A DNA stretch of 64,000 nucleotides from a virus. Positions 1 through 64,000 of the stretch are shown here, piece by piece. The notes under the pieces were generated by a model, which was not told where the DNA came from, did not search any database, and saw only the letters and a program-made list of their open reading frames with translations. The translations under genes and the position numbers were made by a program. The DNA lies in the IMG/VR virus record IMGVR_UViG_3300029554_000010, positions 8,938 through 72,937 of that record. One strand, 5' to 3'. Within the stretch, counting starts at the first letter, position 1. Each line of letters begins with the position of its first letter.

Positions 1-149
1 AGATAAAACCGACTGGTATTACATCAGAATTGCCGGAAAGTACTTTGGCTTTGCTTCCGCGAAATATATTTGCAAAGTGTGATAAATGTGATATAATAAG
101 TGTACCATAATTCAACTCCTCCCCAGAGTTTGAACAGGGACTCAAAAAA

Positions 150-197
150 GAGAGATGGTCTGTTTTTATTTCTTGACAGATCATCTCTCTTGTTTTA
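150..197 (-). terminator. hairpin AGAGAGATG...CATCTCTCT followed by a T-run on the minus strand, downstream of the response regulator gene
   Basis: 9-bp inverted repeat read directly; on the minus strand it is followed by TTTTTT. Confidence 0.4.
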
Positions 198-902
198 CTT
201 AATAATATATTCCAAATATTGATTTTTAATATCCGCATATCCATTCTTACGAATCAGTACTTTATCCCCGGAAAACATCGTAAAATCAGAATCCAGCTTT
301 TGCACATAATCCATGTTTACAACAAACGACTTATGGCAACGCAAAAAACGCTTATCAAGGTATGGTTCAACCGACTTTAAAGCTTCATACATATTGTGTA
401 TAATCCCGTTCGTGCAATGTACAAAGACCTGCTTATCCCGTGCCTCGAGGTACTCTATTTTATTCAATGGAATCCTTATGATGCAATCTCTGTGCCTGAT
501 TGTGAGCATCTTGTGTTTCATATCACTCAAGGTATTGTCAATCATAGAAAACATTCTTCCGTGTTCATTTCCCTTGATGATATAATGCGTAAACTCAACG
601 TCCAACGCATCAAAAACGAAATCCTTGTGAGCTGTCCAGAAAGCAATTTCGCCCTTATATCCACACTTTCGGAGTTCTTTGGCAATATCTACGCCATTTT
701 CGTTTTTAAGTACTACATCCAAAACAATCATATCAAACCATTTTCCATCCTTGACATCATCTATCAAGGGCTTTCCACTGAAATAACCGTCTATCGTATA
801 ATTCCGGTCACCGTTTTGCCTTAAAAACGGTTCGATTCGATGTTTAAAATACTCAACCTGTAGTTCACAATCGTCACAAATAGCGATTTTCATAGTAATC
901 AC
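195..902 (-). CDS. LytTR/AgrA-family response regulator (receiver domain plus LytTR DNA-binding domain)
   Basis: N-terminal receiver motifs (IAICDD, MIVLDV, KLRK) and a C-terminal LytTR-like region (RIPLNKIEYLEARDKQVFVHC...HKSFVVN). Confidence 0.8.
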   Translation of the reverse strand: MITMKIAICDDCELQVEYFKHRIEPFLRQNGDRNYTIDGYFSGKPLIDDVKDGKWFDMIVLDVVLKNENGVDIAKELRKCGYKGEIAFWTAHKDFVFDALDVEFTHYIIKGNEHGRMFSMIDNTLSDMKHKMLTIRHRDCIIRIPLNKIEYLEARDKQVFVHCTNGIIHNMYEALKSVEPYLDKRFLRCHKSFVVNMDYVQKLDSDFTMFSGDKVLIRKNGYADIKNQYLEYIIK

Positions 903-1105
903 CTTCCGTTTATCGCTTACACTTCAACTTTCATCAGATTATCCTCATCTAAGTAATTAATTATGGTAATATAGTAGCACCGAAACGAAAATGTGTAAAT
1001 AGTTCAGCGAAATTTCGAAAAAATTCGACATCTTAATACGTTGGTACAGCCTGCCAGATTGCTCTGGGGAGGAACGTGATCGTGAATGCAGGTTTTACCA
1101 TAAAA

Positions 1106-1133
1106 AGAGCCGGGGAGTAAAATCCTCGGCTCT
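1106..1133. terminator. stem-loop AGAGCCG...CGGCTCT, a probable intrinsic terminator for the minus-strand gene 1149-1976
   Basis: 7-bp inverted repeat flanked by A-run and T-run. Confidence 0.45.
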
Positions 1134-1148
1134 TTGCTTTACAATGAA

Positions 1149-1976
1149 TTATTTTTGATATGAAATTAAGTCTGTAGTATATTCGTTACCATATTCTGCT
1201 AATGGACGAATCGTTAATGCGAAATCTATGTTTGACACATCGGAAATTCCGTTTGCTGCAAGAAAATCATTTGTAGGAGTTAGGGTCACAAGAGTTTTAC
1301 AACCATCTAATAAATACTGATTGAATATTTCATAACTATCTGACATTGTAAAATCGTTATAAGTCTCAGAAGTTACATCGTATGCGAAATACTGTCCAGT
1401 AGTGTTTGTGATACAAAATGTGAAGCTGTTACCCTCTGAGGAAATGAAATCGACACTAATGCCGTTCTGGTTATACAAATTCTGTGCACCTCCAAATACA
1501 GGAGAGGAAACCACAGTAGTTCCAGTTACGTCAGCGTGAATCTGACCGCTGTCAAAAGCCTTGAAGCTCTTTGCATTGTCGTAAGCCCACAAGAGAACGT
1601 CGAAGCTATCTACTTCGTTCATCTGGTAGTCTTTGAAGAAATCTTTGTTTTCCCATGTATCTATCAGCTCCAAAGTAGAATTCGCTTTCTTTCCGGGTGC
1701 TACATCAGAGGAGTTTATGCCATACTGATCGCCGCCTGCCATAATACCGTTTATGGCATAAGCATAAGGAGCTATGCCTAAATTCAAATTAGAATTGTTT
1801 TCGATATACAGTCCTATAGTGCCTGTGGACGGGGAATCGGTTAATCCTTTTGTTTCAACATGAATGCCGTTCTCTTCGTATAACACAAAATCTTCCGCAA
1901 AAACATTGGATGGCATGGATACAAGTAAAATACTTGACAGCCCAATACTGGCTAAAAACTTTGCTTTCTTTCTCAT
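1149..1976 (-). CDS. secreted protein of unknown function (signal peptide)
   Basis: N-terminus MRKKAKFLASIGLSSILLVSMPSNVFA is a typical Sec signal; 275 aa ORF with an RBS-like AGGAGG upstream on the minus strand. Confidence 0.6.
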   Translation of the reverse strand: MRKKAKFLASIGLSSILLVSMPSNVFAEDFVLYEENGIHVETKGLTDSPSTGTIGLYIENNSNLNLGIAPYAYAINGIMAGGDQYGINSSDVAPGKKANSTLELIDTWENKDFFKDYQMNEVDSFDVLLWAYDNAKSFKAFDSGQIHADVTGTTVVSSPVFGGAQNLYNQNGISVDFISSEGNSFTFCITNTTGQYFAYDVTSETYNDFTMSDSYEIFNQYLLDGCKTLVTLTPTNDFLAANGISDVSNIDFALTIRPLAEYGNEYTTDLISYQK

Positions 1977-2162
1977 AAAAAATTCCTCCTTAGTAAAATT
2001 TGCATATATTATACCGCAAGATTCAACAATATCATAGTCAAAACCGAAATATTTTTCACATTTTTATCCATTCAAAATGCAGTTTTATCGTTTTGCCCGA
2101 TTAATTTGCACAAAAAGTGGTATAACTAAATACATAAATTATAGACTAAAGAGGTATATATT

Positions 2163-2504
2163 ATGAGGAAGATTGAGAAATTGCTGATCGCAGCAGGAGT
2201 AATTCTCTTTGCCAACTACATAATCCACTTGCCAATGTGCGTGAAAGACTATGCCAATAAGGATTTTGGTATATACTCAACCCAAACTATGCACAAGCAT
2301 TCAACGCTTACTATGAGCACGGTTTTGAAACCGGCGTCTAAATCTACGCTCAAATTCTACATTTCACCGCACAAATCAGATTTTATCTTTGACTACACAA
2401 ATAATTTCTATGCGATCATAAATATTCCAGTCTATCTCTGGCAGTTTGCAAGGGCGAATATTAATCCATGTGTCCTGTTTTCATTGGACTTACGGAAAAT
2501 ATGA
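2163..2504 (+). CDS. hypothetical small membrane protein
   Basis: RBS AGAGG 8 nt upstream; hydrophobic N-terminal segment. Confidence 0.4.
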   Translation: MRKIEKLLIAAGVILFANYIIHLPMCVKDYANKDFGIYSTQTMHKHSTLTMSTVLKPASKSTLKFYISPHKSDFIFDYTNNFYAIINIPVYLWQFARANINPCVLFSLDLRKI

Positions 2505-2696
2505 TAAAGATAAATGTTCGAATGCATATTTTTCACTGTCCAGACATATACTGTAGTAAAGTTTCAATTGGGAGGGTTATTTATGGATTATAAGAAAGAG
2601 ATTATTGAATTATTAGATAAGGTAAAATTAGAAAGTACTTTAAAAAGAGTATACAAGTTGCTGGTATACTTATATTTAAGAGAAGAGTAGCCTAAA

Positions 2697-2729
2697 ATGC
2701 CGCATCTACAGTTAAAGCAGATGCGGCAT
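2697..2729. terminator. bidirectional intrinsic terminator (ATGCCGCATCT-loop-AGATGCGGCAT) between convergent genes
   Basis: perfect 11-bp inverted repeat read directly. Confidence 0.55.
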
Positions 2730-2734
2730 AATAA

Positions 2735-3427
2735 TTATTCTGTTTTTAAATCATCTGGCGATGCGGAGAAATAATATTCGAATTCGGAACTGTCATAATC
2801 GCTGCCTAACATTGAATTTATTTTGTCCGCAATAGATGTTCCTAATTCCTCTCCGAATTCAGCGTCTTCAACTTTTGTTCTTTTATATTCTGTAAAAATG
2901 TTTCCCCAGTCGTCTTGTGTGCCTGCATAGTAAATCTGGATGAGATCGCCGTCTTCTTTAGGATTTAAGTAAGATAAGGTTTTATCTGTTACGTTTATCA
3001 TACTTTTAGGAAAAAATACTTTTTGAACATCACAGGAATTAAAAGCAGCATCATATATTTCAGTAATTCCTTCTTGAAAAATAACTGATTCAACATGAGA
3101 ACTTCCAATTCCGATCTGGAAATCTGATAAATCTGTTGCGTAGTCTGTTCCGTCAATATTGTATGATGGAAGAATTTCTAAAATTTTGCACTTGCCATCA
3201 TAACCGTGCAATTTCACAGAGTTTCCCTCTATATCATAATCAAAATCACCGATTACACCGTACTTTTCAGAATCATCCTTTTGAACTACAACGCCAGTCA
3301 CGCCACCTGCATAAGTTGGAGTAGAAACTCCTAAAATTGCAAAAGTACAAAATGCAATTAATAGCTTTTTCTTCATAGACATTTCCTCCTTGGTATTAGT
3401 TGATTTTATTATATCACTATAAATCAA
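2735..3427 (-). CDS. secreted or lipoprotein-like protein of unknown function
   Basis: N-terminus MKKKLLIAFCTFAILGVSTPTYAGG looks like a signal peptide; acidic C-terminus. Confidence 0.6.
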   Translation of the reverse strand: MIYSDIIKSTNTKEEMSMKKKLLIAFCTFAILGVSTPTYAGGVTGVVVQKDDSEKYGVIGDFDYDIEGNSVKLHGYDGKCKILEILPSYNIDGTDYATDLSDFQIGIGSSHVESVIFQEGITEIYDAAFNSCDVQKVFFPKSMINVTDKTLSYLNPKEDGDLIQIYYAGTQDDWGNIFTEYKRTKVEDAEFGEELGTSIADKINSMLGSDYDSSEFEYYFSASPDDLKTE

Positions 3428-3484
3428 AACAACAAAGCAGAATATAAAAAAGACCAGAGTTTTTTATTCTCTGGCCTTTCTTTT

Positions 3485-3847
3485 TTAATTGTTTTCCAAT
3501 TCTGTTAGGATTTCTTGGAGTTGCTTCCAATGTTCATCACTGAGCTTTGCGAACTTTACAAGAATTTTCTTAGCAAAGTCATTATCCCCGGTCATTACCG
3601 AATCAACGATAGCCTGCGCATCACTATCGTCGCTTTGGAACATATCTCCGATTCCGTTTACGAGCCAGTCATAATTGACTTTGTAGCTGGCACATATTAG
3701 TTTGATGTTCTTTTCGGATAGATCACGTTGACCGTTTTCAATCATGGACAATGCCGCTTGTTTAATTGCGAGTGTCTCTGCGAAGTCTTTCTGATTCTTT
3801 CCTAATTGTTTACGAAGAATCGAAACTCTTTCATTTATTGTTTCCAA
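3485..3847 (-). CDS. XRE-family HTH transcriptional repressor (phage CI-like)
   Basis: HTH segment QKDFAETLAIKQAALSMIENGQR; transcribed divergently from the early genes across an operator-containing intergenic region. Confidence 0.8.
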   Translation of the reverse strand: METINERVSILRKQLGKNQKDFAETLAIKQAALSMIENGQRDLSEKNIKLICASYKVNYDWLVNGIGDMFQSDDSDAQAIVDSVMTGDNDFAKKILVKFAKLSDEHWKQLQEILTELENN

Positions 3848-3874
3848 TGCTTGTCCCTCCTTTCAATATTATAA

Positions 3875-3965
3875 TATCACTAGAGTGATAAAAAGTCAAC
3901 AAAAATGTAATATCATGCTTGACAAAATATTACTCTAGTGATATATTATAATCACACAAGTGATA
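3875..3965. promoter_or_regulatory. immunity-region operators: three 16-bp palindromes (TATCAC-N4-GTGATA type) overlapping a TTGACA-17-TATATT promoter
   Basis: O1 3875-3890 TATCACTAGAGTGATA, O2 3928-3943 TATTACTCTAGTGATA, O3 3950-3965 AATCACACAAGTGATA; -35 TTGACA at 3919-3924, -10 TATATT at 3942-3947. Confidence 0.55.
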
Positions 3966-3983
3966 CAGAAAGGAGTGAGAGGA

Positions 3984-4145
3984 ATGACAGGTGATAGACG
4001 AGAAGCGTTTAGAAAAATGGTAGAACGTTTTAATAATCTGCCAGAGAAAAAGCAAGATCAAATGCTCTGGTATGGAAAAGCAATCATTGATATAGAGGAA
4101 AGCGAATCCAGTAAAAAAGAACCTGCAACAGTAAAAAGTGATTAA
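3984..4145 (+). CDS. small early protein, Cro-like by position
   Basis: first gene transcribed rightward from the operator region; RBS AAAGGAG; small basic protein. Confidence 0.4.
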   Translation: MTGDRREAFRKMVERFNNLPEKKQDQMLWYGKAIIDIEESESSKKEPATVKSD

Positions 4146-4152
4146 GAAAGGA

Positions 4153-4971
4153 GTGATAAGCACGAACCAGTTAGTACATATTGGAAATTCAGACATTTCC
4201 ATAAAAGAGTATAACGGTCAGCGAGTTGTAACGTTCAAAGATATTGACATGGTACACGGTAGACCAGACGGAACAGCAAGCAGAAATTTTAGAACCAACA
4301 GAGAGCGTTTCATAGAGGGTGAAGATTTCTTCCGAGTAAGCGCCGACGAAATTCGTCGCACCAAAATTTTTGACATTCCAGACAAGGCAACTTCTGATTA
4401 CGCCCTTATGACAGAACAAGGATATCTGATGTTAGTAAAGTCTTTTACAGACAATTTAGCATGGGATGTTCAGAGACAGCTTGTGAATGGATATTTCAAA
4501 ACCAGAGAAAAAGTAAAAAGGGCATTATCACCAGAACTTCAAATGTTGCAGGGACTACTTTCACAAATGGTAGAGAAAGAACTTGCTGATAAAGAAAGAG
4601 ACCGGCAGATTTTGCTTGCCAAAGAAACAGCAGATAAAGCTGTTGCGACTACAGAGAATATCAAAGAAGCAGTTAAACCGGTGTTCGATAACTGGCGTTC
4701 AGAAATCAATTTGAAATTCAATCGCATACAAAAATGTGCAGGAGCAGAGTTCAGAATGCTGAGAACAGAAATGTATCAAGAATTGGAACGCAGAGCAGGA
4801 TGTGATTTGAGTACTAGGCTGAGGAACAAACGCAACCGTATGCAAGAAAAAGGGTGTACGAAGACAACGATTAATGCACTCAATAAAATGGATATCATTG
4901 ACGATGATAAAAAGTTGCGTGAGATTTTCTCAAAGATCGTAACTGAATACGAAATTAAATATTGTGCGTAG
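4153..4971 (+). CDS. phage antirepressor, ORF6N / KilA-C type
   Basis: N-terminal region TNQLVHIGNSDISIKEYNGQRVVTFKDIDMVHGRPDG...NFRTNRERFIEGEDFF resembles the ORF6N domain; GTG start after an RBS (an alternative start is 4138). Confidence 0.65.
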   Translation: MISTNQLVHIGNSDISIKEYNGQRVVTFKDIDMVHGRPDGTASRNFRTNRERFIEGEDFFRVSADEIRRTKIFDIPDKATSDYALMTEQGYLMLVKSFTDNLAWDVQRQLVNGYFKTREKVKRALSPELQMLQGLLSQMVEKELADKERDRQILLAKETADKAVATTENIKEAVKPVFDNWRSEINLKFNRIQKCAGAEFRMLRTEMYQELERRAGCDLSTRLRNKRNRMQEKGCTKTTINALNKMDIIDDDKKLREIFSKIVTEYEIKYCA

Positions 4972-5150
4972 AAAGGAAGTGAACAATATGTCAGATTTTG
5001 ACAAAGGCTACATCCTTGGAAAAGTAGAAAGCCTTTCTTCTGATAAGAAAGAAAGTTCTTAACTGGAAAGGAGGAAATTAAATGGATTTGTACGATGTAG
5101 CACTTTTGTTTTCGATTGCAGCAATTATTCTAAATATAATTACTTTTTTC

Positions 5151-5708
5151 CTAAATCGAAAGTAAGTCCTTGCTTTCTTTCGGTACTTGAAGTACACAGA
5201 TTTTATTTCTTTTGTTTGTAATGATTTTTAACGTAATAAAATCGTTACTTAATTTAACATTGGCAGGAATATCAAACAGGACAATTTCAAATATCCCTTG
5301 CGATGGTTGTAAAGAGATTGGAAAATCTGCACTAAATATTCTTTCGGTGATAGGAATATCTGTTTCATTGTACTTCGGGTGATAACGTTCAGCAACCCAT
5401 CTGTGAGTTAGAACACATGGATATGAAGTACGGCAATGACCTAAAAGCAAAGAAATTCTGGTAATGATTATGGCTGAAGATGAATTGTTCTGAAGAATTA
5501 AACCTAGTTTGATAGACTGTTCGTTTTCCACATTTAAAGTGCACAGTGTTTCCAATGAAACAGAAATATTTGTTCGTTTGCTCCAAAGCGAATGGATGAA
5601 TTGAAATAGAGAAAGAACAAATCCTGCGATTGCAATAACGGTTGTAAGCAAAGACTTATTTTCTGCAACAAATTTAACAATGGTGCTCAACATAATTAAA
5701 ACCTCCAT
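5151..5708 (-). CDS. membrane-anchored protein of unknown function (N-terminal TM helix)
   Basis: N-terminal hydrophobic stretch TVIAIAGFVLSLFQFIHSLW; lone reverse-strand gene inside the early region. Confidence 0.55.
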   Translation of the reverse strand: MEVLIMLSTIVKFVAENKSLLTTVIAIAGFVLSLFQFIHSLWSKRTNISVSLETLCTLNVENEQSIKLGLILQNNSSSAIIITRISLLLGHCRTSYPCVLTHRWVAERYHPKYNETDIPITERIFSADFPISLQPSQGIFEIVLFDIPANVKLSNDFITLKIITNKRNKICVLQVPKESKDLLSI

Positions 5709-5743
5709 TTTTTTAATTAGAGTATACCACAGAAAGGAATGAT

Positions 5744-5944
5744 ATGGTGGAAGAAACTAATGCATTACTCAAGCAGATTTTGGAAGAACTTAAAGCCATT
5801 CGAGAAGAAGTTGCACCTACGAGAACGAAAAAAGTAACGCACACGGCAAATATTGACGGGAAGACAATTACCGAATGCGTTACCGATGGAATTCAAAACG
5901 CTTTATACGGGAAACGAGCGTTTAATCCGAAAGATTCTGAATAG
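5744..5944 (+). CDS. hypothetical small protein
   Basis: preceded by the repeated motif TATACCACAGAAAGGAA, which contains an RBS. Confidence 0.35.
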   Translation: MVEETNALLKQILEELKAIREEVAPTRTKKVTHTANIDGKTITECVTDGIQNALYGKRAFNPKDSE

Positions 5945-6098
5945 CAAAATCATATGCACGTTTTAAATATTGAATTTCGTCATTTGACATAGAAGTATTT
6001 CCAGCCAATGGAGCTTCTCTTCTGTCAAGAACGTATTCATTTAATTTAGACTTTGCATAAGTAATTGCTAAATCATGAACTATTTGTTCTTTATCCAT
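5922..6098 (-). CDS. hypothetical small protein (start MDKEQIVH)
   Basis: minus-strand RBS GGGAGGTG before the ATG; convergent with 5744-5944. Confidence 0.35.
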   Translation of the reverse strand: MDKEQIVHDLAITYAKSKLNEYVLDRREAPLAGNTSMSNDEIQYLKRAYDFAIQNLSD

Positions 6099-6147
6099 AA
6101 TACACACCTCCCTTCGAGGGAGATTATACCACAGAAAGGAAGTCAGT

Positions 6148-6297
6148 ATGAAAAAAGAAGAAATAAATGAGTTTATGAATATGACATTACAGGAGAAAAA
6201 AGACAAAATTATTGAAATAATTCGCGAGATTCCAGAAGATTCTCCGATTCACAAGGAACTGTACGAAACACTGAAAAGAGAAATGGAGGGAAAATAG
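6148..6297 (+). CDS. hypothetical small protein
   Basis: second copy of TATACCACAGAAAGGAAG immediately upstream; 49 aa. Confidence 0.35.
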   Translation: MKKEEINEFMNMTLQEKKDKIIEIIREIPEDSPIHKELYETLKREMEGK

Positions 6298-6298
6298 A

Positions 6299-6580
6299 AT
6301 GATCAAATGTGAAGGCGGGAAAGTTGAATTAGAAGAAGATGCAAATAAGTTGCTTTCTGAATTAACCGCGATATGCAGGGGACTAAGAGTTTTCCTTGTG
6401 AAAGAAGGATATTCCAAGGAAAAAGCCGATGAACTTGTTTCTGAATCAGCTCAGATGGGGTTGTGGACAGACGAAAAAATACAAGAAGAACTTGACAGAT
6501 TAAGGACAGAAACGCTTAGAACGTTTGCGGAATTAATACTGGGGAGAAAGATTTTTGAAGGAGGAAAAGAGAATGATTAA
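6299..6580 (+). CDS. hypothetical protein, paralog A (MIKCEGGKVELEE...)
   Basis: shares an N-terminal MIKC start and a ...EEL motif (LWTDEKIQEELDRL in this ORF vs FWTEEELTKENNKL in 6555-6965) with the next ORF. Confidence 0.5.
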   Translation: MIKCEGGKVELEEDANKLLSELTAICRGLRVFLVKEGYSKEKADELVSESAQMGLWTDEKIQEELDRLRTETLRTFAELILGRKIFEGGKEND

Positions 6581-6965
6581 ATGCAATAAAAAAGGAGAAA
6601 TTACTTTTAAAGGAAATGTCCCGGATATTATGACTGATTTATCCATGATTGCAAGAACAACGCGAGAATTCTTCATGGAAAGAGGAATGTCAAAAGATGA
6701 AGCCGAAGAAGGAATTAAACATGCGGTAGAACTTGGATTCTGGACAGAAGAAGAGCTTACTAAAGAAAATAATAAATTGGTCAAGGAACTTATGAACTAC
6801 GAACTAGAAACTCTCGAAGAGAAATTTGATTTTCTGGCAGGGAGACTTACAGCTCTGGAAGCGGTTTTAAATGCTGACGATAGCACATTCATTGATAAAA
6901 AGTATGTAGCTGCGATCATGGGGATTAAATATTTCGAAGGGGATTCCGATAAGAAAGAAGAGTGA
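6555..6965 (+). CDS. hypothetical protein, paralog B (MIKCNKKGEITFK...)
   Basis: tandem paralog of 6299-6580; extra C-terminal coiled-coil segment. Confidence 0.5.
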   Translation: MKEEKRMIKCNKKGEITFKGNVPDIMTDLSMIARTTREFFMERGMSKDEAEEGIKHAVELGFWTEEELTKENNKLVKELMNYELETLEEKFDFLAGRLTALEAVLNADDSTFIDKKYVAAIMGIKYFEGDSDKKEE

Positions 6966-7029
6966 AACGCCCCGGAGGTGACGCAACACCTACCGGAGCA
7001 CGTATCTAACTTAATTAGGGTAAGTTAAA

Positions 7030-7068
7030 TACAGGATAAGTATAGCACACCTTCCTGTATTTGAAAAG
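7030..7068 (+). terminator. hairpin AATACAGGA...TCCTGTATT followed by T-rich sequence
   Basis: inverted repeat read directly, after the stop of 6555-6965. Confidence 0.4.
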
Positions 7069-7095
7069 AAAATTTATACCAGGAGGGCATTTTTT

Positions 7096-7257
7096 ATGTC
7101 TAAAATCACAAAACACACCGAAAACGTAACTAAAAACCAGAGTCTTGCAAGCGAAATCATCGCAGATCAGGTGGCAAAAACAAAACGTCTGGAAGTCGCA
7201 GTTGTAGCACTATCAGTAGCTTTGCTTGCAACAGCAACAACAAAAAGAAAGAAGTGA
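7096..7257 (+). CDS. small protein with a C-terminal TM helix
   Basis: 53 aa; RBS AGGAGGG; hydrophobic C-terminus. Confidence 0.35.
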   Translation: MSKITKHTENVTKNQSLASEIIADQVAKTKRLEVAVVALSVALLATATTKRKK

Positions 7258-7451
7258 GGGATATGAGAAAAAGAATGTATTTTATCGGAGTGATGGCACA
7301 GGTTGGAACATTTGCCACGATTGCATTATTGCTCTGGTGGATGACGAAAATGGATGTACTTAAGCTGTTCTGCATAAGTGCAATGGTATCTTCAATGGTA
7401 TCCCTTCCTATTTTAATGCAGATAGAAAGGTGGGTAAACGGAGTTGAATAA
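7254..7451 (+). CDS. small membrane protein
   Basis: two hydrophobic segments in 65 aa; overlapping start and stop with its neighbours. Confidence 0.4.
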   Translation: MRDMRKRMYFIGVMAQVGTFATIALLLWWMTKMDVLKLFCISAMVSSMVSLPILMQIERWVNGVE

Positions 7452-8061
7452 ACTTTTAGAAAACAATCAGGTAACACTGGTTGGAGAAATTAAAACAGAA
7501 TTTGAATTTAGCCATGAAGTATATGGTGAAAAATTTTACCGATTCGAACTTAGCGTAGAACGATTTAGTGGAACGAAAGATGTTCTTCCGGTTGTAGTTT
7601 CTGAGAGACTCATTGATGTGAATCAGAACTATACAGGAGAAATGATGGAAATTCAAGGGCAGTTTAGATCGTTCAATAAGCACGAAGAAAATCACAGTAG
7701 ATTGCTTCTTTTTGTGTTCGCAAGAGAAGCAAAATTCATGGACAAAGACGCACTTCCAGTTAATCAGATTCTTCTGGATGGTTTTACTTGCAAGAAACCA
7801 GTATACAGAACAACACCTAATGGAAGAGAGATTGCAGATGTACTTCTGGCGGTAAATAGATCATACGGCATATCTGATTACATACCATGCATCTGCTGGG
7901 GCAGAAATGCAAGATACATGGGAACCTGCGGAACTGGCACACATATTATTTTACAGGGAAGAATCCAGAGCAGAGAGTACAACAAAAAAGTCGGAAATCA
8001 GGTCGAGAAGAAAACAGCCTATGAAGTGTCGGCTTATTGGGTGGAGGATAAGGAAGAATGA
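7444..8061 (+). CDS. divergent SSB-like OB-fold protein (two OB-like halves)
   Basis: N-terminus NQVTLVGEI and ...HIILQGRIQSREYNKKVGNQV...TAYEV resemble SSB-type OB folds; only weak similarity. Confidence 0.4.
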   Translation: MNKLLENNQVTLVGEIKTEFEFSHEVYGEKFYRFELSVERFSGTKDVLPVVVSERLIDVNQNYTGEMMEIQGQFRSFNKHEENHSRLLLFVFAREAKFMDKDALPVNQILLDGFTCKKPVYRTTPNGREIADVLLAVNRSYGISDYIPCICWGRNARYMGTCGTGTHIILQGRIQSREYNKKVGNQVEKKTAYEVSAYWVEDKEE

Positions 8062-10034
8062 AAACAGTAGAATTGAAACAGCTTAACATTGAAAACTACA
8101 AGAAGTTTGAGTCTGCGGAGTATCAGTTTGCACCACGAACGATGGTGTCCGGTAGGAACCGTCAGGGTAAAACAACGTTGATGGACGCATATTTTGATAC
8201 ACTGACCGGAAAGCTTGCAGACGGTACATCTCCGAATAATGTCAGAAGAAAAGAAGACGGAGAAGAAGTTGAGGGTGTCGTATCAAGAGAACTCACACTT
8301 CTGATTGATGGAGAGGAAACCGTGATCCGTAAGGAAACGAAGAAAGGTAAATCTTCCAGTACCACAAAATATCAGGTTGATGGGTTTGATTACAACCAGA
8401 CGAAGTATAAGGAATTTTTAAAAGGAATATCAGACTCAGAAACCATTATGATGTGTAGTAATGCCAGAGTATTCCTTAATGAACTTCGAAAATCAACAGC
8501 AAGTGCCAGAGTAATGCTTGAAAAGATGGCAGGGTTCAATGCGGATAAAGTATTACAGGACAATCCAGAAGTTTCGGAAATCATCAAGAATCATTCTGTC
8601 GAGGAAGTTGTGAAAAAACTCAATAGAGACAAAAAAGACTTCCAGAAGAAAATTGATGCCAAAAAGGTTGAAATTGATACCGTAAAGAAACAGGGAACAC
8701 CAGATTTTACCATTCTTGAAGAAAAGAAGAATGCCGTGCTGGATAAACTGAATGGTCTTCTTGAAAAAGAAAAGCTGCTAAATGAAACCAATAAAGCATA
8801 TGACGAGCTCTGCTACGAGATTACAGGTCTCAAGAAATCCAGAGATGCGATCATTTCAAATGCAGCAGAAGCATTACAGGAAGAAAAGAGAAAAATCGTT
8901 TCCTTATTAAGTGACAGGCGATTCAAGCAGAAACATGAAGAAGAAAATCTCCGAATTCTGGGAAATTTCCTTGCGACCGCTGAGAAACCAGAACGAATTC
9001 AGCAGAGAATTACGGTTTTGCAGGAGAAATATAAACAGACGTATGCGTCCACATTTGATGAAACAGCTTTAAATGCAATACAGAATGAAAAATTTGATCC
9101 TGAATCAGCTATTTGCCCGACCTGCGGACAGGCACTTCCGGAGGAACAGGTTGAACGTCTTAAAACTGAATTTGAACAGAAGAAACAGGAAAGAATCCAT
9201 GCAGAGTTTGCGAAAAAAGAGCAGTTTAAAGCAGACAAACAGCAGAAACTTAAAGACATTACAGAAGAAGGCAATTCCGAAGTAGCCAGAAGAAAAGAAG
9301 TTGAGGAAAAGCGCAAAGACATCGAATCGCAGATTGAGCAGACAAAGAAAAATATTTCCACTCTGGCATCTGAGATTGCGCAGAAAAATCAGGAATTAGA
9401 GAAGCTTCCGGCAGAGCCAGATATGTCTGGAAATGAAGAGTATCAGGCAGTTGTAGCAGAAATCCAGAAGAAACAGGAACAGCTTGACGGACTGACTAAT
9501 AATTCTGAGGAAAATGCAGCAGTTCAGGCAGAAAGAATGTCTGCTGAAAAGGAACTTACAGGAATCGAAATAAAAATTGAGATGGCAAAACAGGCAGTTC
9601 AGAAACAGACAGAAACACTTGAACAGCTGAACACAGAACAGAAAGAGTTAGGTCAGGAAGATTCCGATATTCAGCAGAAACTTGACATGTTGAAAGAATT
9701 TTCCATCAAAAAAAATCAGGCACTGGCAGAAGCTATCAATCCACTTTTCAAGCATTTTCAGTTTCAGTTTTTGGACTATACGCAGGACGGTGAACCGGTG
9801 GAAGTTTGCAAGATGATTTGTGACGGAATCGGATATTTTGATGGATTGAATCACTCTGATCAGATTCTATGCAATATTGACCTCGTGACTGGATTGCAGG
9901 AGCTGAACGGACTGAATCTTCCAATTTGGGTTGACGATGCGGAATCCGTGAATGAAGAACGATTCCCAAAGATGGAACAGCAGGTTATTTACTTGAAAGT
10001 ATCTGACAATGAGTTGACAGTGGGGGGATTTTAA
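8058..10034 (+). CDS. SbcC/Rad50/RecN-like ATPase with a long coiled coil and CxxC hook
   Basis: N-terminal Walker A GRNRQGKTT; extensive E/K/Q-rich coiled coil; CPTCGQALPEEQ zinc-hook-like motif; C-terminal Walker B-like IWVDDAES. Confidence 0.75.
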   Translation: MKTVELKQLNIENYKKFESAEYQFAPRTMVSGRNRQGKTTLMDAYFDTLTGKLADGTSPNNVRRKEDGEEVEGVVSRELTLLIDGEETVIRKETKKGKSSSTTKYQVDGFDYNQTKYKEFLKGISDSETIMMCSNARVFLNELRKSTASARVMLEKMAGFNADKVLQDNPEVSEIIKNHSVEEVVKKLNRDKKDFQKKIDAKKVEIDTVKKQGTPDFTILEEKKNAVLDKLNGLLEKEKLLNETNKAYDELCYEITGLKKSRDAIISNAAEALQEEKRKIVSLLSDRRFKQKHEEENLRILGNFLATAEKPERIQQRITVLQEKYKQTYASTFDETALNAIQNEKFDPESAICPTCGQALPEEQVERLKTEFEQKKQERIHAEFAKKEQFKADKQQKLKDITEEGNSEVARRKEVEEKRKDIESQIEQTKKNISTLASEIAQKNQELEKLPAEPDMSGNEEYQAVVAEIQKKQEQLDGLTNNSEENAAVQAERMSAEKELTGIEIKIEMAKQAVQKQTETLEQLNTEQKELGQEDSDIQQKLDMLKEFSIKKNQALAEAINPLFKHFQFQFLDYTQDGEPVEVCKMICDGIGYFDGLNHSDQILCNIDLVTGLQELNGLNLPIWVDDAESVNEERFPKMEQQVIYLKVSDNELTVGGF

Positions 10035-10035
10035 C

Positions 10036-10266
10036 ATGACATACAATATTCCAGAAGCTATCAAGGCACAGGAAAAGTTCTGTGATAAGAACGAATATCC
10101 GTGTTTTGCACCGGATGATGGTATCTGTTGGGATTGCCACCAGAACATCTATTCCGAAAATGGAATAACCAGATACGGTAGAAAAACACATGGTATTTCG
10201 GCGGAAAGTGCCGGAAATCATCTGATTACAGGATGCCCGTTTTGCAGTAGAAGCTATTGTGATTAA
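10036..10266 (+). CDS. small Cys-rich protein (CxxC, CWDCH and CPFC motifs)
   Basis: multiple Cys pairs in 76 aa; translationally coupled to the ATPase gene. Confidence 0.45.
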   Translation: MTYNIPEAIKAQEKFCDKNEYPCFAPDDGICWDCHQNIYSENGITRYGRKTHGISAESAGNHLITGCPFCSRSYCD

Positions 10267-10617
10267 TTGATAAAAGTGAACTGCAATAGATTGGCTGGGC
10301 GGTGAAGCGTAGCGCGGCGCAGGGCAATGGAAGAGCAGAGAACAGAATTGCTATGGAACTGTTTAGAAGAGCCGAGAACAGCGAAGGAATAGTACAGATG
10401 TGAGTAGCAAAGAAACGCGGGGGAAATGAAATGCAGTGAGAGGCCCGGTAAGGCGAAGCATTGGAAAAGCATTGGAAAGCAGAGCATTGGAAGAGCTGGG
10501 ATAAGTGAAGTGATGGAGAAGTGCTGACAGGCAACGTAGAGCATAGGCAAAGTGGAGTGGCGAGAGGTCATGCAGTCTGATGTAAAACAATAATTCATAA
10601 AAAGGAGAAAAATTGAG
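10267..10617 (+). repeat. purine-rich (G+A) non-coding spacer with internal short repeats (GCATTGGAA x3, GGCGAAGC)
   Basis: about 350 bp with almost no pyrimidine runs on the plus strand; no plausible ORF; words GCGAAGCGTAG, CAGAATTGCT and ATAGGCAAAG recur at 11215-11340. Confidence 0.5.
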
Positions 10618-11214
10618 ATGAAAGAAATGAGAGTTAGATTAACATTTTTAGAGGAAGTTCTGGGAACCGCAAATGCAGAAAAAGATATTCACGAGAAATT
10701 CATTGCATCAAAAGCACCAGATGCACCTTCCAGAGAACAGGAAGTTGAAGCTTTAGGAATTGAAGAAGTTGTCGAAAAAGGTCGAACAGTATTTCCGAAA
10801 GATGATAACGGCAATCCGTTCCTTTGGGACTACCAGATCAGAGGATTCTTTAAGTCAGCTGCACAGGCCAGTTCCTATATCGGTGGAGCAAAGAAACTTG
10901 CAGCTTATAAGAAAAAAATTGACTTACTGGTATTTGTAAACGAACGCAAAATTCCGTTTGTTCTTCCAGAAGGTACAGAACTTTCTGATTGTCAGAGACC
11001 ACTGAGAGCGCAGACAGCACAGGGCGAAAGAATTTCTTTGGCAGACAGCGAAACTGTGCCGGCAGGATCAACAGTGGAATTTACAGTCAAGGTACTTGAT
11101 GATTCACTTATGAAGTATGTAATTGACTGGCTTGATTATGGAGAGTTTAACGGCATTGGTCAGTGGCGAAACTCAGGCAAAGGCCGTTTCAAATGGACTG
11201 AAATCACAAAATAA
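10618..11214 (+). CDS. hypothetical protein in the recombination module
   Basis: 198 aa ORF with strong RBS AAAGGAGAAAAATTGAG; no family recognised. Confidence 0.55.
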   Translation: MKEMRVRLTFLEEVLGTANAEKDIHEKFIASKAPDAPSREQEVEALGIEEVVEKGRTVFPKDDNGNPFLWDYQIRGFFKSAAQASSYIGGAKKLAAYKKKIDLLVFVNERKIPFVLPEGTELSDCQRPLRAQTAQGERISLADSETVPAGSTVEFTVKVLDDSLMKYVIDWLDYGEFNGIGQWRNSGKGRFKWTEITK

Positions 11215-11357
11215 GCTACGGCATGGCTGAATGTAGTTATGATAGGCAAAGCAAAGGCGCAGAATTGCTGGGTAATGATTTGCTTCGGCGAAGCGTAGAA
11301 CTGAACAGAAATGCAAACAAAAAATAAGTTAATTAATATAAGAAAAGGAGAATTAAA

Positions 11358-12290
11358 ATGGCAAGCAAAACGCAGGTAACAACAGTAGGAGAACAGCAGG
11401 CAGCAGTTGTGATTAACAATCAGTTTATTGACGGATTGACAAAACAGCTTGAAGAAAAATGTAAATATGGTCTTTCTTTTCCAAAAGACTACAATCTCAG
11501 CAATGCACTTATGGGGGCATATCTGGTTCTCAAGGAAACGAAAGACAGGAATAACAAACCAATTCTGGAATCTTGTAGTCAGATTAGCATCGCAAATAGT
11601 CTTATGAACATGGCAACACTAGGGCTTTCAGTACAAAAAAAACAGGGGTATTTCATCGCTTACAGCGGTCAATGCCAGTTCCAGAGATCATATTTCGGAA
11701 ATATGACGATTGCCAGAAGATACGGAATGAAAGATATTCACGCAGAGATCATCTACCAAGGAGATAAATTTAAATATCATATTGAAGACGGAAATAAGGT
11801 TCTGGATTCTCACGAACAGGATTTCATGAACATTGATAATGAAAAAATCCTTGGCGCATACGCAGTTGTGCTGATGGAAGATGGGGCGAAGCATTTGGAA
11901 GTAATGAACATCAAACAGATTAAGCAAGCTTGGTCACAGGGCTTCGGATACAAGGAAAATGGAAATGGCACACACCAGAAATTCACTGATCAGATGGCAA
12001 AGAAAACCGTTATCAATCGCGCCTTAAAGCAGATCATCAACACTCATGGTGATGCTTTCGTACAGGAAGCGGACGATGATACAGAAACAGTTTCAAGAGA
12101 TGACGCTTTTGCAGCTGATGTTGCATATGAAATCGAACAGCACGCCAACAAAGAGGAATTTGTGCCAGTAATCGAGGAACAGCCTAAACAGCCGACAGTT
12201 GCAGAAGCCGTAAAAACTGCCGAGAAAGAGCCAGCTCCGGCAGCAGTTGTCGAGCCAGAGATTCCGGATTTTATGAAACAGGAGGAATAA
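11358..12290 (+). CDS. recT: RecT-family single-strand annealing recombinase
   Basis: characteristic RecT core (GLSFPKDYNLSNALMGAY..., QGYFIAYSGQCQFQRSYFGNMTIARRYG) and an acidic C-terminal tail. Confidence 0.8.
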   Translation: MASKTQVTTVGEQQAAVVINNQFIDGLTKQLEEKCKYGLSFPKDYNLSNALMGAYLVLKETKDRNNKPILESCSQISIANSLMNMATLGLSVQKKQGYFIAYSGQCQFQRSYFGNMTIARRYGMKDIHAEIIYQGDKFKYHIEDGNKVLDSHEQDFMNIDNEKILGAYAVVLMEDGAKHLEVMNIKQIKQAWSQGFGYKENGNGTHQKFTDQMAKKTVINRALKQIINTHGDAFVQEADDDTETVSRDDAFAADVAYEIEQHANKEEFVPVIEEQPKQPTVAEAVKTAEKEPAPAAVVEPEIPDFMKQEE

Positions 12291-12302
12291 CGAGGTGATA
12301 GC

Positions 12303-12695
12303 ATGATCGGGACGTTAGAAGAAGTCATGAAGGATATGAAATATGGCGTACTTGATTTCACAAAGGACGGTAAATGCAGTGGTTGTGGACAATGTTGTAG
12401 CAACTACTTGCCAATATCCAGTAAAGAAATTAAACGTTACGTAAAGAAGCATCATATCACTGAACAGAAGCATAATTATCCTTCAGTTGTGGCATTTGAC
12501 CTTACTTGCCCGTTCCTGGATGATTCCAAGGCAAAAGAAAAATGTCTTATATATCAAGTGAGACCTGAGATATGCAGAGATTTTGTCTGCAACAATCAGA
12601 ACGGGGCAATCAAAAACAAGAAACTTATGCATAAGAAGTACGCAGCAGTAGATATGCGAGAAATATTTTTTGGAGGCAACGGGAATGAACAATAA
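12303..12695 (+). CDS. YkgJ-like zinc/iron-chelating domain protein (CxxCxxCC)
   Basis: motif CSGCGQCCSNYLP plus downstream CPF...C. Confidence 0.5.
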   Translation: MIGTLEEVMKDMKYGVLDFTKDGKCSGCGQCCSNYLPISSKEIKRYVKKHHITEQKHNYPSVVAFDLTCPFLDDSKAKEKCLIYQVRPEICRDFVCNNQNGAIKNKKLMHKKYAAVDMREIFFGGNGNEQ

Positions 12696-13290
12696 AGAAA
12701 TTTTACAGAAAGCAAAGGAACTGGTTGAACTTCTGGAAAAGCAGGAAGAAGCTGGCAAGGTTGAGTTGTCAATGCTGAAACGAGGAGATGTGTTCCAGAC
12801 CACTGGGAAGCGTAAATACAAGGTTCTGGAACAGTATGGAGATACAACGAAAAATATTTCGCTTGATCTGGTGAAAGAAAATGTAGAGTTTGGTGATACC
12901 TCAGATTACAAAACATCAAAGGTAAAGAAACTGTGTGACATTGAAATTCTGAAGGACTTCGAAAAAGAATTCGGGGCAGAAAATATCGAAACACACACAG
13001 CAGATATTATCACTGCGGATGGACAGAAATTGGGGACTGTTGATTGTAAAATTCGACCGATTACGTTTGATGAAGCACGAGAATACACAGATATTACACC
13101 GAACAATGACCTGAACGACTGGTATTGGACATTATCGCCATGGTCAACAAAAGAACGTGGATGGAAGAAAGCCTTGGTCGTTGTTTCCCCTTCGGGCTGT
13201 ATCGTCAGCAACCATTGCAACTACGGATTTGGTGTTCGCCCAGTTTGTATCTTAAAATCTAATATCTTTGTATCTAAGGTGGAGGAATGA
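12685..13290 (+). CDS. hypothetical protein, paralog 1 (C-terminal WYWTLSPWS...VVSPSG...GVRPV motif)
   Basis: C-terminal 60 aa closely match the next ORF; RBS GGAGG before ATG 12685. Confidence 0.55.
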   Translation: MNNKEILQKAKELVELLEKQEEAGKVELSMLKRGDVFQTTGKRKYKVLEQYGDTTKNISLDLVKENVEFGDTSDYKTSKVKKLCDIEILKDFEKEFGAENIETHTADIITADGQKLGTVDCKIRPITFDEAREYTDITPNNDLNDWYWTLSPWSTKERGWKKALVVVSPSGCIVSNHCNYGFGVRPVCILKSNIFVSKVEE

Positions 13291-13892
13291 TTATGAAGAA
13301 AAATCTGAAATATTTTGAGGATGAATTATCCAGATTAAGTAAAGAGTTCGCAGAATTCAAGAAAAAGCACATCGGAAAGCCGGAAATCGGAAAAGCTATT
13401 GAACTTGCTGGTATGGAATGGCTGATTCTGGATAAGACAGAAAAAGGATATTTTGCCATTTTGAATGGATTTGATGGAAAAGAAAGAACATTTGATTCAG
13501 CTTCAAATAACTGGATTTCAAGTAAACTGAGAAATGAGTTAAACACTCGTTTTCTTAAAAAAATTACGGACGAGCTTGGAGAAGATGCAGTTATTGAGTT
13601 TGATCGAGATTTACTTTCTATGGACGGACAGACAGAATATGGACATTGTAAAGATAGGATTTCACTTTTGACTGTGGATGAGTACCGAAAATATCGTAAA
13701 TTACTGCCGAACATGCCGAAATGGTGGTGGCTGATTACGCCATGGAGCACACCAGTAAATGATTACAATTCAACGCTTGCCGTTGTTTCGCCTTCTGGCT
13801 TTGTCCTCAACTATGACTACGACTTCAGTCTCGGTGTTCGCCCGGTTTGTATCTATTCTTCTTCAATCTTTGAATCAGGAAATGATGATTGA
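13287..13892 (+). CDS. hypothetical protein, paralog 2 (C-terminal WWWLITPWS...VVSPSG...GVRPV motif)
   Basis: tandem paralog of the previous ORF; overlapping start and stop. Confidence 0.55.
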   Translation: MIMKKNLKYFEDELSRLSKEFAEFKKKHIGKPEIGKAIELAGMEWLILDKTEKGYFAILNGFDGKERTFDSASNNWISSKLRNELNTRFLKKITDELGEDAVIEFDRDLLSMDGQTEYGHCKDRISLLTVDEYRKYRKLLPNMPKWWWLITPWSTPVNDYNSTLAVVSPSGFVLNYDYDFSLGVRPVCIYSSSIFESGNDD

Positions 13893-13954
13893 TGGCAAAT
13901 GAAGATTTAAAGGTAATTCCATAGTCTGGATTTGTATATTGAAAGGAGAATGAA

Positions 13955-14308
13955 GTGAGATTAGTAAGTCAGAATGGGGAATTTGATGTCCCTTATGAAA
14001 TCGCAGCATTAAGCAGAACTGGAAATATCATAAGAGCATATGTGCCGATAGTTGGTGAGAAAGGAATAATTATGGCTCAGTATTTAACAGAAGAAAAAGC
14101 CATAAAAGCTATGGAAATGTTGCACAACACATATACAGGAGCATTCTTCGCACAGAATATAGAAGTTCCAGAAGATATCGAAAAGAAATTTATGAATATG
14201 GCAGCAACAAAAGGTTTTGGAATTATTAAAACTGCTATTGATAGTTCTGATATAAAATTCGAACCGGCAAACATTGTGTTTAGATTCCCGGAGGATGATG
14301 AAGTATGA
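13955..14308 (+). CDS. hypothetical protein
   Basis: RBS GAAAGGAG; 117 aa. Confidence 0.45.
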   Translation: MRLVSQNGEFDVPYEIAALSRTGNIIRAYVPIVGEKGIIMAQYLTEEKAIKAMEMLHNTYTGAFFAQNIEVPEDIEKKFMNMAATKGFGIIKTAIDSSDIKFEPANIVFRFPEDDEV

Positions 14309-14508
14309 AGAGAGTAGACAGCAAAAAGGACTGGGAACAGATAATAACCATTGAACTTACGTTGAGGGAACTCAAATTAATACGAGACAGCATGTGCAAA
14401 GTAAGCTATGCGGAGTTAGAGAGTCTAAATAGAGGGAAGGACATACCATATGCCTATTCCGATTTAGAAAAAGCCATAGATGAAGTTGAAAATATCTTAG
14501 AAGCATAA
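14305..14508 (+). CDS. hypothetical small protein
   Basis: start overlaps the upstream stop (ATGA). Confidence 0.4.
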   Translation: MKRVDSKKDWEQIITIELTLRELKLIRDSMCKVSYAELESLNRGKDIPYAYSDLEKAIDEVENILEA

Positions 14509-14545
14509 ATGCAATGTACAGAAAGCGAGGTGATGTCATTTGTTC

Positions 14546-15307
14546 ATGCGAGTAATTTCAACAGGAAGCACCAAAGGAAATTGTTACGCTTTGCAGTCAA
14601 GTACAGGCGAGATTGTTCTTCTTGACTGCGGATGCAACTACAAGAAAATCCTTAGAGGGATTGACTACCAGATAAGCAATGTTGAAGCTGTACTTCTTTC
14701 ACATGGGCACGGAGATCATACCGAAGCATTCAAAGAAATAATGGATGCAGGTATTCAGATTTACACCAATGACGAGACAGTTGAGGACATGAACATCCGA
14801 ACAGGCGAATTGATGAAAGGTGTTCCAGAAAGGCATCCATTTAGAGTTGGTTCGTTTAACGTGATTCCATTTGAATTGCCACATACAACATACGATAAGG
14901 AAGCAAATCAGCTTGTGCCTTGCTCGAACTACGGATATCTGGTGGAGCATAAGGAAATGGGGAAGCTTCTGTATATGACTGATTTTGAGTACAGTAAATA
15001 TAATTTCCAGAAAATGAGCATACATCATATGGTAATTGAATGCAACTACTGTGAAGAATTGGTGGACAGGTCAGAAGCCAACTACAGCCATAGATTGAAA
15101 GGGCATTGTTCTTTGCCAACTTGTAAGCGATTCATTAAGCAAAATCGCACAGAATCGCTTCGAACGGTAACACTTGTACATTTAAGCGGTCAGGCATCAG
15201 ATGCCCGTAAAATACAAAAAGAAATACAGGAAGTCGCAGGAGACAATGTTATGGTTCAGATTGGACGGGCTGGACTGGAAGTTAATTTGAATTTGTGCCC
15301 ATTTTGA
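14546..15307 (+). CDS. metallo-beta-lactamase-fold hydrolase
   Basis: motif LLSHGHGDH (HxHxDH) and downstream His; MBL proteins commonly accompany phage RecT modules. Confidence 0.7.
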   Translation: MRVISTGSTKGNCYALQSSTGEIVLLDCGCNYKKILRGIDYQISNVEAVLLSHGHGDHTEAFKEIMDAGIQIYTNDETVEDMNIRTGELMKGVPERHPFRVGSFNVIPFELPHTTYDKEANQLVPCSNYGYLVEHKEMGKLLYMTDFEYSKYNFQKMSIHHMVIECNYCEELVDRSEANYSHRLKGHCSLPTCKRFIKQNRTESLRTVTLVHLSGQASDARKIQKEIQEVAGDNVMVQIGRAGLEVNLNLCPF

Positions 15308-15318
15308 AAGGAGATAGG

Positions 15319-15588
15319 ATGATAAATTTAAAAAATTGGAAAGAGGTTACGAAAGGGCTTTACAGATATGTTGTTTCATCAAATGTTGCATACGAAATTC
15401 ACGTCAAATATTGGGACATGGACACAGACATTTTAAGTACGAATGCAAGTCTGTACATTGTTGGTGATTGGCGTTCGAGAGATGGAAAAAACACAAGAGA
15501 AAGAGAGTGCTTACTTGAATCTGCGCCTGTCATGGCTTGCTTAGCCAAAGCAGAAGAAGATAATATTGAAAATAATGTCGAATCTTAG
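15319..15588 (+). CDS. hypothetical protein
   Basis: RBS AAAGGAG before the ATG at 15319. Confidence 0.4.
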   Translation: MINLKNWKEVTKGLYRYVVSSNVAYEIHVKYWDMDTDILSTNASLYIVGDWRSRDGKNTRERECLLESAPVMACLAKAEEDNIENNVES

Positions 15589-15704
15589 AGGAGATAAGCC
15601 ATGAACGAATTAACTGATTGTAGCAAATGTAGATTCCGTAATTGCTGTACGTTAGCATGGGATTACGGTTCACTTTACTGTAACGATTATGAGGAGGAAG
15701 ATAC

Positions 15705-16079
15705 ATGGAACATTTCTTAGAATCACTTAAAAAATTAAAGAAGCCGTCAACTCACAGTAATCCAGAGAAAGTTGACCCATTGTTCTGTCGGTACAACAAG
15801 GGCTGGAATGATGCAATCGAAAAGGTTGAGAAACTGATTAATTCCTATAGCTTATCGGATATGTGGATTCCAGTAGACGTGAAACTGCCTCCGGAACCAA
15901 AACCTAATCATATTTTTAAAGGAGACATATATTTGATTGCTACCGAAAAAGGAACAATTCCATTCAGAGCAATGTGGAATGGAGAATATTTTACAGACGG
16001 TTTCGAAAAATTGAAAGTAATTGCATGGATGCCTTTGCCAGCTATGCCAGAACCGTACAAGGAGAACAAACATGAATAA
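15705..16079 (+). CDS. DUF551-like phage protein (C-terminal WMPLP..PEPYKE)
   Basis: the C-terminal motif IAWMPLPAMPEPYKE recurs in ORF 20613-20939. Confidence 0.5.
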   Translation: MEHFLESLKKLKKPSTHSNPEKVDPLFCRYNKGWNDAIEKVEKLINSYSLSDMWIPVDVKLPPEPKPNHIFKGDIYLIATEKGTIPFRAMWNGEYFTDGFEKLKVIAWMPLPAMPEPYKENKHE

Positions 16080-16494
16080 AGTAATTTTGATCGGACGTTT
16101 GGCAAAAGACCCAGACATCCGAATGGGAACAAACAATATAACAATTGCCAGATACACACTTGCAGTTGAGAGACAGTATCGCAAAAACAATGAACGCACA
16201 TCAGACTTCATAAATTGTGTTGCACTTGGAAAGAATGGTGAGTTTGCCGAAAAATATCTGTATAAAGGAATGAAGATTGCAGTTATCGGAACTTGGCAGA
16301 CTGGAAATTACACTGACAAGGACGGAAAGAAAGTATACACAAATGATTGCCTTGTGGAAACACATGAGTTTGCAGAAAGCAAGAAGAACCAGCCAGAAGA
16401 ACAGTCGCAACCACCAGTTCCAAGTCCAGAACAGGACACAAGTGGATTCATGGATATGCCGTCAATTATGGATGACGAACTTCCGTTTAATTAA
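16072..16494 (+). CDS. ssb: single-stranded DNA-binding protein
   Basis: canonical SSB N-terminus MNKVILIGRLAKDPD with an OB fold and the acidic tail DDELPF. Confidence 0.85.
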   Translation: MNKVILIGRLAKDPDIRMGTNNITIARYTLAVERQYRKNNERTSDFINCVALGKNGEFAEKYLYKGMKIAVIGTWQTGNYTDKDGKKVYTNDCLVETHEFAESKKNQPEEQSQPPVPSPEQDTSGFMDMPSIMDDELPFN

Positions 16495-16507
16495 GGAGTG
16501 ATGCTGG

Positions 16508-17086
16508 GTGGACTACAGAAAGGTTTTCGCCATAAAGCAAGAGCGAGAAAACAGAATACAAAAGATATGTCCAAACATTCCGAATTCTAGTGGCATATAT
16601 GCTTTTTACAGGGTGGATGAAACTGGGATTAGGCGCAGTTACGTGGGACAAGCACTCAGGCTTCGCGAGAGATGTGCGAGCCATTTAGGCGAATATGACC
16701 ACATAGCATTAAGCCTTAAAAAGCATAAGTTTTACAGCGAAAGCAATCCTACTGGTTGGAAACTTGCATACAGAACTTGCCCTAAAAGCGAGCTTGACCA
16801 AAAAGAAATTGAAACGATCAAGGCTTTTGCAGATAAAGGCTTCCAGATGTACAACATTACAGCTGGCGGACAATCAACCGGTAAGCAAGTAACAGGGCAG
16901 TACAAACCGCCTAAGACATACAGACAGGGTATACAGCAAGGCAAAATTACCCTTGCAAGAGAATTAAAACATATCATTGATACTCACTTAGATGTATCAA
17001 TCAAACCAGAGAAATCAAACAACAAGGTGTCTATAAAGGCACTTGAGAAATTCAATAATCTTCTTGATGAAGAATCTTACAAATGA
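16508..17086 (+). CDS. GIY-YIG nuclease domain protein, possibly a homing endonuclease
   Basis: SGIYAFYRV...YVGQA matches the GIY-YIG motif; GTG start. Confidence 0.65.
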   Translation: MDYRKVFAIKQERENRIQKICPNIPNSSGIYAFYRVDETGIRRSYVGQALRLRERCASHLGEYDHIALSLKKHKFYSESNPTGWKLAYRTCPKSELDQKEIETIKAFADKGFQMYNITAGGQSTGKQVTGQYKPPKTYRQGIQQGKITLARELKHIIDTHLDVSIKPEKSNNKVSIKALEKFNNLLDEESYK

Positions 17087-17228
17087 TAAAGCTGCCGGTT
17101 CTGGCAGACAAAATCCCAAATAATTACAACTAAATATGCGCACGCCCTCTGGGTTTGGACTGATTCATGCAACTTCCTTGGCATATGAGCGCGATCTGAA
17201 CCCAGAGGTTAAAAGAAATGAGGTAACT

Positions 17229-17498
17229 ATGGTAAGTAAATATAACACCGAAAGAAAGTATCTCGAGGGACAAGAGAACAGAAAAGAAATTTATCTGTTT
17301 CTTATCAGATATTTTACAAAATATGGATACGCACCGTCATTTAAAGAAATTTCCGAAAGCCTTGGCATATCAAAAGCGACTGTGCAACGACATATGAGGC
17401 AGCTCGAACTTGATGGCTTGATTGCTGCTGCGCATCCGAATACTCCGCGAGCGTTTCACCTTGTTGGATATGAATATCAAAAGGTGGCAGAACTATGA
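17229..17498 (+). CDS. LexA-N-terminal-like winged-helix DNA-binding protein
   Basis: YGYAPSFKEISESLGISKATVQRHMRQLELDGLI resembles the LexA DNA-binding domain; no peptidase domain. Confidence 0.5.
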   Translation: MVSKYNTERKYLEGQENRKEIYLFLIRYFTKYGYAPSFKEISESLGISKATVQRHMRQLELDGLIAAAHPNTPRAFHLVGYEYQKVAEL

Positions 17499-17746
17499 GA
17501 ATATACAGTGTTTTCGAGAATGAACAATGGATTGGCGATATGACCGCTGATGATATTTCACAAATGCTGAAATGCTCCAGACAAGAAGTTTTGAATGCGG
17601 TTTCATCTGCAAGACTGATTAACGAAAAATACGCAGTTGTCTATGATGGCGATAATACCGTGACCGGAAATACACCATTAGACAGAAAACTCTTGAAAGA
17701 ATTTGTCTTAATCACAAGCCAGCTGAAAGGATTGGTGAGAGCATGA
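17495..17746 (+). CDS. hypothetical protein
   Basis: coupled ORF, 83 aa. Confidence 0.4.
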   Translation: MRIYSVFENEQWIGDMTADDISQMLKCSRQEVLNAVSSARLINEKYAVVYDGDNTVTGNTPLDRKLLKEFVLITSQLKGLVRA

Positions 17747-18198
17747 ACAGGGCAGAGAGAAGAAGGCAGCAGAAAGCAGTTGAGAAAACACGCTTAAATG
17801 CACCATATAATTTCAAAAATTTCAGTTTGGAGCAAATTTCAAAAGCAGCAGGGGCAAGAGTAGAATCTCTGAAATTGTACTTAAAACAGCGTGAAGATGA
17901 AATGCGCAAGGAAATATCGGAAGAACTGATTTCAGAATCACAAAAAAAGCTTTGGAAAGCAGAGGATTATATCGCAGTTGCAAATGTTCTTATCAGTTTG
18001 TTTGCAATTAAGAAAACATGGGGATTTACAAAATCCAATCAGAGATTCTTAGAAAACCTAAACTCTGCCAAAGAACACATTGAAGAAGTTGGAATTGAAA
18101 AAGCATACCAGGAAGCAAAAGAAACAATGGGAATTAAACTTGAATTTGATTCCATAAATATAAATAAAGAATTTGGATTTGGAGAAAGTGAGGACTAA
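17743..18198 (+). CDS. hypothetical protein
   Basis: coupled ORF, 151 aa. Confidence 0.4.
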   Translation: MNRAERRRQQKAVEKTRLNAPYNFKNFSLEQISKAAGARVESLKLYLKQREDEMRKEISEELISESQKKLWKAEDYIAVANVLISLFAIKKTWGFTKSNQRFLENLNSAKEHIEEVGIEKAYQEAKETMGIKLEFDSININKEFGFGESED

Positions 18199-18200
18199 TC

Positions 18201-18542
18201 ATGACAGAGAATTGCAATGAATGCAGCATTGCGTGGATTCGCGGTGGTGAGTACGCAGAAGTATCAGCGCATAACGGCAGTAAGATGAAAGGAAGAGTCC
18301 TGAAGCTTGCAGAACAGCATCCAGAAGATGTGAAGATTCTGGTCACAAACAAAGATGGTTCCATATTTGCCCATGTCCCAGTTAAGTACGTGAAATTACG
18401 AGCACCAAGAGAATTGACCGAAGAGCAGAGAACAGAACTGATCGAACGTGGAAAGAATATGTCCAGAAATAAATCAACTGATTGTGAAGAAACGTCAGAT
18501 TTCGATTCTGGTGATGATAACGAGGAAATGTTCACATTTTGA
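18201..18542 (+). CDS. hypothetical protein
   Basis: 113 aa ORF. Confidence 0.4.
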   Translation: MTENCNECSIAWIRGGEYAEVSAHNGSKMKGRVLKLAEQHPEDVKILVTNKDGSIFAHVPVKYVKLRAPRELTEEQRTELIERGKNMSRNKSTDCEETSDFDSGDDNEEMFTF

Positions 18543-18564
18543 TGAAAGGCGGTTTTAGATAAAA

Positions 18565-18792
18565 ATGAGCAAAGTAAAATCTTATGGTTTAAAAGCCTAC
18601 GTATCCAATGCATTTGACCTATGTGTTGGAAAAAGAATCAAATACGCAGAATGTGGTGAGGACGGAATAGAACATATCTATGAAGTAAAACAGATGTTTC
18701 CATTTTGCGTTTTACTGGAAGATATTTTCGATCACACAAGAATTTGCCCTTGTTATAGCAAATTAAGTTTGATGTTAAGAGGGATTGAATAA
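18565..18792 (+). CDS. hypothetical small protein
   Basis: 75 aa ORF. Confidence 0.35.
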   Translation: MSKVKSYGLKAYVSNAFDLCVGKRIKYAECGEDGIEHIYEVKQMFPFCVLLEDIFDHTRICPCYSKLSLMLRGIE

Positions 18793-18821
18793 AAATCTGG
18801 TTAAGAAGATGGGAGTATAGG

Positions 18822-19712
18822 ATGGATTTAGAACAAAAAGCAATTGAGAGAATTCGACTTGCGTCTGATCTCTCGTTGAAACATTATAACAAACCACTTG
18901 TATGTGAGTATTCCGGTGGAAAGGATTCAGATGTACTTCTGGAATTGTTCAGAATATCTGGAATTCCGTTTGAGGTTCATAATTCACATACCACTGTTGA
19001 CGCGCCGCAGACAGTAAGGCATATCAAAAATGTGTTTTCAGAATTGGCAGACAATGGTATCAAATGCGAGATCGACTATCATGTACAGGAAAACGGAAAC
19101 CGTCTTACAATGTGGAATCTCATTCCCAGAAAGCTAATGCCACCGACCAGAATTGTTCGGTATTGCTGTTCAGAACTGAAAGAAGGTGGGAATCCTAACA
19201 GAATGATCGCAACAGGCGTTAGATGGTCTGAAAGCAGTAAGAGAAGCAACAGAAGCCCATTTGAAGTATTAGGGCAGACGGCAAGTAAAAGCATAGGTGT
19301 TTCTGATGAAAAAATGCTTATCACTGACAATGATAATACTAGAAGATTATTTGAAAATTGCCAAATGAAAGCAAAAACAGTAGTCAATCCGATAATTGAT
19401 TGGACAGATCAAAATATCTGGCAGTTCATTGGTGAGAAAGACATTCAGGTATGCGAACTGTATCAATACGGATATGATCGATTAGGCTGTTTGGGTTGTC
19501 CACTTGCATCAAAGAAGCAGAGGGAAAAGGAAATGTATGATTTTCCAAAGCACAAGCAAGCCTACATTCGTTCCTTTGACAGAATGCTTCAGGAGCGAAA
19601 GCAGCGCGGAAAAGATACAAAGTGGAGTTGTGGAGAAGAAGTTTATCTATGGTGGATGCAAGACAACAATATCGTTAGTCAGATGGAATTATCTGATTTT
19701 ATTGAGTATTAA
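18822..19712 (+). CDS. phosphoadenosine-phosphosulfate-reductase-family protein (PP-loop ATPase)
   Basis: PP-loop motif EYSGGKDSDVL; family often found in phage DNA-modification and anti-restriction contexts. Confidence 0.7.
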   Translation: MDLEQKAIERIRLASDLSLKHYNKPLVCEYSGGKDSDVLLELFRISGIPFEVHNSHTTVDAPQTVRHIKNVFSELADNGIKCEIDYHVQENGNRLTMWNLIPRKLMPPTRIVRYCCSELKEGGNPNRMIATGVRWSESSKRSNRSPFEVLGQTASKSIGVSDEKMLITDNDNTRRLFENCQMKAKTVVNPIIDWTDQNIWQFIGEKDIQVCELYQYGYDRLGCLGCPLASKKQREKEMYDFPKHKQAYIRSFDRMLQERKQRGKDTKWSCGEEVYLWWMQDNNIVSQMELSDFIEY

Positions 19713-19774
19713 AATCATGTACTAACTGCACAATAGCGTGTCAGTTGCTTACATGGGGAAAGTGATGATGGAAA

Positions 19775-20017
19775 ATGAGAAAGAATAATTACACTTCATT
19801 TTTAAAAATCAAGCCAAAGAAAGTAGAGAGATACATCCGTTGCAGAAAATGTGGCGGAAACATGGAATGGAGCAGGGACTTTCCACCACAAATTAAATGC
19901 CCGAAGTGCGGATATACTGTATATCCAAAACCTTATGAGCCAGATTGTACCAAACTGCCAGAAACATGGGAAGAATATTTTGAATTATATAAGAAAGTGA
20001 GGATGAAAAATGGATAA
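19775..20017 (+). CDS. small zinc-ribbon protein
   Basis: CRKCGG...CPKCGY. Confidence 0.45.
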   Translation: MRKNNYTSFLKIKPKKVERYIRCRKCGGNMEWSRDFPPQIKCPKCGYTVYPKPYEPDCTKLPETWEEYFELYKKVRMKNG

Positions 20018-20210
20018 ATTAAAACCTTGTCCGTTTTGCGGAGAAGAGGCGCGAATTTTTACCGATGATGAAATGGGATATTTAGGTAATGCTCAGTATC
20101 TTGTAAAATGCGGTAACTGTCTTTGCGGTACAGGACATTATAACAATCCCGAATATGCAATAGAAGCATGGAATAAAAGAGCGAAAGATAAGGAGGACGC
20201 GAAATGTTAA
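20010..20210 (+). CDS. Lar-family restriction-alleviation-like protein
   Basis: LKPCPFCGEEARIF...VKCGNC...AIEAWNKRA pattern typical of the Lar family. Confidence 0.55.
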   Translation: MDKLKPCPFCGEEARIFTDDEMGYLGNAQYLVKCGNCLCGTGHYNNPEYAIEAWNKRAKDKEDAKC

Positions 20211-20437
20211 TTAGAAGTCAGGATAAAACAATTTTATTAAACTTTAGCAATTTGACTGTAGTTTATATTGCGAAAAATGACAAGGATTTTGTTATTTCAA
20301 GCCTAGAGAACGAAAACAGATATAGACTTGGTGGATACTCCTCAGAAGCAAAAGCCATGAAAGTACTGGATATGATTCAGGAAGCCTATGTAAATGGACA
20401 TATTGATTATCAGATGCCAGAAGATAGTGAGGTGTAA
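20204..20437 (+). CDS. hypothetical protein
   Basis: 77 aa ORF. Confidence 0.4.
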   Translation: MLIRSQDKTILLNFSNLTVVYIAKNDKDFVISSLENENRYRLGGYSSEAKAMKVLDMIQEAYVNGHIDYQMPEDSEV

Positions 20438-20612
20438 GTATGAACAAGACCAATATTGGCTCTTTGAAACATGGAGATGTTTTCCAATATAAATGCGAAA
20501 TGTATAGAGCTGGACATGTAATCGAAAATACAGATGGATATGTTTCTTGCACAAATATCAAAACACGCAAAGTTGAAAGGATTTACATAGATACAGAAGT
20601 GGAGGTGGAAGT

Positions 20613-20939
20613 ATGAGCCATATCAAAGACAGATTATCGGATTATCATGATTTCATGAAGAAACTTGCGGATGGCCACCAGATGGTTTTAGCAAGTGATG
20701 TTCTGGAAATGATAGAGCAGCTTCAAGATGATCTGGAACAGGACGAGAAAGAAAATGGTTGGATTCCAGTCAGTGATAGATTACCGGAAGACGGAACATA
20801 TATCACTACTTTAGACGGAGAGCTTGTCGGACAGGAAGAACCATTCACGGGAATGTGCGGTATCGAAAATGGAAAATGGGATGATGAAGACTGTGTTATT
20901 GCCTGGATGCCACTTCCAGAACCATATAAGGAGGACTAA
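20613..20939 (+). CDS. DUF551-like phage protein (second copy, C-terminal IAWMPLPEPYKED)
   Basis: same C-terminal motif as 15705-16079. Confidence 0.5.
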   Translation: MSHIKDRLSDYHDFMKKLADGHQMVLASDVLEMIEQLQDDLEQDEKENGWIPVSDRLPEDGTYITTLDGELVGQEEPFTGMCGIENGKWDDEDCVIAWMPLPEPYKED

Positions 20940-21206
20940 ATGGGATATTGCAAATTAGAGTGTCCGGACGGTGAAACAGAGTGCTGCATCTGCTGTACTA
21001 AGAATGATTCTTGCCAGTGCAAATGTGATGATATGGACAGTTATGAATATGCAGAAGATTGCGAAGATTATGTTGAGGAGGATGAGCCATGATTACATTT
21101 TTATTAGGACTTGCGATTGGAGGAATCATATTTGGGTTGGTCGGTCTTGGATGCATAGCGATTATGTACGATAAGCACCACCCAGACGATTAGAAAGGAG
21201 AACGGT

Positions 21207-21521
21207 ATGCTGACAAGGAATAAAAAGTTGAAAGACTACGGTATTCCGGCAGAGGACATAGAAAAACTGAATACGATGCTGAAAGACTTCCCGGCAGAGT
21301 ACGGATACCTGCTTTCCAGTGCTGCCTTGTCAGCTTGCCCGAAAAACACGGTGATAGCGGATATGGTTATCGAAAATATCCTACACCGGAAAAGCTACAG
21401 GAAAATCAGCAGAGAAAGATATATCCCGATGAATCCGAAGGACTTTTACGGATACAGGCGCAAGACCGTCGCTGTACTGTATGAGAGGATGCGGTTGTTG
21501 GGAGTGTGGGAGGAAAAATAA
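21207..21521 (+). CDS. hypothetical protein
   Basis: 104 aa ORF. Confidence 0.4.
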   Translation: MLTRNKKLKDYGIPAEDIEKLNTMLKDFPAEYGYLLSSAALSACPKNTVIADMVIENILHRKSYRKISRERYIPMNPKDFYGYRRKTVAVLYERMRLLGVWEEK

Positions 21522-21902
21522 ATGAAAGAATATAAATGTCCAAAGTGCAATAGTAAAAACCTTTTTGTCAAGAAAGTTGGGAATAATACGGGATTGTATT
21601 GCGGGGATTGCGGTGCATGGATTAAATGGGTCGGGAAAAATGAGCTGAGAGCGTTTGAATATTTAACTAAGCAGAAACACGTAGACGATGCTAATAGCAA
21701 ACAAGACGATATTGCAAGCATCATTTATAGCACTCTCGATCATATGTATTGCGATAATTGCAGATTCAATAGCGAAATTAAAGAAAGTGATAATGGTGAA
21801 TGGAACTGTGATGAATGCCACAGAAAATATAATGGATGGGGAATTTCCATGCAGGAAAGTAATAAAATTGCAAAAGAAATTTTAAAACAGTTAGGAGAAT
21901 AG
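21522..21902 (+). CDS. double zinc-ribbon protein
   Basis: CPKCNS...CGDCGAW and CDNC...CDECH. Confidence 0.45.
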   Translation: MKEYKCPKCNSKNLFVKKVGNNTGLYCGDCGAWIKWVGKNELRAFEYLTKQKHVDDANSKQDDIASIIYSTLDHMYCDNCRFNSEIKESDNGEWNCDECHRKYNGWGISMQESNKIAKEILKQLGE

Positions 21903-21905
21903 AAT

Positions 21906-22145
21906 ATGAGCAGACTGATTGATGCAGACAAAATAATTGACTCTCTTGGAAATTCGGATATGGATTTTGCAATAGGTGCAGTTATTGACGAACAGCCGAC
22001 AGTTTTTGATGTGGACAAGGTTATTAGTGAATTGAAAAGAGATAAATTCGTTGAATCCGAATGTATCTTATCTGATGTACATCAAGGATACAATGCTGGA
22101 CTGAACAGAGCAATAGAAATCGTGAAAGGCGGTGGAGTTGAATGA
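21906..22145 (+). CDS. hypothetical protein
   Basis: 79 aa ORF. Confidence 0.4.
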   Translation: MSRLIDADKIIDSLGNSDMDFAIGAVIDEQPTVFDVDKVISELKRDKFVESECILSDVHQGYNAGLNRAIEIVKGGGVE

Positions 22146-22570
22146 GAGAAATTCTTTTCAAGGCAAAGCGGATTGATAACGGTGAATGGATTGAGGGAAG
22201 CCTCATAGATTTAGATATTGACAGCGGATATTGTTATATTGTTCCGCCGTATAAAAAAGCAAGTATATTGCCAATCAACTTTTTGATAACAGGCAGAATG
22301 GAATTGGTTGCTTCAGAAACTCTCTGTCAGTTCACAGGTCTTTATGACAAGAACGGGAAGAAAATTTGGGAAAATGACATTCTGATGGCTCATTTGGATG
22401 AATCTTGCCCAGAAGATGCGACATATGAAACCGTTGAATGGGGCGTTGCTGGATTTGTAACACACGAAGCCGGTAGCACGGAGAGAGAACACTTTGATGA
22501 GTTTGATCTGGAACATTTTGAAGTTGTTGGAAACATTTTCGACAATAAAGAATTATTACGGGAGGAATGA
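22142..22570 (+). CDS. YopX-family phage protein
   Basis: N-terminus MREILFKAKRIDNGEWIEGSLI is typical of YopX. Confidence 0.6.
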   Translation: MREILFKAKRIDNGEWIEGSLIDLDIDSGYCYIVPPYKKASILPINFLITGRMELVASETLCQFTGLYDKNGKKIWENDILMAHLDESCPEDATYETVEWGVAGFVTHEAGSTEREHFDEFDLEHFEVVGNIFDNKELLREE

Positions 22571-22829
22571 GATGAGTAAATCAGTATTAGTGATAAATAC
22601 GCCAAAATATTGTGCTTTATGCGTTTTACGCAGTGGAGTGCATCACCCGTTCTGTAGGGTAAACAATAGAGATATTACAGATTTGAGTATTAGACCTGAT
22701 TGGTGTCCGCTTATGGATTTGCCAGAGAAAGACAATGGAGATTATCCATCTAATACATTTGATGCAGGATTTGCAGAGGGCTGGAATCAGTGTATTGATG
22801 AGATTACAGGAGGAAATGCAGATGATTGA
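22571..22829 (+). CDS. hypothetical Cys-containing protein
   Basis: probable real start MSKSVLVIN. Confidence 0.35.
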
Positions 22830-23226
22830 TTTAAGAAATACATGTGTTCTGGTTAGAACAAAAGAGGAAAACGAAATGCTTCTTAAAGAAGCTGAAAAAC
22901 AGGGATTCCAATGGCCTACAAAAAACCATTGCAGACCATTACCAAAACAACATTTTCCAGACATCTTAAAATTTTATGAAGATAAAGATGTTACCCGCGA
23001 AGCACATATTGGCCCAGACTCAACTTTCTACGAAGCATCAGAACTCCTCGGGACAAAAGAAATGACAGCAAGAGAGTTTATTGAGCGGATTGCAGATGTA
23101 AGCAATTGTTGCGAACGTGAATGTATAGGATGTGTGTTGGACAACAGGAATAATAGTGCAACATGGATTTGTGCAATACACGTAATTTTGAAGCTGGCAG
23201 TTGAGAAGTTAAAAGAGGTGAAGTAG
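22819..23226 (+). CDS. hypothetical protein
   Basis: probable start MIDLRNTCVLV. Confidence 0.4.
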   Translation, partial: QMIDLRNTCVLVRTKEENEMLLKEAEKQGFQWPTKNHCRPLPKQHFPDILKFYEDKDVTREAHIGPDSTFYEASELLGTKEMTAREFIERIADVSNCCERECIGCVLDNRNNSATWICAIHVILKLAVEKLKEVK

Positions 23227-23598
23227 ATGGATAGATGGACTGAAAGATTTAATAGCGATGGCGAAAAAGCTATTGCAATACATGACGGAAGTGATTTTCT
23301 GGATACTTGTTTCGAGGGAGAAAGAGAATATGATGTAATGAATGCACTCGCTGAATATGAAGATTTAGAAGAACAGGGCTTGCTTGTGAGATTGCCGTGT
23401 CCTATCGGCACAACTGTATGGGATATATGCGGAATGGACATTCGGGAAAATGTGGTAAGCGGACTTGAATATGACAAAGGCGCTAAATGGTTTTTATGGG
23501 CAAATGAGGACGAGTGTCTTGGAGAGTTAAATGTTTTGGTATTCCTCACCCGTGAAGAAGTTGAGAAGAAGTTGAAGAAACTCAAAAATGAAATTTAA
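23227..23598 (+). CDS. hypothetical protein
   Basis: 123 aa ORF. Confidence 0.4.
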   Translation: MDRWTERFNSDGEKAIAIHDGSDFLDTCFEGEREYDVMNALAEYEDLEEQGLLVRLPCPIGTTVWDICGMDIRENVVSGLEYDKGAKWFLWANEDECLGELNVLVFLTREEVEKKLKKLKNEI

Positions 23599-23806
23599 AG
23601 AATTTGTAAACTGGTGCAATGAAAGAGCATTTGATGGATGCTGGGGAATGTTAGAAGCAATAGCGTGTATTAATTTAATAAATGAGATTATGAAAATCCA
23701 ATTTTGGAAAAGAGAAAAAATCTGGAAAGAAAATTATGAGCAACAGGTATTGGAAGAGATTATTAATCCGATAGAGAAGAAGTTGGAGGAGATGAAGAAT
23801 GGCTGA
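23588..23806 (+). CDS. hypothetical protein
   Basis: 72 aa ORF. Confidence 0.35.
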   Translation: MKFKEFVNWCNERAFDGCWGMLEAIACINLINEIMKIQFWKREKIWKENYEQQVLEEIINPIEKKLEEMKNG

Positions 23807-23967
23807 ATATGTTAAAAAGTCAGATGTAATAAAAATCATGGAAAATAATTCTCACATGATAGAGGTATTTGGAGTTAAGAAGAAAATGATTGACGGATTC
23901 GCAATGGGTTGTGATTTCACAGATCTGGAAACTGTCAGTATTGAGGAGGACGATAAGGAGGATTAAC

Positions 23968-24282
23968 ATGAAACCAGAAGAAGCAAAAGACATATTATCC
24001 GATATGAGAGACTAGCATTTATGTTTCCTTGAAAGTTCTGAAAACAAAGATGAATGGCAGAAAAAATATCTCAAGGAAGCATGGGCGTGTGATTCCGGAG
24101 CAAAAGCATTGGAAAAACAGATTCCATGCAAACCTGAAGAATATGTTCCAGATTTTCCGTACAATATATTTTCCACTCAAAAATGTGCGAAATGCGGAAC
24201 ACCTGTTATTGGTAAAAAAATAAGCAAGTACTGTTTTGAATGCGGGCAGAAAATTGACTGGAGCGAAGAAAATGACATATAA
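23968..24282 (+). pseudogene. zinc-ribbon protein reading frame interrupted by an in-frame TAG at 24013-24015
   Basis: MKPEEAKDILSDMRD-TAG-HLCFLESSENKDEWQKKYLKEAW...CAKCGTPVIGKKISKYCFECGQKIDWSEEND is continuous in one frame; no start codon between the TAG and the zinc-ribbon part. Confidence 0.3.
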
Positions 24283-24529
24283 CATTGACGAAAGCGTTAT
24301 TGCTAGAAGTGTTGACCATTACGGAGAAGAAATTCAGGCAACCGTCTGCATGGAGGAATGTGCGGAACTTATACAAGCAATCAGTGAGGAAAAACGTGGA
24401 AAATCGACCGTGATAACATGATAAAAGAAATTGCAGATGTGTTGATCTGCATCGAAATGCTAAAGCAAATGTATATGATTTCCGAAGATAAAATTAATAA
24501 GTGGATTGAGAAGAAACAAGCGAAATAAG
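24272..24529 (+). pseudogene. MazG-like NTP-pyrophosphohydrolase split by a frameshift near 24400-24420
   Basis: N-terminal part ...EECAELIQAISEEKRGK ends at 24421; C-terminal part MIKEIADVLICIEMLKQMY continues in another frame from 24419. Confidence 0.35.
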
Positions 24530-24547
24530 CAGAAAGGATGGAAAAGA

Positions 24548-25669
24548 ATGAATAAGAAAGAAATCGCAGAAATTAAGAAACAGTTTACTCCAGTCAATTG
24601 CACAATCACACGCATTTGTGGTTGTTATGTGGACGCAGAAAAGAACAAGAAAACCAAAATTAAGGAAGCATTCCTGTCTCTTCCAGAGGAAGAAATGTTT
24701 AAGTATTTTGACATTTTCAAGAAAACCATGTCTGGCAGACTTGGAAAAAACCTTATGAACCTTGATTTTCCATTATCACAGGAAAAAGAGGGTGGAACAC
24801 AGGAATTTCTTATGCGGATTAGAGCAAGTAAGCTTAAAAATGACGAACTTTTGGACGAGTTCTACGACAAAGTGATTGAAAATTACGATTATCACGAAAA
24901 TTACTACATAGTTCTCATTCATGCAGTATATGACATTCCAGGAAAAGTTTCTGATGGAACCGAAATGCATGATGCATCAGAAGAAATTTATGAACACATT
25001 CTGTGCAGCATTTGTCCAGTAAATCTTTCAAAGGCTGGGCTTAGCTATGATGTGGCTGAAAATAACATCAAAGACAGAATTCGTGATTGGGTAGTCTCAA
25101 GACCAGAAACAGGATTCTTATTTCCTGTATTCAATGGCAGAAGCACTGATATTCATGAAACCTTGTATTTCAACAAAAACATAAAGAATATTCATCCCGA
25201 CTTCATTGAAAACGTTCTTGGCGCACCAATTCCCCGTACACCCGGCAACGAGATCAATGTCTTTTCAGATTTTATTATGGACAATTTCGAAGGAAATACA
25301 ACATTCAATTTCGCGGAAAGTCTGGTTGAATCTTTGCAGGAAGTAAGAGAACAGAAGAAAGACAGCCCGGAGATGGTAACCGTGTCATGTGATGAAATGG
25401 AACAGATTTTTGGATATTGCGGAGTTCCAGACGAGAAGTTGTCGGATTTCAAAGAAAACTGGGAAATGTATTTCAGCAATGAACCCGTTGCTCTTGACAA
25501 TATTCATAATTCAAAAACTGCAAAAATTGTAACACCAGATGCAACAATCTGCATCCAGCCAGATAAAATTGCTCTGATTGAACTGAAAGAAATAAACGGT
25601 GTTCCATCTCTTGTAATTCCGGTAAATGGAGAACTGAAAATCAATGGAATGGAAGTTAAATTAAAATAA
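24548..25669 (+). CDS. DUF4317-like protein
   Basis: N-terminus MNKKEIAEIKKQFTPVNCTITRICGCYVD matches what I recall of DUF4317 proteins of Clostridia. Confidence 0.45.
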   Translation: MNKKEIAEIKKQFTPVNCTITRICGCYVDAEKNKKTKIKEAFLSLPEEEMFKYFDIFKKTMSGRLGKNLMNLDFPLSQEKEGGTQEFLMRIRASKLKNDELLDEFYDKVIENYDYHENYYIVLIHAVYDIPGKVSDGTEMHDASEEIYEHILCSICPVNLSKAGLSYDVAENNIKDRIRDWVVSRPETGFLFPVFNGRSTDIHETLYFNKNIKNIHPDFIENVLGAPIPRTPGNEINVFSDFIMDNFEGNTTFNFAESLVESLQEVREQKKDSPEMVTVSCDEMEQIFGYCGVPDEKLSDFKENWEMYFSNEPVALDNIHNSKTAKIVTPDATICIQPDKIALIELKEINGVPSLVIPVNGELKINGMEVKLK

Positions 25670-25675
25670 ACACTT

Positions 25676-26623
25676 TTGAAAAACCAGGAATTGGAGAAAG
25701 GAATTTTAGAATTGGCACAGAAACGAATGTTTACGATGAAAATTGTTGACAGTGACGCATTTTTGGATATGCCGGCAACAACGCAATGCTTATATTTCCA
25801 TTTGAATATGAGGGCTGACGATGATGGATTTATTGGAAACCCAAAAAGGATAATGAAAATCACAGGAGCAAGCGAAGATGATCTGCGATTATTGATTGCA
25901 AAAAGGTTTGTTCTTACGTTTGAAGACGGTGTAATAGTAATCAAACACTGGCGAATGCATAACACATTGTCAAGAGATAGATACACGGAAACTTCATATA
26001 TTGACGAAAAGAGGATGTTGCTTTTAAAAGAGAATGGAAGCTATTCATTAGCAAGCGGAAATGTTATTGACGATACCAAATTAATAGAGCGTTCAAACCG
26101 TCAGACGCACAATAGACGCAACAAAGACGCAACAAAGACGCACGCAGAGAAAGATATAGGTTTAGATAAAGATATAGATATAGATAAAGAGAAAGATAAT
26201 AAATTAATAGTATCTAAAGATACTATTTGTCAGACTGATGTCCGACGCGTCATCGAAGAATGGAACAAATTACAGGAAGTTGGCATCAATCCAATACGCG
26301 ATATTAAACCATCATCAAAAAGATGTCAGTTACTCAAAGGGCGAATCCGTGAATACGGAATTGATGAAGTCCTTAGTGCAATCAACAACGTTCGCTACAG
26401 TGATTTTCTGCGAGGAGAGAATAACCGCGGATGGATGATAACATTTGACTGGTTCGTAAAGCCGAATAATTTTACAAAAGTTTTGGAAGGAAACTACAAT
26501 GTTATAAAAGGAGGCGACATCAAGCATGGAACCGGTAGAACAGCTCAAGCGCATGTCAAACCGCTTATCCCATTCGATCAATGCGGAGGAAGCAAAATCT
26601 CAGATACTCCATTTGCAGACTGA
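25676..26623 (+). CDS. phage replisome organizer (N-terminal domain)
   Basis: DAFLDMPATTQCLYFHLNMRADDDGFIGNPKRI...LIAKRFV...HW; the exact start is uncertain (TTG 25676 or ATG 25727). Confidence 0.65.
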   Translation: MKNQELEKGILELAQKRMFTMKIVDSDAFLDMPATTQCLYFHLNMRADDDGFIGNPKRIMKITGASEDDLRLLIAKRFVLTFEDGVIVIKHWRMHNTLSRDRYTETSYIDEKRMLLLKENGSYSLASGNVIDDTKLIERSNRQTHNRRNKDATKTHAEKDIGLDKDIDIDKEKDNKLIVSKDTICQTDVRRVIEEWNKLQEVGINPIRDIKPSSKRCQLLKGRIREYGIDEVLSAINNVRYSDFLRGENNRGWMITFDWFVKPNNFTKVLEGNYNVIKGGDIKHGTGRTAQAHVKPLIPFDQCGGSKISDTPFAD

Positions 26624-27383
26624 TTGTCCTGATTGTGGTGGTTCTGGTTGGATATGGTCAAGGGACGATAATGGCGTTCCATATTGTGAAGAATGCCATT
26701 GCGGAATCAGAAAGAAGATGATTTTGCAGAACCAGCTGCAATTTGCTGAAATGCCGGATATGTACAAGGAATGCAGATTTTCAAATATGAAAAGCAGCGT
26801 GTATCAACTTCCAGAAAGTAAGGAAATATTCATACAGGCGGCAAAAGCTGTTAAATATTGGCTCGAAAATATCCAACAGATGCAGAAACAGGGAATTGGG
26901 CTGTACATATATTCAAATACTAAAGGTTCTGGAAAGACAAGGCTTGTATGTAGCATGGCAAATGAGATGATAGAAAAACATCAGAAATCGGTAAAATTCA
27001 CAACATCCCTAAAAATTCTTGATGAGATAAAGTCAACATGGGGAGAACGAGGAAAAAACGCAGAGAATAAGCTGATTAGTGATTTGACTTACGCGGATAT
27101 TTTGATTATTGACGATTTTGGTGCGGAATCTGGGAAAGATTGGATTAATGAAAAATTCTACGGAATCATCAATGGTCGGTATGTGGACAAGAAAACCACA
27201 ATTTTCACCAGTAATTATCCTATTTCCCGATTGAAATATGATGACCACATTACGAACAGAATTTTAGAGCGATCATTGGAAATCCCTTTTCCTGAAGAAT
27301 CAGTCAGGGAACACATAGCGGATGCAATGAAACAGGAACTTATCAAAAAGATTCAAGGCGGTGAAAATGGAAAACAAGCGTAA
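26526..27383 (+). CDS. DnaC/IstB-like AAA+ helicase loader
   Basis: Walker A SNTKGSGKT, Walker B ILIIDDFGAE, N-terminal zinc-ribbon CPDCGGSG. Confidence 0.75.
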   Translation: MEPVEQLKRMSNRLSHSINAEEAKSQILHLQTDCPDCGGSGWIWSRDDNGVPYCEECHCGIRKKMILQNQLQFAEMPDMYKECRFSNMKSSVYQLPESKEIFIQAAKAVKYWLENIQQMQKQGIGLYIYSNTKGSGKTRLVCSMANEMIEKHQKSVKFTTSLKILDEIKSTWGERGKNAENKLISDLTYADILIIDDFGAESGKDWINEKFYGIINGRYVDKKTTIFTSNYPISRLKYDDHITNRILERSLEIPFPEESVREHIADAMKQELIKKIQGGENGKQA

Positions 27384-27621
27384 ACCGTGGATAAAATTGA
27401 CGCCACAAGAAATTCAGAATTTGACTAATCGTCAATGCGCAGACTGCAAGTTCTATCCGAAATCAAACGGCACATCAGGGAAAATGCAACCGTGCGATTA
27501 TATTTTTATGGTCGGCCATAGTCGAGGATGCGACCCAAGAGATTGCGTAAAAGAAGGCAAATTTGAATATGCAGCAACAAAGAAAAGGAGAAAAGTATGG
27601 AGGGCAAAGACGAAAAGTTAG
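27361..27621 (+). CDS. hypothetical Cys-containing protein
   Basis: 86 aa ORF. Confidence 0.35.
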   Translation: MKMENKRKPWIKLTPQEIQNLTNRQCADCKFYPKSNGTSGKMQPCDYIFMVGHSRGCDPRDCVKEGKFEYAATKKRRKVWRAKTKS

Positions 27622-27742
27622 ATATCACGCCAGAACTGGTGCTTATATGTAGGAAAGTAATACGACAATACGCAAAGCAAATTGGTAGGCATGATTGCCA
27701 CAAATGCGTCATATATGCAGAATGCGAGCATGACTTTGTCAG

Positions 27743-27991
27743 ATGCCCGGAATTATGGAAGGACATCAGCCTATGAGAAGAATCAGCGAAATGTACAAGC
27801 GTTCGGGCGGTACGAACTATGAACATCAATGCTTTGAATGTAGGATGTTTAAAAACGTTAAAAGATGCAAATGCTTAAATTACGAACTGGATGCTGACTG
27901 GAATCCGAATTGGACAGCCTGCAAATTTTTTACAAAAGATGAAATAGAAGAAATAAAAGGACAGATGAATATTTTTGATTTTGTGAAATGA
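27743..27991 (+). CDS. hypothetical Cys-rich protein
   Basis: 82 aa ORF. Confidence 0.4.
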   Translation: MPGIMEGHQPMRRISEMYKRSGGTNYEHQCFECRMFKNVKRCKCLNYELDADWNPNWTACKFFTKDEIEEIKGQMNIFDFVK

Positions 27992-28174
27992 GAGGTGAGC
28001 ATATGGCAATTGTTACGATTGATGGAAAAGAAATTGACATCGAACAAATTGAACTGCCAGAAGAAATTATTAAAATCATAATTGAATGCTTAGGTTGACC
28101 GCAAAAATATTGTAGTGTAAAATGTGTCGTAACATGATATGTGCGGCACATTTCTACACAAAGGAGGAATAGTC

Positions 28175-29539
28175 ATGGAATGTGTTGCGTATTTGCGTGT
28201 ATCAACAGAAAAACAGGCCGAAGAGGGAAATGGATTAGACAGTCAGAAAAGAGATATTGAAAATTATTGCAGAAAAAATCAATTGATTATATCTGATTGG
28301 TACGAGGATGATGGCTTCACAGGTTCGAATATGAATCGTCCAGCATTGCAACGCTTAATTAATGATTGCTCAAAGAAAAAATTAAAATGTGTTGTAGCGT
28401 TTAAACTAGATCGATTATCAAGAAGCATGGTCGATGGAATATACTTAATTGAACGTGTATTCATACCTAATGGGGTGGATTTTAGATGCGTGCATGATAG
28501 TGTAAGCTACGACAGCCCAATGGAGCAAGCGTACACTCAGATGATGGCAGTGTTTGCGCAACTTGACAAAAATACTATGTTGCTTAGAATGCGTGGCGGT
28601 ATGCTGGAGCGAGTGAAACAGGGATATTGGATGGGAGGTGGCAACACCCCGTATTGCTATAGATATAGCAAAGAAGACGGAATCTTAGTTCCCATACCAG
28701 AGCGCAAAGAAATGGCTTTGCGAGCTATGAATTTGTATATATCCGGTTATTCTGATGTTCGAATACAGAAATTGATAGGATTTAAAAGCGAGTTTGTTAC
28801 ACGACAGGTTCTTACCAGTCCTGTAAATATTGGCATGATTCCGTATAAAGGAAAACTATATAAGGGAAGACATGAACCAATTTTCGATATTAAAGTATTC
28901 GAATTAGCCCAGGAATTAAGAAAAACTCGTAAGCAAAGTAAAAGCTTCTGCGTTAATCACGAGAATCAGCTCTTGACGGGGCTGTGCTATTGCGGAGTGT
29001 GCGGATGCAAGATGAGATATCAGAAGTGGACTCATGGGAAGCATAAAATTTATTGCTATTCAAGGGATAACGGCATGTCGTACTTACCAAATTACAATCC
29101 GAATTGCAGCAATTCGCTTGAGTGGGCAGAAGATATTGAAAAGCAGGTTGAAGATGAGATTTTAAAGATTTCCCTCAATTTATCATCGCATAAGCCAAAA
29201 GAAAGAGAAAGCTGTCTGGACATTTTGAGTAAACAACTCCAAAAAGAGAAAACGAAGCTAAAACGTCTGTATACTCTTTATGCTGAGGGAAATGATACGG
29301 TTCTGGAGATGATAAAAGAAACGGAATCCGGCATAGATGAACTAAAAATAAAAATACAGAACGAGATGAAGAACCCGGATAACTCACAGAAGAAAGAATT
29401 TGTATACGATAATATAAAAAAGCTTGCCGATGTGTGGGAACACATTGACAAGCAAAACAAAAACCGTATATTAAAAACTATAATATCAAAAATAATTATA
29501 GTCAATGGAAATATTGAAATACAGTTAAAAAAATTTTAG
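28175..29539 (+). CDS. large serine recombinase (serine integrase type)
   Basis: N-terminal resolvase catalytic domain (AYLRVSTEKQ, DRLSRS), recombinase domain and a Cys-rich zinc ribbon (CYCGVCGCKM), plus a C-terminal coiled coil. Confidence 0.85.
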   Translation: MECVAYLRVSTEKQAEEGNGLDSQKRDIENYCRKNQLIISDWYEDDGFTGSNMNRPALQRLINDCSKKKLKCVVAFKLDRLSRSMVDGIYLIERVFIPNGVDFRCVHDSVSYDSPMEQAYTQMMAVFAQLDKNTMLLRMRGGMLERVKQGYWMGGGNTPYCYRYSKEDGILVPIPERKEMALRAMNLYISGYSDVRIQKLIGFKSEFVTRQVLTSPVNIGMIPYKGKLYKGRHEPIFDIKVFELAQELRKTRKQSKSFCVNHENQLLTGLCYCGVCGCKMRYQKWTHGKHKIYCYSRDNGMSYLPNYNPNCSNSLEWAEDIEKQVEDEILKISLNLSSHKPKERESCLDILSKQLQKEKTKLKRLYTLYAEGNDTVLEMIKETESGIDELKIKIQNEMKNPDNSQKKEFVYDNIKKLADVWEHIDKQNKNRILKTIISKIIIVNGNIEIQLKKF

Positions 29540-29624
29540 CATAAACTATATGCCATCGGAGTCGCATTATGTAAGTGCTAATAATGCCGCACGTATCATG
29601 TTAATAAATAACAGGAGGGTAACG

Positions 29625-30302
29625 ATGATCTCACAAGGAATTAGTCATACCGCATATGATGTAATGAGAGAATACATGATTATAGGAGCAGAACTGGACG
29701 GAAAATATCAGATACCGATGTTAGATAGATACACAGGGCATCCGGGCGAAGATACTGTGGATTTCAAGGATAGCTTCAGTCCAAAGATTAAGAACCACCG
29801 CAAACTGACGGTGAATTTTTATATCCACGACTACGAATTTGAAAAAATTTGGAATAATCCAGACAGATACCTGGAACATTTAAAATGTTTCCATAGCGTG
29901 ATAGGCCCTGACTTTTCTATGGCAGTGGGAGAGAATGGAATGCCATTTGCAATGAATATCTATCAGAAGTACCGTAATCATGCATTGTCTCATTATCTCA
30001 GCATGAACGGAATTAAAGTTATTCCGAACGTAAGCATACCGCCAGAGTATTGCTATGACTGGGCTTTTGATGGTGTGCCAAAAAGAAGCACCGTAGCATG
30101 TTGCACCAATGGAAGAATTAAATCCAGAGCATCCAGAGAAGAATTCTGTATAGGCTTTAAAGAAATGGAAAGGCGCATAGAGCCACTGCGAGTTATCGTT
30201 GTAGGGAAAATACCACCTGAACTCAATACGGACGTGGACATCATCAATTTCAAGACCAGAAGTCAGAAGATCAAGGATAAGGAGGGAAAATATGGGGTAT
30301 AG
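29625..30302 (+). CDS. DUF4417-like protein
   Basis: RBS AGGAGGG before the ATG; family assignment from memory of the motif FYIHDYEF...W and is uncertain. Confidence 0.4.
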   Translation: MISQGISHTAYDVMREYMIIGAELDGKYQIPMLDRYTGHPGEDTVDFKDSFSPKIKNHRKLTVNFYIHDYEFEKIWNNPDRYLEHLKCFHSVIGPDFSMAVGENGMPFAMNIYQKYRNHALSHYLSMNGIKVIPNVSIPPEYCYDWAFDGVPKRSTVACCTNGRIKSRASREEFCIGFKEMERRIEPLRVIVVGKIPPELNTDVDIINFKTRSQKIKDKEGKYGV

Positions 30303-30518
30303 TACTGGAAACTCATTGAGAAAGAAATCGAAGACCAAAAAACAGGAAGAACGAGAACAGAGGATGAAAAGTGGAACCGCAATAAAGAAGAAAAGAAGCA
30401 CTGGTAAAGTAGATCATCTAAATAAATTGAAATAATTTTACATTTTCCACAGTCCCAAAATAGATGCTATAAAAATATTTGTACAAAATTACAAATAAAT
30501 AAAAATTATAAAACGACC

Positions 30519-30584
30519 CGTATCCATGGAAAAATGATTTTTTTCGTTCAAAATCCATGCTTCGGGTCTTTTTGAATGTCTGTG
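30519..30584 (+). terminator. long hairpin GACCCG...CGGGTC followed by TTTTT
   Basis: read directly; lies in the non-coding stretch after the DUF4417 gene. Confidence 0.35.
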
Positions 30585-30798
30585 AAAATTAGCACTCGTG
30601 AGACTTCATAGTAAAGCGATAATGCATCAAGGAATATATCCGCGGCAAAACATGCTGCCATCCGATGCACACGATCATACTATAAACATTGTAATTAATT
30701 GCATAATTGCGTCTAAAATCAATTCGAACGGCATAAGCCTATACTTTATCGGGTGACGATACAAAACGGCTTAAAAATCAAAATACAGCGTTAAAACA

Positions 30799-31140
30799 TT
30801 ATAAAGCAGCATGCCGGGATATAATATAATAACCCAATGCCATTATAAAGCCTGTAAACGTGCCTAAAATCAATTTTATATATACAGTTGATAAAATACA
30901 CATGCAAACATATAAACGGTTGCAAAACGTCAAATAAGCGCTTACAAGGATAACGAAACCGGCAAGAACTGCATAAGCTGGACGGACTGCCAGAAAAACA
31001 GCGTGTAAAAATGGTTCGCAAATAAGACCGCCCGAAGCGATCCGGAATAGATGCAGCCGTAGACCTGGACAGAAACCAATCCGGCATTTATCCACATTGA
31101 CATATATAAACATAATACGCCCGTTATATTTTGCCGTCAA
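30799..31140 (-). CDS. possible small polytopic membrane protein
   Basis: strongly hydrophobic 113-aa ORF in an otherwise ORF-poor 0.9 kb region; could be spurious. Confidence 0.25.
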   Translation of the reverse strand: MTAKYNGRIMFIYVNVDKCRIGFCPGLRLHLFRIASGGLICEPFLHAVFLAVRPAYAVLAGFVILVSAYLTFCNRLYVCMCILSTVYIKLILGTFTGFIMALGYYIISRHAAL

Positions 31141-31316
31141 TCCTTTTAATTGATTGCGTAAAACTTCCTAGAAATGATTTTATAGCCATATCCGGTAAAA
31201 TGTACCATGAAGCAATTAAAAGCCGTTAAAAGGCAAATATAACAAAGCAACGCAAAGAAAACCGTTTCGCACGTCGTGAGCGTGCCGATGGCCTAAAGCC
31301 GTAAAGCGGTAAAAAA

Positions 31317-31694
31317 TTAATTATAAATACTATCAAAAGCGGGTTTGTATTCCGGATGTAACAGCACAAAGTCAACAACTTTGTTATATGCCCGGCTGCC
31401 GTCCTTCGTTTCATGATATTCTAAGTTGAAAATATCATGCAACTTTTTCACCAGCTCATAAAAAGCACAAGCTTTTTCTTTTTCTTTTCGGTCATAGACT
31501 TTTATGCACATCGCATGATAATTGCATTCTACAACAAGGCTTTTGTGTCTGGATAACTTAGACCGGCACCAATACATAAGATCATGTTCACCTATTTCAA
31601 AATCAAACACATACCCGGTAAGACCGTACATATATTTTGATTCTGTATATTTTAAGTTGTATTTTTTAGCGAAAGATATAACTGTTTTATTCAT
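31317..31694 (-). CDS. hypothetical protein
   Basis: minus-strand RBS GGAGGG before MNKTVISFAKKY. Confidence 0.45.
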   Translation of the reverse strand: MNKTVISFAKKYNLKYTESKYMYGLTGYVFDFEIGEHDLMYWCRSKLSRHKSLVVECNYHAMCIKVYDRKEKEKACAFYELVKKLHDIFNLEYHETKDGSRAYNKVVDFVLLHPEYKPAFDSIYN

Positions 31695-31752
31695 TTTTAG
31701 GCCCTCCAATTTAGGAAAACAGGCGGGAAAGCCCCGCCTGGAATTGTTTTAT

Positions 31753-31956
31753 TTAGTTCAAACAAGCGTTTATTTTTTCTTTCAGATGCGGGAACGCTTC
31801 ACAAATTTCTTGCACGCTGTCGGCGTAATAATCACCAACTATTTTGCCAAAAATTCTTATATTACCAGAATAAAAACAGCCAAGATCATTAAACCAAATA
31901 TCGAGCCCGGTTGCCTGTTCTTTTTTATCGTTGTACCACATGTCTATTTTGATCAT
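31753..31956 (-). CDS. hypothetical small protein
   Basis: 67 aa; a terminator-like GGCGGG..CCCGCC hairpin lies between it and the next gene. Confidence 0.4.
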   Translation of the reverse strand: MIKIDMWYNDKKEQATGLDIWFNDLGCFYSGNIRIFGKIVGDYYADSVQEICEAFPHLKEKINACLN

Positions 31957-32298
31957 TGTATAGCCCTCCTTTTTATGCTGCCATTAAAATAATTTTTATA
32001 ACATTTTCTTCCCAATCAAAGAAAGTATAATAATTATGCTCAAAATAATACTTTTCTTTTTCCAGATCATTTTTTTGAATCTGGGAACATATTTACAAGT
32101 GTTTTTGTCATTTCTGCGACTTTCTGGCGTTCTGACATTGTTAGCGCCTCCCCGTTAATATCCAACTAAAATATAATGAGCAATCAACAAAAATGGGAAA
32201 GAAGCAACCGCAAAGCCTAACAAGTAGGTTTTTACGGCATGAATAACTTTTCTTCGGTGGATTGCTTGCCACTGGGAATAGGTATATTTTTTCACGGT

Positions 32299-32694
32299 TC
32301 ATACCTCCATTTTTTTGTGTGCTTCGTCAAAATCTTCTTCGAGATTGTCCAGCACTTCAGAAATTGCGGAGCCTAATAAGTAACATCTAATAGAAACGTC
32401 AATAGATTCGAAATTATCATTCAGCCACCAGTCACACACTTGTTTTTTGCAATCAAATTCGCTAACCATTTCGTTAACAAGTTCTTTGTTACTGTTTACG
32501 TAGTTTTCAGCTGCGGCACGATTAAAGGTATAACTTCCGCTTGCATTACCAGTCACGTTGTCTTCTGTCCAAAGTTCATCATTCAATTTTTCTTCCAGTT
32601 CTTCCAGACTGTCAAAATCTTCGAAATTAATTTCACTGTCAATATAGTTTTTAACGTCTTCTTTTACTGCTTCCATGTAATTATATTTTGTCAT
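32299..32694 (-). CDS. highly acidic hypothetical protein
   Basis: 131 aa, D/E-rich. Confidence 0.45.
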   Translation of the reverse strand: MTKYNYMEAVKEDVKNYIDSEINFEDFDSLEELEEKLNDELWTEDNVTGNASGSYTFNRAAAENYVNSNKELVNEMVSEFDCKKQVCDWWLNDNFESIDVSIRCYLLGSAISEVLDNLEEDFDEAHKKMEV

Positions 32695-32913
32695 TGTTTT
32701 TTACCTTTGCCCCTGCTATAATGGGGCTACCTTTCATTTTTTTGTTGGGTGCCGGTTGTTTGTCTTGGTAGGATTGCAACCGGCTTTTTTATTTAGTCAT
32801 CCGCGAACTAGAATTTTTCAATTAATCGGATCCGGTATCTTATGTTTGAGTGGTTCAGGCGGTCCGGTTGTTTGTTTCTTGTGTTCCCTTCGTTGATATT
32901 ATAATACTACATA

Positions 32914-33337
32914 TAAGGCACAAAAGCAATATACATACTATACAAATATAAGGCACAGAATAAGAACATAAATTGTATAAAATGTATAAGGCACAAAAAT
33001 AGAAATATAACACTTCCTATTATATGTTAAGAAAAGAAAATAATACTTGAAAATAAGGCACAAAATATATATAATATAAATAACATAATATAAGGAGGGG
33101 AAACAATGCCAGAAGAAAGAAAGACAACAGATGCACAAAGAAAAGCTATATATAATTACGATGAAAAATTTGAGCGTGTCAATTGTAGATTCAAAATAGG
33201 CACAAAAGAAGCAATAACAAAAGCAGGATATAAAAGCATAAACGATTTTATCAAATTAGCTGTTGCAGAAAAATTGGAACGTGAAAAGAAAATACTTGAA
33301 TAAGGCACAAAATACTATTGACATATAAGGCACAAAA
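32914..33337 (+). repeat. iteron-like array: six direct copies of TAAGGCACA(A/G)AA flanking a small gene
   Basis: copies at 32914, 32949, 32987, 33054, 33301 and 33326, all in the same orientation and embedded in AT-rich DNA. Confidence 0.6.
33106..33303 (+). CDS. small putative DNA-binding protein bracketed by the iteron-like repeats
   Basis: 65 aa basic protein; RBS AAGGAGGGG. Confidence 0.45.
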   Translation: MPEERKTTDAQRKAIYNYDEKFERVNCRFKIGTKEAITKAGYKSINDFIKLAVAEKLEREKKILE

Positions 33338-33597
33338 CATTATAATTATAGTTGTAAGGAAGCAAAAACCTTATAGGCTATAGAAAGGAGAAAATATGGA
33401 AGATATGAAAGAATTTGTAGCATATGCAAGAAAACTTTTAAGAGTCATTAACAAGATCGAAAAATATCTTGAAAATGGCGAATCCGAAAAAGCTCTTGAG
33501 TTGGTCAGAGAGTTAAAAGAGGACACACAAAAAGACATCGAAGCATAAAACAAACGGGGCGAGCAATCGCCCCAAACAATAAAGGGAGGGTAAAAAA

Positions 33598-33921
33598 ATG
33601 AAAATGTATAAATTCAGAGGTTTTGGAGAAAAAGACACGCAGCATTTTAACGAATTACTTAGAAAAATCGGTGAAAGAATCAACAACGACACCGAGATCA
33701 TAGAAAAAGCGAAAGAAGTAAACAAAAAATATTTCCAGAAATTGCAGGAAATCGCAAGTAATCTGGAAAATGCAGAATTTGCCGGGAATCAAATTAAACG
33801 GCTCAACGATAGCACCGGCCGCTATATGTATATTAAAAATATCAAAGATGAAGAAGAAAAAATAGAATATGATGCAGAAATAGACCTTCTTACATGGTCA
33901 TTTACTTTACTAGAAATTTAA
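33598..33921 (+). CDS. hypothetical protein
   Basis: RBS AAGGGAGGG; 107 aa. Confidence 0.45.
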   Translation: MKMYKFRGFGEKDTQHFNELLRKIGERINNDTEIIEKAKEVNKKYFQKLQEIASNLENAEFAGNQIKRLNDSTGRYMYIKNIKDEEEKIEYDAEIDLLTWSFTLLEI

Positions 33922-33929
33922 CAAAAATA

Positions 33930-33959
33930 AGCCCTTTGGCAAATTCCAAGGGGCTTTTA
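33930..33959 (+). terminator. intrinsic terminator AGCCCTTTGG-loop-CCAAGGGGCT plus TTTT
   Basis: 10-bp stem followed by a T-run directly after the stop codon. Confidence 0.55.
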
Positions 33960-34591
33960 TAATGCTTTTTTGTGGCGGCTTTTAGGACAGGTGCAGAACT
34001 GCCGCCGAAGTCCTGACATAATTATTCATAGCACAACCCAGATAAAAAGTCAACGACATTTTTTACTTGACTTTTACGAATCGTTCTGTTATGTTCGATA
34101 TAACGAAGCCGACGGAACTCAGGAAGGGCAGGGCTGACAAAGCGGATCGTAACTAAATGCGAAAAAAATATAGCCAGATCATGCCGGATCAGATGCCGGA
34201 AGGTCTGGCTTTTTGTGTGTTCAAAATGCCCTATTATAATATTATATATATTAATATTATGGATTATGAATATCTATAATTATAGTTATTCCCTGTCCCT
34301 TCCTAGATTCCAGAGCTGAGTTGATTAATATAATATTGTATATAGTATATATAATATACATAGATATAGTATATGCTGTTATATGAGATTGACTAAAAGT
34401 TTTAAATTAATAGTTGACAGAATAACAACTTGTATGTTAATACTGTTAATAGAGATACAGATACAGACCGAAAGCGAGAACGAACCGCTGGAGGACTGAA
34501 CCGGTTAGCGACTGGACAACGAACCAGAGCCGACCGGCTTTTTTTATTTATAATGATTTAATAGATTAACGTTATAAAGTGAGGTGATACA

Positions 34592-35287
34592 GTGCAGAAT
34601 ACAAACAACGGCGTGTTAGATACGTTTAAACAGGACACAAAGAAATACTTAGATATATTTTGCGCTGAATATGGTATTGAAGACCTTATGAAAGCACCTC
34701 AGAACACATTTGAGTCAGCTCTTAGTTATGCAGGGGATCATGTATTTCTGAAGCCTGAAAACGTAACGCTCAAGTACAACAGACAGACTATATTAGATTG
34801 CGATAATGCAGAACTGATCAATTACATACTCGACTATTATATATTTATATGTGGCGTATATAACAAGGAGTCAAATATACAAGGGTTTGCTAAATATATT
34901 AAGATTAGTGAACAGACTATGTATAACTGGGTAAATGGAGAATATAAGACAAAGATATATATAGATACAGACGGCAATGTTATTAAGGATATACAGGAGT
35001 GGAAGTTGAATAAGAGAGGGGAGTATAGGGAAATAGCAAGCACAGCACACCTTGACCTAATCAAAAAATTAAATGCGAATGACGAACACTCACTTGCAAA
35101 CATTGGAATCAGTGATAAGAATAACACAGGTGTGGCAATGAAACTCAATTCTAAATTCGGATGGAACGCACCAAACGGACGGAGCGCAGAAGAGAACAAC
35201 GGAAAGCCAAAGCAGACAGCACAACAGATCGCGGACAAGTACAAGGACGTGTTGGAGCTTCCGGAGATGGAAAAGCCGGAGCTATAA
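34592..35287 (+). CDS. hypothetical protein
   Basis: 231 aa ORF with a GTG start after RBS GTGAGGTGA. Confidence 0.45.
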   Translation: MQNTNNGVLDTFKQDTKKYLDIFCAEYGIEDLMKAPQNTFESALSYAGDHVFLKPENVTLKYNRQTILDCDNAELINYILDYYIFICGVYNKESNIQGFAKYIKISEQTMYNWVNGEYKTKIYIDTDGNVIKDIQEWKLNKRGEYREIASTAHLDLIKKLNANDEHSLANIGISDKNNTGVAMKLNSKFGWNAPNGRSAEENNGKPKQTAQQIADKYKDVLELPEMEKPEL

Positions 35288-35592
35288 CAATATGTTGTAC
35301 TTTCTGGGACTAGCGCACAATATATAGTAACGTTCAATGTTCTTTTAGGGTGTACCCTAAGTATACATCGGCATAACAACGATTTTTTGTGCAATATGAC
35401 AATAAAACGCGAGTAATATTCCTTGATCGCTGCCGCAGACCGAACGAATAACAGCGTTAAGGCCAGAGCAGCGGGAACCCATAGGGAAAAGGGCTACCCG
35501 GTCAGCGTTACCAGGAACAGACCCGGGAGGGGGTATATATACAGACCCACATCGGCCTAGTGAGTCCTCCGAGTTCCCGAAAAAATAAAAAA

Positions 35593-35613
35593 GCCCCGTC
35601 AATGTGACGGGGC
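35593..35613 (-). terminator. hairpin GCCCCGTCAATGTGACGGGGC flanked by an A-run and a T-run
   Basis: 8-bp stem; positioned to serve the minus-strand XRE gene. Confidence 0.5.
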
Positions 35614-35634
35614 AAGTAAAAAAAAGAAGAGCCA

Positions 35635-35868
35635 TTACGACTCTTCTCTAACATCATCAATATTAAATTTGACAATTACATCTGGTATGGCTTCAACCAC
35701 TATTTGGCATCCGAGGAAATCCAGAATAGTAATCAACTCATTAGCAGAAAGCGTTCCTCTGGAAAACTTATTTGCCAAAGCTTGTGGAGAAGTTCCAAGA
35801 TGTTCGGCAACTTGAACATTTGTTATTTTCTTCAGCTTCATGATTTGCTTAACTTTTTGAGATACCAT
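35635..35868 (-). CDS. XRE-family HTH regulator
   Basis: HTH segment ITNVQVAEHLGTSPQALANKFSRG. Confidence 0.65.
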   Translation of the reverse strand: MVSQKVKQIMKLKKITNVQVAEHLGTSPQALANKFSRGTLSANELITILDFLGCQIVVEAIPDVIVKFNIDDVREES

Positions 35869-36005
35869 GACAACACCTCCTATCTACATAATAAACGCAA
35901 ATGTTATAAAAATCAAATAAAATTCACTTAAACGTGTATTTTACTATTGATATAGCACACACTATGGTGTATAATTAAACCATAAAGAAACAGGAGCGTG
36001 TATAT

Positions 36006-36596
36006 ATGAAGGTAGGATATGTAAGGGTTTCAACAGTTGACCAGAACGAAGCAAGACAGATGGAAGCATTGAGAGAAGAGGGAGTTGATAGTATTTACAT
36101 GGATAAGAAATCCGGCAAAGACTTCAACCGTCCTGAGTACCAGAAGATGATTGCTTCTCTTCAAAAAGGTGATGTACTGGTAGTTCATTCGATTGACCGA
36201 CTTGGAAGAAACTATGAAGAGATTATTACTGAATGGAGAAAAATCACAAAAGAGATTGAAGCAGATATTATTGTACAAGATATGCCATTGCTCAATACTT
36301 CACAGAACAAGGATTTGACGGGAACCCTGATAGCAGATATTGTTTTGCAGCTTCTTTCATATGTAGCACAAAGAGAAAGGGAAAATATCCGTCAGCGTCA
36401 GAAAGAAGGTATTGCAATTGCAAAGGCTCAAGGCAAATATAAAGGACGTGCAAAGAAAGAGATTGACAAAAAACTTTTTGAAGATACTAAAGCCAGATGG
36501 CAGAATGGTGAGATTACAAAAATTCAATTTGCTGAGATCATTGGAGTTTCCAGGGGAACATTATACAAAATCTTAGGGGAGGAAAAGGATGATTGA
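36006..36596 (+). CDS. small serine recombinase, resolvase/invertase (Hin/Gin-like) with a C-terminal HTH
   Basis: MKVGYVRVSTVDQN catalytic serine motif, SIDRLGRN, C-terminal HTH IGVSRGTLYKIL. Confidence 0.8.
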   Translation: MKVGYVRVSTVDQNEARQMEALREEGVDSIYMDKKSGKDFNRPEYQKMIASLQKGDVLVVHSIDRLGRNYEEIITEWRKITKEIEADIIVQDMPLLNTSQNKDLTGTLIADIVLQLLSYVAQRERENIRQRQKEGIAIAKAQGKYKGRAKKEIDKKLFEDTKARWQNGEITKIQFAEIIGVSRGTLYKILGEEKDD

Positions 36597-37056
36597 TTTT
36601 GCAAACAAGGCTATTACTACAAAAAGTGATTTAGAATCGGAACAGTTGCTTAAAAAAGCTGTGGCACAAGGGTTTGGATTACCAAAAGGCGAAAAAGCTT
36701 TAATTACTAACAGATTCTTTAGATTTATCGGAAGTCCATATAAGCAGATTTTAATTCCATCAACGATAAGCCATGCAGAATTTGACCAGGCTATTTCTTA
36801 CACGGATTTGTTTGGTGATCCTGAAACGGAATTAAGAAAAATTGTTGATTCAGCTACAAGATGGTGCAGAGCTTATGGATATGAGCATTTAAGCATATTT
36901 GCAAATGAGGGAATAGATAAATTTTCTGGCAAAGGACTTGCGAAAACTTCAGAAGGCATTATCCAGCGTGTTGATGTTGATGTAATGAAACCAAGAAAGA
37001 TTACTATTGCCGAGTTGGAAAAACAGCTTGGATGCCCGATTGAGATTGTTAGTTAA
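36589..37056 (+). CDS. hypothetical protein
   Basis: coupled to the invertase (ATGA overlap). Confidence 0.45.
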   Translation: MIDFANKAITTKSDLESEQLLKKAVAQGFGLPKGEKALITNRFFRFIGSPYKQILIPSTISHAEFDQAISYTDLFGDPETELRKIVDSATRWCRAYGYEHLSIFANEGIDKFSGKGLAKTSEGIIQRVDVDVMKPRKITIAELEKQLGCPIEIVS

Positions 37057-37069
37057 GGACACTGCTTAT

Positions 37070-37218
37070 GAGAAATAATAAACCCGAAGGCGAATCAATC
37101 AGAATCCGGTTGCCGTACCAGCTAGAACGAAAACTCATAGTTGAGAAGAACCGAACCGGTAAAAGCGTGTCGCAGATCACAAGGGAAGCACTGACAGAAT
37201 ATTTTCGGAGAAGGTAGG
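37070..37218 (+). CDS. small ribbon-helix-helix-like protein
   Basis: 49 aa; IRIRLPYQLERKLIVEKNRTGKSVSQITREALTEYF fits an RHH pattern. Confidence 0.4.
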
Positions 37219-37221
37219 CAA

Positions 37222-37674
37222 ATGTCGATACTTGAAAAATTTTTTAAAAATAAAAAAGGCGGTTTGGCCGTACAGGATGAAAGCCAGAATCTTTCAGATA
37301 AGATTATCTTAAATAACGAGATTGATATAATAAGCCACAATGAATCCGTTCTGGAAGACGGTAGGTTATACGACACATCAAAAGCAGAAAAGGTTTTTAG
37401 TGATCCAACAAGCGTAAATTGTATTTGTTTTGGTAGATCAAGATGCAGGACTTATTTTTTGACAAAAAACGGAAGATGGTTTTCTGCTGATGAAGATACG
37501 GAACGTGTTAGTGGTAAAATTTCTGAGGGCGAGCGAATATGCATTCAGGATATAAAAGTATTTACTACATATAGCAATCTTCGTATAGAGGGAAGATATA
37601 CAGTTAAAGACTTGATTGGGAAAAACAATTATGAATTGTACAAGAAATATTTTGGGGAGGTAGAGGAAGCATGA
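37222..37674 (+). CDS. hypothetical protein
   Basis: 150 aa ORF. Confidence 0.45.
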   Translation: MSILEKFFKNKKGGLAVQDESQNLSDKIILNNEIDIISHNESVLEDGRLYDTSKAEKVFSDPTSVNCICFGRSRCRTYFLTKNGRWFSADEDTERVSGKISEGERICIQDIKVFTTYSNLRIEGRYTVKDLIGKNNYELYKKYFGEVEEA

Positions 37675-38054
37675 GACCTTATTATATTTTTGCTATTGAC
37701 GGAAAGACAGTGATGTCGTATGAAAAACCATATTTCGAAACAGCTAAAGGCGGTTATATCTTCGTGAATAAAGACGGAGACATAAAGTTTGTTCTTCCTG
37801 AAACACCAAAAGAAGAGCCAAAGCAAGTTCTTCCAGACGAACCAATTGACGTGGCGTCCATGCTGATTAATGCAACGATAACTGTTGAACCTAGCAAATC
37901 CGGTATATTGTCACCGTTGCATGATAAAGAACCGCAGACCTTTGCAAAGTACGACATAAATCAGCTTCGAGAAATTGCAGAACATCTTCTGGTGTACTGC
38001 GAAGCACAGGAAAGGGGATGCGTAGATGCCTGTTGTGAGAATTGTGAACCCTAG
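37671..38054 (+). CDS. hypothetical protein
   Basis: 127 aa; C-terminal Cys cluster CVDACCENC. Confidence 0.45.
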   Translation: MRPYYIFAIDGKTVMSYEKPYFETAKGGYIFVNKDGDIKFVLPETPKEEPKQVLPDEPIDVASMLINATITVEPSKSGILSPLHDKEPQTFAKYDINQLREIAEHLLVYCEAQERGCVDACCENCEP

Positions 38055-38409
38055 TCCGTATGATTGGAGAGGGACGCAGTGTTTTATTGATGGGAATAAA
38101 GTCCCAAGAGTAAAGTCTGTTGATTTCCATGTTGCTGTTGATGAGATTCCGACATTTGTATTTGAGATGATGGCAGAGCCGGATATTGAAATGGAGTGTC
38201 TGGCACAAATCAGTTTCACTTCTCAATCAATTACTGATGCAATTTCAGTTTTAAGGCATGAACTGTTACAACACGGGGAAATTTACCACGGCTTCAAAGC
38301 AAGCCTAAAATCGGCCTTAGAGCATTACAATTACTGTGGATTACCATTTGAGCCGGAAGAAGAAATCGCAGAGAAGATACTTAATTTCATGATTGGAGAG
38401 GAACAATGA
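38026..38409 (+). CDS. hypothetical protein
   Basis: 127 aa ORF. Confidence 0.45.
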   Translation: MPVVRIVNPSPYDWRGTQCFIDGNKVPRVKSVDFHVAVDEIPTFVFEMMAEPDIEMECLAQISFTSQSITDAISVLRHELLQHGEIYHGFKASLKSALEHYNYCGLPFEPEEEIAEKILNFMIGEEQ

Positions 38410-38579
38410 GATTACCATTAACCATTATCGCAGTAGCAATTAATATTCTGATATTTACTACATTAGCTGCATTTTTAATGAGCCGGAATTACAAAGGCAA
38501 TCAATTTTCCACAGCATTCTTCTTGCTGATGGAAGCAGGAATGATACTTAATACAGTTTTGATTTGCACAGCGAGGTAA
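38406..38579 (+). CDS. small membrane protein
   Basis: 57 aa with two hydrophobic segments. Confidence 0.3.
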   Translation: MRLPLTIIAVAINILIFTTLAAFLMSRNYKGNQFSTAFFLLMEAGMILNTVLICTAR

Positions 38580-38873
38580 AAATATGCTTTTAGCATTTCC
38601 AATGCAGATTATCCTGTTCATTATCGAAGAACGGGTTAATCATATAAGCAATGCGAAAGGATACGCTTGTCCCGTAGTGAAGCGGTACGCAAGCAAACGA
38701 TCGAGACATCCGATTTAGCAAACATGACTCTACAAAAAAGAGAACAACTTAGTTATTTAAATGCTGAATTCTCCACATAAGTTGTGTTGCAATTGTAGAG
38801 CACATAATAAAAATATTATCACACACTCAATTCTTTCTCCTGCTTTTGTAATGGTGCGGAGTGGGAGAAAGAT

Positions 38874-38948
38874 TCTAGGGCTATCGCCAAAAGGTAAGGT
38901 AACGGACTTTGATTCCGTCATGTGTGGGTTCGAATCCCACTAGCCCAG
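38874..38948 (+). tRNA. tRNA-like, anticodon TTG (Gln), with an atypical D-arm
   Basis: perfect anticodon stem ACGGA/TCCGT with loop CTTTGAT, T-arm GTGGG-TTCGAAT-CCCAC, acceptor AGGGCTA/TAGCCCA with an A-A pair at 1:72. Confidence 0.35.
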
Positions 38949-39182
38949 CTTGCTAGGTTGCGCATGTACCTGGCAATGGTTTATTTTACATAGACCCTCC
39001 GACGAAAACCCATCTAGCTCAACGGAGCTGATTAAAGGGGCTTCAAATGTCCCGGATGGGAATCATCGTAAAAACGATGTACTCTATTTAGCCATGACCT
39101 TTGTTGCGGCTGGTGGCAAAGAACCGCAACAGTAGAAGCAAATCAACTCAAAATCTGCAATCCGGGAGACTGCTTCTACTCA

Positions 39183-39255
39183 GGAAATTTAGTTCAGCGG
39201 TTAGAACGCCCGGCTCATAACCGGGAAGCCCTGAGTTCGAATCTCAGAATTTCCA
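39183..39255 (+). tRNA. tRNA-Met (CAT anticodon; elongator Met or Ile2-lysidine type)
   Basis: acceptor GGAAATT/AATTTCC, D-arm GTTC-AGCGGTTA-GAAC, anticodon arm CCCGG-CTCATAA-CCGGG, T-arm CTGAG-TTCGAAT-CTCAG; 3' CCA not encoded. Confidence 0.7.
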
Positions 39256-39786
39256 TTTCTTCCGTATGCTACCCATCCGTTTTATGGGCAGAAAAAACTT
39301 TCGGATGAGCGTATGTGAATCAGAATGAGCAAAGGTATGTAACGGCATAGGCTTGTGCTTGATCTGATTTCCCGTCCGATAAATGTTTCTTAGTTTCAAT
39401 AAGCCATCACAAGCGCGCATTGATGGCAGGGAGTTTTCAAGAAGCATAAAGTTAAAAGGCATAATAATATCCGAAACAACTCCGTGGAGCATACCACGGT
39501 TACCAAAAAGCCGTCAGGTTGGCAAAAATACGATAGTCCAAGTTATGAAAAATTGCCTAGTGGAAAGCATAACACGAAAAAATCATTGCTAACCCGGAAC
39601 AATCTCCGGGTTCTGGGGGAATAATACCATAAGGGGCAGAGGGCTGATTAACAGTACCAGAGCGGTTCAACTCCGCATTCTCCCATTATCCAATCTGTAA
39701 ATATTGGATATGAGGAAGCTGTCCGAGATGTAAGAAACAGTCGGCTTGTGGATTGCCGGTACAAATACGCTGAAAATCCACACAAG

Positions 39787-39856
39787 GCAGGGTAGAGAAG
39801 CGGAATCTCGCAAGGTTCATATCCTTGAGAACGGCGGTTCAAATCCGTCTCCTGCA
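39787..39856 (+). tRNA. tRNA-like, anticodon CAT, with an imperfect acceptor stem
   Basis: D-arm GAGA-AGCGGAA-TCTC, anticodon arm CAAGG-TTCATAT-CCTTG, T-arm GGCGG-TTCAAAT-CCGTC; mismatch at the top of the acceptor stem. Confidence 0.35.
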
Positions 39857-39974
39857 ATTAATTTGGTCGGAATTATGCTGTCTGTATACAGGCGGTCTAT
39901 GATTCGGCTGAATTTATCTCATGAGAAAAGGTTATTGCTTATCCTGTTGTCTGGTGTCCGGACCGAAAAGCATG

Positions 39975-40047
39975 ATGGAATGTAGATCAGTGGTAGAGCA
40001 ATGGCCTTGTAAGCTATGTGTCGCAGGTTCGATTCCTGCCTTTCCGA
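39975..40047 (+). tRNA. tRNA-like with a TGT anticodon loop and T-arm GCAGG-TTCGATT-CCTGC; acceptor stem not resolvable by eye
   Basis: D-arm-like GATCAGTGGTAGAGC, anticodon arm ATGGC-CTTGTAA-GCTAT. Confidence 0.25.
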
Positions 40048-40388
40048 TTCCATATAGTGGCGGAATACGTAGACGCTATTGTGGTAGCATAGGTTTGAAC
40101 CCACAACTTAGGTGACCTTAGCCGGCGGCATGAGAGTAAAAGGGTGGAAATCCCCTCCTATATGGACGTTTGATGCATTGAGTGATAATGCTCTGATTGA
40201 AAAGTGGCGGAACTATTGACAGTGATGAATCTGATACAATAGAAAGGCAGACGCAGAGGATAGTACATCGTAATGGGGTGAGCATGTGTCTTTGGACATG
40301 GGATGTACATGGAAGTTCGAATCTTCCCTTTTCAACTCCTACGAATTGCCATCGTAGGAATAAATTACTCCTAAGGTATAGTTTGGTT

Positions 40389-40440
40389 TCCAGTACTCCA
40401 CGTTGGGTGGCTAGTTACGGTTCAAGTCCGTGTACTGGAA
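40389..40440 (+). ncRNA. armless tRNA-like mini-structure (acceptor, D-like and T-arms only) followed by a T-run
   Basis: perfect 7-bp acceptor TCCAGTA/TACTGGA, CCAC-GTTGG-GTGG hairpin, T-arm TACGG-TTCAAGT-CCGTG, then ATTTTTGTTT. Confidence 0.3.
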
Positions 40441-40462
40441 TTTTTGTTTAGAGAGGTGGATT

Positions 40463-40612
40463 ATGGAAGAAAAAGATTATTGTTGTACATGTAAATGGTA
40501 CGCGACATACGAAGGCGTTTGCTGTAATGGTGACAGTGAAAATTGCGCAGATTTTAGATGTCTTGATGATAGCTGTGAATGTTGGGAGGGAGTAAAGAAT
40601 GAAAATTCATGA
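40463..40612 (+). CDS. small Cys-rich protein
   Basis: CCTCKWY...CCNGDSENCADFRCLDDSCECW. Confidence 0.4.
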   Translation: MEEKDYCCTCKWYATYEGVCCNGDSENCADFRCLDDSCECWEGVKNENS

Positions 40613-40874
40613 AGTGATACGTCTGAGAAATGTATACGGTGGAGAAACAACTCTTAATGACCTTGTAAATCTAATACAAGGAAATAAAATTTATAGATGC
40701 CCGAAGTGCGGTGGAAGTGGAACTACTATCAAAAGAGTAAATCGTGCACAATACTGGGAGTGTTGCGATGATTACAAAGAAATAAAAGTCACTTGCGACT
40801 TATGTAACGGTGAGGGATACACCGAGAAAATATACAAGCCTAGAATGGTACAGGATGGATGGAAATGCGAATAG
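40599..40874 (+). CDS. small protein with DnaJ-type zinc-finger repeats (CxxCxGxG)
   Basis: CPKCGGSGT and CDLCNGEGY. Confidence 0.45.
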   Translation: MKIHEVIRLRNVYGGETTLNDLVNLIQGNKIYRCPKCGGSGTTIKRVNRAQYWECCDDYKEIKVTCDLCNGEGYTEKIYKPRMVQDGWKCE

Positions 40875-41026
40875 CAGGTAAAGAAATCAACGATGAATGT
40901 TCCAAGTGCGGAAATATTCTCGAATGCGAGTTGTTTCGTCAAGGACATGGAATAAAACAGGAACGTGAGAATGTAGCGAAGATGATTGAGTGCCAGATGA
41001 AACATAGGGAAGACAGGGAGAAATGA
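40865..41026 (+). CDS. small zinc-ribbon protein
   Basis: 53 aa; CSKCGNILECE. Confidence 0.3.
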   Translation: MRIAGKEINDECSKCGNILECELFRQGHGIKQERENVAKMIECQMKHREDREK

Positions 41027-41030
41027 GATT

Positions 41031-41315
41031 ATGGAAAATGATTTATTGTTACGAGATAAACGTAAATGTCCACTTTGTGGAGGAACGGTAATCAATACAG
41101 GAGTGGATATCTTTGGCGGCGACGTAGATGCTGCAGGTTTGAGAACTGATGCAGAATGGATTTGTACAAACTGCAAAACTGAATTTAATAGTGAATTTTG
41201 TCTCGAATCTGATAGGATTAAGACGATTTATAACGCAAAGGTCACATTACTTGATAAAAAAGATTGTCAACCTAACTTTCTTGGAGAGTCAAGCACTAAT
41301 AGAGGAATGTGGTGA
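41031..41315 (+). CDS. small zinc-ribbon protein
   Basis: CPLCGG...CTNCK. Confidence 0.4.
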   Translation: MENDLLLRDKRKCPLCGGTVINTGVDIFGGDVDAAGLRTDAEWICTNCKTEFNSEFCLESDRIKTIYNAKVTLLDKKDCQPNFLGESSTNRGMW

Positions 41316-41321
41316 TATAAA

Positions 41322-41531
41322 ATGATTAAAATTTTAGTTCCTGGAACATTAAAAAGAATAAATTGCGGAAAATGCGGAGCAGTGTTGCAGTACGATGAAA
41401 AAGAAGATGTTAAAGAAGAATGCATAGAAAAAATGTTTTCTACAAATATGCCATCTGGACGTGGACGTAAGCAGAAATATATCATATGCCCACAGTGCAA
41501 GAATAAAATAGTTACGTGGTCTACAAGATAG
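41322..41531 (+). CDS. small zinc-ribbon protein
   Basis: CGKCGA...CPQCKN. Confidence 0.4.
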   Translation: MIKILVPGTLKRINCGKCGAVLQYDEKEDVKEECIEKMFSTNMPSGRGRKQKYIICPQCKNKIVTWSTR

Positions 41532-41782
41532 GAGAAGATGCCATGATTAAGAAACTCTGCAATCTCTATATAAGACACAAGACAAAAAATCTCACAAGGA
41601 TTCCATTGTTCACAATGACTTTTGACTGGAAGAAGTTTCAGAAAGACGGGAAGAAAGGAAGTTGCTTGCTGTATGTCCTTCATCCAGACATCGCAAATGA
41701 TTTAGTTTTGCGTAAGAAATTGTGTGAATGCGTGGACTATATCCGTGATAACTATGATATGGAAACGTTTACCAAAATCTAA
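41516..41782 (+). CDS. hypothetical protein
   Basis: 88 aa ORF. Confidence 0.35.
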   Translation: MVYKIGEDAMIKKLCNLYIRHKTKNLTRIPLFTMTFDWKKFQKDGKKGSCLLYVLHPDIANDLVLRKKLCECVDYIRDNYDMETFTKI

Positions 41783-41793
41783 GGGAGGCAGTT

Positions 41794-42042
41794 ATGAGAA
41801 TTGAAGACATGGCAACATGGACAGTAGATCAGCTGAAAGAAAAAGTTGTTCGTCTGGCTGATGAGAGCGAAGCAAAGCAACATGAAATTCTTGACAAAAA
41901 CGAGAAAATCAATGAGCTTCAGACGGAACTGGATAAAATGTGTGATTATAGCAATGATTTAAAAAGGCAGCTGAATAAAAATGCAGATATGCCATTTTAC
42001 GACGAATCCGCAGAAATCGCAAAATACCGCAGACAGCATTAG
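41794..42042 (+). CDS. small coiled-coil protein
   Basis: 82 aa with heptad-like charged repeats. Confidence 0.35.
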   Translation: MRIEDMATWTVDQLKEKVVRLADESEAKQHEILDKNEKINELQTELDKMCDYSNDLKRQLNKNADMPFYDESAEIAKYRRQH

Positions 42043-42136
42043 GACGATTGCATTACGATCAATCAATTAGGAACTGCACTTGATGTAATTATTGACCGAT
42101 ATGCAAATCTTAGAAAGATTCATGGGGTGAGTTGAT

Positions 42137-42436
42137 ATGGGCGAAAAAGACGAAAAACAGTACTTTCTTAAAAAGCCAGATGGTGAGTACTGTCCGATTA
42201 CCGAAATAGCAAACGTTCCAGAACACATACCACCTGATTATAATGACGATTTACCGAATTTCAGTGAATACGAATCATTCACTATAAATTTTAAAATGAA
42301 TTCAAATACTAAGAAAAGATTATTCTGGACAATATTTGCACCGGATAAAATAAATCGAAATAATTTTAGAAAAAATCATGGAATTCCGATGATACGCAGA
42401 GTTGCAGGACGAAAAGGAGTAAGAAAATATAGATGA
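42137..42436 (+). CDS. hypothetical protein
   Basis: 99 aa ORF. Confidence 0.4.
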   Translation: MGEKDEKQYFLKKPDGEYCPITEIANVPEHIPPDYNDDLPNFSEYESFTINFKMNSNTKKRLFWTIFAPDKINRNNFRKNHGIPMIRRVAGRKGVRKYR

Positions 42437-42666
42437 GCATTAAATCAGCATTTGAATCTGAGGGGATAGATTTCTCTCAGGTAATGAATTCACCAGAGCC
42501 GTGGGACGGACGGGCATTAATAAAGAACATCAATGGCAAACTGTGGTATTGCTGTCCTTTTTGCGAGAAGAAAGCACTTCTAATTAGCCCAGAGACGAAG
42601 ATTCAGCATCTTAAATTGAAATGCAAGGGTAGTAACTGCAAGAAAGAGTTTGAGGTGAATGTATGA
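42433..42666 (+). CDS. small zinc-ribbon protein
   Basis: CCPFCEKK...CKGSNCKK. Confidence 0.4.
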   Translation: MSIKSAFESEGIDFSQVMNSPEPWDGRALIKNINGKLWYCCPFCEKKALLISPETKIQHLKLKCKGSNCKKEFEVNV

Positions 42667-42977
42667 AAAAATATGGTGTAGTGAACTATCCAATTAAGAT
42701 TATTGATGAAAAAATCATTAATGCACTAGCTGACATTGAAGTACATCATGAAGAAGGCAGACGGATTATTTGGGTAGAATGCGTCGTGAATTACACTGAT
42801 CTTCCGCAGGAATGCATTCTTGAAATTGGATATCTTAAAAGAAAATTCAAACTCATGCATACGGAATTTGTTGCATCAGAATCAGGTATTTATAAGTTGA
42901 AATTTATGTTTGAACGAGTAGAAGATATAAATAAAAAAGACGAGTGGTGGGATTCACTTAGAAGCATTGTGAGGTGA
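42663..42977 (+). CDS. hypothetical protein
   Basis: 104 aa ORF. Confidence 0.4.
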   Translation: MKKYGVVNYPIKIIDEKIINALADIEVHHEEGRRIIWVECVVNYTDLPQECILEIGYLKRKFKLMHTEFVASESGIYKLKFMFERVEDINKKDEWWDSLRSIVR

Positions 42978-42981
42978 ATGT

Positions 42982-43146
42982 ATGAATCCAGTATTTATAT
43001 TTCTAGTGATATGTGGAGCAGTGGCAGTATGGTTTCTGCTTTACAAATTATTTCAGCCACTAGGTAAATTATTGAATCACATTGGCAGAAATGCTATTGA
43101 TGAGTTAAATAAAGACGAAAGTCAAAACAAGGAGGACAAAGAATGA
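42982..43146 (+). CDS. small membrane protein
   Basis: 54 aa with one TM segment. Confidence 0.3.
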   Translation: MNPVFIFLVICGAVAVWFLLYKLFQPLGKLLNHIGRNAIDELNKDESQNKEDKE

Positions 43147-44096
43147 AGAAAGGACTTTTAGGTGGAATCGGATTAGCTGTTGCAATCATTGCAGGACTTA
43201 TATGCGTTGCAAAGTGTAGTGTAAGGGTTCCAGCCGGTTACATTGCGGTCGAGTACAAAATGAACGGGGGAATCTCCAAGAATGTACTTACGCAGGGATG
43301 GCATTTGATTTCACCTACAGTAAAAACTTCGCTGTATTCTGTTGGAATCGAACAGTCTTATCTTACATCTGAAGATAAAGGCGATTCTCCAAAAGACGAA
43401 AGTTTTAAGACACCAACAGCAGATGGCAAATCTCTTTTAGTTGATTTGGAATTTTCGTATAAATTCGATCAGAGCAGAGTAACTGATGTATTTACTCAGT
43501 TCAAAGGGCAATCCGGGGAATCTGTGAAAAATACCTTTATTAAGCCGAAAATGAAAGCATGGACGCAGGAAGTAACAGCGAAGTATCCAGTAACAGATGT
43601 TTTTGGTGATAAGCGCCAGGAACTGAATGAAGCACTTGACGAATATCTTAAACGGAAGTTTGAACCATACGGAATCATTATTGATACAGTAAACTTTACT
43701 TCTATTTCCACTGATGATGAAACACAAGCTGCAATCCAAAAGAAAGTAAATGCACAGCAAGAGCTTGAATTGGCCAATATTGAAGCTAAAACAGCCAAAG
43801 TACAAGCCGATAAAGATAAAGAAGTTGCACTGATTGCTGCTGAACAGGAAAAAGAAAAAGCAGCTATTCAGGCGGAACAAGCCAAAATTGATGCGGAAGG
43901 CAAAGCCGAAGCTATTAAGATTAAAGCAGAAGCCGAAGCGGAAGCAAACAGAAAGATTGCAGAATCGCTTACCCCTGAACTAATTGAAAAGCAGAAAATT
44001 GATAAATGGAATGGCGAAGTTCCGAAGATTCAGGGAAGTAACACTTCTACAATCGTAGATACAAGAGATATGACAGCCAATGAGAATGCTGAATAA
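43143..44096 (+). CDS. SPFH/band-7 domain membrane protein
   Basis: N-terminal TM helix, SPFH-like core, C-terminal A/E/K-rich coiled coil. Confidence 0.65.
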   Translation: MKKGLLGGIGLAVAIIAGLICVAKCSVRVPAGYIAVEYKMNGGISKNVLTQGWHLISPTVKTSLYSVGIEQSYLTSEDKGDSPKDESFKTPTADGKSLLVDLEFSYKFDQSRVTDVFTQFKGQSGESVKNTFIKPKMKAWTQEVTAKYPVTDVFGDKRQELNEALDEYLKRKFEPYGIIIDTVNFTSISTDDETQAAIQKKVNAQQELELANIEAKTAKVQADKDKEVALIAAEQEKEKAAIQAEQAKIDAEGKAEAIKIKAEAEAEANRKIAESLTPELIEKQKIDKWNGEVPKIQGSNTSTIVDTRDMTANENAE

Positions 44097-44170
44097 TAAA
44101 TAAATCAGTCAGAGAGCCACATGAGAGCCAGACTAAATCCTAAGAAGAAAGGAGGCCTGGCTCTATTTTT

Positions 44171-45907
44171 ATGCAAAAATTCACAGAAGGCTCGCTTGAA
44201 TGGTATCGGGCAATTTTAAATCAAATCATTAATGATGATATGACAGTCTGTCAAAATCAGAAGGACTGCCTTGATTTACTTTTGAATATGAATATTGACC
44301 TTCCTTTCAAGGATAATCCAGATGCACGGAATATGGCAATGAAAGTCAGTCGGTACGCTCACAATGAAGCTGCGAAACAGGCAGCAGTTACAGGAAGTGG
44401 TTCATTTGACGATTTATACTGGCAGTATTTATTGATGGAAGCACAGAACTATCAGGTTGACAGTGGGCTTCTTTACCTTGAAAAGAACCGAATCCCGAAA
44501 GAACGATTCTATGAACCACGAAGAAATGTGTTCTTACAACATAACATCATAGGTTCACTACAAGACCTGATGGATGACAAATTAGATATATTTGCATTAA
44601 GCGTACCTCCGGGTTGTGGAAAGAGTACTCTGGAAGATTTCTTTTTATCATTGGTAGGTGGATGGTTCCCGAATGACTTTAACCTGTCTTCGGCACACAG
44701 TAGCATTCTGACACGTTCCCTTTATGATGGTGTTCTGGAAATTATCAATGATCCCGTGGAATACACGTGGCATGAGATATTCCCTAACATAGAAATTCAA
44801 GGAACAAATGCAAAGGAAACTACAGTCAATCTCGAAAGAAACGGACGATTTAAGACATGGACATTTCGTTCTATTGATGGTTCTTTGACTGGCGCCACTA
44901 GATGCAATAGATTTCTTACTGCCGATGACCTTGTGTCTGGCATTGAAGAAGCTTTGAATAAAAACCGACTTGATACCTTATGGACAAAAGTGGTAAATGA
45001 CTTGCGTTCCCGTAGACTTGAGGGATGCAAAGAGTTTTATATTGCCACCAGATGGTCAGTACATGACCCTATCGGAAAACTGCAACAACTATATGCCGGA
45101 AACCCACGGGCAAGATTTATTGCAGTGCCGGCTCTTGATGAGAACGGCAAAAGTAATTTCCTATTTACGGTAAATGGATTCTCAGAGAAATATTTCAATG
45201 ATGCTAAAGAATCCATGGATGAAATTTCTTACAACTGTCTTTATCAGCAACAGCCGGTAGAACGTGAGGGATTATTATTACCACCGGATAAATTAAAACG
45301 ATTCTTTTTCAGTAAAGAAGACGTGCCGGATGAATGCGTGGATGAATACATCATCATTCCAGATAAAGATGCAGATGCAATATGGGCGGTATGTGATACA
45401 AAAGATAAAGGAACCGACTTCGAATCATTACCGATTGCATACCAATACGGAGATAAATTTTTCTTTCCTGATGTGGTGTTTGATGACACTACAGACTATG
45501 ACATTTTGGATAGAAAGACAGCAGATATTTTGATAAGACATAACCCACATAAGATTCGTTTTGAATCAAATAATGTCGGAAACCGCGTGGCACACAATAT
45601 CCAGAAAATGATTACTGGAAAGTGCCGAGCTGAAATTGAGACAAAACCAACATCAGCAAATAAAGAAACAAAGATTCTTGTAAATTCGGACTATATAGCA
45701 AAACATTTTTATTTTCTGCATCCAAGTCAGTACAAAGCAAAGTCTGATTACGGATTATTTATGGCTAACGTAACTACGTACACCACTAGGGCAAAAGTAC
45801 CACATGATGACGGAATCGATTCTTTGGCTATGATGGCTGAGTACGTACAAAATCCATTAGGTGGTAAAGCAACGGCAATGCAGAATCCATTTTGGGGAAG
45901 GAGATAG
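44171..45907 (+). CDS. terL: terminase large subunit
   Basis: Walker A LSVPPGCGKST, ATPase and nuclease-like halves; sits upstream of the portal gene. Confidence 0.8.
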   Translation: MQKFTEGSLEWYRAILNQIINDDMTVCQNQKDCLDLLLNMNIDLPFKDNPDARNMAMKVSRYAHNEAAKQAAVTGSGSFDDLYWQYLLMEAQNYQVDSGLLYLEKNRIPKERFYEPRRNVFLQHNIIGSLQDLMDDKLDIFALSVPPGCGKSTLEDFFLSLVGGWFPNDFNLSSAHSSILTRSLYDGVLEIINDPVEYTWHEIFPNIEIQGTNAKETTVNLERNGRFKTWTFRSIDGSLTGATRCNRFLTADDLVSGIEEALNKNRLDTLWTKVVNDLRSRRLEGCKEFYIATRWSVHDPIGKLQQLYAGNPRARFIAVPALDENGKSNFLFTVNGFSEKYFNDAKESMDEISYNCLYQQQPVEREGLLLPPDKLKRFFFSKEDVPDECVDEYIIIPDKDADAIWAVCDTKDKGTDFESLPIAYQYGDKFFFPDVVFDDTTDYDILDRKTADILIRHNPHKIRFESNNVGNRVAHNIQKMITGKCRAEIETKPTSANKETKILVNSDYIAKHFYFLHPSQYKAKSDYGLFMANVTTYTTRAKVPHDDGIDSLAMMAEYVQNPLGGKATAMQNPFWGRR

Positions 45908-45908
45908 T

Positions 45909-46331
45909 ATGGATATAAAGGAATATTTGAATCAAATTCAACGATACGAAAAAGTTATAAATAACAAACTGGAAGAAATTGAGCACTTAAAATTGCTTGC
46001 CACCAGTATTAGTGCTTCGGCATATGGCATTGAACGCGTTCAGACTTCAGGAAGCCAAGATAAAATAGGCGATACCATAGCAAAACTGGTGGACGCACAG
46101 CGTGAACTGGCTGATGATGTGGTAGAACTTATAGAGAAAAAACAGAAACTTATAGATGTTATAGAATCCGTGAAAAATCCCCAATATTATGATTTTTTGT
46201 ACAAACGATACATAGAGGGAAAAAAGCTAACTGTTATTGCAGATGAAATGGAATACAGCGAAGAATATATTAAACAATTCCATGGAAGAGCCGTGAATTA
46301 CGTAAAAGAAATGCTTAATTTTAAAAGTTAG
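45909..46331 (+). CDS. sigma-70 region-4-like HTH protein, a putative late transcription regulator
   Basis: C-terminus YDFLYKRYIEGKKLTVIADEMEYSEEYIKQFHGRAV resembles sigma region 4. Confidence 0.5.
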   Translation: MDIKEYLNQIQRYEKVINNKLEEIEHLKLLATSISASAYGIERVQTSGSQDKIGDTIAKLVDAQRELADDVVELIEKKQKLIDVIESVKNPQYYDFLYKRYIEGKKLTVIADEMEYSEEYIKQFHGRAVNYVKEMLNFKS

Positions 46332-46354
46332 CACCTTTTCTTACTGAATATAAC
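46332..46354 (+). promoter_or_regulatory. conserved 23-nt box CACCTTTTCTTACTGAATATAAC, copy 1
   Basis: identical 23-mer at 56358-56380; both copies begin right after a stop codon and precede a terminator-like hairpin and a structural gene. Confidence 0.5.
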
Positions 46355-46392
46355 TTTTCAGTTATGTATAATATATGATGAAAATGTATGAA

Positions 46393-46420
46393 GCATCGGG
46401 TAAAAACTCGGTGCTTTTTT
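46393..46420 (+). terminator. hairpin GCATCGGG-TAAAAA-CTCGGTGC plus TTTTTT
   Basis: 8-bp stem including two G-U pairs, then a T-run, 25 nt before the portal RBS. Confidence 0.5.
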
Positions 46421-46445
46421 CATGCCTAAAAAGGAGGTACGGGCA

Positions 46446-47924
46446 GTGGCAAGAAATAAGATGAATTATATTGACCTCTGCCATGGTGAATTTGGTAGAA
46501 AGGTAGCATATACCGGAGTAAGTAAAATTACACCAGAAAATGTACTGAAAGTGATTGCTGATACAATCGGCGTTCACAATAGAAATAGGACAATAATTGA
46601 TTATCTGTATAGATACTACAAAGGCGATCAGCCAGTTCTTTACAGAGAAAAACTTGTGCGTCCTGAAATTAACAATCGAGTGTGCGAGAATCACGCACTT
46701 GAAGTTGTACGCTTCAAAGCATCTCAGACTTATGGCGAACCAATTCAGTTTGTTTGTAAGAAAAAGAACGCTACAAAAGAAAGCAACGCACAGGTAGACC
46801 TGTTCAATGATTACCTGGATGAAGCAAATGCAGAAGCCAGAAACATTGAGTTAGGAACATATCAAAGTGCAGTAGGAACTGCATACAAGTGCATTCTTCG
46901 TGAAGAAGATTGGACAGCAGATTCAGACATTCCGCCATTTAGAATTTTTATTCCGTATCCTGGAGATTGCTATATTGTTTATTCTAAAGGCACCGGAAAA
47001 CCACTGATGTCGGTTCAGATATTAAAAGACGAAGATGACCAACAGTATTATCAGTGCTATTCAAAAAACCAGTATTTCATTGTGCAGAATGGAAAGATTA
47101 AAAAAGCCGGTCTGAATGGCTTCGGAAACATTCCAATTATTGAATATCCAAACAATCATGACAGATTATCTGATGTTGAAATAGCAATCACAATGTTCGA
47201 TACAATCAATAACATGCAGTCAAACAGAATGGATGGAGTTGAACAGTTTGTTCAAGCCTTTATGAAATTCAAGAACTGTGAGATTGACGAGAACGAATTC
47301 CTCAAGATGGTAAAACTTGGCGCTATATCTGTTAAAGATACCAGCAATGGATGCCAGTCGGATGTTGAACTGATGACTGCTGAACTGAATCAGTCAGAAA
47401 GCCAAGTTGCTAAAGATGATATTTACAGTAATATGCTGATTGTTGAAGGAATGCCAGATAGACAACAAAACACTGGCGGAGATACCGGTCAAGCCGTATA
47501 TCTCCGCAATGGTTGGGACTTTGCAGAGCGTAGAGCCAAATTGGATGAACCTTTTATCCGTGAAGCTGAGAAAGCATCTGCCAGAATAATACTTAACATT
47601 ATAAGAAATACTACTGGTGATATAAAACTTTCGACAAGAGATTTTGATGTAAAAATTACCAGAAACCCAACGGATAACATGCTTGTTAAAGCACAGGCCC
47701 TCGATTATCTGGTTAAGAATAAAATACATCCGCTCATTGCACTTATTACTTGTGGATTATTTAGTGATCCGCAGAAAGTATACGAAATGAGTTTTCCGTA
47801 CATGCAGTCATTGTATAAGAATCCAGAAGAGGAAACGCAGAAAGCACAAGAATTGATTGACAATTTTAGCCAGAAATCAGTTCAAAATCAATCAGCAATA
47901 ATTTCTTCCACTGACGAAGAATAA
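46446..47924 (+). CDS. portal protein
   Basis: about 490 aa, positioned after the terminase; the start is GTG 46446 or ATG 46461 after RBS AAAGGAGG. Confidence 0.75.
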   Translation: MARNKMNYIDLCHGEFGRKVAYTGVSKITPENVLKVIADTIGVHNRNRTIIDYLYRYYKGDQPVLYREKLVRPEINNRVCENHALEVVRFKASQTYGEPIQFVCKKKNATKESNAQVDLFNDYLDEANAEARNIELGTYQSAVGTAYKCILREEDWTADSDIPPFRIFIPYPGDCYIVYSKGTGKPLMSVQILKDEDDQQYYQCYSKNQYFIVQNGKIKKAGLNGFGNIPIIEYPNNHDRLSDVEIAITMFDTINNMQSNRMDGVEQFVQAFMKFKNCEIDENEFLKMVKLGAISVKDTSNGCQSDVELMTAELNQSESQVAKDDIYSNMLIVEGMPDRQQNTGGDTGQAVYLRNGWDFAERRAKLDEPFIREAEKASARIILNIIRNTTGDIKLSTRDFDVKITRNPTDNMLVKAQALDYLVKNKIHPLIALITCGLFSDPQKVYEMSFPYMQSLYKNPEEETQKAQELIDNFSQKSVQNQSAIISSTDEE

Positions 47925-48083
47925 ACGTTTTTACATTAATTATTTAAGGAATCTTGGGAAACTAAGATTTCTTTTTTAATACTCAAAAATATTGCAACAG
48001 CCCGTGAGCGTAAATCGGGTGCAGGTCATATGCGGAGCGAACCGTGTGAAAAAAGTGTGATGATCTGGAAGAAAGGAGATTTC

Positions 48084-48728
48084 ATGACAAGAGAACAGGC
48101 AAAACAAGTACTTATCGGTATGGGAATTGAGGAACCGTCTGATGAACAGGTGACCAAATATCTTGATTCCGTCACAGGAGAAGTAAAAAAGGAAAAAGAC
48201 AAAAACACTTCCCTTAAAGAAAAAGCTGATAAGGCAGAAGCACTGCAAAAAGAACTTGATGAGCTGAAACAGCAAAACATGACTGATGCAGAAAAAGCAG
48301 AACTTGAACGTCAGAAAGAAAAAGCTGCAAACGAGAAAAGAATTTCTGACCTTGAATCCGCACTTGCAACTTCCCAGAGAGAAGCACTGACAGGAAAAAT
48401 CACTTCTATTTTTGCTAACGCAGGAATGCAAGGTGATGCCTACGTAAGAGCAATCAAAGCGTTTTCAAATATGGATGCCGAAGATGCGCTCAAAGAAGCT
48501 CAGGCTTTTGTTGATGGAATTTCCGAGGTAAATAAAACAACTCTCGATACTGCCAAGGCAGCTTGGGAAAAGGAAGTACTTGAAAATACTCCAAACCCAG
48601 GCGGTGGAACCAATGGCGGCAAAAAGGAAGAAAAGAGTAAAGCAGAAGAATATTTCGAAAAATACTTACCTTCCAAAGGAGCAGAAAGCAAAACAATCGG
48701 CACAAATGCCCCGGTTGATTATTTATAA
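48084..48728 (+). CDS. scaffolding protein
   Basis: alpha-helical E/K/A-rich coiled coil between the portal and capsid genes. Confidence 0.6.
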   Translation: MTREQAKQVLIGMGIEEPSDEQVTKYLDSVTGEVKKEKDKNTSLKEKADKAEALQKELDELKQQNMTDAEKAELERQKEKAANEKRISDLESALATSQREALTGKITSIFANAGMQGDAYVRAIKAFSNMDAEDALKEAQAFVDGISEVNKTTLDTAKAAWEKEVLENTPNPGGGTNGGKKEEKSKAEEYFEKYLPSKGAESKTIGTNAPVDYL

Positions 48729-48745
48729 GAAAAGGAGATTAAATT

Positions 48746-49090
48746 ATGGCTTTTATGAAAACCGAGCAGTATAAGTCCACACCTAATATCCTTGAATCTG
48801 AGGTGGGATTAGTACTCAAAACTTACACAGCAGAACAGACAAATGCTGAAACAGTTGGAACTAAGAAAATTATCAAAGCAGGTTCTGTATATCCGACAAA
48901 TGCAACAGGCGCAATCGGCATTGTGTTTGAAGATGTTGATATGACAGATGATGCTAAAAGACCGATTTCTGTGATTGTTGCAGGTCGTGTTCTTGAAAAA
49001 AGACTCCCAGTAACAGTTGATGAAACAGCAAAAACTGAACTTGAGAAATCAGGAATCGTTTTTGTAACTACAGAAGACCCAGTATTTTAA
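48746..49090 (+). CDS. hypothetical head-associated protein
   Basis: 114 aa, located between the scaffold and capsid genes. Confidence 0.4.
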   Translation: MAFMKTEQYKSTPNILESEVGLVLKTYTAEQTNAETVGTKKIIKAGSVYPTNATGAIGIVFEDVDMTDDAKRPISVIVAGRVLEKRLPVTVDETAKTELEKSGIVFVTTEDPVF

Positions 49091-49103
49091 GGAGGTATGA
49101 CAG

Positions 49104-50138
49104 ATGCCATATAATGTTTTAGATACTATCACAGAAGAAGAGAGACTTAAGTTTTCCCAAAATTTTCCAGTACCGAGTGCTGGCATTCTGGACGTAATTT
49201 TTCCAAATGTAAAAACCCAGTTCTGGAAAGCAGAATATTACAGATTGATGAGTGGGCAGAACCTTCCTAAAGTAGCTTATGTTCATGCCCTTGATACAGA
49301 AGCACATATCAGTTCCAGACCTGGATTCGAAAAAGTAATGACTGAAAAATTCCTGATTAAGGAGAAAAGCAATCTGTCTGAAAAATTACAGGAAGCTATC
49401 GAAAATGGTGTCCCGGACGATGAATCTCTTACAAAATATGTTTTTGATGATGCAACAAGACTTTTCAAGAACGTATTTGAAAGAACAAAAGTTATGAAAG
49501 GTCAAATTCTTTCCACCGGCAAACTCAATATTAATGAGAACAGGGTGAAAATGGAAGTTGATTTTGGCGTTCCCGCTGATGCAAAAGTAGATCTTTCTGA
49601 CTGGTCTAAGCCTGTTGCTGACATCATGGGAGATATTCAGAAAATGGTAGCAGTTGCAGAAGATAAAGGATATGTAGTTAACAGAGCCGTTACTTCTAAG
49701 AAAATGATTGGATACATGAGAAACAACGAAGCAATGCAGACAGCAGTTTTAGGCGCGGCTAATAAGCGTCTTCTGACCAAACAGGAACTTGCAAATCTTC
49801 TCATGCAGGAATTTGACATTGAAGTTGCCACATGCGAAGGAAAATTCAATTACGATAAAGCAGATGGAACTCTTGGAGTTTCCAGATACTTCAAAGAAAA
49901 CGTATTCACTCTTTATGCAGCAGAAGCAGATGGATCCTTCGGCGCAGGTCTGTGGGGACCAACACCGGACGAAAATGCTTACAAAGCATTTATCGAACAG
50001 GAAAATCGTTCCTTTGTTACTTTATCCATGTGGGCTACACCAGACCCAGTTGCTACATGGACTAAAGCATCTGGTTTATTTATTCCAGTAGCTTCAAAAT
50101 CCAATGGTGGTCTTATCATTGGTACAAAGGGGGAATAA
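49104..50138 (+). CDS. major capsid protein
   Basis: 344 aa following the scaffold; position and size; family not confirmed. Confidence 0.6.
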   Translation: MPYNVLDTITEEERLKFSQNFPVPSAGILDVIFPNVKTQFWKAEYYRLMSGQNLPKVAYVHALDTEAHISSRPGFEKVMTEKFLIKEKSNLSEKLQEAIENGVPDDESLTKYVFDDATRLFKNVFERTKVMKGQILSTGKLNINENRVKMEVDFGVPADAKVDLSDWSKPVADIMGDIQKMVAVAEDKGYVVNRAVTSKKMIGYMRNNEAMQTAVLGAANKRLLTKQELANLLMQEFDIEVATCEGKFNYDKADGTLGVSRYFKENVFTLYAAEADGSFGAGLWGPTPDENAYKAFIEQENRSFVTLSMWATPDPVATWTKASGLFIPVASKSNGGLIIGTKGE

Positions 50139-50228
50139 ACGGGCATAGTCTTGATGAGAACAGCCAGTCACCATCTGTAGCGAGTGCAGATAATGTACCA
50201 ACACACAAGTATACAGAAAGTGAGCTGT

Positions 50229-50334
50229 CTAATATGACTGTACCACAGTTAAGACAGCTCGCAAGTGATAATGGCTATGCCCTGACAGCAACTAATAAGG
50301 CTGGTATCATTTCTGAAATATTATCTCAGCAGTA
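50229..50334 (+). CDS. small Rho-N/HeH (SAP-like) motif protein
   Basis: MTVPQLRQLASDNGYALTATNKAGIISEIL; may start earlier at TTG 50152. Confidence 0.35.
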
Positions 50335-50358
50335 ACGCAGAAAGAGGCGGTGAATTAA

Positions 50359-50685
50359 ATGAATGAAGAACTTATGGAAGAATTATCACTTTATTTAGCA
50401 GATAATCCAGAATCTGAGTCCATACTCACTCTTTCTGTAAATCGGGCAATTCGTTCATTTAAAAATAAGCGAAATTACCCCTCTAGTTACACTGATGATA
50501 AAATCAAAAACGACATGAAAAAATGCTATGATTGTATTTTTGACTTGGCGCTTTACTTTCTGGTTAAACAGGGGGCAGAGTTCCAAGGATCACATTCTGA
50601 ATCTTCTGTAAATAGAAGTTGGGAATCTGAAACCGAAATTTATATTAATCATGGTGTTTTTCCTTTTGCTGGAAGTTTGAGTTAA
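50359..50685 (+). CDS. head-tail connector, gp6-like
   Basis: size, position and N-terminal pattern EELSLYLADNPESESILTLSVNRAIRSF. Confidence 0.5.
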   Translation: MNEELMEELSLYLADNPESESILTLSVNRAIRSFKNKRNYPSSYTDDKIKNDMKKCYDCIFDLALYFLVKQGAEFQGSHSESSVNRSWESETEIYINHGVFPFAGSLS

Positions 50686-50795
50686 AAAAGATGGGATGGA
50701 ACGCAATGTGTTTTTCCTCCCGGTACATTGCAGGGTTGCTCATTAAAGTAGGGAAAGAGCAAAAATCTTATAGGGAGTGAAAGAAAGGAAAAGCG

Positions 50796-51107
50796 ATGGG
50801 ATGTGAACATGAGTGCTTTAACAATCACCGCTTCGAAGAAATTGAAAAAAGTATTCATGATATGCAGGAAAAGCAGTCTGAAAGGCACAAAGAATTTTAT
50901 TCAAGAATTAATAAGCTCGAACAGAAGACCGCCCTGTATAGCAATGACTTAGATCATATTAAAGAAACAGTCGATGAAATGAACAACAATTTAAAAATCC
51001 TCATGGCAGTCCCTGGCAAACGTTATGACACCATTATTGTATGCATTATAACGGCAGTCGTGGGAGCAGTTGTAGGATTTATGTTGAGCGGTGTATTTCC
51101 TATGTAA
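50796..51107 (+). CDS. XhlA-like protein (coiled coil plus C-terminal TM helix)
   Basis: central coiled coil and the C-terminal hydrophobic helix IIVCIITAVVGAVVGFMLSGVF. Confidence 0.5.
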   Translation: MGCEHECFNNHRFEEIEKSIHDMQEKQSERHKEFYSRINKLEQKTALYSNDLDHIKETVDEMNNNLKILMAVPGKRYDTIIVCIITAVVGAVVGFMLSGVFPM

Positions 51108-51146
51108 CAAATTGATTCCACTTGTAAGGGAGGACGGTGGAGTTAT

Positions 51147-51401
51147 ATGAATTATGCAGATTTTTCAGAAGATGAAAGAAAATTTTACTTGCAAGAAGCA
51201 GGTTTTAATTCACGCGAAGAAAAATTATTTCGATTACGGGCTTATGGCGAAAAGACATTATGGGAAGCATCTGAATTAATGGAGTACAGCCCCAGAACCA
51301 TAGACCGAATCAATAAAAAAATAAAACAGAAAATTACCAAAGTTGCCCCGATGTACATTCGGGGCTTTTCTTTGCATAATGGCGGAAATGTGGCGAAATA
51401 G
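51147..51401 (+). CDS. sigma-70 region-4-like HTH protein
   Basis: RLRAYGEKTLWEASELMEYSPRTIDRINKKIKQKI. Confidence 0.5.
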   Translation: MNYADFSEDERKFYLQEAGFNSREEKLFRLRAYGEKTLWEASELMEYSPRTIDRINKKIKQKITKVAPMYIRGFSLHNGGNVAK

Positions 51402-51556
51402 TGACGTTCAAATACAGTGTTCCTTTCTATATAATATAATCATAGGAGAAAACGTAATGATTATATTAAGAAACCCTTACGAGGGTATATGGGAAAAGCA
51501 TCGTTCTATAGATGATATGGATATGATTCTTGAATCCCGGACAGGAGGAACAGATT

Positions 51557-52066
51557 ATGGCAGGTTATCCGTATTATCCGCAACAGCCAATGATGAGCAA
51601 CCCTTACGGACAAATACAGCCGTATCAAGACAGGTTGGCACAATTACAGAATAACTATCAACAGGCAATGCCATATGGACAAATGCAGATGCAGCAGCCT
51701 GTACAACAAATGCAGCAAATGCCGATGCTTCAAGGGCAGATGGTTGATGGCATTGATACTGTAAAAGCAAAGGACGTTGATATGTCTGGCAACCCTGTTT
51801 ACTATCCAAAGACAGATGGAACAGAAATATATAAAAAGCAATTACAGGCAGACGGAAGAAGCAGGATTTTTGTTTACCGACTTGCAAATCCAGACGAACA
51901 GCAGCAACCGAAGCAGGAAGAAAAACAGATTGACATTGAGTCCATGTTTAACCAGCTTCGGAACGATGTTTGTTCTGAGATTTCCGGAATCAAAGATATG
52001 TTCCCGACATTTATGTCAGGAACATCGGAAGCTGCAAAACAGCAGAACGGAGGTAAGCAGAGATGA
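51557..52066 (+). CDS. Gln/Pro/Met-rich low-complexity protein
   Basis: YPYYPQQPMMSNPYGQIQPYQ...QMQMQQPVQQMQQMPMLQGQM. Confidence 0.5.
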   Translation: MAGYPYYPQQPMMSNPYGQIQPYQDRLAQLQNNYQQAMPYGQMQMQQPVQQMQQMPMLQGQMVDGIDTVKAKDVDMSGNPVYYPKTDGTEIYKKQLQADGRSRIFVYRLANPDEQQQPKQEEKQIDIESMFNQLRNDVCSEISGIKDMFPTFMSGTSEAAKQQNGGKQR

Positions 52067-52308
52067 ATTTCAACCCAAACGCCATGATGAAAAAGCAACT
52101 TGAGAAAATGATTTCTCAGAGGTTCGGAAGTGTGGATAACATGATGAACGATATGAGCAAATTTGCAGGAAACAATCCAACATTGAAAAATGCCTTGGAT
52201 TTATATAAAAAAGGTGATGCAGACCAGCTACATCAAATACAACAAAATGTATTCAATGAAAAACATTTATCTCCAGATGGAATTATCCAGAAATTCCTTG
52301 GATTATAA
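52063..52308 (+). CDS. hypothetical protein
   Basis: 81 aa, coupled to its neighbours. Confidence 0.4.
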   Translation: MNFNPNAMMKKQLEKMISQRFGSVDNMMNDMSKFAGNNPTLKNALDLYKKGDADQLHQIQQNVFNEKHLSPDGIIQKFLGL

Positions 52309-52404
52309 CACTTCCCCATAATTGGGTGATTAAAAATCGCTACAATTTGGGACGACAGCCGCGGATGTCTCCTATTGTAAATAATATTTAAGGAGACTAA
52401 AAAC

Positions 52405-53217
52405 ATGATGAATGGTTCTAATTACAGTCTTAGCGACATTGCTGCTGCTACAGGCTCTAATAACCGTGCCAATGACATGTGGGGCGGTGATGGATTTTCA
52501 CTTATCTGGCTTGTCTTGATCTTTGCTATCTTCGGATGGGGAGGTTTTGGCGGCTGGGGCGGCGGCTTCGGTGGCAATGGTGGAAACGGTGCGAACGGTG
52601 CCGGTTTCCAAGGATGGGCTACCCGTTCAGATATTAATGAGGAATTCGCCCTTAATGATATTCAGAATGGTATCAGAGGTATTCAGCAGGGTATCTGTGA
52701 CAGCACATATTCTCTTAACAATACCATGCAGAGTGGCTTTAATGGCATGAATGTCGGAATGCTTCAAGGCTTCAACGGCGTTCAGCAGGCTATCAATGCT
52801 GATACTGTAGCCGGTATGCAGAATACCAACGCATTACAGTCTCAGTTAGCTCAGTGTTGCTGCGACAACAGGGAAGCTATCCAGGGTATCAACTACAACC
52901 TGGCAACCAACACTTGTGCTCTCCAGAACACAATGAACAACAACACCAGAGACCTTATCGAAAACCAGAACAGCAATGCTAGAGCAATACTTGACTTTAT
53001 GGTAAATGATAAGATTGCAACGTTACAGGCTGAGAACTCTGATCTGAAACGTGCTGCATCTCAGGATCGTCAGTCTGCATTACTTACAACTGCTATGGCT
53101 TCTCAGACTCAGCAGTTAATCAATGCAATCAATCCGGCAGCTATCCCGGCCTACGTTGTTCCAAATCCAAACACCTACTACGGTGGATGCAACGGATATG
53201 GAAACGGTTGCTGCTAA
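52405..53217 (+). CDS. Gly/Asn/Gln-rich protein with a TM helix and Cys clusters
   Basis: SLIWLVLIFAIFGWGGFGGWGGGFGGNGGNG..., internal CCCD and C-terminal GGCNGYGNGCC. Confidence 0.5.
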   Translation: MMNGSNYSLSDIAAATGSNNRANDMWGGDGFSLIWLVLIFAIFGWGGFGGWGGGFGGNGGNGANGAGFQGWATRSDINEEFALNDIQNGIRGIQQGICDSTYSLNNTMQSGFNGMNVGMLQGFNGVQQAINADTVAGMQNTNALQSQLAQCCCDNREAIQGINYNLATNTCALQNTMNNNTRDLIENQNSNARAILDFMVNDKIATLQAENSDLKRAASQDRQSALLTTAMASQTQQLINAINPAAIPAYVVPNPNTYYGGCNGYGNGCC

Positions 53218-53294
53218 GTAACTCGCCCTTAGAGGTTGACTAATTCTAAGAGGTGGGTTGCGGCTCACCTCTTATTTGATTGAGAGGTAGAAAT

Positions 53295-53720
53295 ATGAGT
53301 TGTAAAAATGTTTGTAAGCTCTGCAACCATCTTGTGATAAGCCAGTCTGTCGCATTCACTGGTGGGAATCTTGTGGTTACACTCCCGGCAGGCAGTTATT
53401 CCAATGGAGAAAAGTATTGCATTGTTATCGCACAAAGCATACCAGAAGCCACTACGATTACTGCCCCGGTAATGATTCAGATAGGAACAGGAACAACTTT
53501 GTATCCGCTAGAGAATCGTTGCTGTGCACAGGTTACAGCTTGTGGCGTAAGAACTAGAACAAAATACGCAACCAGAGTAGCTACAAGTGCAACTGGTGGA
53601 GTATTCAAGATGCTAGGAAACCCGGCTTGTAGTCCGAGTAATAATTTAACTGCAATTAATGGTACAGCCCCAACAACAGACACACCTGTTACACAGGCTG
53701 TTAGAAAGGGGGCACTGTAA
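53295..53720 (+). CDS. Cys-containing Thr/Ala-rich hypothetical protein
   Basis: MSCKNVCKLCNHLV... ; start at the internal ATG 53295. Confidence 0.45.
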   Translation: MSCKNVCKLCNHLVISQSVAFTGGNLVVTLPAGSYSNGEKYCIVIAQSIPEATTITAPVMIQIGTGTTLYPLENRCCAQVTACGVRTRTKYATRVATSATGGVFKMLGNPACSPSNNLTAINGTAPTTDTPVTQAVRKGAL

Positions 53721-54346
53721 TGCATAAAGTTGCAATGGAAATGGGAAAATGGGCTATGGAAAAAGCCAAAACACATGGCTTCGACAATCTCAGTGCTCAA
53801 GACTGGGACGATCTGAAAGACTGCATGGAAGCTGTAAAGTGTGCGATTTGTGCAGATAAAGATTACAGAATCGTAGAAGCTATGGACGAATGCGAGCAGG
53901 AAGAGAAGTATCTTGGACGCATGGGATATGACAGATATCGTTATGCAAACGGCAGATTTGCACCAAAAGGCAGAGGAAGCCGTATGGGATACAATCCGTA
54001 TCTGTACATGGAAGATAATGACTGGATGGAAGAGTATCTGAACAATCCAGATTTCGAACGTAATATGTACCGCATGGGATATCATCCAGATCGTAGTGAT
54101 ATGAGGATGGATGGAATGAACCATAAGCAGTCCAGATATGGCGAAAGCTATGACAGATACAGCGAGAACCGCAGACATTACCATGATTCCAACGATACAG
54201 AATCTAAGAGAAAAATGGACGATTCCATGAAAGAGTACACATCTGACATTATCCGCAATCTTACTGAGATGTGGTCTGATGCAGATGCGACCCTTAGGCA
54301 GTCGATGAAAACCGACTTAACTCGTCTGATACAGCAGATGAATTAA
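53720..54346 (+). CDS. Tyr/Arg/Met-rich protein with RMGY repeats
   Basis: GRMGYDRYRY, SRMGYNPYLY, YRMGYHPDRSDMRMDGM. Confidence 0.5.
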   Translation: MHKVAMEMGKWAMEKAKTHGFDNLSAQDWDDLKDCMEAVKCAICADKDYRIVEAMDECEQEEKYLGRMGYDRYRYANGRFAPKGRGSRMGYNPYLYMEDNDWMEEYLNNPDFERNMYRMGYHPDRSDMRMDGMNHKQSRYGESYDRYSENRRHYHDSNDTESKRKMDDSMKEYTSDIIRNLTEMWSDADATLRQSMKTDLTRLIQQMN

Positions 54347-54415
54347 CAAATAAGAATTAAATTTAGTCCTTGTTGCAGAAATGTGACAGGGACTTTTTAA
54401 TTATGGAGATTGATT

Positions 54416-54742
54416 ATGGAAAAATGTAAAATAAATATTCTTGGGACAGAGTATACGATTGAACCAAGAAATTTAAAAGATGAAAATTACGATGGTTTTA
54501 CAGACAACACCAACAAACTAATAGTCATACGTTCCGATAATCAGAATAATGTTGGAGATTTTGATTTCTTGCAGAAAAAGCAATTGAGACATGAAATCAT
54601 TCATGCATTCTTGTCTGAAAGCGGATTACAGTGTAATTGGCAACATATGGAACAATTTGGGCATGACGAAACTACTGTTGACTGGTTTGCAATTCAATCT
54701 CCAAAGATTTTTGAAGTATTCAAAGGACTTGATTTAATATGA
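54416..54742 (+). CDS. HExxH zinc-metallopeptidase-like protein
   Basis: motif LRHEIIHAFL. Confidence 0.45.
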   Translation: MEKCKINILGTEYTIEPRNLKDENYDGFTDNTNKLIVIRSDNQNNVGDFDFLQKKQLRHEIIHAFLSESGLQCNWQHMEQFGHDETTVDWFAIQSPKIFEVFKGLDLI

Positions 54743-54760
54743 AAAGGATGGTGATAAACC

Positions 54761-55147
54761 ATGCTAAGACAATTCTATATGAACGGAGACCTATGGAGGG
54801 TACAGTTCGTATCTCCGCACGACAGCGTGTTAATTGACCGCACAGGCGAAAGAACTCTTGCGGTATCGGATTATTCAACAATGACAATTTCGATTGCAAA
54901 TAATCTGCGTGGGGAACTTCTGAACCGTGTGTTTATCCATGAGTTAGGGCATTGTGTGATGTTCAGTTATGGTTTATTGCCAAAACTTCACCGTATGGTC
55001 AAGAAACAGTATTGGGTGGATGCAGAGGAATTTGTGTGTAATATGCTTGCCGATTACGGATGCTTTGTAATTGGCGTTGCAAAAGATGTTTTAGGAAACC
55101 AATTTACTTATGTGTCCCCTGTTGGAGTAGAAAAAATGATTGCATAA
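54761..55147 (+). CDS. HExxH metallopeptidase-like protein (ImmA/IrrE-like pattern)
   Basis: motif RVFIHELGHCVM. Confidence 0.5.
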   Translation: MLRQFYMNGDLWRVQFVSPHDSVLIDRTGERTLAVSDYSTMTISIANNLRGELLNRVFIHELGHCVMFSYGLLPKLHRMVKKQYWVDAEEFVCNMLADYGCFVIGVAKDVLGNQFTYVSPVGVEKMIA

Positions 55148-55210
55148 ATGAAAACCCTATTTTGCCAACTGTAAATGATGATGGTGTACTTATTTTTTAG
55201 GAGGTAGTTC

Positions 55211-55386
55211 ATGGCAGAATCAATTTTAAAAATCCATACTCAAAACGGAGATATTCCAGTTGGGTATCCAGGCTTAGCAGACAAGCCTATCTCAGATAAA
55301 ACTTTGAGTAAAGAGGGAGCATTTGCCGACTCCAAAGCCGTAGGGGATAAATTTAAAGAAGTAAAGGCAGAAACTGAAATAAAATA
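55211..55386 (+). CDS. small hypothetical protein
   Basis: RBS AGGAGG; 58 aa. Confidence 0.35.
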
Positions 55387-55447
55387 AACAATCAACCATT
55401 TAGGAGAGAGCAGAAATGTTCTCCTTTTTTGCATTGGAGAAAGTATT

Positions 55448-55834
55448 ATGAGAGGATTAAAAAGACAGAAACAGACCGTGTACTGGTCAAGAGTAACCGA
55501 AACACTTGAGGGAATAGATACCGTACCGACATACAGTCAACCGCAAAGCTTTAAGTTTTCTGTATCATCTACCGCGGGAACACCAGAAGAATTGTCCGCT
55601 GGTATTGTTCCGGATTACGACAGATACATTACTTCCTTTGACCGTTCTTTCCATCCGCAAGAGGGAGATGTATTTTGGATTGATACTGTGCCACAGGTTG
55701 ACGCACTGGGAAATCTGGTTCTGGAAGATGGTATTCCTACAACGCCGCCAGATTACCGTTTGAAGAAAATCCTTGATACGCAAAGAGGAAATCTGGCTAG
55801 ATATGGAATTAAAAAGATAGGTGCAGAAGAATGA
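55448..55834 (+). CDS. head-tail joining/adaptor-like protein
   Basis: size and position only. Confidence 0.4.
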   Translation: MRGLKRQKQTVYWSRVTETLEGIDTVPTYSQPQSFKFSVSSTAGTPEELSAGIVPDYDRYITSFDRSFHPQEGDVFWIDTVPQVDALGNLVLEDGIPTTPPDYRLKKILDTQRGNLARYGIKKIGAEE

Positions 55835-56349
55835 ACGGACGAGTAATCAAATGCAATCTGAGCCAAAAATCTATTGGAAACGCAATCAAAGAATTGAAAG
55901 CATATCAAAACAGTCTTCGCGATAAAAATGAAGTATTTCTTAAAAGGCTTTGCGAATTGGGAATTCCTGTCATAGACGAAAATATTATGTTGGCACAAGG
56001 AGATTCTGACAGGAACCACAATACCTACATCAAAATCAACAGGTTCGGAAATTACGCGCAGGCAACTCTTGTGTGCGAAGGCTCTGGACTTTTGTTCATA
56101 GAATTCGGTGCTGGTATTTCGTACAACACTCCGGCAGGAACAAGCCCCCATCCAAAAGGAGAAGAATTCGGATATACCATTGGTTCCTACGGACAGGGCA
56201 AAGGAAAAAACGAATCGTGGGTATATGTGGCAGATTCTGGCGAATGGGTGCGTTCTTACGGTACAGAGGCTACAATGCCCGTTTACAAAGCGAGCGTAGA
56301 AATTATGCAGAATATCCGTAGAATCGCAAAAGAAGTATTTTCTGCATAA
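55831..56349 (+). CDS. hypothetical structural protein
   Basis: 172 aa, coupled to the preceding gene. Confidence 0.4.
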   Translation: MNGRVIKCNLSQKSIGNAIKELKAYQNSLRDKNEVFLKRLCELGIPVIDENIMLAQGDSDRNHNTYIKINRFGNYAQATLVCEGSGLLFIEFGAGISYNTPAGTSPHPKGEEFGYTIGSYGQGKGKNESWVYVADSGEWVRSYGTEATMPVYKASVEIMQNIRRIAKEVFSA

Positions 56350-56357
56350 AAACATAT

Positions 56358-56380
56358 CACCTTTTCTTACTGAATATAAC
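56358..56380 (+). promoter_or_regulatory. conserved 23-nt box CACCTTTTCTTACTGAATATAAC, copy 2
   Basis: identical to 46332-46354. Confidence 0.5.
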
Positions 56381-56411
56381 GTCTGTTTTATGTATACTGT
56401 AAAATATAAAA

Positions 56412-56440
56412 GCATCTACCGGAATGGTGGGTGCTTTTTC
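56412..56440 (+). terminator. hairpin GCATCTACC-GGAAT-GGTGGGTGC plus TTTTT
   Basis: 9-bp stem with G-U pairs, followed by a T-run. Confidence 0.5.
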
Positions 56441-56467
56441 TATGCTCAAAACAAGGTGGTGACAGAG

Positions 56468-56869
56468 ATGCCAGATGTAGTGAAAAATCCAGTTTCGGAT
56501 GTATTTGAACGATGGAAAGCAACTATTGAACCCGTTGTAGGAAAAGGGAACTTTTCTAATGACGAAAGTCAGACGGTAGCTTCAAACAAAAGGGTTTACG
56601 CACGTTTGTTCTTACTTGGAAATCCAACATCACGTGGCAATCTTGAGGGAGATGAGTGCGCGACAACGCCATCTTTCCAATCAGAATCCTATGCGACTGG
56701 TTCAAAAGCTTCTTCAAAAGCATATGAAATTGACGATGCCAGTCACAAGGCTATGGTTGGCATGGGGTTCCGTAGGATATACGGGCCCGTAAGACAAAAT
56801 AATGCTGATAACAGCATAAAACGTGTTGTTAGCAGATATAGCCGGATATATACTGGCACATTACTCTAG
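56468..56869 (+). CDS. hypothetical structural protein
   Basis: RBS AAGGTGG before ATG 56468. Confidence 0.45.
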   Translation: MPDVVKNPVSDVFERWKATIEPVVGKGNFSNDESQTVASNKRVYARLFLLGNPTSRGNLEGDECATTPSFQSESYATGSKASSKAYEIDDASHKAMVGMGFRRIYGPVRQNNADNSIKRVVSRYSRIYTGTLL

Positions 56870-56887
56870 GAAAGGAGTGAGAAAAAC

Positions 56888-57181
56888 ATGGAACAGATTA
56901 TGAATTACGTGAAACCGGAACTTCTTATTGTCGCGGTTGTACTGTACTTTATCGGAATGGGAATCAAAAAATCCGAAGTCATACCGGACAAATATATCCC
57001 GGCAATCCTTGGTGCTTTAGGCATTCTGATTTGTGGAATTTATGTTATTGCTACATGCGCTATATCTGGCGCACAGGAAATCGCAATGGCAATTTTTACC
57101 GCAATCACACAGGGAATCCTCGTTGCAGGACTTAGTAATTATGTAAATCAGATTGTAAAGCAGGCAAGCAAAGAAGACTAG
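56888..57181 (+). CDS. holin-like small membrane protein (2-3 TM segments)
   Basis: LLIVAVVLYFIGMGI, ILGALGILICGIYVIATCAI, AIFTAITQGILVAGL and a charged C-terminus. Confidence 0.45.
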   Translation: MEQIMNYVKPELLIVAVVLYFIGMGIKKSEVIPDKYIPAILGALGILICGIYVIATCAISGAQEIAMAIFTAITQGILVAGLSNYVNQIVKQASKED

Positions 57182-57221
57182 AAGGAGGTGATCCTTTTAT
57201 CTCCCGGTACAGGGTTACGTA

Positions 57222-57248
57222 CTAGAACCAGAGCCGTTAAGGCTCTTT
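57222..57248 (+). terminator. hairpin AGAGCCGTTAAGGCTCT plus TTTTTT
   Basis: read directly. Confidence 0.5.
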
Positions 57249-57291
57249 TTTATTGCAACAAATTATAGCCGAAAGGCAGAAAGGAGCCAAA

Positions 57292-57771
57292 ATGGCACGA
57301 TTAACTACACTTGGTGTGAAATTTTCATATGCCGTTGAAACCGTGAAAGGTACAAAACCTGCCAAATTCACACAGCTGGAAGAAGCCTCTTCCATCGGCG
57401 GTATTTCTCTTGACACAGAACAGATTGATGTTTCTGCACTGGAAGATTATCTGACTCAGTATGCAGCTGGTAGACAGGATACAGGTGGTACATGGGAAAT
57501 TGAATTCATCATGGATCCAGACAAATCTGTTAAACAGATTAAAAAACTGTACGAAGATTCTAAGACTGCAAAAACTACAGGACTGGCAACCTGGTTCCAG
57601 GTGTCATTCCCGGATATGTCCGACGCATTCTTTGTTATTGCAGAATGCGGTCGCGAAATTCCAATGCCAGAAATTGCACAGAACGAAGCAGCAACCATGT
57701 CTATTTCTCTTATCATCAATACATATAAGGGACTGGATACCAAAATTGAGCCGACAGCGGCTGCTGAATAA
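57292..57771 (+). CDS. major tail protein
   Basis: about 160 aa directly upstream of the chaperone and tape-measure genes; start MARLTTLGVKF. Confidence 0.55.
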   Translation: MARLTTLGVKFSYAVETVKGTKPAKFTQLEEASSIGGISLDTEQIDVSALEDYLTQYAAGRQDTGGTWEIEFIMDPDKSVKQIKKLYEDSKTAKTTGLATWFQVSFPDMSDAFFVIAECGREIPMPEIAQNEAATMSISLIINTYKGLDTKIEPTAAAE

Positions 57772-57795
57772 GATGTAAAACAGGGAGGATAATTC

Positions 57796-58215
57796 ATGTT
57801 TAGTTTCTCAGTAAATGATAAAACATACAAAGTAAAATTCGGATACGGAGTGCTTACTCAGTCGGACATTCTTACACAGGTGTCTTCTATGGGGGCAATC
57901 AATAATCCGAAAGATATGATTAAAATGCTTCCAGAACTGATTCTGGCAGGACTGCAAAGAAAACACAAAGATGAATTTGGATATGAAACCGAAGAAGAAA
58001 AGAAAATTGCATACGATAAAGTGTGCGATCTTCTGGACGACTACGAAGATGAATCCACAGAGGAAAATCCTCATAATGGATTTACTCTATTTGAAAAAGC
58101 GAGTAAGGAGCTTGAGAAGAACGGTTTTTTATCCGGCATGCTGAAAGCGATGGAAGAAGCCGAGAAGAATCAGAAAGTAACCAAAATGCCACAGGATCAC
58201 AAGAAGAAGAGCTGA
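57796..58215 (+). CDS. tail assembly chaperone (G-like)
   Basis: position before the tape-measure gene; contains the slippery heptamer T_TTT_TTA at 58125-58131. Confidence 0.55.
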   Translation: MFSFSVNDKTYKVKFGYGVLTQSDILTQVSSMGAINNPKDMIKMLPELILAGLQRKHKDEFGYETEEEKKIAYDKVCDLLDDYEDESTEENPHNGFTLFEKASKELEKNGFLSGMLKAMEEAEKNQKVTKMPQDHKKKS

Positions 58216-58619
58216 GCTTTCCTGAGGTAGTCCATAAAAAACTACTTCCACTTTATTTGTCTATTGGCGTTTCTGAGGAAAAGTTTTGGGATTCCACACC
58301 GTATGATTTAGAACCATACATGGAAGCCTACAAATTAAAACAAAAAATGGCCGATTCGCAAGCATGGCAGTTCAACATGTACACGATGTGTGCAGTTCAG
58401 ACTGCAGTTGCAAATGTGCTTATTGGCAAAAAGTCAAAGGCTGAATACCTTAAAGAACCATTTTCGCAAACAGCCGAAAAGCAAAAGCAAGAGGATGAAG
58501 AGAATCTTTCTGAAACAGAAAAGAAACGGCAACGTGACAGGTTGCTCATGACATTGCAACTCATGCAAGCAAATTTTGAGCTGAATCATGGTAATAATGA
58601 CGAGGGCAGGCAGGATTAA
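58116..58619 (+). CDS. tail assembly chaperone -1 frame extension (GT-like), reached by programmed frameshifting
   Basis: the -1 frame is open from 58116 and overlaps the 3' end of 57796-58215; the track's stand-alone ORF 58257-58619 uses a TTG. Confidence 0.5.
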   Translation, partial: EERFFIRHAESDGRSREESESNQNATGSQEEELSFPEVVHKKLLPLYLSIGVSEEKFWDSTPYDLEPYMEAYKLKQKMADSQAWQFNMYTMCAVQTAVANVLIGKKSKAEYLKEPFSQTAEKQKQEDEENLSETEKKRQRDRLLMTLQLMQANFELNHGNNDEGRQD

Positions 58620-58665
58620 AAGTCTTGTCTGCCCTTTATTTTTTTGATTAAAAGGAGGTGCTTTA

Positions 58666-60240
58666 ATGGCCGATAATACCATAGATACCCTCAATATACA
58701 AATAGAGAGTAGCACAACTCAGGCGGTGCGGTCTATTAATAACCTTGTAAAAAAATTAGATACATTAAACACTGCTTTTGGAAATCTTGACATAAGCCGG
58801 TTAAATAATTTTTCCAATTCTTTAAAAAGTTTAGGTAGCGTGAATTTTAAAGCAAATGGATTGAATGCGGCTATAAACGCTATCAATCGTCTTGGAAAAT
58901 CTGATTTCAGTCAGTTTGATACAGGGAAATTAGGCGAAATTCTTACCGAGATGCAGAAACTTGATGCTATTCCAGATGTTTCTCCGAGCGTTAGCCGGTT
59001 CACAACCGCTATAGCTAAACTTGCCGGTACAGGACAGTATATCGGCAATGTATCAAAGGAACTTCCGAATCTTGCGACAGGTTTAAATAATGCGGCTACT
59101 AAATTAGGCTCTATGAGCGAAGTATCAGCATCCACCAATGCTTTTATTACTTCTCTTGGAAAATTAGCTAGTGCAGGAGATAAAACCGGAAAGACTGCAA
59201 GTCAATTATCGACTCTCGCGCAAGAGGTTTTAAAGTTTTTTGACGTAATGAAAAGCGTACCAGATATCAGTTCGAGCACAATAAGAATGACAGAAGCTCT
59301 TGCAGTATTAGCATCGTCTGGAAGCAAAGTAGGGCGTGCCACAAGTAGCGTTTCGAATTCATTTAACACGCTTTCTTCGTTAGGTTCAAAAGCAAGTACT
59401 GTAATTAATGGGCTGACAAATGCTTTTCAAAAATTTGCTTCAAAAGCTATTTCTTTAGGCGGAAAAGCCGTATCTGCAATCGCAGGTATTGGAAATGCAT
59501 CTTCTGAAGCTGGTGAAAAAATAAGAAGATTGTCAAATCCTCTGAGTTCGGTAACGAATAAGTTGAGTGCTCTTTACGCCAAAGGTTTTCTCGCAAAAAG
59601 AGCATTAGATGTTCTGGCATCGCCAGTAGAATCCGCAATGAACTATGTAGAGACTCTGAACTATTTCAACTCTGCGTTCAATCAGGTGGCAGAAGGAATC
59701 AACACTAATGAATGGAAGAAAAGTGGTATAAAATCTGCTGAAGCATATGCAAATTCATTCCAAGAAAGAGCAAAACAGCTTTCACAGAAACTGACAGGAT
59801 TCGAAATTTCAGATACTGGCGAACTGACTAGAACCAATACCGCCAGTCTTGGACTTGACCCAGAAAAGACAATGCAGTATCAGGCAACATTTGCGCAGAT
59901 GGCATCATCTATGGGAGATACATCAGAGACTGCATTAAAGTTGTCTAATGTACTCACTATGATTGGCGCAGACCTTGCATCTGTAAGAAATATGAACTTT
60001 GAAGATGTATGGCAGGACATGGCATCTGGCTTGACCGGTATGAGCCGCGCTATGGATAAGTACGGCATCAATATCCGTAATGCCAACATGCAACAGGAAC
60101 TATATAATCTTGGAATTAATACCAGCATATCGAATTTGTCTCAGGCAGATAAAACGATTCTAAGAACGATTATCTTGCTGAACAACTCTAAGTATGCGTG
60201 GGCTGATTTGTCAGAAACGATAAATAGGTCAGTAGCGTGA
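58666..60240 (+). CDS. tape measure protein, N-terminal segment
   Basis: long alpha-helical A/S/L/N-rich protein in the canonical tape-measure position. Confidence 0.6.
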   Translation: MADNTIDTLNIQIESSTTQAVRSINNLVKKLDTLNTAFGNLDISRLNNFSNSLKSLGSVNFKANGLNAAINAINRLGKSDFSQFDTGKLGEILTEMQKLDAIPDVSPSVSRFTTAIAKLAGTGQYIGNVSKELPNLATGLNNAATKLGSMSEVSASTNAFITSLGKLASAGDKTGKTASQLSTLAQEVLKFFDVMKSVPDISSSTIRMTEALAVLASSGSKVGRATSSVSNSFNTLSSLGSKASTVINGLTNAFQKFASKAISLGGKAVSAIAGIGNASSEAGEKIRRLSNPLSSVTNKLSALYAKGFLAKRALDVLASPVESAMNYVETLNYFNSAFNQVAEGINTNEWKKSGIKSAEAYANSFQERAKQLSQKLTGFEISDTGELTRTNTASLGLDPEKTMQYQATFAQMASSMGDTSETALKLSNVLTMIGADLASVRNMNFEDVWQDMASGLTGMSRAMDKYGINIRNANMQQELYNLGINTSISNLSQADKTILRTIILLNNSKYAWADLSETINRSVA

Positions 60241-60491
60241 TAAATGCGTAGCTACTGGCAAGTCGCTCATATCGAAACCGTCAAGTAGGATATGAGTTAT
60301 TAGTGATGAAATAAGCTGGAAAGCCGTTTGCAACGGTAATCAGAGAGTGAAGGCTATGATTAAAAGTATAGTCAACCGCAACGCGTAGGAAGTGAAACTG
60401 TAGTTGAGATACTACAGAATATAATCTTCCCAAGAGGCATCACTATCGGACGGTACAGGTGCAGAGCCTGTGGTAAAAAGGTACGCTGGAC
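60241..60491 (+). other. ~250-nt untranslated interruption between the two tape-measure reading frames
   Basis: stop codons in all three forward frames; an in-frame TAA lies 15 nt before the ATG at 60492; ...SETINR before the gap resembles ...SLTITNR after it. Confidence 0.5.
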
Positions 60492-63400
60492 ATGCATTGT
60501 AATAATGCAGAAGTGAGGATAAAAAGCCTTACGATAACAAATCGAAATCAACCGGCAAATCAGATTCGTATGCTTCAATCTAACTTTGCATCCCTTGGTA
60601 GAACAATAGGTTCCTTATTCATTCCTATACTGCAAACAGTACTTCCATATATCAATGCAATAGTAATCGCAATACAAAGAATGTTCGCTTATATTGCAAA
60701 ACTTCTTGGAATCAAACTGTCTAACTTTGTATCATCTACTGGCGGTATTTCTGTAGATACAAGTAACATTGCGGATGATATGGATAATGCCAGTGATTCT
60801 ATTGATACTGCAAATAAGAATGCCAAAAAACTCAAAAAAACATTGTCAGTTCTTTCATTTGATGAACTGAATCAGCTTAATGACAATTCTGATTCTGGTA
60901 GTACAAGTAATCCATCTTCTGGCTCTGGAAAAGGCGGTTTGGGGCATATCGGAGCACTTGATGCAGCTTTGGACGATGCTTTGTCTGCATATCAAAAAGC
61001 ATGGGACGAAGCATTCAAGAAAATGTCCAACAGGGCAAATGAAATGGCAGATGCCATTGTAAATGCCTTTAAGAGAAAAGACTGGAAAGGTCTTGGAAAA
61101 ATCATGGCTGATGGCATTAACTGGGGAATGCAAAAGCTTTATGATTTCATTAACTGGAATAACGTAGGCCCTTACATCACTAAATTCACCAGTGCGTTCA
61201 CCCAGACTTTCAACAGCCTTGTTGATAATATCAACTGGGATTTGATGGGACGTACCGTTGGAGCTGGTATTAATACAATAGTTAATACAGCCAATCAGTT
61301 ACTTGAGGGAACGAATTTCAAAAACCTTGGCAAGAAATTTGCAGAAGGCATCATGGGGCTTTCTCGTGAAGTTGACTGGACTAATCTTGGAAATTTGATT
61401 GGTAATAACTTTATGAAGAGCTGGCACATTTTCTATGGTTTTGTTTCAAATCTTAAATATGACGAAATCGGAATTAATATCGGAAATGCCCTTAATGGTA
61501 TATTTGAGAAAATTAATTTCACAGAAATTGCTAGTGCATTAACAACTGGAATAAACGGCGCATTTACAGCACTTGCAAGCTTCACAGCAACATTCAATTG
61601 GGATGACTTCACTAAAAATCTTGGCGATGGGATTTCCAAATTTATATCCGATATGCACTGGAAAGAGAATGGAAAGGCTCTCGGAGACTTTCTTAGCCAT
61701 TTATGCGATGCCCTGATAGATGCATTAACTCCTAATACATTCAGAAAGCTTGGAGAAGGCATTGGCGATTTTATCGGGCAACTTCCATGGGGAAAATTAC
61801 TTGCAACAGCCGCTAAATTGCTCATAAGCGGATTTGGCGAAGCAATGTCTGGACTGTGGGAAAGCGGATTGTCCGGAAAGATCACAGCCGGTCTTACAAC
61901 AGCTTTTGTTGCTGTAAAAATCGCAGATATCACAGGAATCGGAACACTTGTCGGAAAACTTATCGGTCATATCGGTGATAAAATCATGGCAAAAGAAAGT
62001 GCTGATATTATTGCCGAAAAATTATCCAGTATTCTTGGACAAGGAACATCCGAAGCAACACAAGTTCTTGACGGACTGGGCGAAGCGGCAGGAACATCTG
62101 GTGGGAAATTCGCTTCACTGGCAAAAGAGTTGGGACCATTGGTAGGTACAGCGGGATTAATTGTTGGTGTAGGTGCAGCGGCGGTTTATGCAACTTCTAA
62201 AATTGCCGGTATGGTAGAAAGTATGCAAGGCGGCAATGGAGTAGGAACCACATTTGGCAATACCATGGATAATTTCATTCAGACATTACAACAACGTGGC
62301 GACATAATATCTGGTTCTGCAACGGAAATTTGGAACTTGAAAGAATCTCTCGAAAAAGAAGGAATGACAGCAGAAGAGCAATCTGCGGCAACTCAGAAGA
62401 TAATTGACAAACTCGGAGAAATGGGAGTGACATCAGATCAGGCAGAACAGGCATTTTCTTCTTTGTATCAGCAAGGACTTATCACGGATGATATGTTTGA
62501 TATTCTATCAGAATCTATCAAAACATTAGGTGATAAATCAACGAATATGGCAGGTAGTCTCAATCTTAGCAAATACTCTGTTGATGAGTTGGCAGAAGTC
62601 CTTCCGAAGTTAACTACTCAGTTGGGATTAAATTCTGACCAACAGACTCAACTTAATACCGCATTATACGATATGCCTAATGCAAGTGGTACAGCTCAGG
62701 GAGCTTATGAAAACATCATGGCAACCGCAAAAGAAATGGGATTGAATACGGAATCTGTTGCAAAGATTTTTGCAGAAACATTCCCCGATGCAGTTCAGAC
62801 CGCAAAAGAATCTGTGTCTAAGCAAACATCAGAAATTAGATGGAATACCACCAGAGATTTCAATGATGCGGCAGGTGCGGTAACAAAAGCTACTGGTCAG
62901 ATGAAGAGTACTGCCATGAGCGATTATGAGGCAATTCATTCAAAAGCCACCGAATCTTCTCAGGGAGTCGCTACGGCAACTGTAACGCAATGGGGAAGTT
63001 CTGCAAGAGAGGTTTCCAAGAACCTTGATTCAATGAAGCAAGCAGCCAACTTGAAACTGGGAGAAATGCAGAAAACTGTAGAATCCCATTTTTCATCACA
63101 GTATAATACTATGACAAATAAATGGGAAAAAGCAGCAGAGCGTATCACCGGAAGGGGGCAGATTGTTGATTCTTTAGATTCTACACTTAGCAGAAAAGTT
63201 CCGTCTATGTCAAAATATTTCGATCAACTTTCAGGTAATATTTCAAAGAGTCTGAGTAGATTACATAGTGTCGGAGCAAATGCCGCAACCAGCCTGTATA
63301 ATGGAATGAAATCCGTGAGAATGCCTACGCTTTCGTATTATATTTCTCAGTGGAAAACACATAGCCTTGGGAACGGTGGTACCAGTTCAACCCCTGTCTA

Positions 63401-63752
63401 TAGTCCGAACTGGTACGCTAAAGGTGGTTTGTTCAAAAATGCATCTGTCATTGGTGTAGGCGAAGCAGGACAGGAAGCCGTTCTTCCTTTGGAAAATCGT
63501 AAAGCCATGAAATCCATTGCCGACAGTATCATGTCTGGATATGACGGCAACATGGGACTTACGAAAGATGAGATCATGGAAGCTGTTGAGCGTGGTGTAG
63601 TTACTGCTTTGATGAACAATGGTGGCTTTGGCGGTTCTTCGCCGGAGTACATCATGAACAGCATCAAAGTGAACGAGCGTGAACTGGCGCGAATTGTCAC
63701 AAAGGCTCAGAACAACACAGATTACCGCATGAATCCGTCCCCGGCATATTGA
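60492..63752 (+). CDS. tape measure protein, C-terminal segment
   Basis: 1086 aa; begins NQPANQIRMLQSNFASLGRTIGSLFIPIL, with long G/A/S/T-rich helical repeats. Confidence 0.7.
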   Translation: MHCNNAEVRIKSLTITNRNQPANQIRMLQSNFASLGRTIGSLFIPILQTVLPYINAIVIAIQRMFAYIAKLLGIKLSNFVSSTGGISVDTSNIADDMDNASDSIDTANKNAKKLKKTLSVLSFDELNQLNDNSDSGSTSNPSSGSGKGGLGHIGALDAALDDALSAYQKAWDEAFKKMSNRANEMADAIVNAFKRKDWKGLGKIMADGINWGMQKLYDFINWNNVGPYITKFTSAFTQTFNSLVDNINWDLMGRTVGAGINTIVNTANQLLEGTNFKNLGKKFAEGIMGLSREVDWTNLGNLIGNNFMKSWHIFYGFVSNLKYDEIGINIGNALNGIFEKINFTEIASALTTGINGAFTALASFTATFNWDDFTKNLGDGISKFISDMHWKENGKALGDFLSHLCDALIDALTPNTFRKLGEGIGDFIGQLPWGKLLATAAKLLISGFGEAMSGLWESGLSGKITAGLTTAFVAVKIADITGIGTLVGKLIGHIGDKIMAKESADIIAEKLSSILGQGTSEATQVLDGLGEAAGTSGGKFASLAKELGPLVGTAGLIVGVGAAAVYATSKIAGMVESMQGGNGVGTTFGNTMDNFIQTLQQRGDIISGSATEIWNLKESLEKEGMTAEEQSAATQKIIDKLGEMGVTSDQAEQAFSSLYQQGLITDDMFDILSESIKTLGDKSTNMAGSLNLSKYSVDELAEVLPKLTTQLGLNSDQQTQLNTALYDMPNASGTAQGAYENIMATAKEMGLNTESVAKIFAETFPDAVQTAKESVSKQTSEIRWNTTRDFNDAAGAVTKATGQMKSTAMSDYEAIHSKATESSQGVATATVTQWGSSAREVSKNLDSMKQAANLKLGEMQKTVESHFSSQYNTMTNKWEKAAERITGRGQIVDSLDSTLSRKVPSMSKYFDQLSGNISKSLSRLHSVGANAATSLYNGMKSVRMPTLSYYISQWKTHSLGNGGTSSTPVYSPNWYAKGGLFKNASVIGVGEAGQEAVLPLENRKAMKSIADSIMSGYDGNMGLTKDEIMEAVERGVVTALMNNGGFGGSSPEYIMNSIKVNERELARIVTKAQNNTDYRMNPSPAY

Positions 63753-63808
63753 TTTTTGCGGTAGAATTTGATATACTAAACGAGAAATAGTTATTACATT
63801 TGTTGAAG

Positions 63809-63870
63809 AGAGCACACTAAAGATGAAACGAGGGAAAAGCCTCACGATTCTTTTGTGTGCTCTTTTTTTG
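63809..63870 (+). terminator. intrinsic terminator AGAGCACAC-loop-GTGTGCTCT plus TTTTTTT
   Basis: 9-bp stem with a 37-nt loop, followed by a 7-T run after the tape-measure stop. Confidence 0.55.
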
Positions 63871-64000
63871 TTTGGTAAAACCAACAGGCTAACCCGACGG
63901 GGGACAAGTGCAATTCCATGATGCACCTGCCTGTTGTTTTTATAAATCATGGATCTGTGGCTACAAGGCAGTCACACATTAACGACATGGAGGTTATCTA

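Follow-up and report, generated by a model that had tools for sequence, protein, structure and literature searches.

Evidence for a self-contained late gene module, the GN module, that is horizontally exchanged among phages

Results

Here, we present good evidence that a run of genes at 51147-55147 of the window, the 64,000-nucleotide stretch of viral DNA that was analysed, forms a self-contained late gene module which phages exchange horizontally. We name it the GN module; GN is its signature protein. The window apparently belongs to an ~80 kb temperate siphophage of Blautia obeum. The core of the module consists of QP, s81, GN, CT, RMGY and HELGH (51557-55147; Table 1). The slots follow a set order: the sigma region-4-like HTH protein, which in most cassettes is encoded immediately upstream of QP, then QP, s81 and GN, then either CT or a BclA_C-like beta protein, then either RMGY or an R/Y-rich region with DUF7841, and finally one or two minimal zincins. 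The tail-anchored XhlA-like protein is usually found upstream. The module is equipped with its own sigma-70-type promoter and terminators.

Table 1. Features of the GN module and its surroundings (positions in the window)
Feature	Position	Strand	Remarks
XhlA-like protein, 103 aa	50796..51107	+	N-terminal coiled coil, C-terminal membrane helix (tail-anchored)
Sigma-70 region-4-like HTH protein, 84 aa	51147..51401	+	TIGR02937 and Sigma70_r4 matches
Terminator-like hairpin	51345..51365	+	GCCCCGA...TCGGGGC, then TTTTCTTT; within 3' end of HTH gene
Sigma-70-type promoter-like site upstream of QP	51407..51435	+	TTCAAA, 17 nt, TATAAT; 10/12 consensus matches
QP protein, 169 aa	51557..52066	+	phrog_21718, E 4.2e-18
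s81, Met/Gln/Asn-rich helical protein, 81 aa	52063..52308	+	start overlaps QP stop by 4 nt
GN, 270 aa	52405..53217	+	phrog_16490, E 2.6e-65
Terminator-like hairpin, GN-CT spacer	53247..53274	+	one of three mutually exclusive hairpins
CT protein, 141 aa	53295..53720	+	beta-rich; 4,436 homologues
RMGY protein, 208 aa	53720..54346	+	start overlaps CT stop
Rho-independent terminator after RMGY	54365..54394	+	13-bp stem, then TTTTT
HEIIH minimal zincin, 108 aa	54416..54742	+	phrog_1233, E 4.9e-20
HELGH minimal gluzincin-like peptidase, 128 aa	54761..55147	+	regular last gene of the cassette
Hypervariable insertion slot	55148..55447	+	here a 58-aa ORF (55211-55387), then a hairpin (55406-55423)
Hol44-family holin	56888..57181	+	PF16079, E 1.8e-28; phrog_1129, E 1.7e-22

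An earlier note on this DNA had described the run as an island of compositionally extreme genes. The ORFs that it listed are all present on the + strand with the coordinates it assigned, nine ORFs being confirmed, and the GGCNGYGNGCC tail of GN and the HEIIH and HELGH motifs are found in the translations. Independent gene callers gave identical ORF calls on six public contigs, and the starts at 51557, 53295 and 54416 are preceded by ribosome-binding sites (AGGAGG, GAGAGG and GGAG). The s81 gene, absent from the itemised list of the note, is also part of the run. The 4-nt overlap of QP and s81 and the 1-nt overlap of CT and RMGY suggest coupled translation of these pairs. The bias in composition is real for QP, GN, CT, RMGY and s81, which are among the strongest outliers of the window proteome (KL divergence 0.34, 0.31, 0.28, 0.24 and 0.23, most genes being below 0.17); by the same measure the XhlA-like, HTH, HEIIH and HELGH proteins are ordinary. 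As the note had also held, no product matches a standard virion family: profile searches of Pfam, NCBIfam and the PDB gave no match above cut-off. On direct reading of the sequences, neither a signal peptide nor a membrane helix is apparent in the partner proteins of GN.

GN itself combines an acidic N-tail of ~30 aa, a membrane helix, a Gly-rich linker, long helices with a CCC motif, a Pro-rich PAxIPAYVVPNPN segment and a Cys/Gly tail (N 14.1%, G 13.3%, 8 Cys). Its family has 7,728 homologues in 2,586 clusters at 50% identity. Cys positions are conserved among them; the CCC motif, called invariant, is kept in 99 of 104 representatives, and 88 of the 104 have at least two Cys within the last 14 residues. 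AF2 predicts helices at 31-42, 83-122 and 134-242 with low confidence. In the same 104 representatives the N-tail contains on average 0.6 K/R and 2.9 D/E and the C-terminal flank 1.35 K/R, a small bias that fits an N-out, C-in topology. Crassvirales, one cultured Bacteroides phage and viruses whose assigned hosts are methanogenic archaea all have family members, and these often adjoin DUF7841 and a minimal zincin. Homologues also occur in viruses assigned to the wall-less Methanomassiliicoccales; these host assignments are predictions, and the occurrence fits a membrane role.

QP (Q 17.8%, M 8.3%, P 7.7%), aligned with 34 diverse homologues, has a Q/P/M/Y-rich low-complexity N-terminus, a conserved beta domain of ~55 aa and a C-terminal amphipathic helix with a basic tail; a profile search found no PDB relative. 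The s81 protein is syntenic in most cassettes. CT (C 5.7%, T 14.2%) has eight conserved Cys (N-terminal CxxxCxxC, CC at 76-77, C42, C83 and C112), and its AF2 model is of low confidence (pLDDT 46.6). CT is the most conserved cassette protein: its identity stays at 52-73% in almost every locus, including those in which GN has dropped to 30-50%. RMGY (M 9.6%, R 9.1%, Y 7.7%) is helical at both ends, with Cys in the N-terminal part; the middle is disordered, rich in R/M/G/Y/D and carries three RMGY motifs. Elsewhere its slot is taken by an R/Y-rich region fused to DUF7841 (loci L096, L104, L113, L114 and L144).

The calls made for the two proteins encoded ahead of QP hold, the second of them weakly. 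The XhlA-like protein matches phrog_937 'hemolysin' (E 6.5e-12) and carries the name hemolysin in NCBI nr; Pfam XhlA gave no match at E<=1. Its identity is 68% in phages whose capsid proteins share 73%, so that it keeps pace with the phage backbone. The HTH protein matches TIGR02937 (E 3.5e-6, model positions 116-163) with 26.7 bits against a cut-off of 42.9, and Sigma70_r4 with E 0.023; database sources name it an ECF sigma or CsgD-family regulator. At 84 aa it falls short of the length of a sigma factor.

The reading of the HExxH pair as peptidases is supported by conserved residues and PDB profile matches, and both proteins are genuine minimal zincin candidates. Among 18 diverse homologues, H, E, H and a downstream E are invariant or nearly so; in HELGH these are H60, E61 and H64, which are invariant, and E90, which is nearly so. 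Like minigluzincins (MJ1213), Wss1/WLM, IrrE/ImmA (M78) and the polyvalent MPTase, they combine HExxH with a conserved Glu ~26-30 residues downstream, and like minimal zincins they are small (108-128 aa). The HELGH profile matches Wss1 (E 0.0021), MJ1213 (E 0.0033-0.0074) and IrrE (E 0.041), all under curated cut-offs, and aligns to a zincin of Bacteroides phage C3_41T2LP (hhalign probability 78%, E 1.8e-5). Database sources name HELGH PolyVal metallopeptidase or IrrE N-terminal-like. In contrast to polyvalent-protein MPTase domains the module zincins stand alone, and unlike in ImmA/ImmR pairs no Xre-type repressor lies beside them. HEIIH is a patchy accessory paralogue, present in 8 of 16 and 11 of 62 relatives chosen by capsid similarity.

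The module behaves as a mobile unit: its gene order recurs at differing genome positions. Identical order is found in 47 Clostridia genome loci (Lachnospiraceae, Oscillospiraceae, Blautia, Muriventricola and others), and the neighbours include endolysin domains, integrases and host housekeeping genes. The module lies between connector and neck genes in the window phage, between portal and scaffold in L084, between portal/minor capsid and scaffold/MCP in Dulem virus 35, behind holin and lysin in L083, and between endolysin and integrase in L144; L096 has the order XhlA, holin, amidase, module and then integrase. In crAss-like phages it is located between tail proteins and a 'virion structural protein', the Suoliviridae order being holin, LysB/FtsL-like protein, DUF7841, GN and two small proteins. 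In phage C3_41T2LP it sits among replication and recombination genes. It is always co-oriented with the late genes.

That the module is fixed in the lineage of the window phage, with a conservation far above that of the surrounding head and neck genes, is well supported. The island is not accessory among related phages: it is present in essentially every relative in which the region is covered. When loci were picked for their similarity in capsid, 53-59 of 62 and 11-15 of 16 had the core genes, and the missing genes among the 62 fall largely in incomplete loci. Median identities are 95% for s81, 94% for CT, 93% for GN, 89% for RMGY, 84% for HELGH and 82% for QP, against 73% for the MCP, 63% for the connector, 62% for n128 and 37% for n172. 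The presence of the core in capsid-similar relatives, at more than capsid conservation, bears on the earlier note's own test of its reading, namely whether these ORFs are conserved core virion components in all related phages. GN alleles are shuffled relative to MCP alleles, with 43-96% identity inside an MCP group of >=95%. The only variable parts among relatives are HEIIH and the slot after HELGH, which in near-identical phages carries genes of 523 aa, of 405 and 52 aa, or of 138 aa with a 413-aa GDPD.

The two motifs thought to bracket the island do not delimit it. CTCCCGGTACA occurs at 50717 and at 57201, the second copy just upstream of the tail-tube gene (2 matches versus 0.2 expected; 1 of 100 shuffles reaches 2). 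The 23-nt box lies at 46332 upstream of the portal and at 56358 upstream of the n159/holin block, and belongs to a 67-nt promoter-like repeat. The true internal punctuation is the conserved promoter at 51407-51435 together with the hairpins at 51345, 53247 and 54365. The promoter is retained in both the 76-nt and the 155-nt version of the HTH-QP spacer (138 loci). The stem after RMGY is preserved by compensatory changes between alleles (TTGC/GACA, TTAC/GTAG, CTAC/GTGG, TCGC/GCGG), and 16 terminator-like sites were observed against 6.0 +/- 2.2 in shuffles. The GN-CT spacer sequence is nearly invariant across loci; an alternative hairpin in it would sequester the CT ribosome-binding site. With a conserved promoter, a covarying terminator and a block that relocates as a unit between phage genomes, the idea of a separately regulated cassette is upheld.

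Discussion

What the module does can be proposed only tentatively. It is possible, though we would put it somewhat below an even chance, that late in infection its products form a complex that is tethered to the membrane and linked to the XhlA/holin step of lysis. GN would span the cytoplasmic membrane, exposing its short acidic N-tail on the outer side, while the Gly-rich linker, the long CCC-bearing coiled coil and the (GC)n tail would remain cytoplasmic and scaffold the signal-peptide-less partners made as coupled pairs. The Cys clusters might coordinate metal or clamp subunits to one another, the minimal zincin might process one partner protein, and the HTH protein might set the timing of expression. 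XhlA acts with the holin XhlB in PBSX lysis (PMC5589764). The closest setting is the lytic cassette of PBSX/SPbeta (XepA or YomS, XhlA, XhlB holin, XlyA): a tail-anchored XhlA-type protein heads the block, a holin is close by, as in the order of L096, and both cassettes encode small beta-rich accessory proteins, those of PBSX/SPbeta being XepA/YomS, whose mechanism is unknown (PMC6834076). However, CT and its partners have no sequence relation to XepA/YomS, both of which are in the PDB and were not matched, Pfam XhlA does not recognise the XhlA-like protein, and GN, QP, s81, RMGY, HTH and the zincins are all absent from PBSX. In the window neither holin nor endolysin directly adjoins the module; the holin lies 1.7 kb downstream, between neck genes and the tail-tube gene. 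GN is also laid out like the lambda i-spanin Rz: a membrane helix at the N-terminus, then two long helices that contain conserved cysteines. In crAss-like phages it adjoins a holin and a LysB-like protein. Unlike Rz, it has no lipoprotein partner and no detected sequence similarity, and its helical domain is cytoplasmic as suggested by the charge bias; most GN-module hosts are monoderm and hence offer no outer membrane to fuse. No characterised homologue links GN, CT, QP, s81 or RMGY to lysis. The module lies beside lysis genes frequently but not universally, C3_41T2LP being an exception, and because the end of the late operon is a generic landing site for cargo genes, this adjacency may be positional rather than functional.

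The location within morphogenesis operons in the window phage, Dulem virus 35 and crAss-like phages would also suit virion proteins, namely internal head or pilot proteins that are processed by the zincin, loaded and ejected with the DNA. The hydrophobic Gly-rich segment of GN would then enter the membrane of the next host, and its basic, disordered partners would accompany the DNA. The lack of apparent signal peptides, the disordered R/Y/D-rich and basic tails and the spread over hosts with three envelope types fit such a particle-centred role, as does the PolyVal-type name of the zincins, given the proposal by Iyer et al. that peptidases of this kind serve to process packaged or injected proteins (PMC5512222). 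Against this, the GN profile has no relative among solved phage virion chains, the crAss001 atlas included (best E 0.43). In temperate Clostridia phages the module follows the endolysin beside the integrase, and in C3_41T2LP it lies among replication genes; an own HTH, promoter and terminators are unusual for structural genes, and its conservation far exceeds that of capsid and neck genes. We regard ejection as unlikely. Morons are promoter-gene-terminator units inserted in late operons and were defined for lambdoid phages. A multi-gene moron, transcribed by host RNA polymerase in lysogens, could alter the membrane or physiology of the host to the benefit of lysogen and phage, for example by superinfection exclusion or by envelope or metal-stress tolerance. 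Like a moron, the module runs from promoter through genes to terminator; the promoter is of the sigma-70 type and conserved, and the terminator covaries. Its insertion points vary and lie at module junctions, and its history differs from that of the flanking genes, the module being exchanged between backbones and conserved beyond them. It is also found at prophage ends, adjoining an integrase or host genes; the window phage encodes a large serine recombinase, and identical proteins are recorded under Blautia obeum on ~500 kb contigs. High conservation and an own promoter and terminator are expected of a prophage-expressed moron equally as of a lysis role. Yet the module comprises 6-9 genes with an internal regulator instead of a single gene, is fixed in its lineage rather than sporadic, is always in late-gene orientation and gave no PADLOC match to known defence families. 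Moreover, GN and DUF7841 are also kept in Crassvirales, a group usually considered non-lysogenic, in which GN carries recoded in-frame stops as late genes do. We regard the moron explanation as just as unlikely as ejection.

The earlier note had compared the products to spore-coat or other cross-linked extracellular matrix proteins. On that analogy the Cys-, Tyr-, Gln- and Gly-rich proteins would form a coat- or exosporium-like matrix on spores or outside the cells of spore-forming hosts. The compositions, the absence of apparent signal peptides and the mostly clostridial hosts agree with this, and in the slot that follows GN many cassettes encode a ~140-aa protein with a GCC motif that resembles the C-terminal (C1q/TNF-like) domain of Bacillus BclA (PF18573, E 4.4e-7, 5.7e-6, 2.6e-5 and 3.3e-3). 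But every one of these matches scores less than the 38 bits that Pfam requires, a collagen-like stalk is lacking, and CT of the window is a different family that is not detectably related (hhalign probability 0.3%). No Pfam coat or exosporium family matches any window protein. The host range largely refutes the analogy, as GN, DUF7841 and the zincin also occur in phages of non-sporulating hosts (Bacteroides phages and Crassvirales) and in archaea-assigned viruses. Thus, the comparison is weak, the module is probably no spore-coat mimic, and we consider a coat-like matrix very improbable indeed.

The lysis-stage complex that we tentatively prefer would act as infection draws to a close, on the cytoplasmic side of the membrane and in concert with the XhlA/holin apparatus, tuning or completing membrane permeabilisation and egress, whatever the type of cell wall. 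The module is common to gut viruses with very different hosts and is not a strain-specific extra.

Results

The window holds most of a siphophage genome of ~80 kb (see the table). The island proteins have sequence-identical copies in public Bacteriophage sp. records. Close members of their clusters are filed under Blautia obeum and the clusters lie on contigs of up to about 500 kb; we therefore take the window phage to be a temperate Blautia phage. The holin is located between the neck genes and the tail-tube gene, distant from any endolysin, and a phmmer search of the 64 kb window with two endolysins of related loci as queries found no endolysin. In Dulem virus 35 the holin likewise lies directly behind the head-tail connector. 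Upstream of the terminase, RtcB replaces the SPFH/Band_7 protein in some relatives.

Positions of island genes, phage genes, module punctuation and neighbouring reverse transcriptases (window coordinates unless a virus is named; island genes are on the + strand)
Feature	Position	Match or remark
XhlA-like protein	50796-51107	
HTH protein	51147-51401	
QP	51557-52066	
s81	52063-52308	
GN	52405-53217	signature protein
CT	53295-53720	
RMGY	53720-54346	
HEIIH protein	54416-54742	HExxH protein
HELGH protein	54761-55147	HExxH protein
SPP1-type portal	46422-47924	PF05133, E 4e-70
Major capsid protein	49104-50138	phrog_29, E 4e-42
Decoration-like protein		also encoded in the window
Hol44-family holin	56888-57181	PF16079, E 1.8e-28
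Tail tube protein	57253-57771	
Large serine recombinase	28139-29539	
SPFH/Band_7 protein	43143-44096	cargo/backbone gene, just upstream of terminase
DUF4317 protein	24506-25669	cargo/backbone gene
PAPS-reductase-like protein	18822-19712	cargo/backbone gene
RecT	11358-12290	cargo/backbone gene
Hairpin	inside HTH gene end	module punctuation
Promoter TTCAAA-17-TATAAT	ahead of QP	kept in two otherwise different spacer types
Alternative hairpins	GN-CT spacer, 53218-53294	attenuator-like set
Terminator	behind RMGY	stem preserved by compensatory changes
Reverse transcriptase near GN module, L001 (MT835477.1)	14477-15631	
Reverse transcriptase near GN module, L140 (vir215)	2933-3967	
Reverse transcriptase near GN module, L141 (cr52_1)	478-1503	

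All open reading frames that an earlier note had listed for the island are present, with the same gene calls on six independent contigs, and good ribosome-binding sites back the starts at 51557, 53295 and 54416. Stop and start codons overlap in QP/s81 and in CT/RMGY. The extreme composition described for the island holds for five of the nine proteins (QP, GN, CT, RMGY and s81; KL 0.23-0.34), while the XhlA-like protein, the HTH protein and both HExxH proteins are ordinary. The gene s81 (81 aa) is not listed in the note and is also among the strongest outliers of the window proteome. An antisense ORF of 235 aa (53477-54184, - strand) spans CT and RMGY; it is almost certainly not a real gene, given that the two sense genes each belong to a conserved family. 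The 155-nt HTH-QP spacer contains a short ORF (51457-51654) that has an AGGAG ribosome-binding site of its own and runs, in a different frame, across the QP start; this ORF is missing in relatives that have a 76-nt spacer.

The two motifs thought to bracket the island both exist but do not bracket it. CTCCCGGTACA is found again at 57201, ahead of the tail-tube gene, and the 23-nt box lies upstream of the portal (46332) and of the block formed by n159, the ORF ahead of the holin, and the holin (56358). The box is part of a 67-nt promoter-like direct repeat (46323-46389 and 56349-56415) that also holds a TATAAT-like -10 element, and behind each copy a second conserved stretch, GGTGCTTTTTTCATGC, follows (46410-46431 and 56430-56451). 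Preceding the portal gene and the n159/holin/tail-tube block, the repeats have the look of a single late promoter with its leader, present twice. One ORF (56390-56869) begins within the repeat; since a 133-aa gene is called at this position in some relatives, its true start may be further downstream.

Curated libraries (Pfam, NCBIfam) recognise almost none of the island proteins. Scans of all of them against Pfam, NCBIfam and PADLOC gave no match above cut-off, and the PADLOC matches, confined to the XhlA-like protein, were discarded as coiled-coil noise. In PHROGs, QP (phrog_21718), GN (phrog_16490) and both HExxH proteins (phrog_1233) belong to function-unknown families. QP, s81, GN, CT and RMGY have no structural PHROG category and no Pfam or PDB match, in line with the earlier view that these are not standard virion genes, and sequence and profile searches of the PDB with CT, QP and GN returned no credible match. 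The XhlA-like protein matches phrog_937 ('hemolysin', E 6.5e-12) and phrog_1193 (6.1e-8), with no match to Pfam XhlA at E<=1; its sequence reads as an N-terminal coiled coil followed by a single C-terminal membrane helix. The holin does not adjoin it but lies 5.8 kb downstream. Of the sigma-like regulator that had been proposed, the region-4-like HTH remains but not the sigma factor: the protein has 84 aa and aligns to TIGR02937 at positions 116-163 with 26.7 bits vs a cut-off of 42.9. This is sigma-70 region 4 alone and below cut-off, thus we regard it as a small DNA-binding protein.

The HExxH peptidase motifs of the earlier note are borne out, and HEIIH and HELGH are predicted to be paralogous minimal zincins with conserved ligand residues. 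In 18 homologues (15-56% identity) conservation is confined to H, E, H and a Glu some 26-30 residues further on, the position expected for the third zinc ligand of a gluzincin: H60, E61 and H64 do not vary, and E90 is kept in at least 90% of the sequences. The family profile finds Wss1 (E 0.0021), the 110-aa minigluzincin MJ1213 (0.0033) and IrrE (0.041) in the PDB, and HELGH alone as a PDB query gave no credible match. Source annotations for the HExxH proteins read PolyVal metallopeptidase or IrrE N-terminal-like. Membership in ImmA/IrrE (Peptidase_M78) was rejected, with no M78 match among the window proteins and the best homologue (from locus L137) at 20.6 bits vs a cut-off of 22. ImmA/IrrE anti-repressor proteases have an adjacent Xre-type repressor, whereas the neighbouring HTH protein of the island is sigma region-4-like and not Xre-like.

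GN is composed of an acidic N-tail of ~30 aa, one membrane helix, a Gly-rich linker, CCC-bearing helices, a Pro-rich segment and a Cys/Gly tail. Low-confidence AlphaFold2 models place the helices at about 83-122 and 134-242, with the invariant CCC motif. CT is beta-rich and has eight conserved cysteines; its N-terminal CxxxCxxC (radical-SAM-like) was rejected as an Fe-S site, as the spacing is lost in bajarodcaudo virus 5 (L083). Mean pLDDT was 46.6 for CT (28-sequence alignment) and 50.6 for GN (39 sequences), a low confidence that we ascribe to too little divergence within the families among the sequences used. The slot behind GN is filled either by CT or by an unrelated ~140-aa protein that is BclA C-terminal-domain-like below threshold (E 4e-7 to 3e-3) and carries a GCC motif, and the next slot holds an RMGY-type protein or an R/Y-rich region fused to DUF7841. 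In the equivalent or a GN-adjacent slot, DUF7841 is matched by proteins of the Muriventricola aceti prophage (L096, 1.6e-34), the crAss-like virus cr109_1 (gp65, 1.7e-43) and the cultured Bacteroides phage C3_41T2LP (133 aa, 5.3e-16); the window RMGY has no match to this domain (PF25223) in Pfam, and a local HMM found none anywhere in the window.

Several relationships were considered and dismissed. By hhalign, probabilities were 0.3% for CT and the BclA_C-like alleles, 0.8% for CT and the 180-aa protein of C3_41T2LP, and 1.7% for QP and the 177-aa protein of the same phage. A fusion of s81 to the GN N-terminus in distant homologues was a visual impression that an s81 HMM gave no support. In two database relatives of GN (P0049, P0053) the first ~170 residues are joined to a GDSL/SGNH hydrolase domain, probably in a recombinant or chimeric contig, and this fusion was set aside as a clue to topology.

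In 80 IMG/VR loci chosen by GN similarity, a set biased by this selection, the island core is 80-98% identical and the capsid protein about 70%. Because of the bias, a second set was chosen by capsid similarity. Among the 62 loci with a capsid protein of 71-79% identity, median identities are 95% for s81, 94% for CT, 93% for GN, 89% for RMGY, 84% for HELGH and 82% for QP; outside this core they are 63% for the connector, 68% for the XhlA-like protein, 73% for HTH, and 62% and 37% for the neck proteins. Among phages with a nearly identical capsid protein, GN identity ranges from 43 to 96%. The core is conserved beyond the capsid and GN varies under a near-identical capsid; 51557-55147 therefore has its own history. 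Judged by these comparisons, the block is exchanged between backbones and is under tight constraint. The island is not accessory, since the core is conserved across relatives and HEIIH alone among the island genes is patchy. The 300-nt slot behind HELGH (55148-55447) is a cargo hot spot whose contents differ among near-identical phages. These comprise a 58-aa ORF, a 523-aa gene, 405- and 52-aa genes, or a 138-aa gene with a 413-aa glycerophosphodiester phosphodiesterase (GDPD), and some phages add an 85-aa gene on the reverse strand.

A genome scan with one genome per species found 47 loci, mostly in Lachnospiraceae, Oscillospiraceae and other Clostridia. By iterated HMMs the gene order is constant: HTH, QP, s81, GN, a beta protein of ~130-170 aa, an R/Y-rich protein and the zincin. 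The surroundings vary. The Muriventricola aceti prophage has the holin immediately behind the XhlA-like gene, and then the amidase, the module and the integrase; in bajarodcaudo virus 5 the module closes the late operon, behind holin and lysin; another temperate phage has it between endolysin and integrase, and Dulem virus 35 between portal/minor capsid and scaffold/major capsid genes. The module's neighbours in the various loci include lysins (GH25, amidase, M23, CHAP and M15), integrases and ordinary host genes, and the one match in a plasmid collection is a Vescimonas megaplasmid. With its own conserved promoter, its compensated terminator and its varying genome position, the module may well be the separately regulated cassette envisaged earlier; in having its own promoter and terminator within a late operon it resembles a moron-type accessory unit. 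Three mutually exclusive hairpins are possible in the GN-CT spacer, one terminator-like and one that would sequester the CT ribosome-binding site; being nearly invariant over 107 loci, the spacer is uninformative for covariation.

Of the representatives clustered at 50% identity, 2,586 are relatives of GN, nearly all of them stand-alone proteins of 230-330 aa, and >7,700 sequences are close to the window copy. The CCC motif is kept in 99 of the 104 full-length representatives examined; further divergent representatives offer contigs of only 1.5-3 kb for context. Many Crassvirales encode a full-length homologue; in Suoliviridae, GN stands behind a holin, a LysB/FtsL-like protein and a DUF7841 protein with R/Y-rich tail, in this order, and ahead of two small proteins. 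In C3_41T2LP, whose host is Bacteroides uniformis, downstream of GN come a 180-aa and a 177-aa protein, an R/Y/D-rich one of 77 aa, the DUF7841 protein and a zincin that shares the HELGHC motif of the window HELGH. Viruses assigned to Methanomassiliicoccales have a GN gene annotated with the same PHROG; host assignments of metagenome-assembled genomes and archaeal viruses are those of the records themselves. Homology across phyla, including Bacteroidota phages, is demonstrable only for GN, DUF7841 and, weakly, the zincin, and the other resemblances are architectural. Prophages of isolated strains (Muriventricola aceti H5_61, Lachnospira intestinalis CLA-AA-H89B, Blautia obeum) also carry the module. 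In the recoded crAss-like cr109_1 (L138, 1775-5634) in-frame stops are present in the holin, the LysB-like protein, GN and gp62, and absent from the DUF7841 protein and gp63. Three unrelated viruses have a reverse-transcriptase gene with a YMDD motif a few genes away from the module; these are likely diversity-generating retroelements, and their closeness is probably a coincidental proximity to tail genes. Literature searches (DUF7841, C3_41T2LP by name, crass lysis cassettes) found no description of the module.

Discussion

In independent lineages the module is found time and again beside XhlA-like proteins, holins and endolysins, and it is co-oriented with the late genes in every case. GN is membrane-anchored, all its partners are without export signals, and the mean K/R of its acidic N-tail is 0.6 vs 1.35 in the C-terminal flank. 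The lysis-gene adjacency, the late co-orientation, the anchor and the charge bias lead us to favour, tentatively, a membrane-tethered cytoplasmic complex that would form late and work with the XhlA/holin stage. Within such a complex, the clustered cysteines would bind metal or keep subunits together, and one of the partner proteins would be processed by the zincin. The nearest precedents are XhlA/XhlB of PBSX, in which XhlA acts with the holin XhlB (PMC5589764), and XepA/YomS, accessory beta-rich proteins of unclear mechanism in Bacillus prophage lytic cassettes (PMC6834076). Two rivals to this complex are serious. The proteins might instead be packaged or ejected and be processed by the PolyVal-type peptidase, and such a processing role has been proposed for these peptidases (PMC5512222); however, the searches turned up no homologue among virion proteins. 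Expression in lysogens as a multi-gene moron would fit the promoter/terminator anatomy and the location at prophage ends, but it sits ill with the presence of the module in Crassvirales.

Of the spore-coat analogy drawn earlier, only a compositional resemblance survives, and the host range is against it. Searches of Pfam and NCBIfam coat and exosporium families (BclA, CotY/Z, GerQ and similar) gave no window-protein match at E<=1. A restriction to spore-forming hosts was dismissed, as GN, DUF7841 and the zincin occur in Crassvirales and in the Bacteroides uniformis phage. The distribution beyond Clostridia speaks strongly against a spore-specific role, and equally strongly against one tied to peptidoglycan or outer membrane. 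GN was also considered as a two-component i-spanin and rejected. An i-spanin is oriented N-in/C-out, with a periplasmic coiled coil and an outer-membrane lipoprotein partner in a diderm host, whereas the charge bias of GN favours N-out/C-in, the block has no lipoprotein gene and the hosts are mostly monoderm Clostridia.

A wider proposal, which we consider rather unlikely, is that the GN module is an undescribed, ancient late-stage apparatus of gut viruses of Bacillota, Bacteroidota (including Crassvirales) and possibly Methanomassiliicoccales. Its parts would be GN as a membrane-tethered, Cys- or metal-rich coiled-coil scaffold, dedicated partners (CT or the TNF-like protein, QP, s81, and the R/Y-rich protein or DUF7841) and its own minimal zincin. 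The module would serve an envelope-type-independent egress or entry step at the cytoplasmic membrane, one without parallel in model phages. The GN family is very large, we found no name for it or study of it, and its members reside in abundant phages of the human gut, crAss-like viruses among them. A unit of six to nine genes that is exchanged, constrained far beyond the capsid genes and spread over three envelope types points to an important unexplained step in the life cycle of gut phages, and its presence in the cultured phage C3-41T2LP and in isolate prophages makes it directly testable. If the link to lysis is true, the module would represent a new class of lysis or egress accessory factors; if its proteins are packaged, they would be a new class of ejected proteins.

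Follow-up and report, generated by a model that had tools for sequence, protein, structure and literature searches.

A predicted ORF-less group I intron interrupting the tail tape-measure gene of an uncultivated phage

Group I introns have been known in phage tape-measure and terminase genes since at least 2008 (PMC2504315). In prophages of the Bacillus cereus group, the introns TMP-IVS1/2/3 reside in these two kinds of gene; they are of the IA1/IA2 types, often lack a complete endonuclease gene, and occupy conserved tail-gene sites in a patchy manner among related phages (Tourasse & Kolstø 2008; PMC2504315). The IA2 type is described as bearing P7.1 and P7.2 in domain 7 together with an extended P9 domain (P9.0/P9.1/P9.2), and an IStron joins a group IA2 intron to an element of the IS200/IS605 or IS607 kind, in which a GAAYAA-type motif follows the extended P9 domain near the 3' end (PMC4227781). 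Phage Twort carries introns of the phage IA2 type in orf142 (I1-I3) and nrdE. Here we analyzed a 64,000-nt stretch of viral DNA (the window, whose coordinates are used throughout), and propose from sequence comparison, with a probability of roughly 0.92, that the tail tape-measure gene is interrupted at positions 60222-60544 by a group I intron that lacks an ORF and is of phage IA/IA2-like type. The element is of a well-known kind, and the finding is real and ordinary. Likened by description to the B. cereus TMP-IVS (PMC2504315), it shares with them the host gene, a conserved tail-gene site and a patchy occurrence among related phages. Unlike them, it belongs to a phage that is uncultivated and probably of the gut, with ETI|NQPANQ as the insertion site.

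In the ORF list, the upstream tape-measure ORF (58666..60240, + strand) ends at the TGA at 60238-60240 (...LSETINRSVA*), directly followed by a TAA, and the next long ORF (60492..63752) lies in a different frame. An initial annotation had placed the frame stop at 60240 and described a gap closed in all three frames; the TGA is present, and stops do occur in 3 of 3 frames between the two ORFs. This stretch folds better than shuffled sequences (z = -3.65). The extent of the interruption was defined by an allele that is 92-98% identical (L127), from which exactly the 323 nt at 60222-60544 are missing. Positions 575-800 of L127 match window positions 60000-60225 (98%) and positions 798-1047 match 60546-60795 (92%), so that the window carries 323 extra nt. 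Taking out 60222-60544 fuses both ORFs into one tape-measure protein of 1587 aa (...WADLSETI·NQPANQ...). Homologues that lack the insert read ...KYAWADLS(E/N)TINQPANQIRMLQ... as gap-free, single chains, and PHROG tape-measure profiles matched the spliced protein in one stretch, across the junction. A Pfam search with the spliced tape-measure segment returned no significant family.

Five junctions are equivalent at this site, only one of which (60221|60545) gives a U before the cut together with a G as the last intron base; AAAT is the sole true repeat at the junctions. With this junction, exon 1 (58666..60221, +) ends ...GAA ACG AU with U60221 as its last base, as placed by the L127 DNA and the intron-less homologues, while the predicted intron (60222..60544, +; 323 nt, no ORF) ends on the omega-G, G60544. 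Exon 2 (60545..63752, +) starts A AAU CAA CCG, or (I)NQP..., as placed by homologues and PHROG profiles. Alignment with uninterrupted tape-measure genes, a check suggested by the initial annotation, fixed the insertion point at 60221|60545. Its estimates of a ~250-nt interruption and of coding that resumes at 60477-60492 give way to 323 nt and a true restart at 60545, and the peptide MHCNNAEVRIKSLTITNR, which it read as tape-measure coding, is a chance ORF extension from P9, P9.1 and the tail.

These boundaries bear on the view that the gene is truly split, its halves (58666-60240 and 60492-63752) being translated separately across a spacer that is inert or a degenerate, non-splicing intron. 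The two ORFs do stand as annotated-style calls, ATG 60492 has an AAGG some 10 nt upstream, and many database proteins stop at the end of the first ORF (~524-530 aa, 51% of query). However, ATG 60492 and AAGG both fall within the family-invariant J8/7-P7-P9 core, so that the ribozyme accounts for both, and residues 1-17 of 'ORF2' are intron-encoded. Homologous proteins are single chains, and the truncated database proteins are gene-caller output on intron-containing alleles. Decay is argued against by the conservation of the intron, which equals or exceeds that of the exons (98.8-100% identity among relatives, compared to 90.7-100%), with every core pairing kept. Separate translation of two halves, the alternative named in the initial annotation, is not supported by these findings, and we regard it as improbable.

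For the family to which the proposed intron belongs, a group I fold, tertiary as well as secondary, was predicted from alignments of its members and is supported by comparative analysis; all helices are on the + strand. P2 (60266-73/60289-96) is a hairpin conserved in the family and capped by GNRA in most members, whereas the window's sub-type has an enlarged loop instead. Tetraloop-receptor contacts (L2-P8 and L9-P5) are made in compact group I introns of bacteria, that of Azoarcus for example, and the GNRA on P2 and GAAA on P9 of most family members are suitably placed for the same. In the window's sub-type, this L2-P8 contact is apparently replaced by base pairing, as ACCGUC in the P2 loop (60277-82) pairs with the P8 internal loop (60449-54) over 6 Watson-Crick bp that covary. 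P3 (GUGAUG 60303-08 x CAUCAC 60438-43) encloses P4-P6, the 5' strand of P7 and P7.1; 99.2% of its cells are paired in the unfitted alignment A3, with compensatory changes at 6 of 6 pairs. P4 (60316-19/60340-43) and P5 (60323-28/60332-37) are joined by A-rich J4/5 and J5/4, and their region is 85.5% paired in A3 with double changes at 6 pairs; the MAFFT alignment displaces the window's sub-type there by a single column. P6 (60347-48/60375-76) is tentative, at 2 bp, and P6a (GGCUAU/AUAGUC, 60352-57/60368-73) was found by RNAalifold on the unfitted alignment A1 and also in A3. The initial annotation had likened AAAGUAUAGUCAA to a group I S box that could form P7 with GGCUA. These strands do pair, but as the local P6a hairpin (60352-60373): they are 10 nt apart, which leaves no room for P3' and P8 and excludes P7.

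P7 was instead assigned to 60381-87/60482-87, where it forms a pseudoknot with P3. Its pairs are A60381-U60487, G60383-C60486, C60384-G60485, G60385-C60484, U60386-A60483 and A60387-U60482, with C60382 bulged, and it is 100% paired in sets of 40, 21 and 28 sequences. Covariation of the R:Y pair between AU and GC has zero exceptions, the outer pair across the bulge covaries (AU:62/GC:27), and a G-C pair follows the bulge in 87 of 94 sequences. G60383-C60486, after bulged C60382, resembles a guanosine-binding site, and two base pairs of P7 depart from the canonical GACUA/UAGUC. The segment GGUGCAGAGCC (60458-68), considered as an R box/P7 strand, falls in the P8 terminal loop region.

The invariant CAAGAG (60431-36) comes after P7.1 (60388-92/60426-30), which has the inner extension P7.1a (60398-404/60411-17). 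P7.1 is 100% paired in A3, with compensatory changes at 4 of 5 pairs, and 97.5% paired in 94 sequences. P8 consists of an outer part (60445-47/60472-74) and an inner stem (60455-59/60467-71), with the internal loop GGACGGU (60448-54) and the loop UGCAGAG; A-rich J8/7 (60475-81) follows directly. The P9 hairpin (60491..60510), which holds the spurious ATG at 60492, is 98.9% paired in 94 sequences, and L9 is GAAA-capped in most of the family. P9.1 (60513-18/60527-32) bears the invariant loop AUAAAAAG and is followed by the tail GAUAACAAAUCG, which runs to omega-G60544; it is 99.0% paired, with compensatory changes at 7 of 7 pairs (94 sequences). The outer pairs of P6 and part of P8 are weaker in the window than in the family consensus. 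A pairing of tail GAUAAC with UUAUC of J2/3 was inconsistent across family members and was rejected.

Covariation was measured in the unfitted alignment A3, on which the 5' domain of the fold rests, and in alignment A5 (94 sequences), which was fitted to a covariance model. Over 44 pairs, A3 had 92.2% of cells paired, compared to 35-44% in slid controls, and 236 double-change cells, compared to 27-65; 0 of 500 shuffles scored as high. The corresponding paired fraction for A5 was 95.9%, compared to 30-49%. RNAalifold independently recovered P6, P7, P7.1 and P8 from unfitted A1, and many of the G·U pairs are compatible with + strand RNA only. Model R1, built from this family alone and covering its 3' domain only (full length ~229 positions), matched the window once, at 60378-60545 (102 bits, E about 7e-20).

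The 5' splice site would be specified by P1 (60218..60265, +), in which exon CGAU (60218-21) pairs with guide GUCG (60262-65) over only 4 bp, placing a U60221·G60262 wobble at the cut. Within P1 lies an extension hairpin (60228-36/60251-59), whose 14-nt loop is conserved. The guide, located directly 5' of P2, covaries with the exon elsewhere (UGGU/GCCG, GGCU/GGCC and GGCU/GGUC), and pairing of guide and exon end with a U·G wobble is present in six host contexts, with gyrA, helicase and three further tail-gene contexts among them. This splice rule predicts a phiR1-37 GyrA junction whose product aligns gap-free to solved ParC/GyrA, and the terminal G is common to the window (G60544), phiR1-37 and Bacillus helicase copies. 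The phiR1-37 gene g328 was considered as a gyrA exon, which would break the U/G rule; it is actually a LAGLIDADG ORF within a 1290-nt intron. For one family copy (L098), no P1 could be fitted. Inspection of the window sequence found no convincing complement of AAAUCA beside the guide that might form P10; many group I introns have a weak P10.

With these elements, splicing could proceed as follows. The intron RNA would fold within the late transcript, and P1 would form as the guide (60262-65) pairs with exon CGAU, which places the U60221·G60262 wobble at the cut. Free guanosine, bound at P7 pair G60383-C60486, would attack after U60221, and terminal G60544 would next occupy the same P7 site. 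The freed 3'-OH of U60221 would then attack after G60544, joining the exons as ...ACG AUA AAU CAA CCG... (...ETINQP...), with ...ACGAUAAAUCAACCG... as the expected ligated-exon junction. Full-length tape measure would be made from spliced mRNA only.

A near-duplicate at the edges of the interruption had been noted earlier, and might point to a miniature transposon (a MITE, or an IS or IStron remnant) inserted with a target-site duplication and kept in the RNA. ACGATAA does exist at 60217-23 and again at 60531-37, and each junction has an AAAT. The family is multi-copy and inserted in many genes, and its tail motif GAUAACAA is similar to the motif of GAACAA type located ahead of the IS part in IStrons, which likewise have an IA2-like ribozyme and extended P9 domain. 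However, the second ACGATAA is internal to the element and is the family-conserved P9.1 3' strand plus tail, and so does not represent a target-site duplication. A search for terminal inverted repeats found none, stops close every frame of the intron and no transposase ORF is present, and, in contrast to an IStron, the intron has no IS part and ends 12 nt past P9.1. Conservation tracks RNA pairing, including the strand-specific G·U pairs and the pseudoknot, and the sites follow the guide-pairing rule, not one fixed target sequence. We therefore consider a transposon very unlikely.

The interruption might otherwise be bypassed by a group II intron, stop-codon recoding, programmed frameshifting or ribosome hopping. 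Recoding and hopping are both known from phages, and the window encodes four tRNAs: Gln(UUG), two Met and Thr, none of which is a suppressor. Frameshifting and hopping are opposed by the differing frames and by stops in 3 of 3 frames over 323 nt, a distance that is, to our knowledge, far beyond any ribosome hop. A group II intron would have over about 600 nt in six domains, including domain V, for which 323 nt is too short; the boundaries are AAAUAG...AAAUCG rather than GUGYG...AY, and no Rfam group II model matched. The likelihood of any of these bypasses is negligible.

Returning to the proposed group I intron, R1 matched 102 copies at 89 loci, and two motif scans, one of them with the P9.1 loop/tail motif, each found at least 119 viral contigs. 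Family copies occupy gaps in split gyrA, helicase, terminase, tape-measure and other phage genes, and some contain LAGLIDADG or GIY-YIG endonuclease ORFs. The DNA read as the chance peptide MHCNNAEVRIKSLTITNR (ACGATAACAAATYGAAATCA) is also at the 3' end of copies located in helicase and terminase genes, and tape-measure genes of Bacillus phages contain matches to the 3' hairpin of the family.

The standard Rfam model failed to detect this family. RF00028 gave no match to 59900-60900 in a permissive scan, even at E <= 10, a gathering-threshold Rfam scan of the whole window gave no intron match, and RF00028 found 0 of the 5 family copies tested (the window's and four relatives). The initial annotation would have taken the failure of every intron model to reach threshold as refutation. 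As a control, however, RF00028 was run on Twort and missed its nrdE intron too, so that a lack of matches does not disprove an intron and such a refutation criterion is invalid; we dropped the null result as evidence against group I. A match to RF00028 serves detection and does not define a group I intron. A 2025 survey describes the Rfam model as incomplete for phage introns and warns that variants are missed (PMC11878797). RF00028 does score the Twort orf142 introns at 64-101 bits, and one locus (L004, 3778-3939) is recognized by the two models alike, at 71 bits with R1 and 41.5 bits with RF00028. R1 in turn gave modest matches of 30-34 bits (E about 1e-4 to 1e-5, as rough values) to Twort orf142 introns that RF00028 scores at 97-101 bits and to one intron of nrdE, and the correspondence runs helix by helix. 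An exact-motif search of Twort found nothing; only the covariance model matched.

In their 3' halves, the two groups share one helix order, and their junction sequences are almost alike. In Twort these are GUAAC-P7...AUAUAGUCUGAAC, P9 capped by GAAA, GAAG, the P9.1 hairpin and the tail GUAACAUAAUUG; in the window's family they are GUAACGCRUA...AUAUAYGCUGAAC, P9, GAAG, P9.1 and GAUAACAAAUUG. Both groups reside in essential phage genes, in ORF-less as well as endonuclease-bearing forms. They differ in P7, which is GCRUA/UAYGC in the window's family compared to GACUA/UAGUC in Twort, and in the invariant P9.1 loop of the former. The window's family has a single P7.1, sometimes with P7.1a, in contrast to the P7.1 and P7.2 described for IA2; the window intron itself has one hairpin between P7 and P3' (P7.1), plus P9 and P9.1. 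Taken together, precise insertion, a covarying fold, covariation of guide and host, endonuclease-bearing relatives and Twort homology argue for the small group I intron that the initial annotation had suggested.

The window copy, having no endonuclease, probably spreads passively, by recombination between co-infecting phages, or with assistance in trans. It is possible, although we are less than confident of it, that the window copy belongs with its relatives to a separate sub-lineage of group I introns in phages, one as yet unmodelled and marked by two changed P7 pairs next to the guanosine site, the invariant P9.1 loop/tail and, in the window's sub-type, the L2xP8 pairing. Such a sub-lineage would be abundant in uncultivated phages, mostly without its own endonuclease, in tail, packaging and replication genes, and systematically missed by standard annotation. 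The contigs found by each motif scan (at least 119), set beside the 0 of 5 copies found by RF00028, mark a blind spot in detection, and our alignments and R1 could seed a better phage intron model. Gene callers split this tape measure into 'proteins' of 524 aa and 1086 aa, a truncation also carried by many database entries; the correct product would be the single 1587-aa protein. Since the length of the tape measure is thought to determine that of the tail, such split calls would misdescribe the virion.

The first long tape-measure ORF (58666..60240) ends in ...LSETINRSVA at a TGA (60238-40) followed by TAA, and the second (60492..63752) lies in a different frame; as initially annotated, stops separate the two in all three frames. 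By PHROG profiles, the gene encodes a tail length tape-measure protein. Fusing positions 58666-60221 to 60545-63752 produced a single 1587-aa ORF containing ...KYAWADLSETINQPANQIRMLQSNF..., in which two tape-measure PHROG profiles matched the spliced segment as one unbroken stretch (E = 1e-77, 5e-33). In a protein search using the junction as query, homologues such as P0001, P0003 and P0017 ran gap-free over the spliced junction, with P0001 being 93% identical (junction region ...DLSNTINQPANQIRMLQ...). Comparison with an uninterrupted relative, proposed earlier as a means of locating the insertion point, fixed it: L127, the contig encoding P0001, displayed a 98% match to window positions 60000-60225 and a 92% match to 60546-60795. 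The two matches share 3 nt of L127, which leaves exactly 323 bases that are additional in the window. AAAT is present at both insert ends, so five cut positions give an identical product, and only 60221|60545 places U at the end of the exon and G at the end of the insert. Thus, the interruption is real, but its size and boundaries are not those of the initial annotation (~250 nt, resuming at about 60477-60492); it spans 323 nt, 60222-60544. The gene's annotation should read join(58666..60221, 60545..63752). Ligated exon RNA would read ...GTCAGAAACGATAAATCAACCGGCAAATC... across the junction, and the full-length tape measure, one chain of about 170 kDa, would contain the peptide ...LSETINQPANQIR....

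Elsewhere in the window, an int-alpA RNA motif (RF02996; 63882-63952, + strand; 52.2 bits vs a gathering score of 35.8) lies ~130 nt downstream of the tape-measure stop codon, an unusual position for a motif usually tied to integrase/alpA genes. A four-tRNA cluster (38877-40047, + strand) encodes Gln-UUG, two Met-CAU and Thr-UGU; none of the four is a suppressor.

The insert interior was the only part of the region matched in annotated phages by blastn. These matches were unannotated gaps within split genes of unrelated phages, including Yersinia phage phiR1-37 gyrA, a Bacillus phage helicase, Clostridium tail genes, and Staphylococcus tail genes and a terminase. The sequence ...GAGGAUAAAAAGCCUUUACGAUAACAAAUYGAAAUCA is common to copies in differing host genes, indicating that the 3' end is element sequence rather than tape-measure coding; the 3' boundary was therefore shifted to 60544, and the duplication proposed at the insert edges was dropped. 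The family motif occurred in at least 119 viral contigs in each of two motif scans. R1, a covariance model that covers the 3' domain and was built solely from this family, found 102 copies at 89 loci and matched the window exactly once (60378-60545, 102 bits). Viral contigs often hold two or three copies a few kilobases apart, as in L005 (MT835481; 3061-3212, 4084-4213, 5030-5105), L010, L017, L025, L057, L082 and L095. Some relatives carry ORFs, LAGLIDADG in phiR1-37 (g328) and GIY-YIG in Staphylococcus phage IMEP5, and many others have a terminal ...YLxRKY... motif. The P5 loops of copies on L017 (10055-10336) and L124 (2927-3209) hold an apparent decayed LAGLIDADG C-terminal remnant (...FYLQRKYDKFNYY), which suggests endonuclease loss in place.

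In this family, the 4 bases directly 5' of P2 complement the final 4 exon bases, with the G of this guide pairing with the last exon U, and the pairing varies with host gene. Exon end and guide are CGAU/GUCG in the window, UGGU/GCCG in L092, phiR1-37 gyrA and the Bacillus helicase (within Walker A, GxxGK|S), GGCU/GGCC in L110 and GGCU/GGUC in L120. Group I introns follow these same pairing and end rules, known as the P1/guide-sequence and omega-G rules. The window P1 is short (4 bp), and a P10 was not found for this copy. Applied to phiR1-37, the rule gave a 1290-nt intron enclosing g328, and the predicted joined product (...FVGTTIG·RYHPHGDSS...) aligned gap-free with solved ParC/GyrA chains (2inr_A, E = 2e-50). 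In that genome (AJ972879, 1204-4992), a single gyrA comprises, as its exons, g327 ('DNA-gyrase IV A-subunit') and g329 ('DNA-gyrase A-subunit'), and g328, which lacks a product name, is the LAGLIDADG endonuclease within the intron.

RNAalifold, run on 40 copies in a plain MAFFT alignment, recovered P6, P7, P7.1 and P8. The complete structure, with a P7 pseudoknot that crosses P3, was written on 21 compact copies in an unfitted alignment, in which 92.2% of cells at 44 pairs were paired (35-44% in slid controls), with 236 double-change cells (27-65) and a covariation score of 0.66 (≤0.17); 0 of 500 shuffles scored as high. In a model-fitted alignment of 94 distinct copies the respective values were 95.9% (30-49%), 687 (49-104) and 0.60 (≤0.13), again with 0 of 500 shuffles as high. 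In the window, the helices are P1 (60218-21/60262-65), its extension hairpin (60228-36/60251-59), P2 (60266-73/60289-96), P3 (60303-08/60438-43), P4 (60316-19/60340-43), P5 (60323-28/60332-37), P6a (60352-57/60368-73), P7 (60381, 60383-87/60482-87), P7.1 (60388-92/60426-30), P8 (60445-47/60472-74 plus 60455-59/60467-71), P9 (60491-98/60504-10) and P9.1 (60513-18/60527-32), followed by the tail GAUAACAAAUCG, whose last base is G60544. P3 was 99.2% paired with compensatory changes at all 6 pairs, P7 and P7.1 were paired in all sequences, and the P7 pair spanning the bulged C shows covariation (AU:62, GC:27). A large number of G·U pairs are compatible with + strand RNA only. In the P1 extension hairpin, the 14-nt loop (60237-50, GUGAUAAAUGCGUA; consensus about G-Y-R-W-R-AUAAAUGC-R-UA) is conserved across the window's sub-type and the stem covaries; no partner or function for this loop was found.

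The ATG at 60492 and the AAGG upstream of it sit in the invariant ribozyme core, and tape-measure homologues are single chains, making separate translation of two tape-measure halves unlikely. An inserted DNA transposon is likewise unlikely, as inverted repeats and transposase are both absent and conservation tracks RNA pairing. Recoding, hopping and a group II intron were each excluded by sequence. The exact boundaries and intact predicted structure bear out the proposal of a small group I intron: 60222-60544 is a genuine group I intron, exactly delimited and with an intact fold, whose splicing is predicted, and IA1 and IA2 are the candidate subgroups. Group I introns in phage tape-measure genes are already documented (PMC2504315).

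The P2 loop is GNRA in most of the family and enlarged in the window's sub-type, where ACCGUC (60277-82) complements GACGGU (60449-54) in the P8 internal loop. Among 15 distinct variants (including ACUACC/GGUAGU, ACCGAC/GUCGGU, AUUGCC/GGCAAU and GUCAUC/GAUGAC), 90% of cells were paired compared to 21-39% in five of six slid controls; the sixth (+3), counting 3 pairs only, gave 64%. Double-change cells numbered 26 vs ≤5, and on 3 of 5 measures no shuffle reached the observed value. Two variants, L196 and L216, failed to fit. By analogy, this base-paired contact looks like a stand-in for the L2-P8 tetraloop-receptor contact, a feature of Azoarcus-type introns.

RF00028, the Rfam group I model, failed to match the window, even at E ≤ 10, or four family relatives; it matched other introns of the same Staphylococcus locus. 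In Staphylococcus phage PT1-1 (PP212900), at least 3 introns split the tape-measure region (2300-4300), whose pieces are all annotated as hypothetical proteins: family copies at 2411-2570 and 3778-3939, the latter overlapping a sub-threshold RF00028 match, and a classical RF00028 match at 3952-4286. In Staphylococcus phage Twort, RF00028 matched three orf142 introns (64-101 bits), while R1 matched two of the orf142 introns and a site within the gene encoding the large subunit of ribonucleotide reductase (30-34 bits). The reductase site (AY954970, ~7218-7622) lies between ORFs covering Ribonuc_red_lgC (Pfam) positions 1-74 and 122-388, and is thus an nrdE intron, of a kind for which self-splicing has been cited (Landthaler et al. 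2002). The Twort introns and the window's family correspond helix by helix in alignments, differing mainly in P7 (GACUA/UAGUC in Twort, GCRUA/UAYGC in the family). RF00028 did not match the Twort nrdE intron, and the Rfam model is described as incomplete and the phage 'IA2' group as heterogeneous (2025 survey, PMC11878797). Absence of a model score above threshold, the refuting criterion of the initial annotation, therefore cannot rule out an intron.

Exon 1, exon 2 and intron identities were 95.0%, 100% and 100% for L041, and 97.2%, 90.7% and 98.8% for L109; L127, at 97.1% and 94.2% in the exons, lacks the intron. Judged by these sequences, near relatives differ by presence or absence of an intron that is not decaying. 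The ORF-less window copy probably spreads passively, through recombination between co-infecting phages, or with help in trans. In practical terms, the sub-lineage to which it belongs is abundant and invisible to RF00028.
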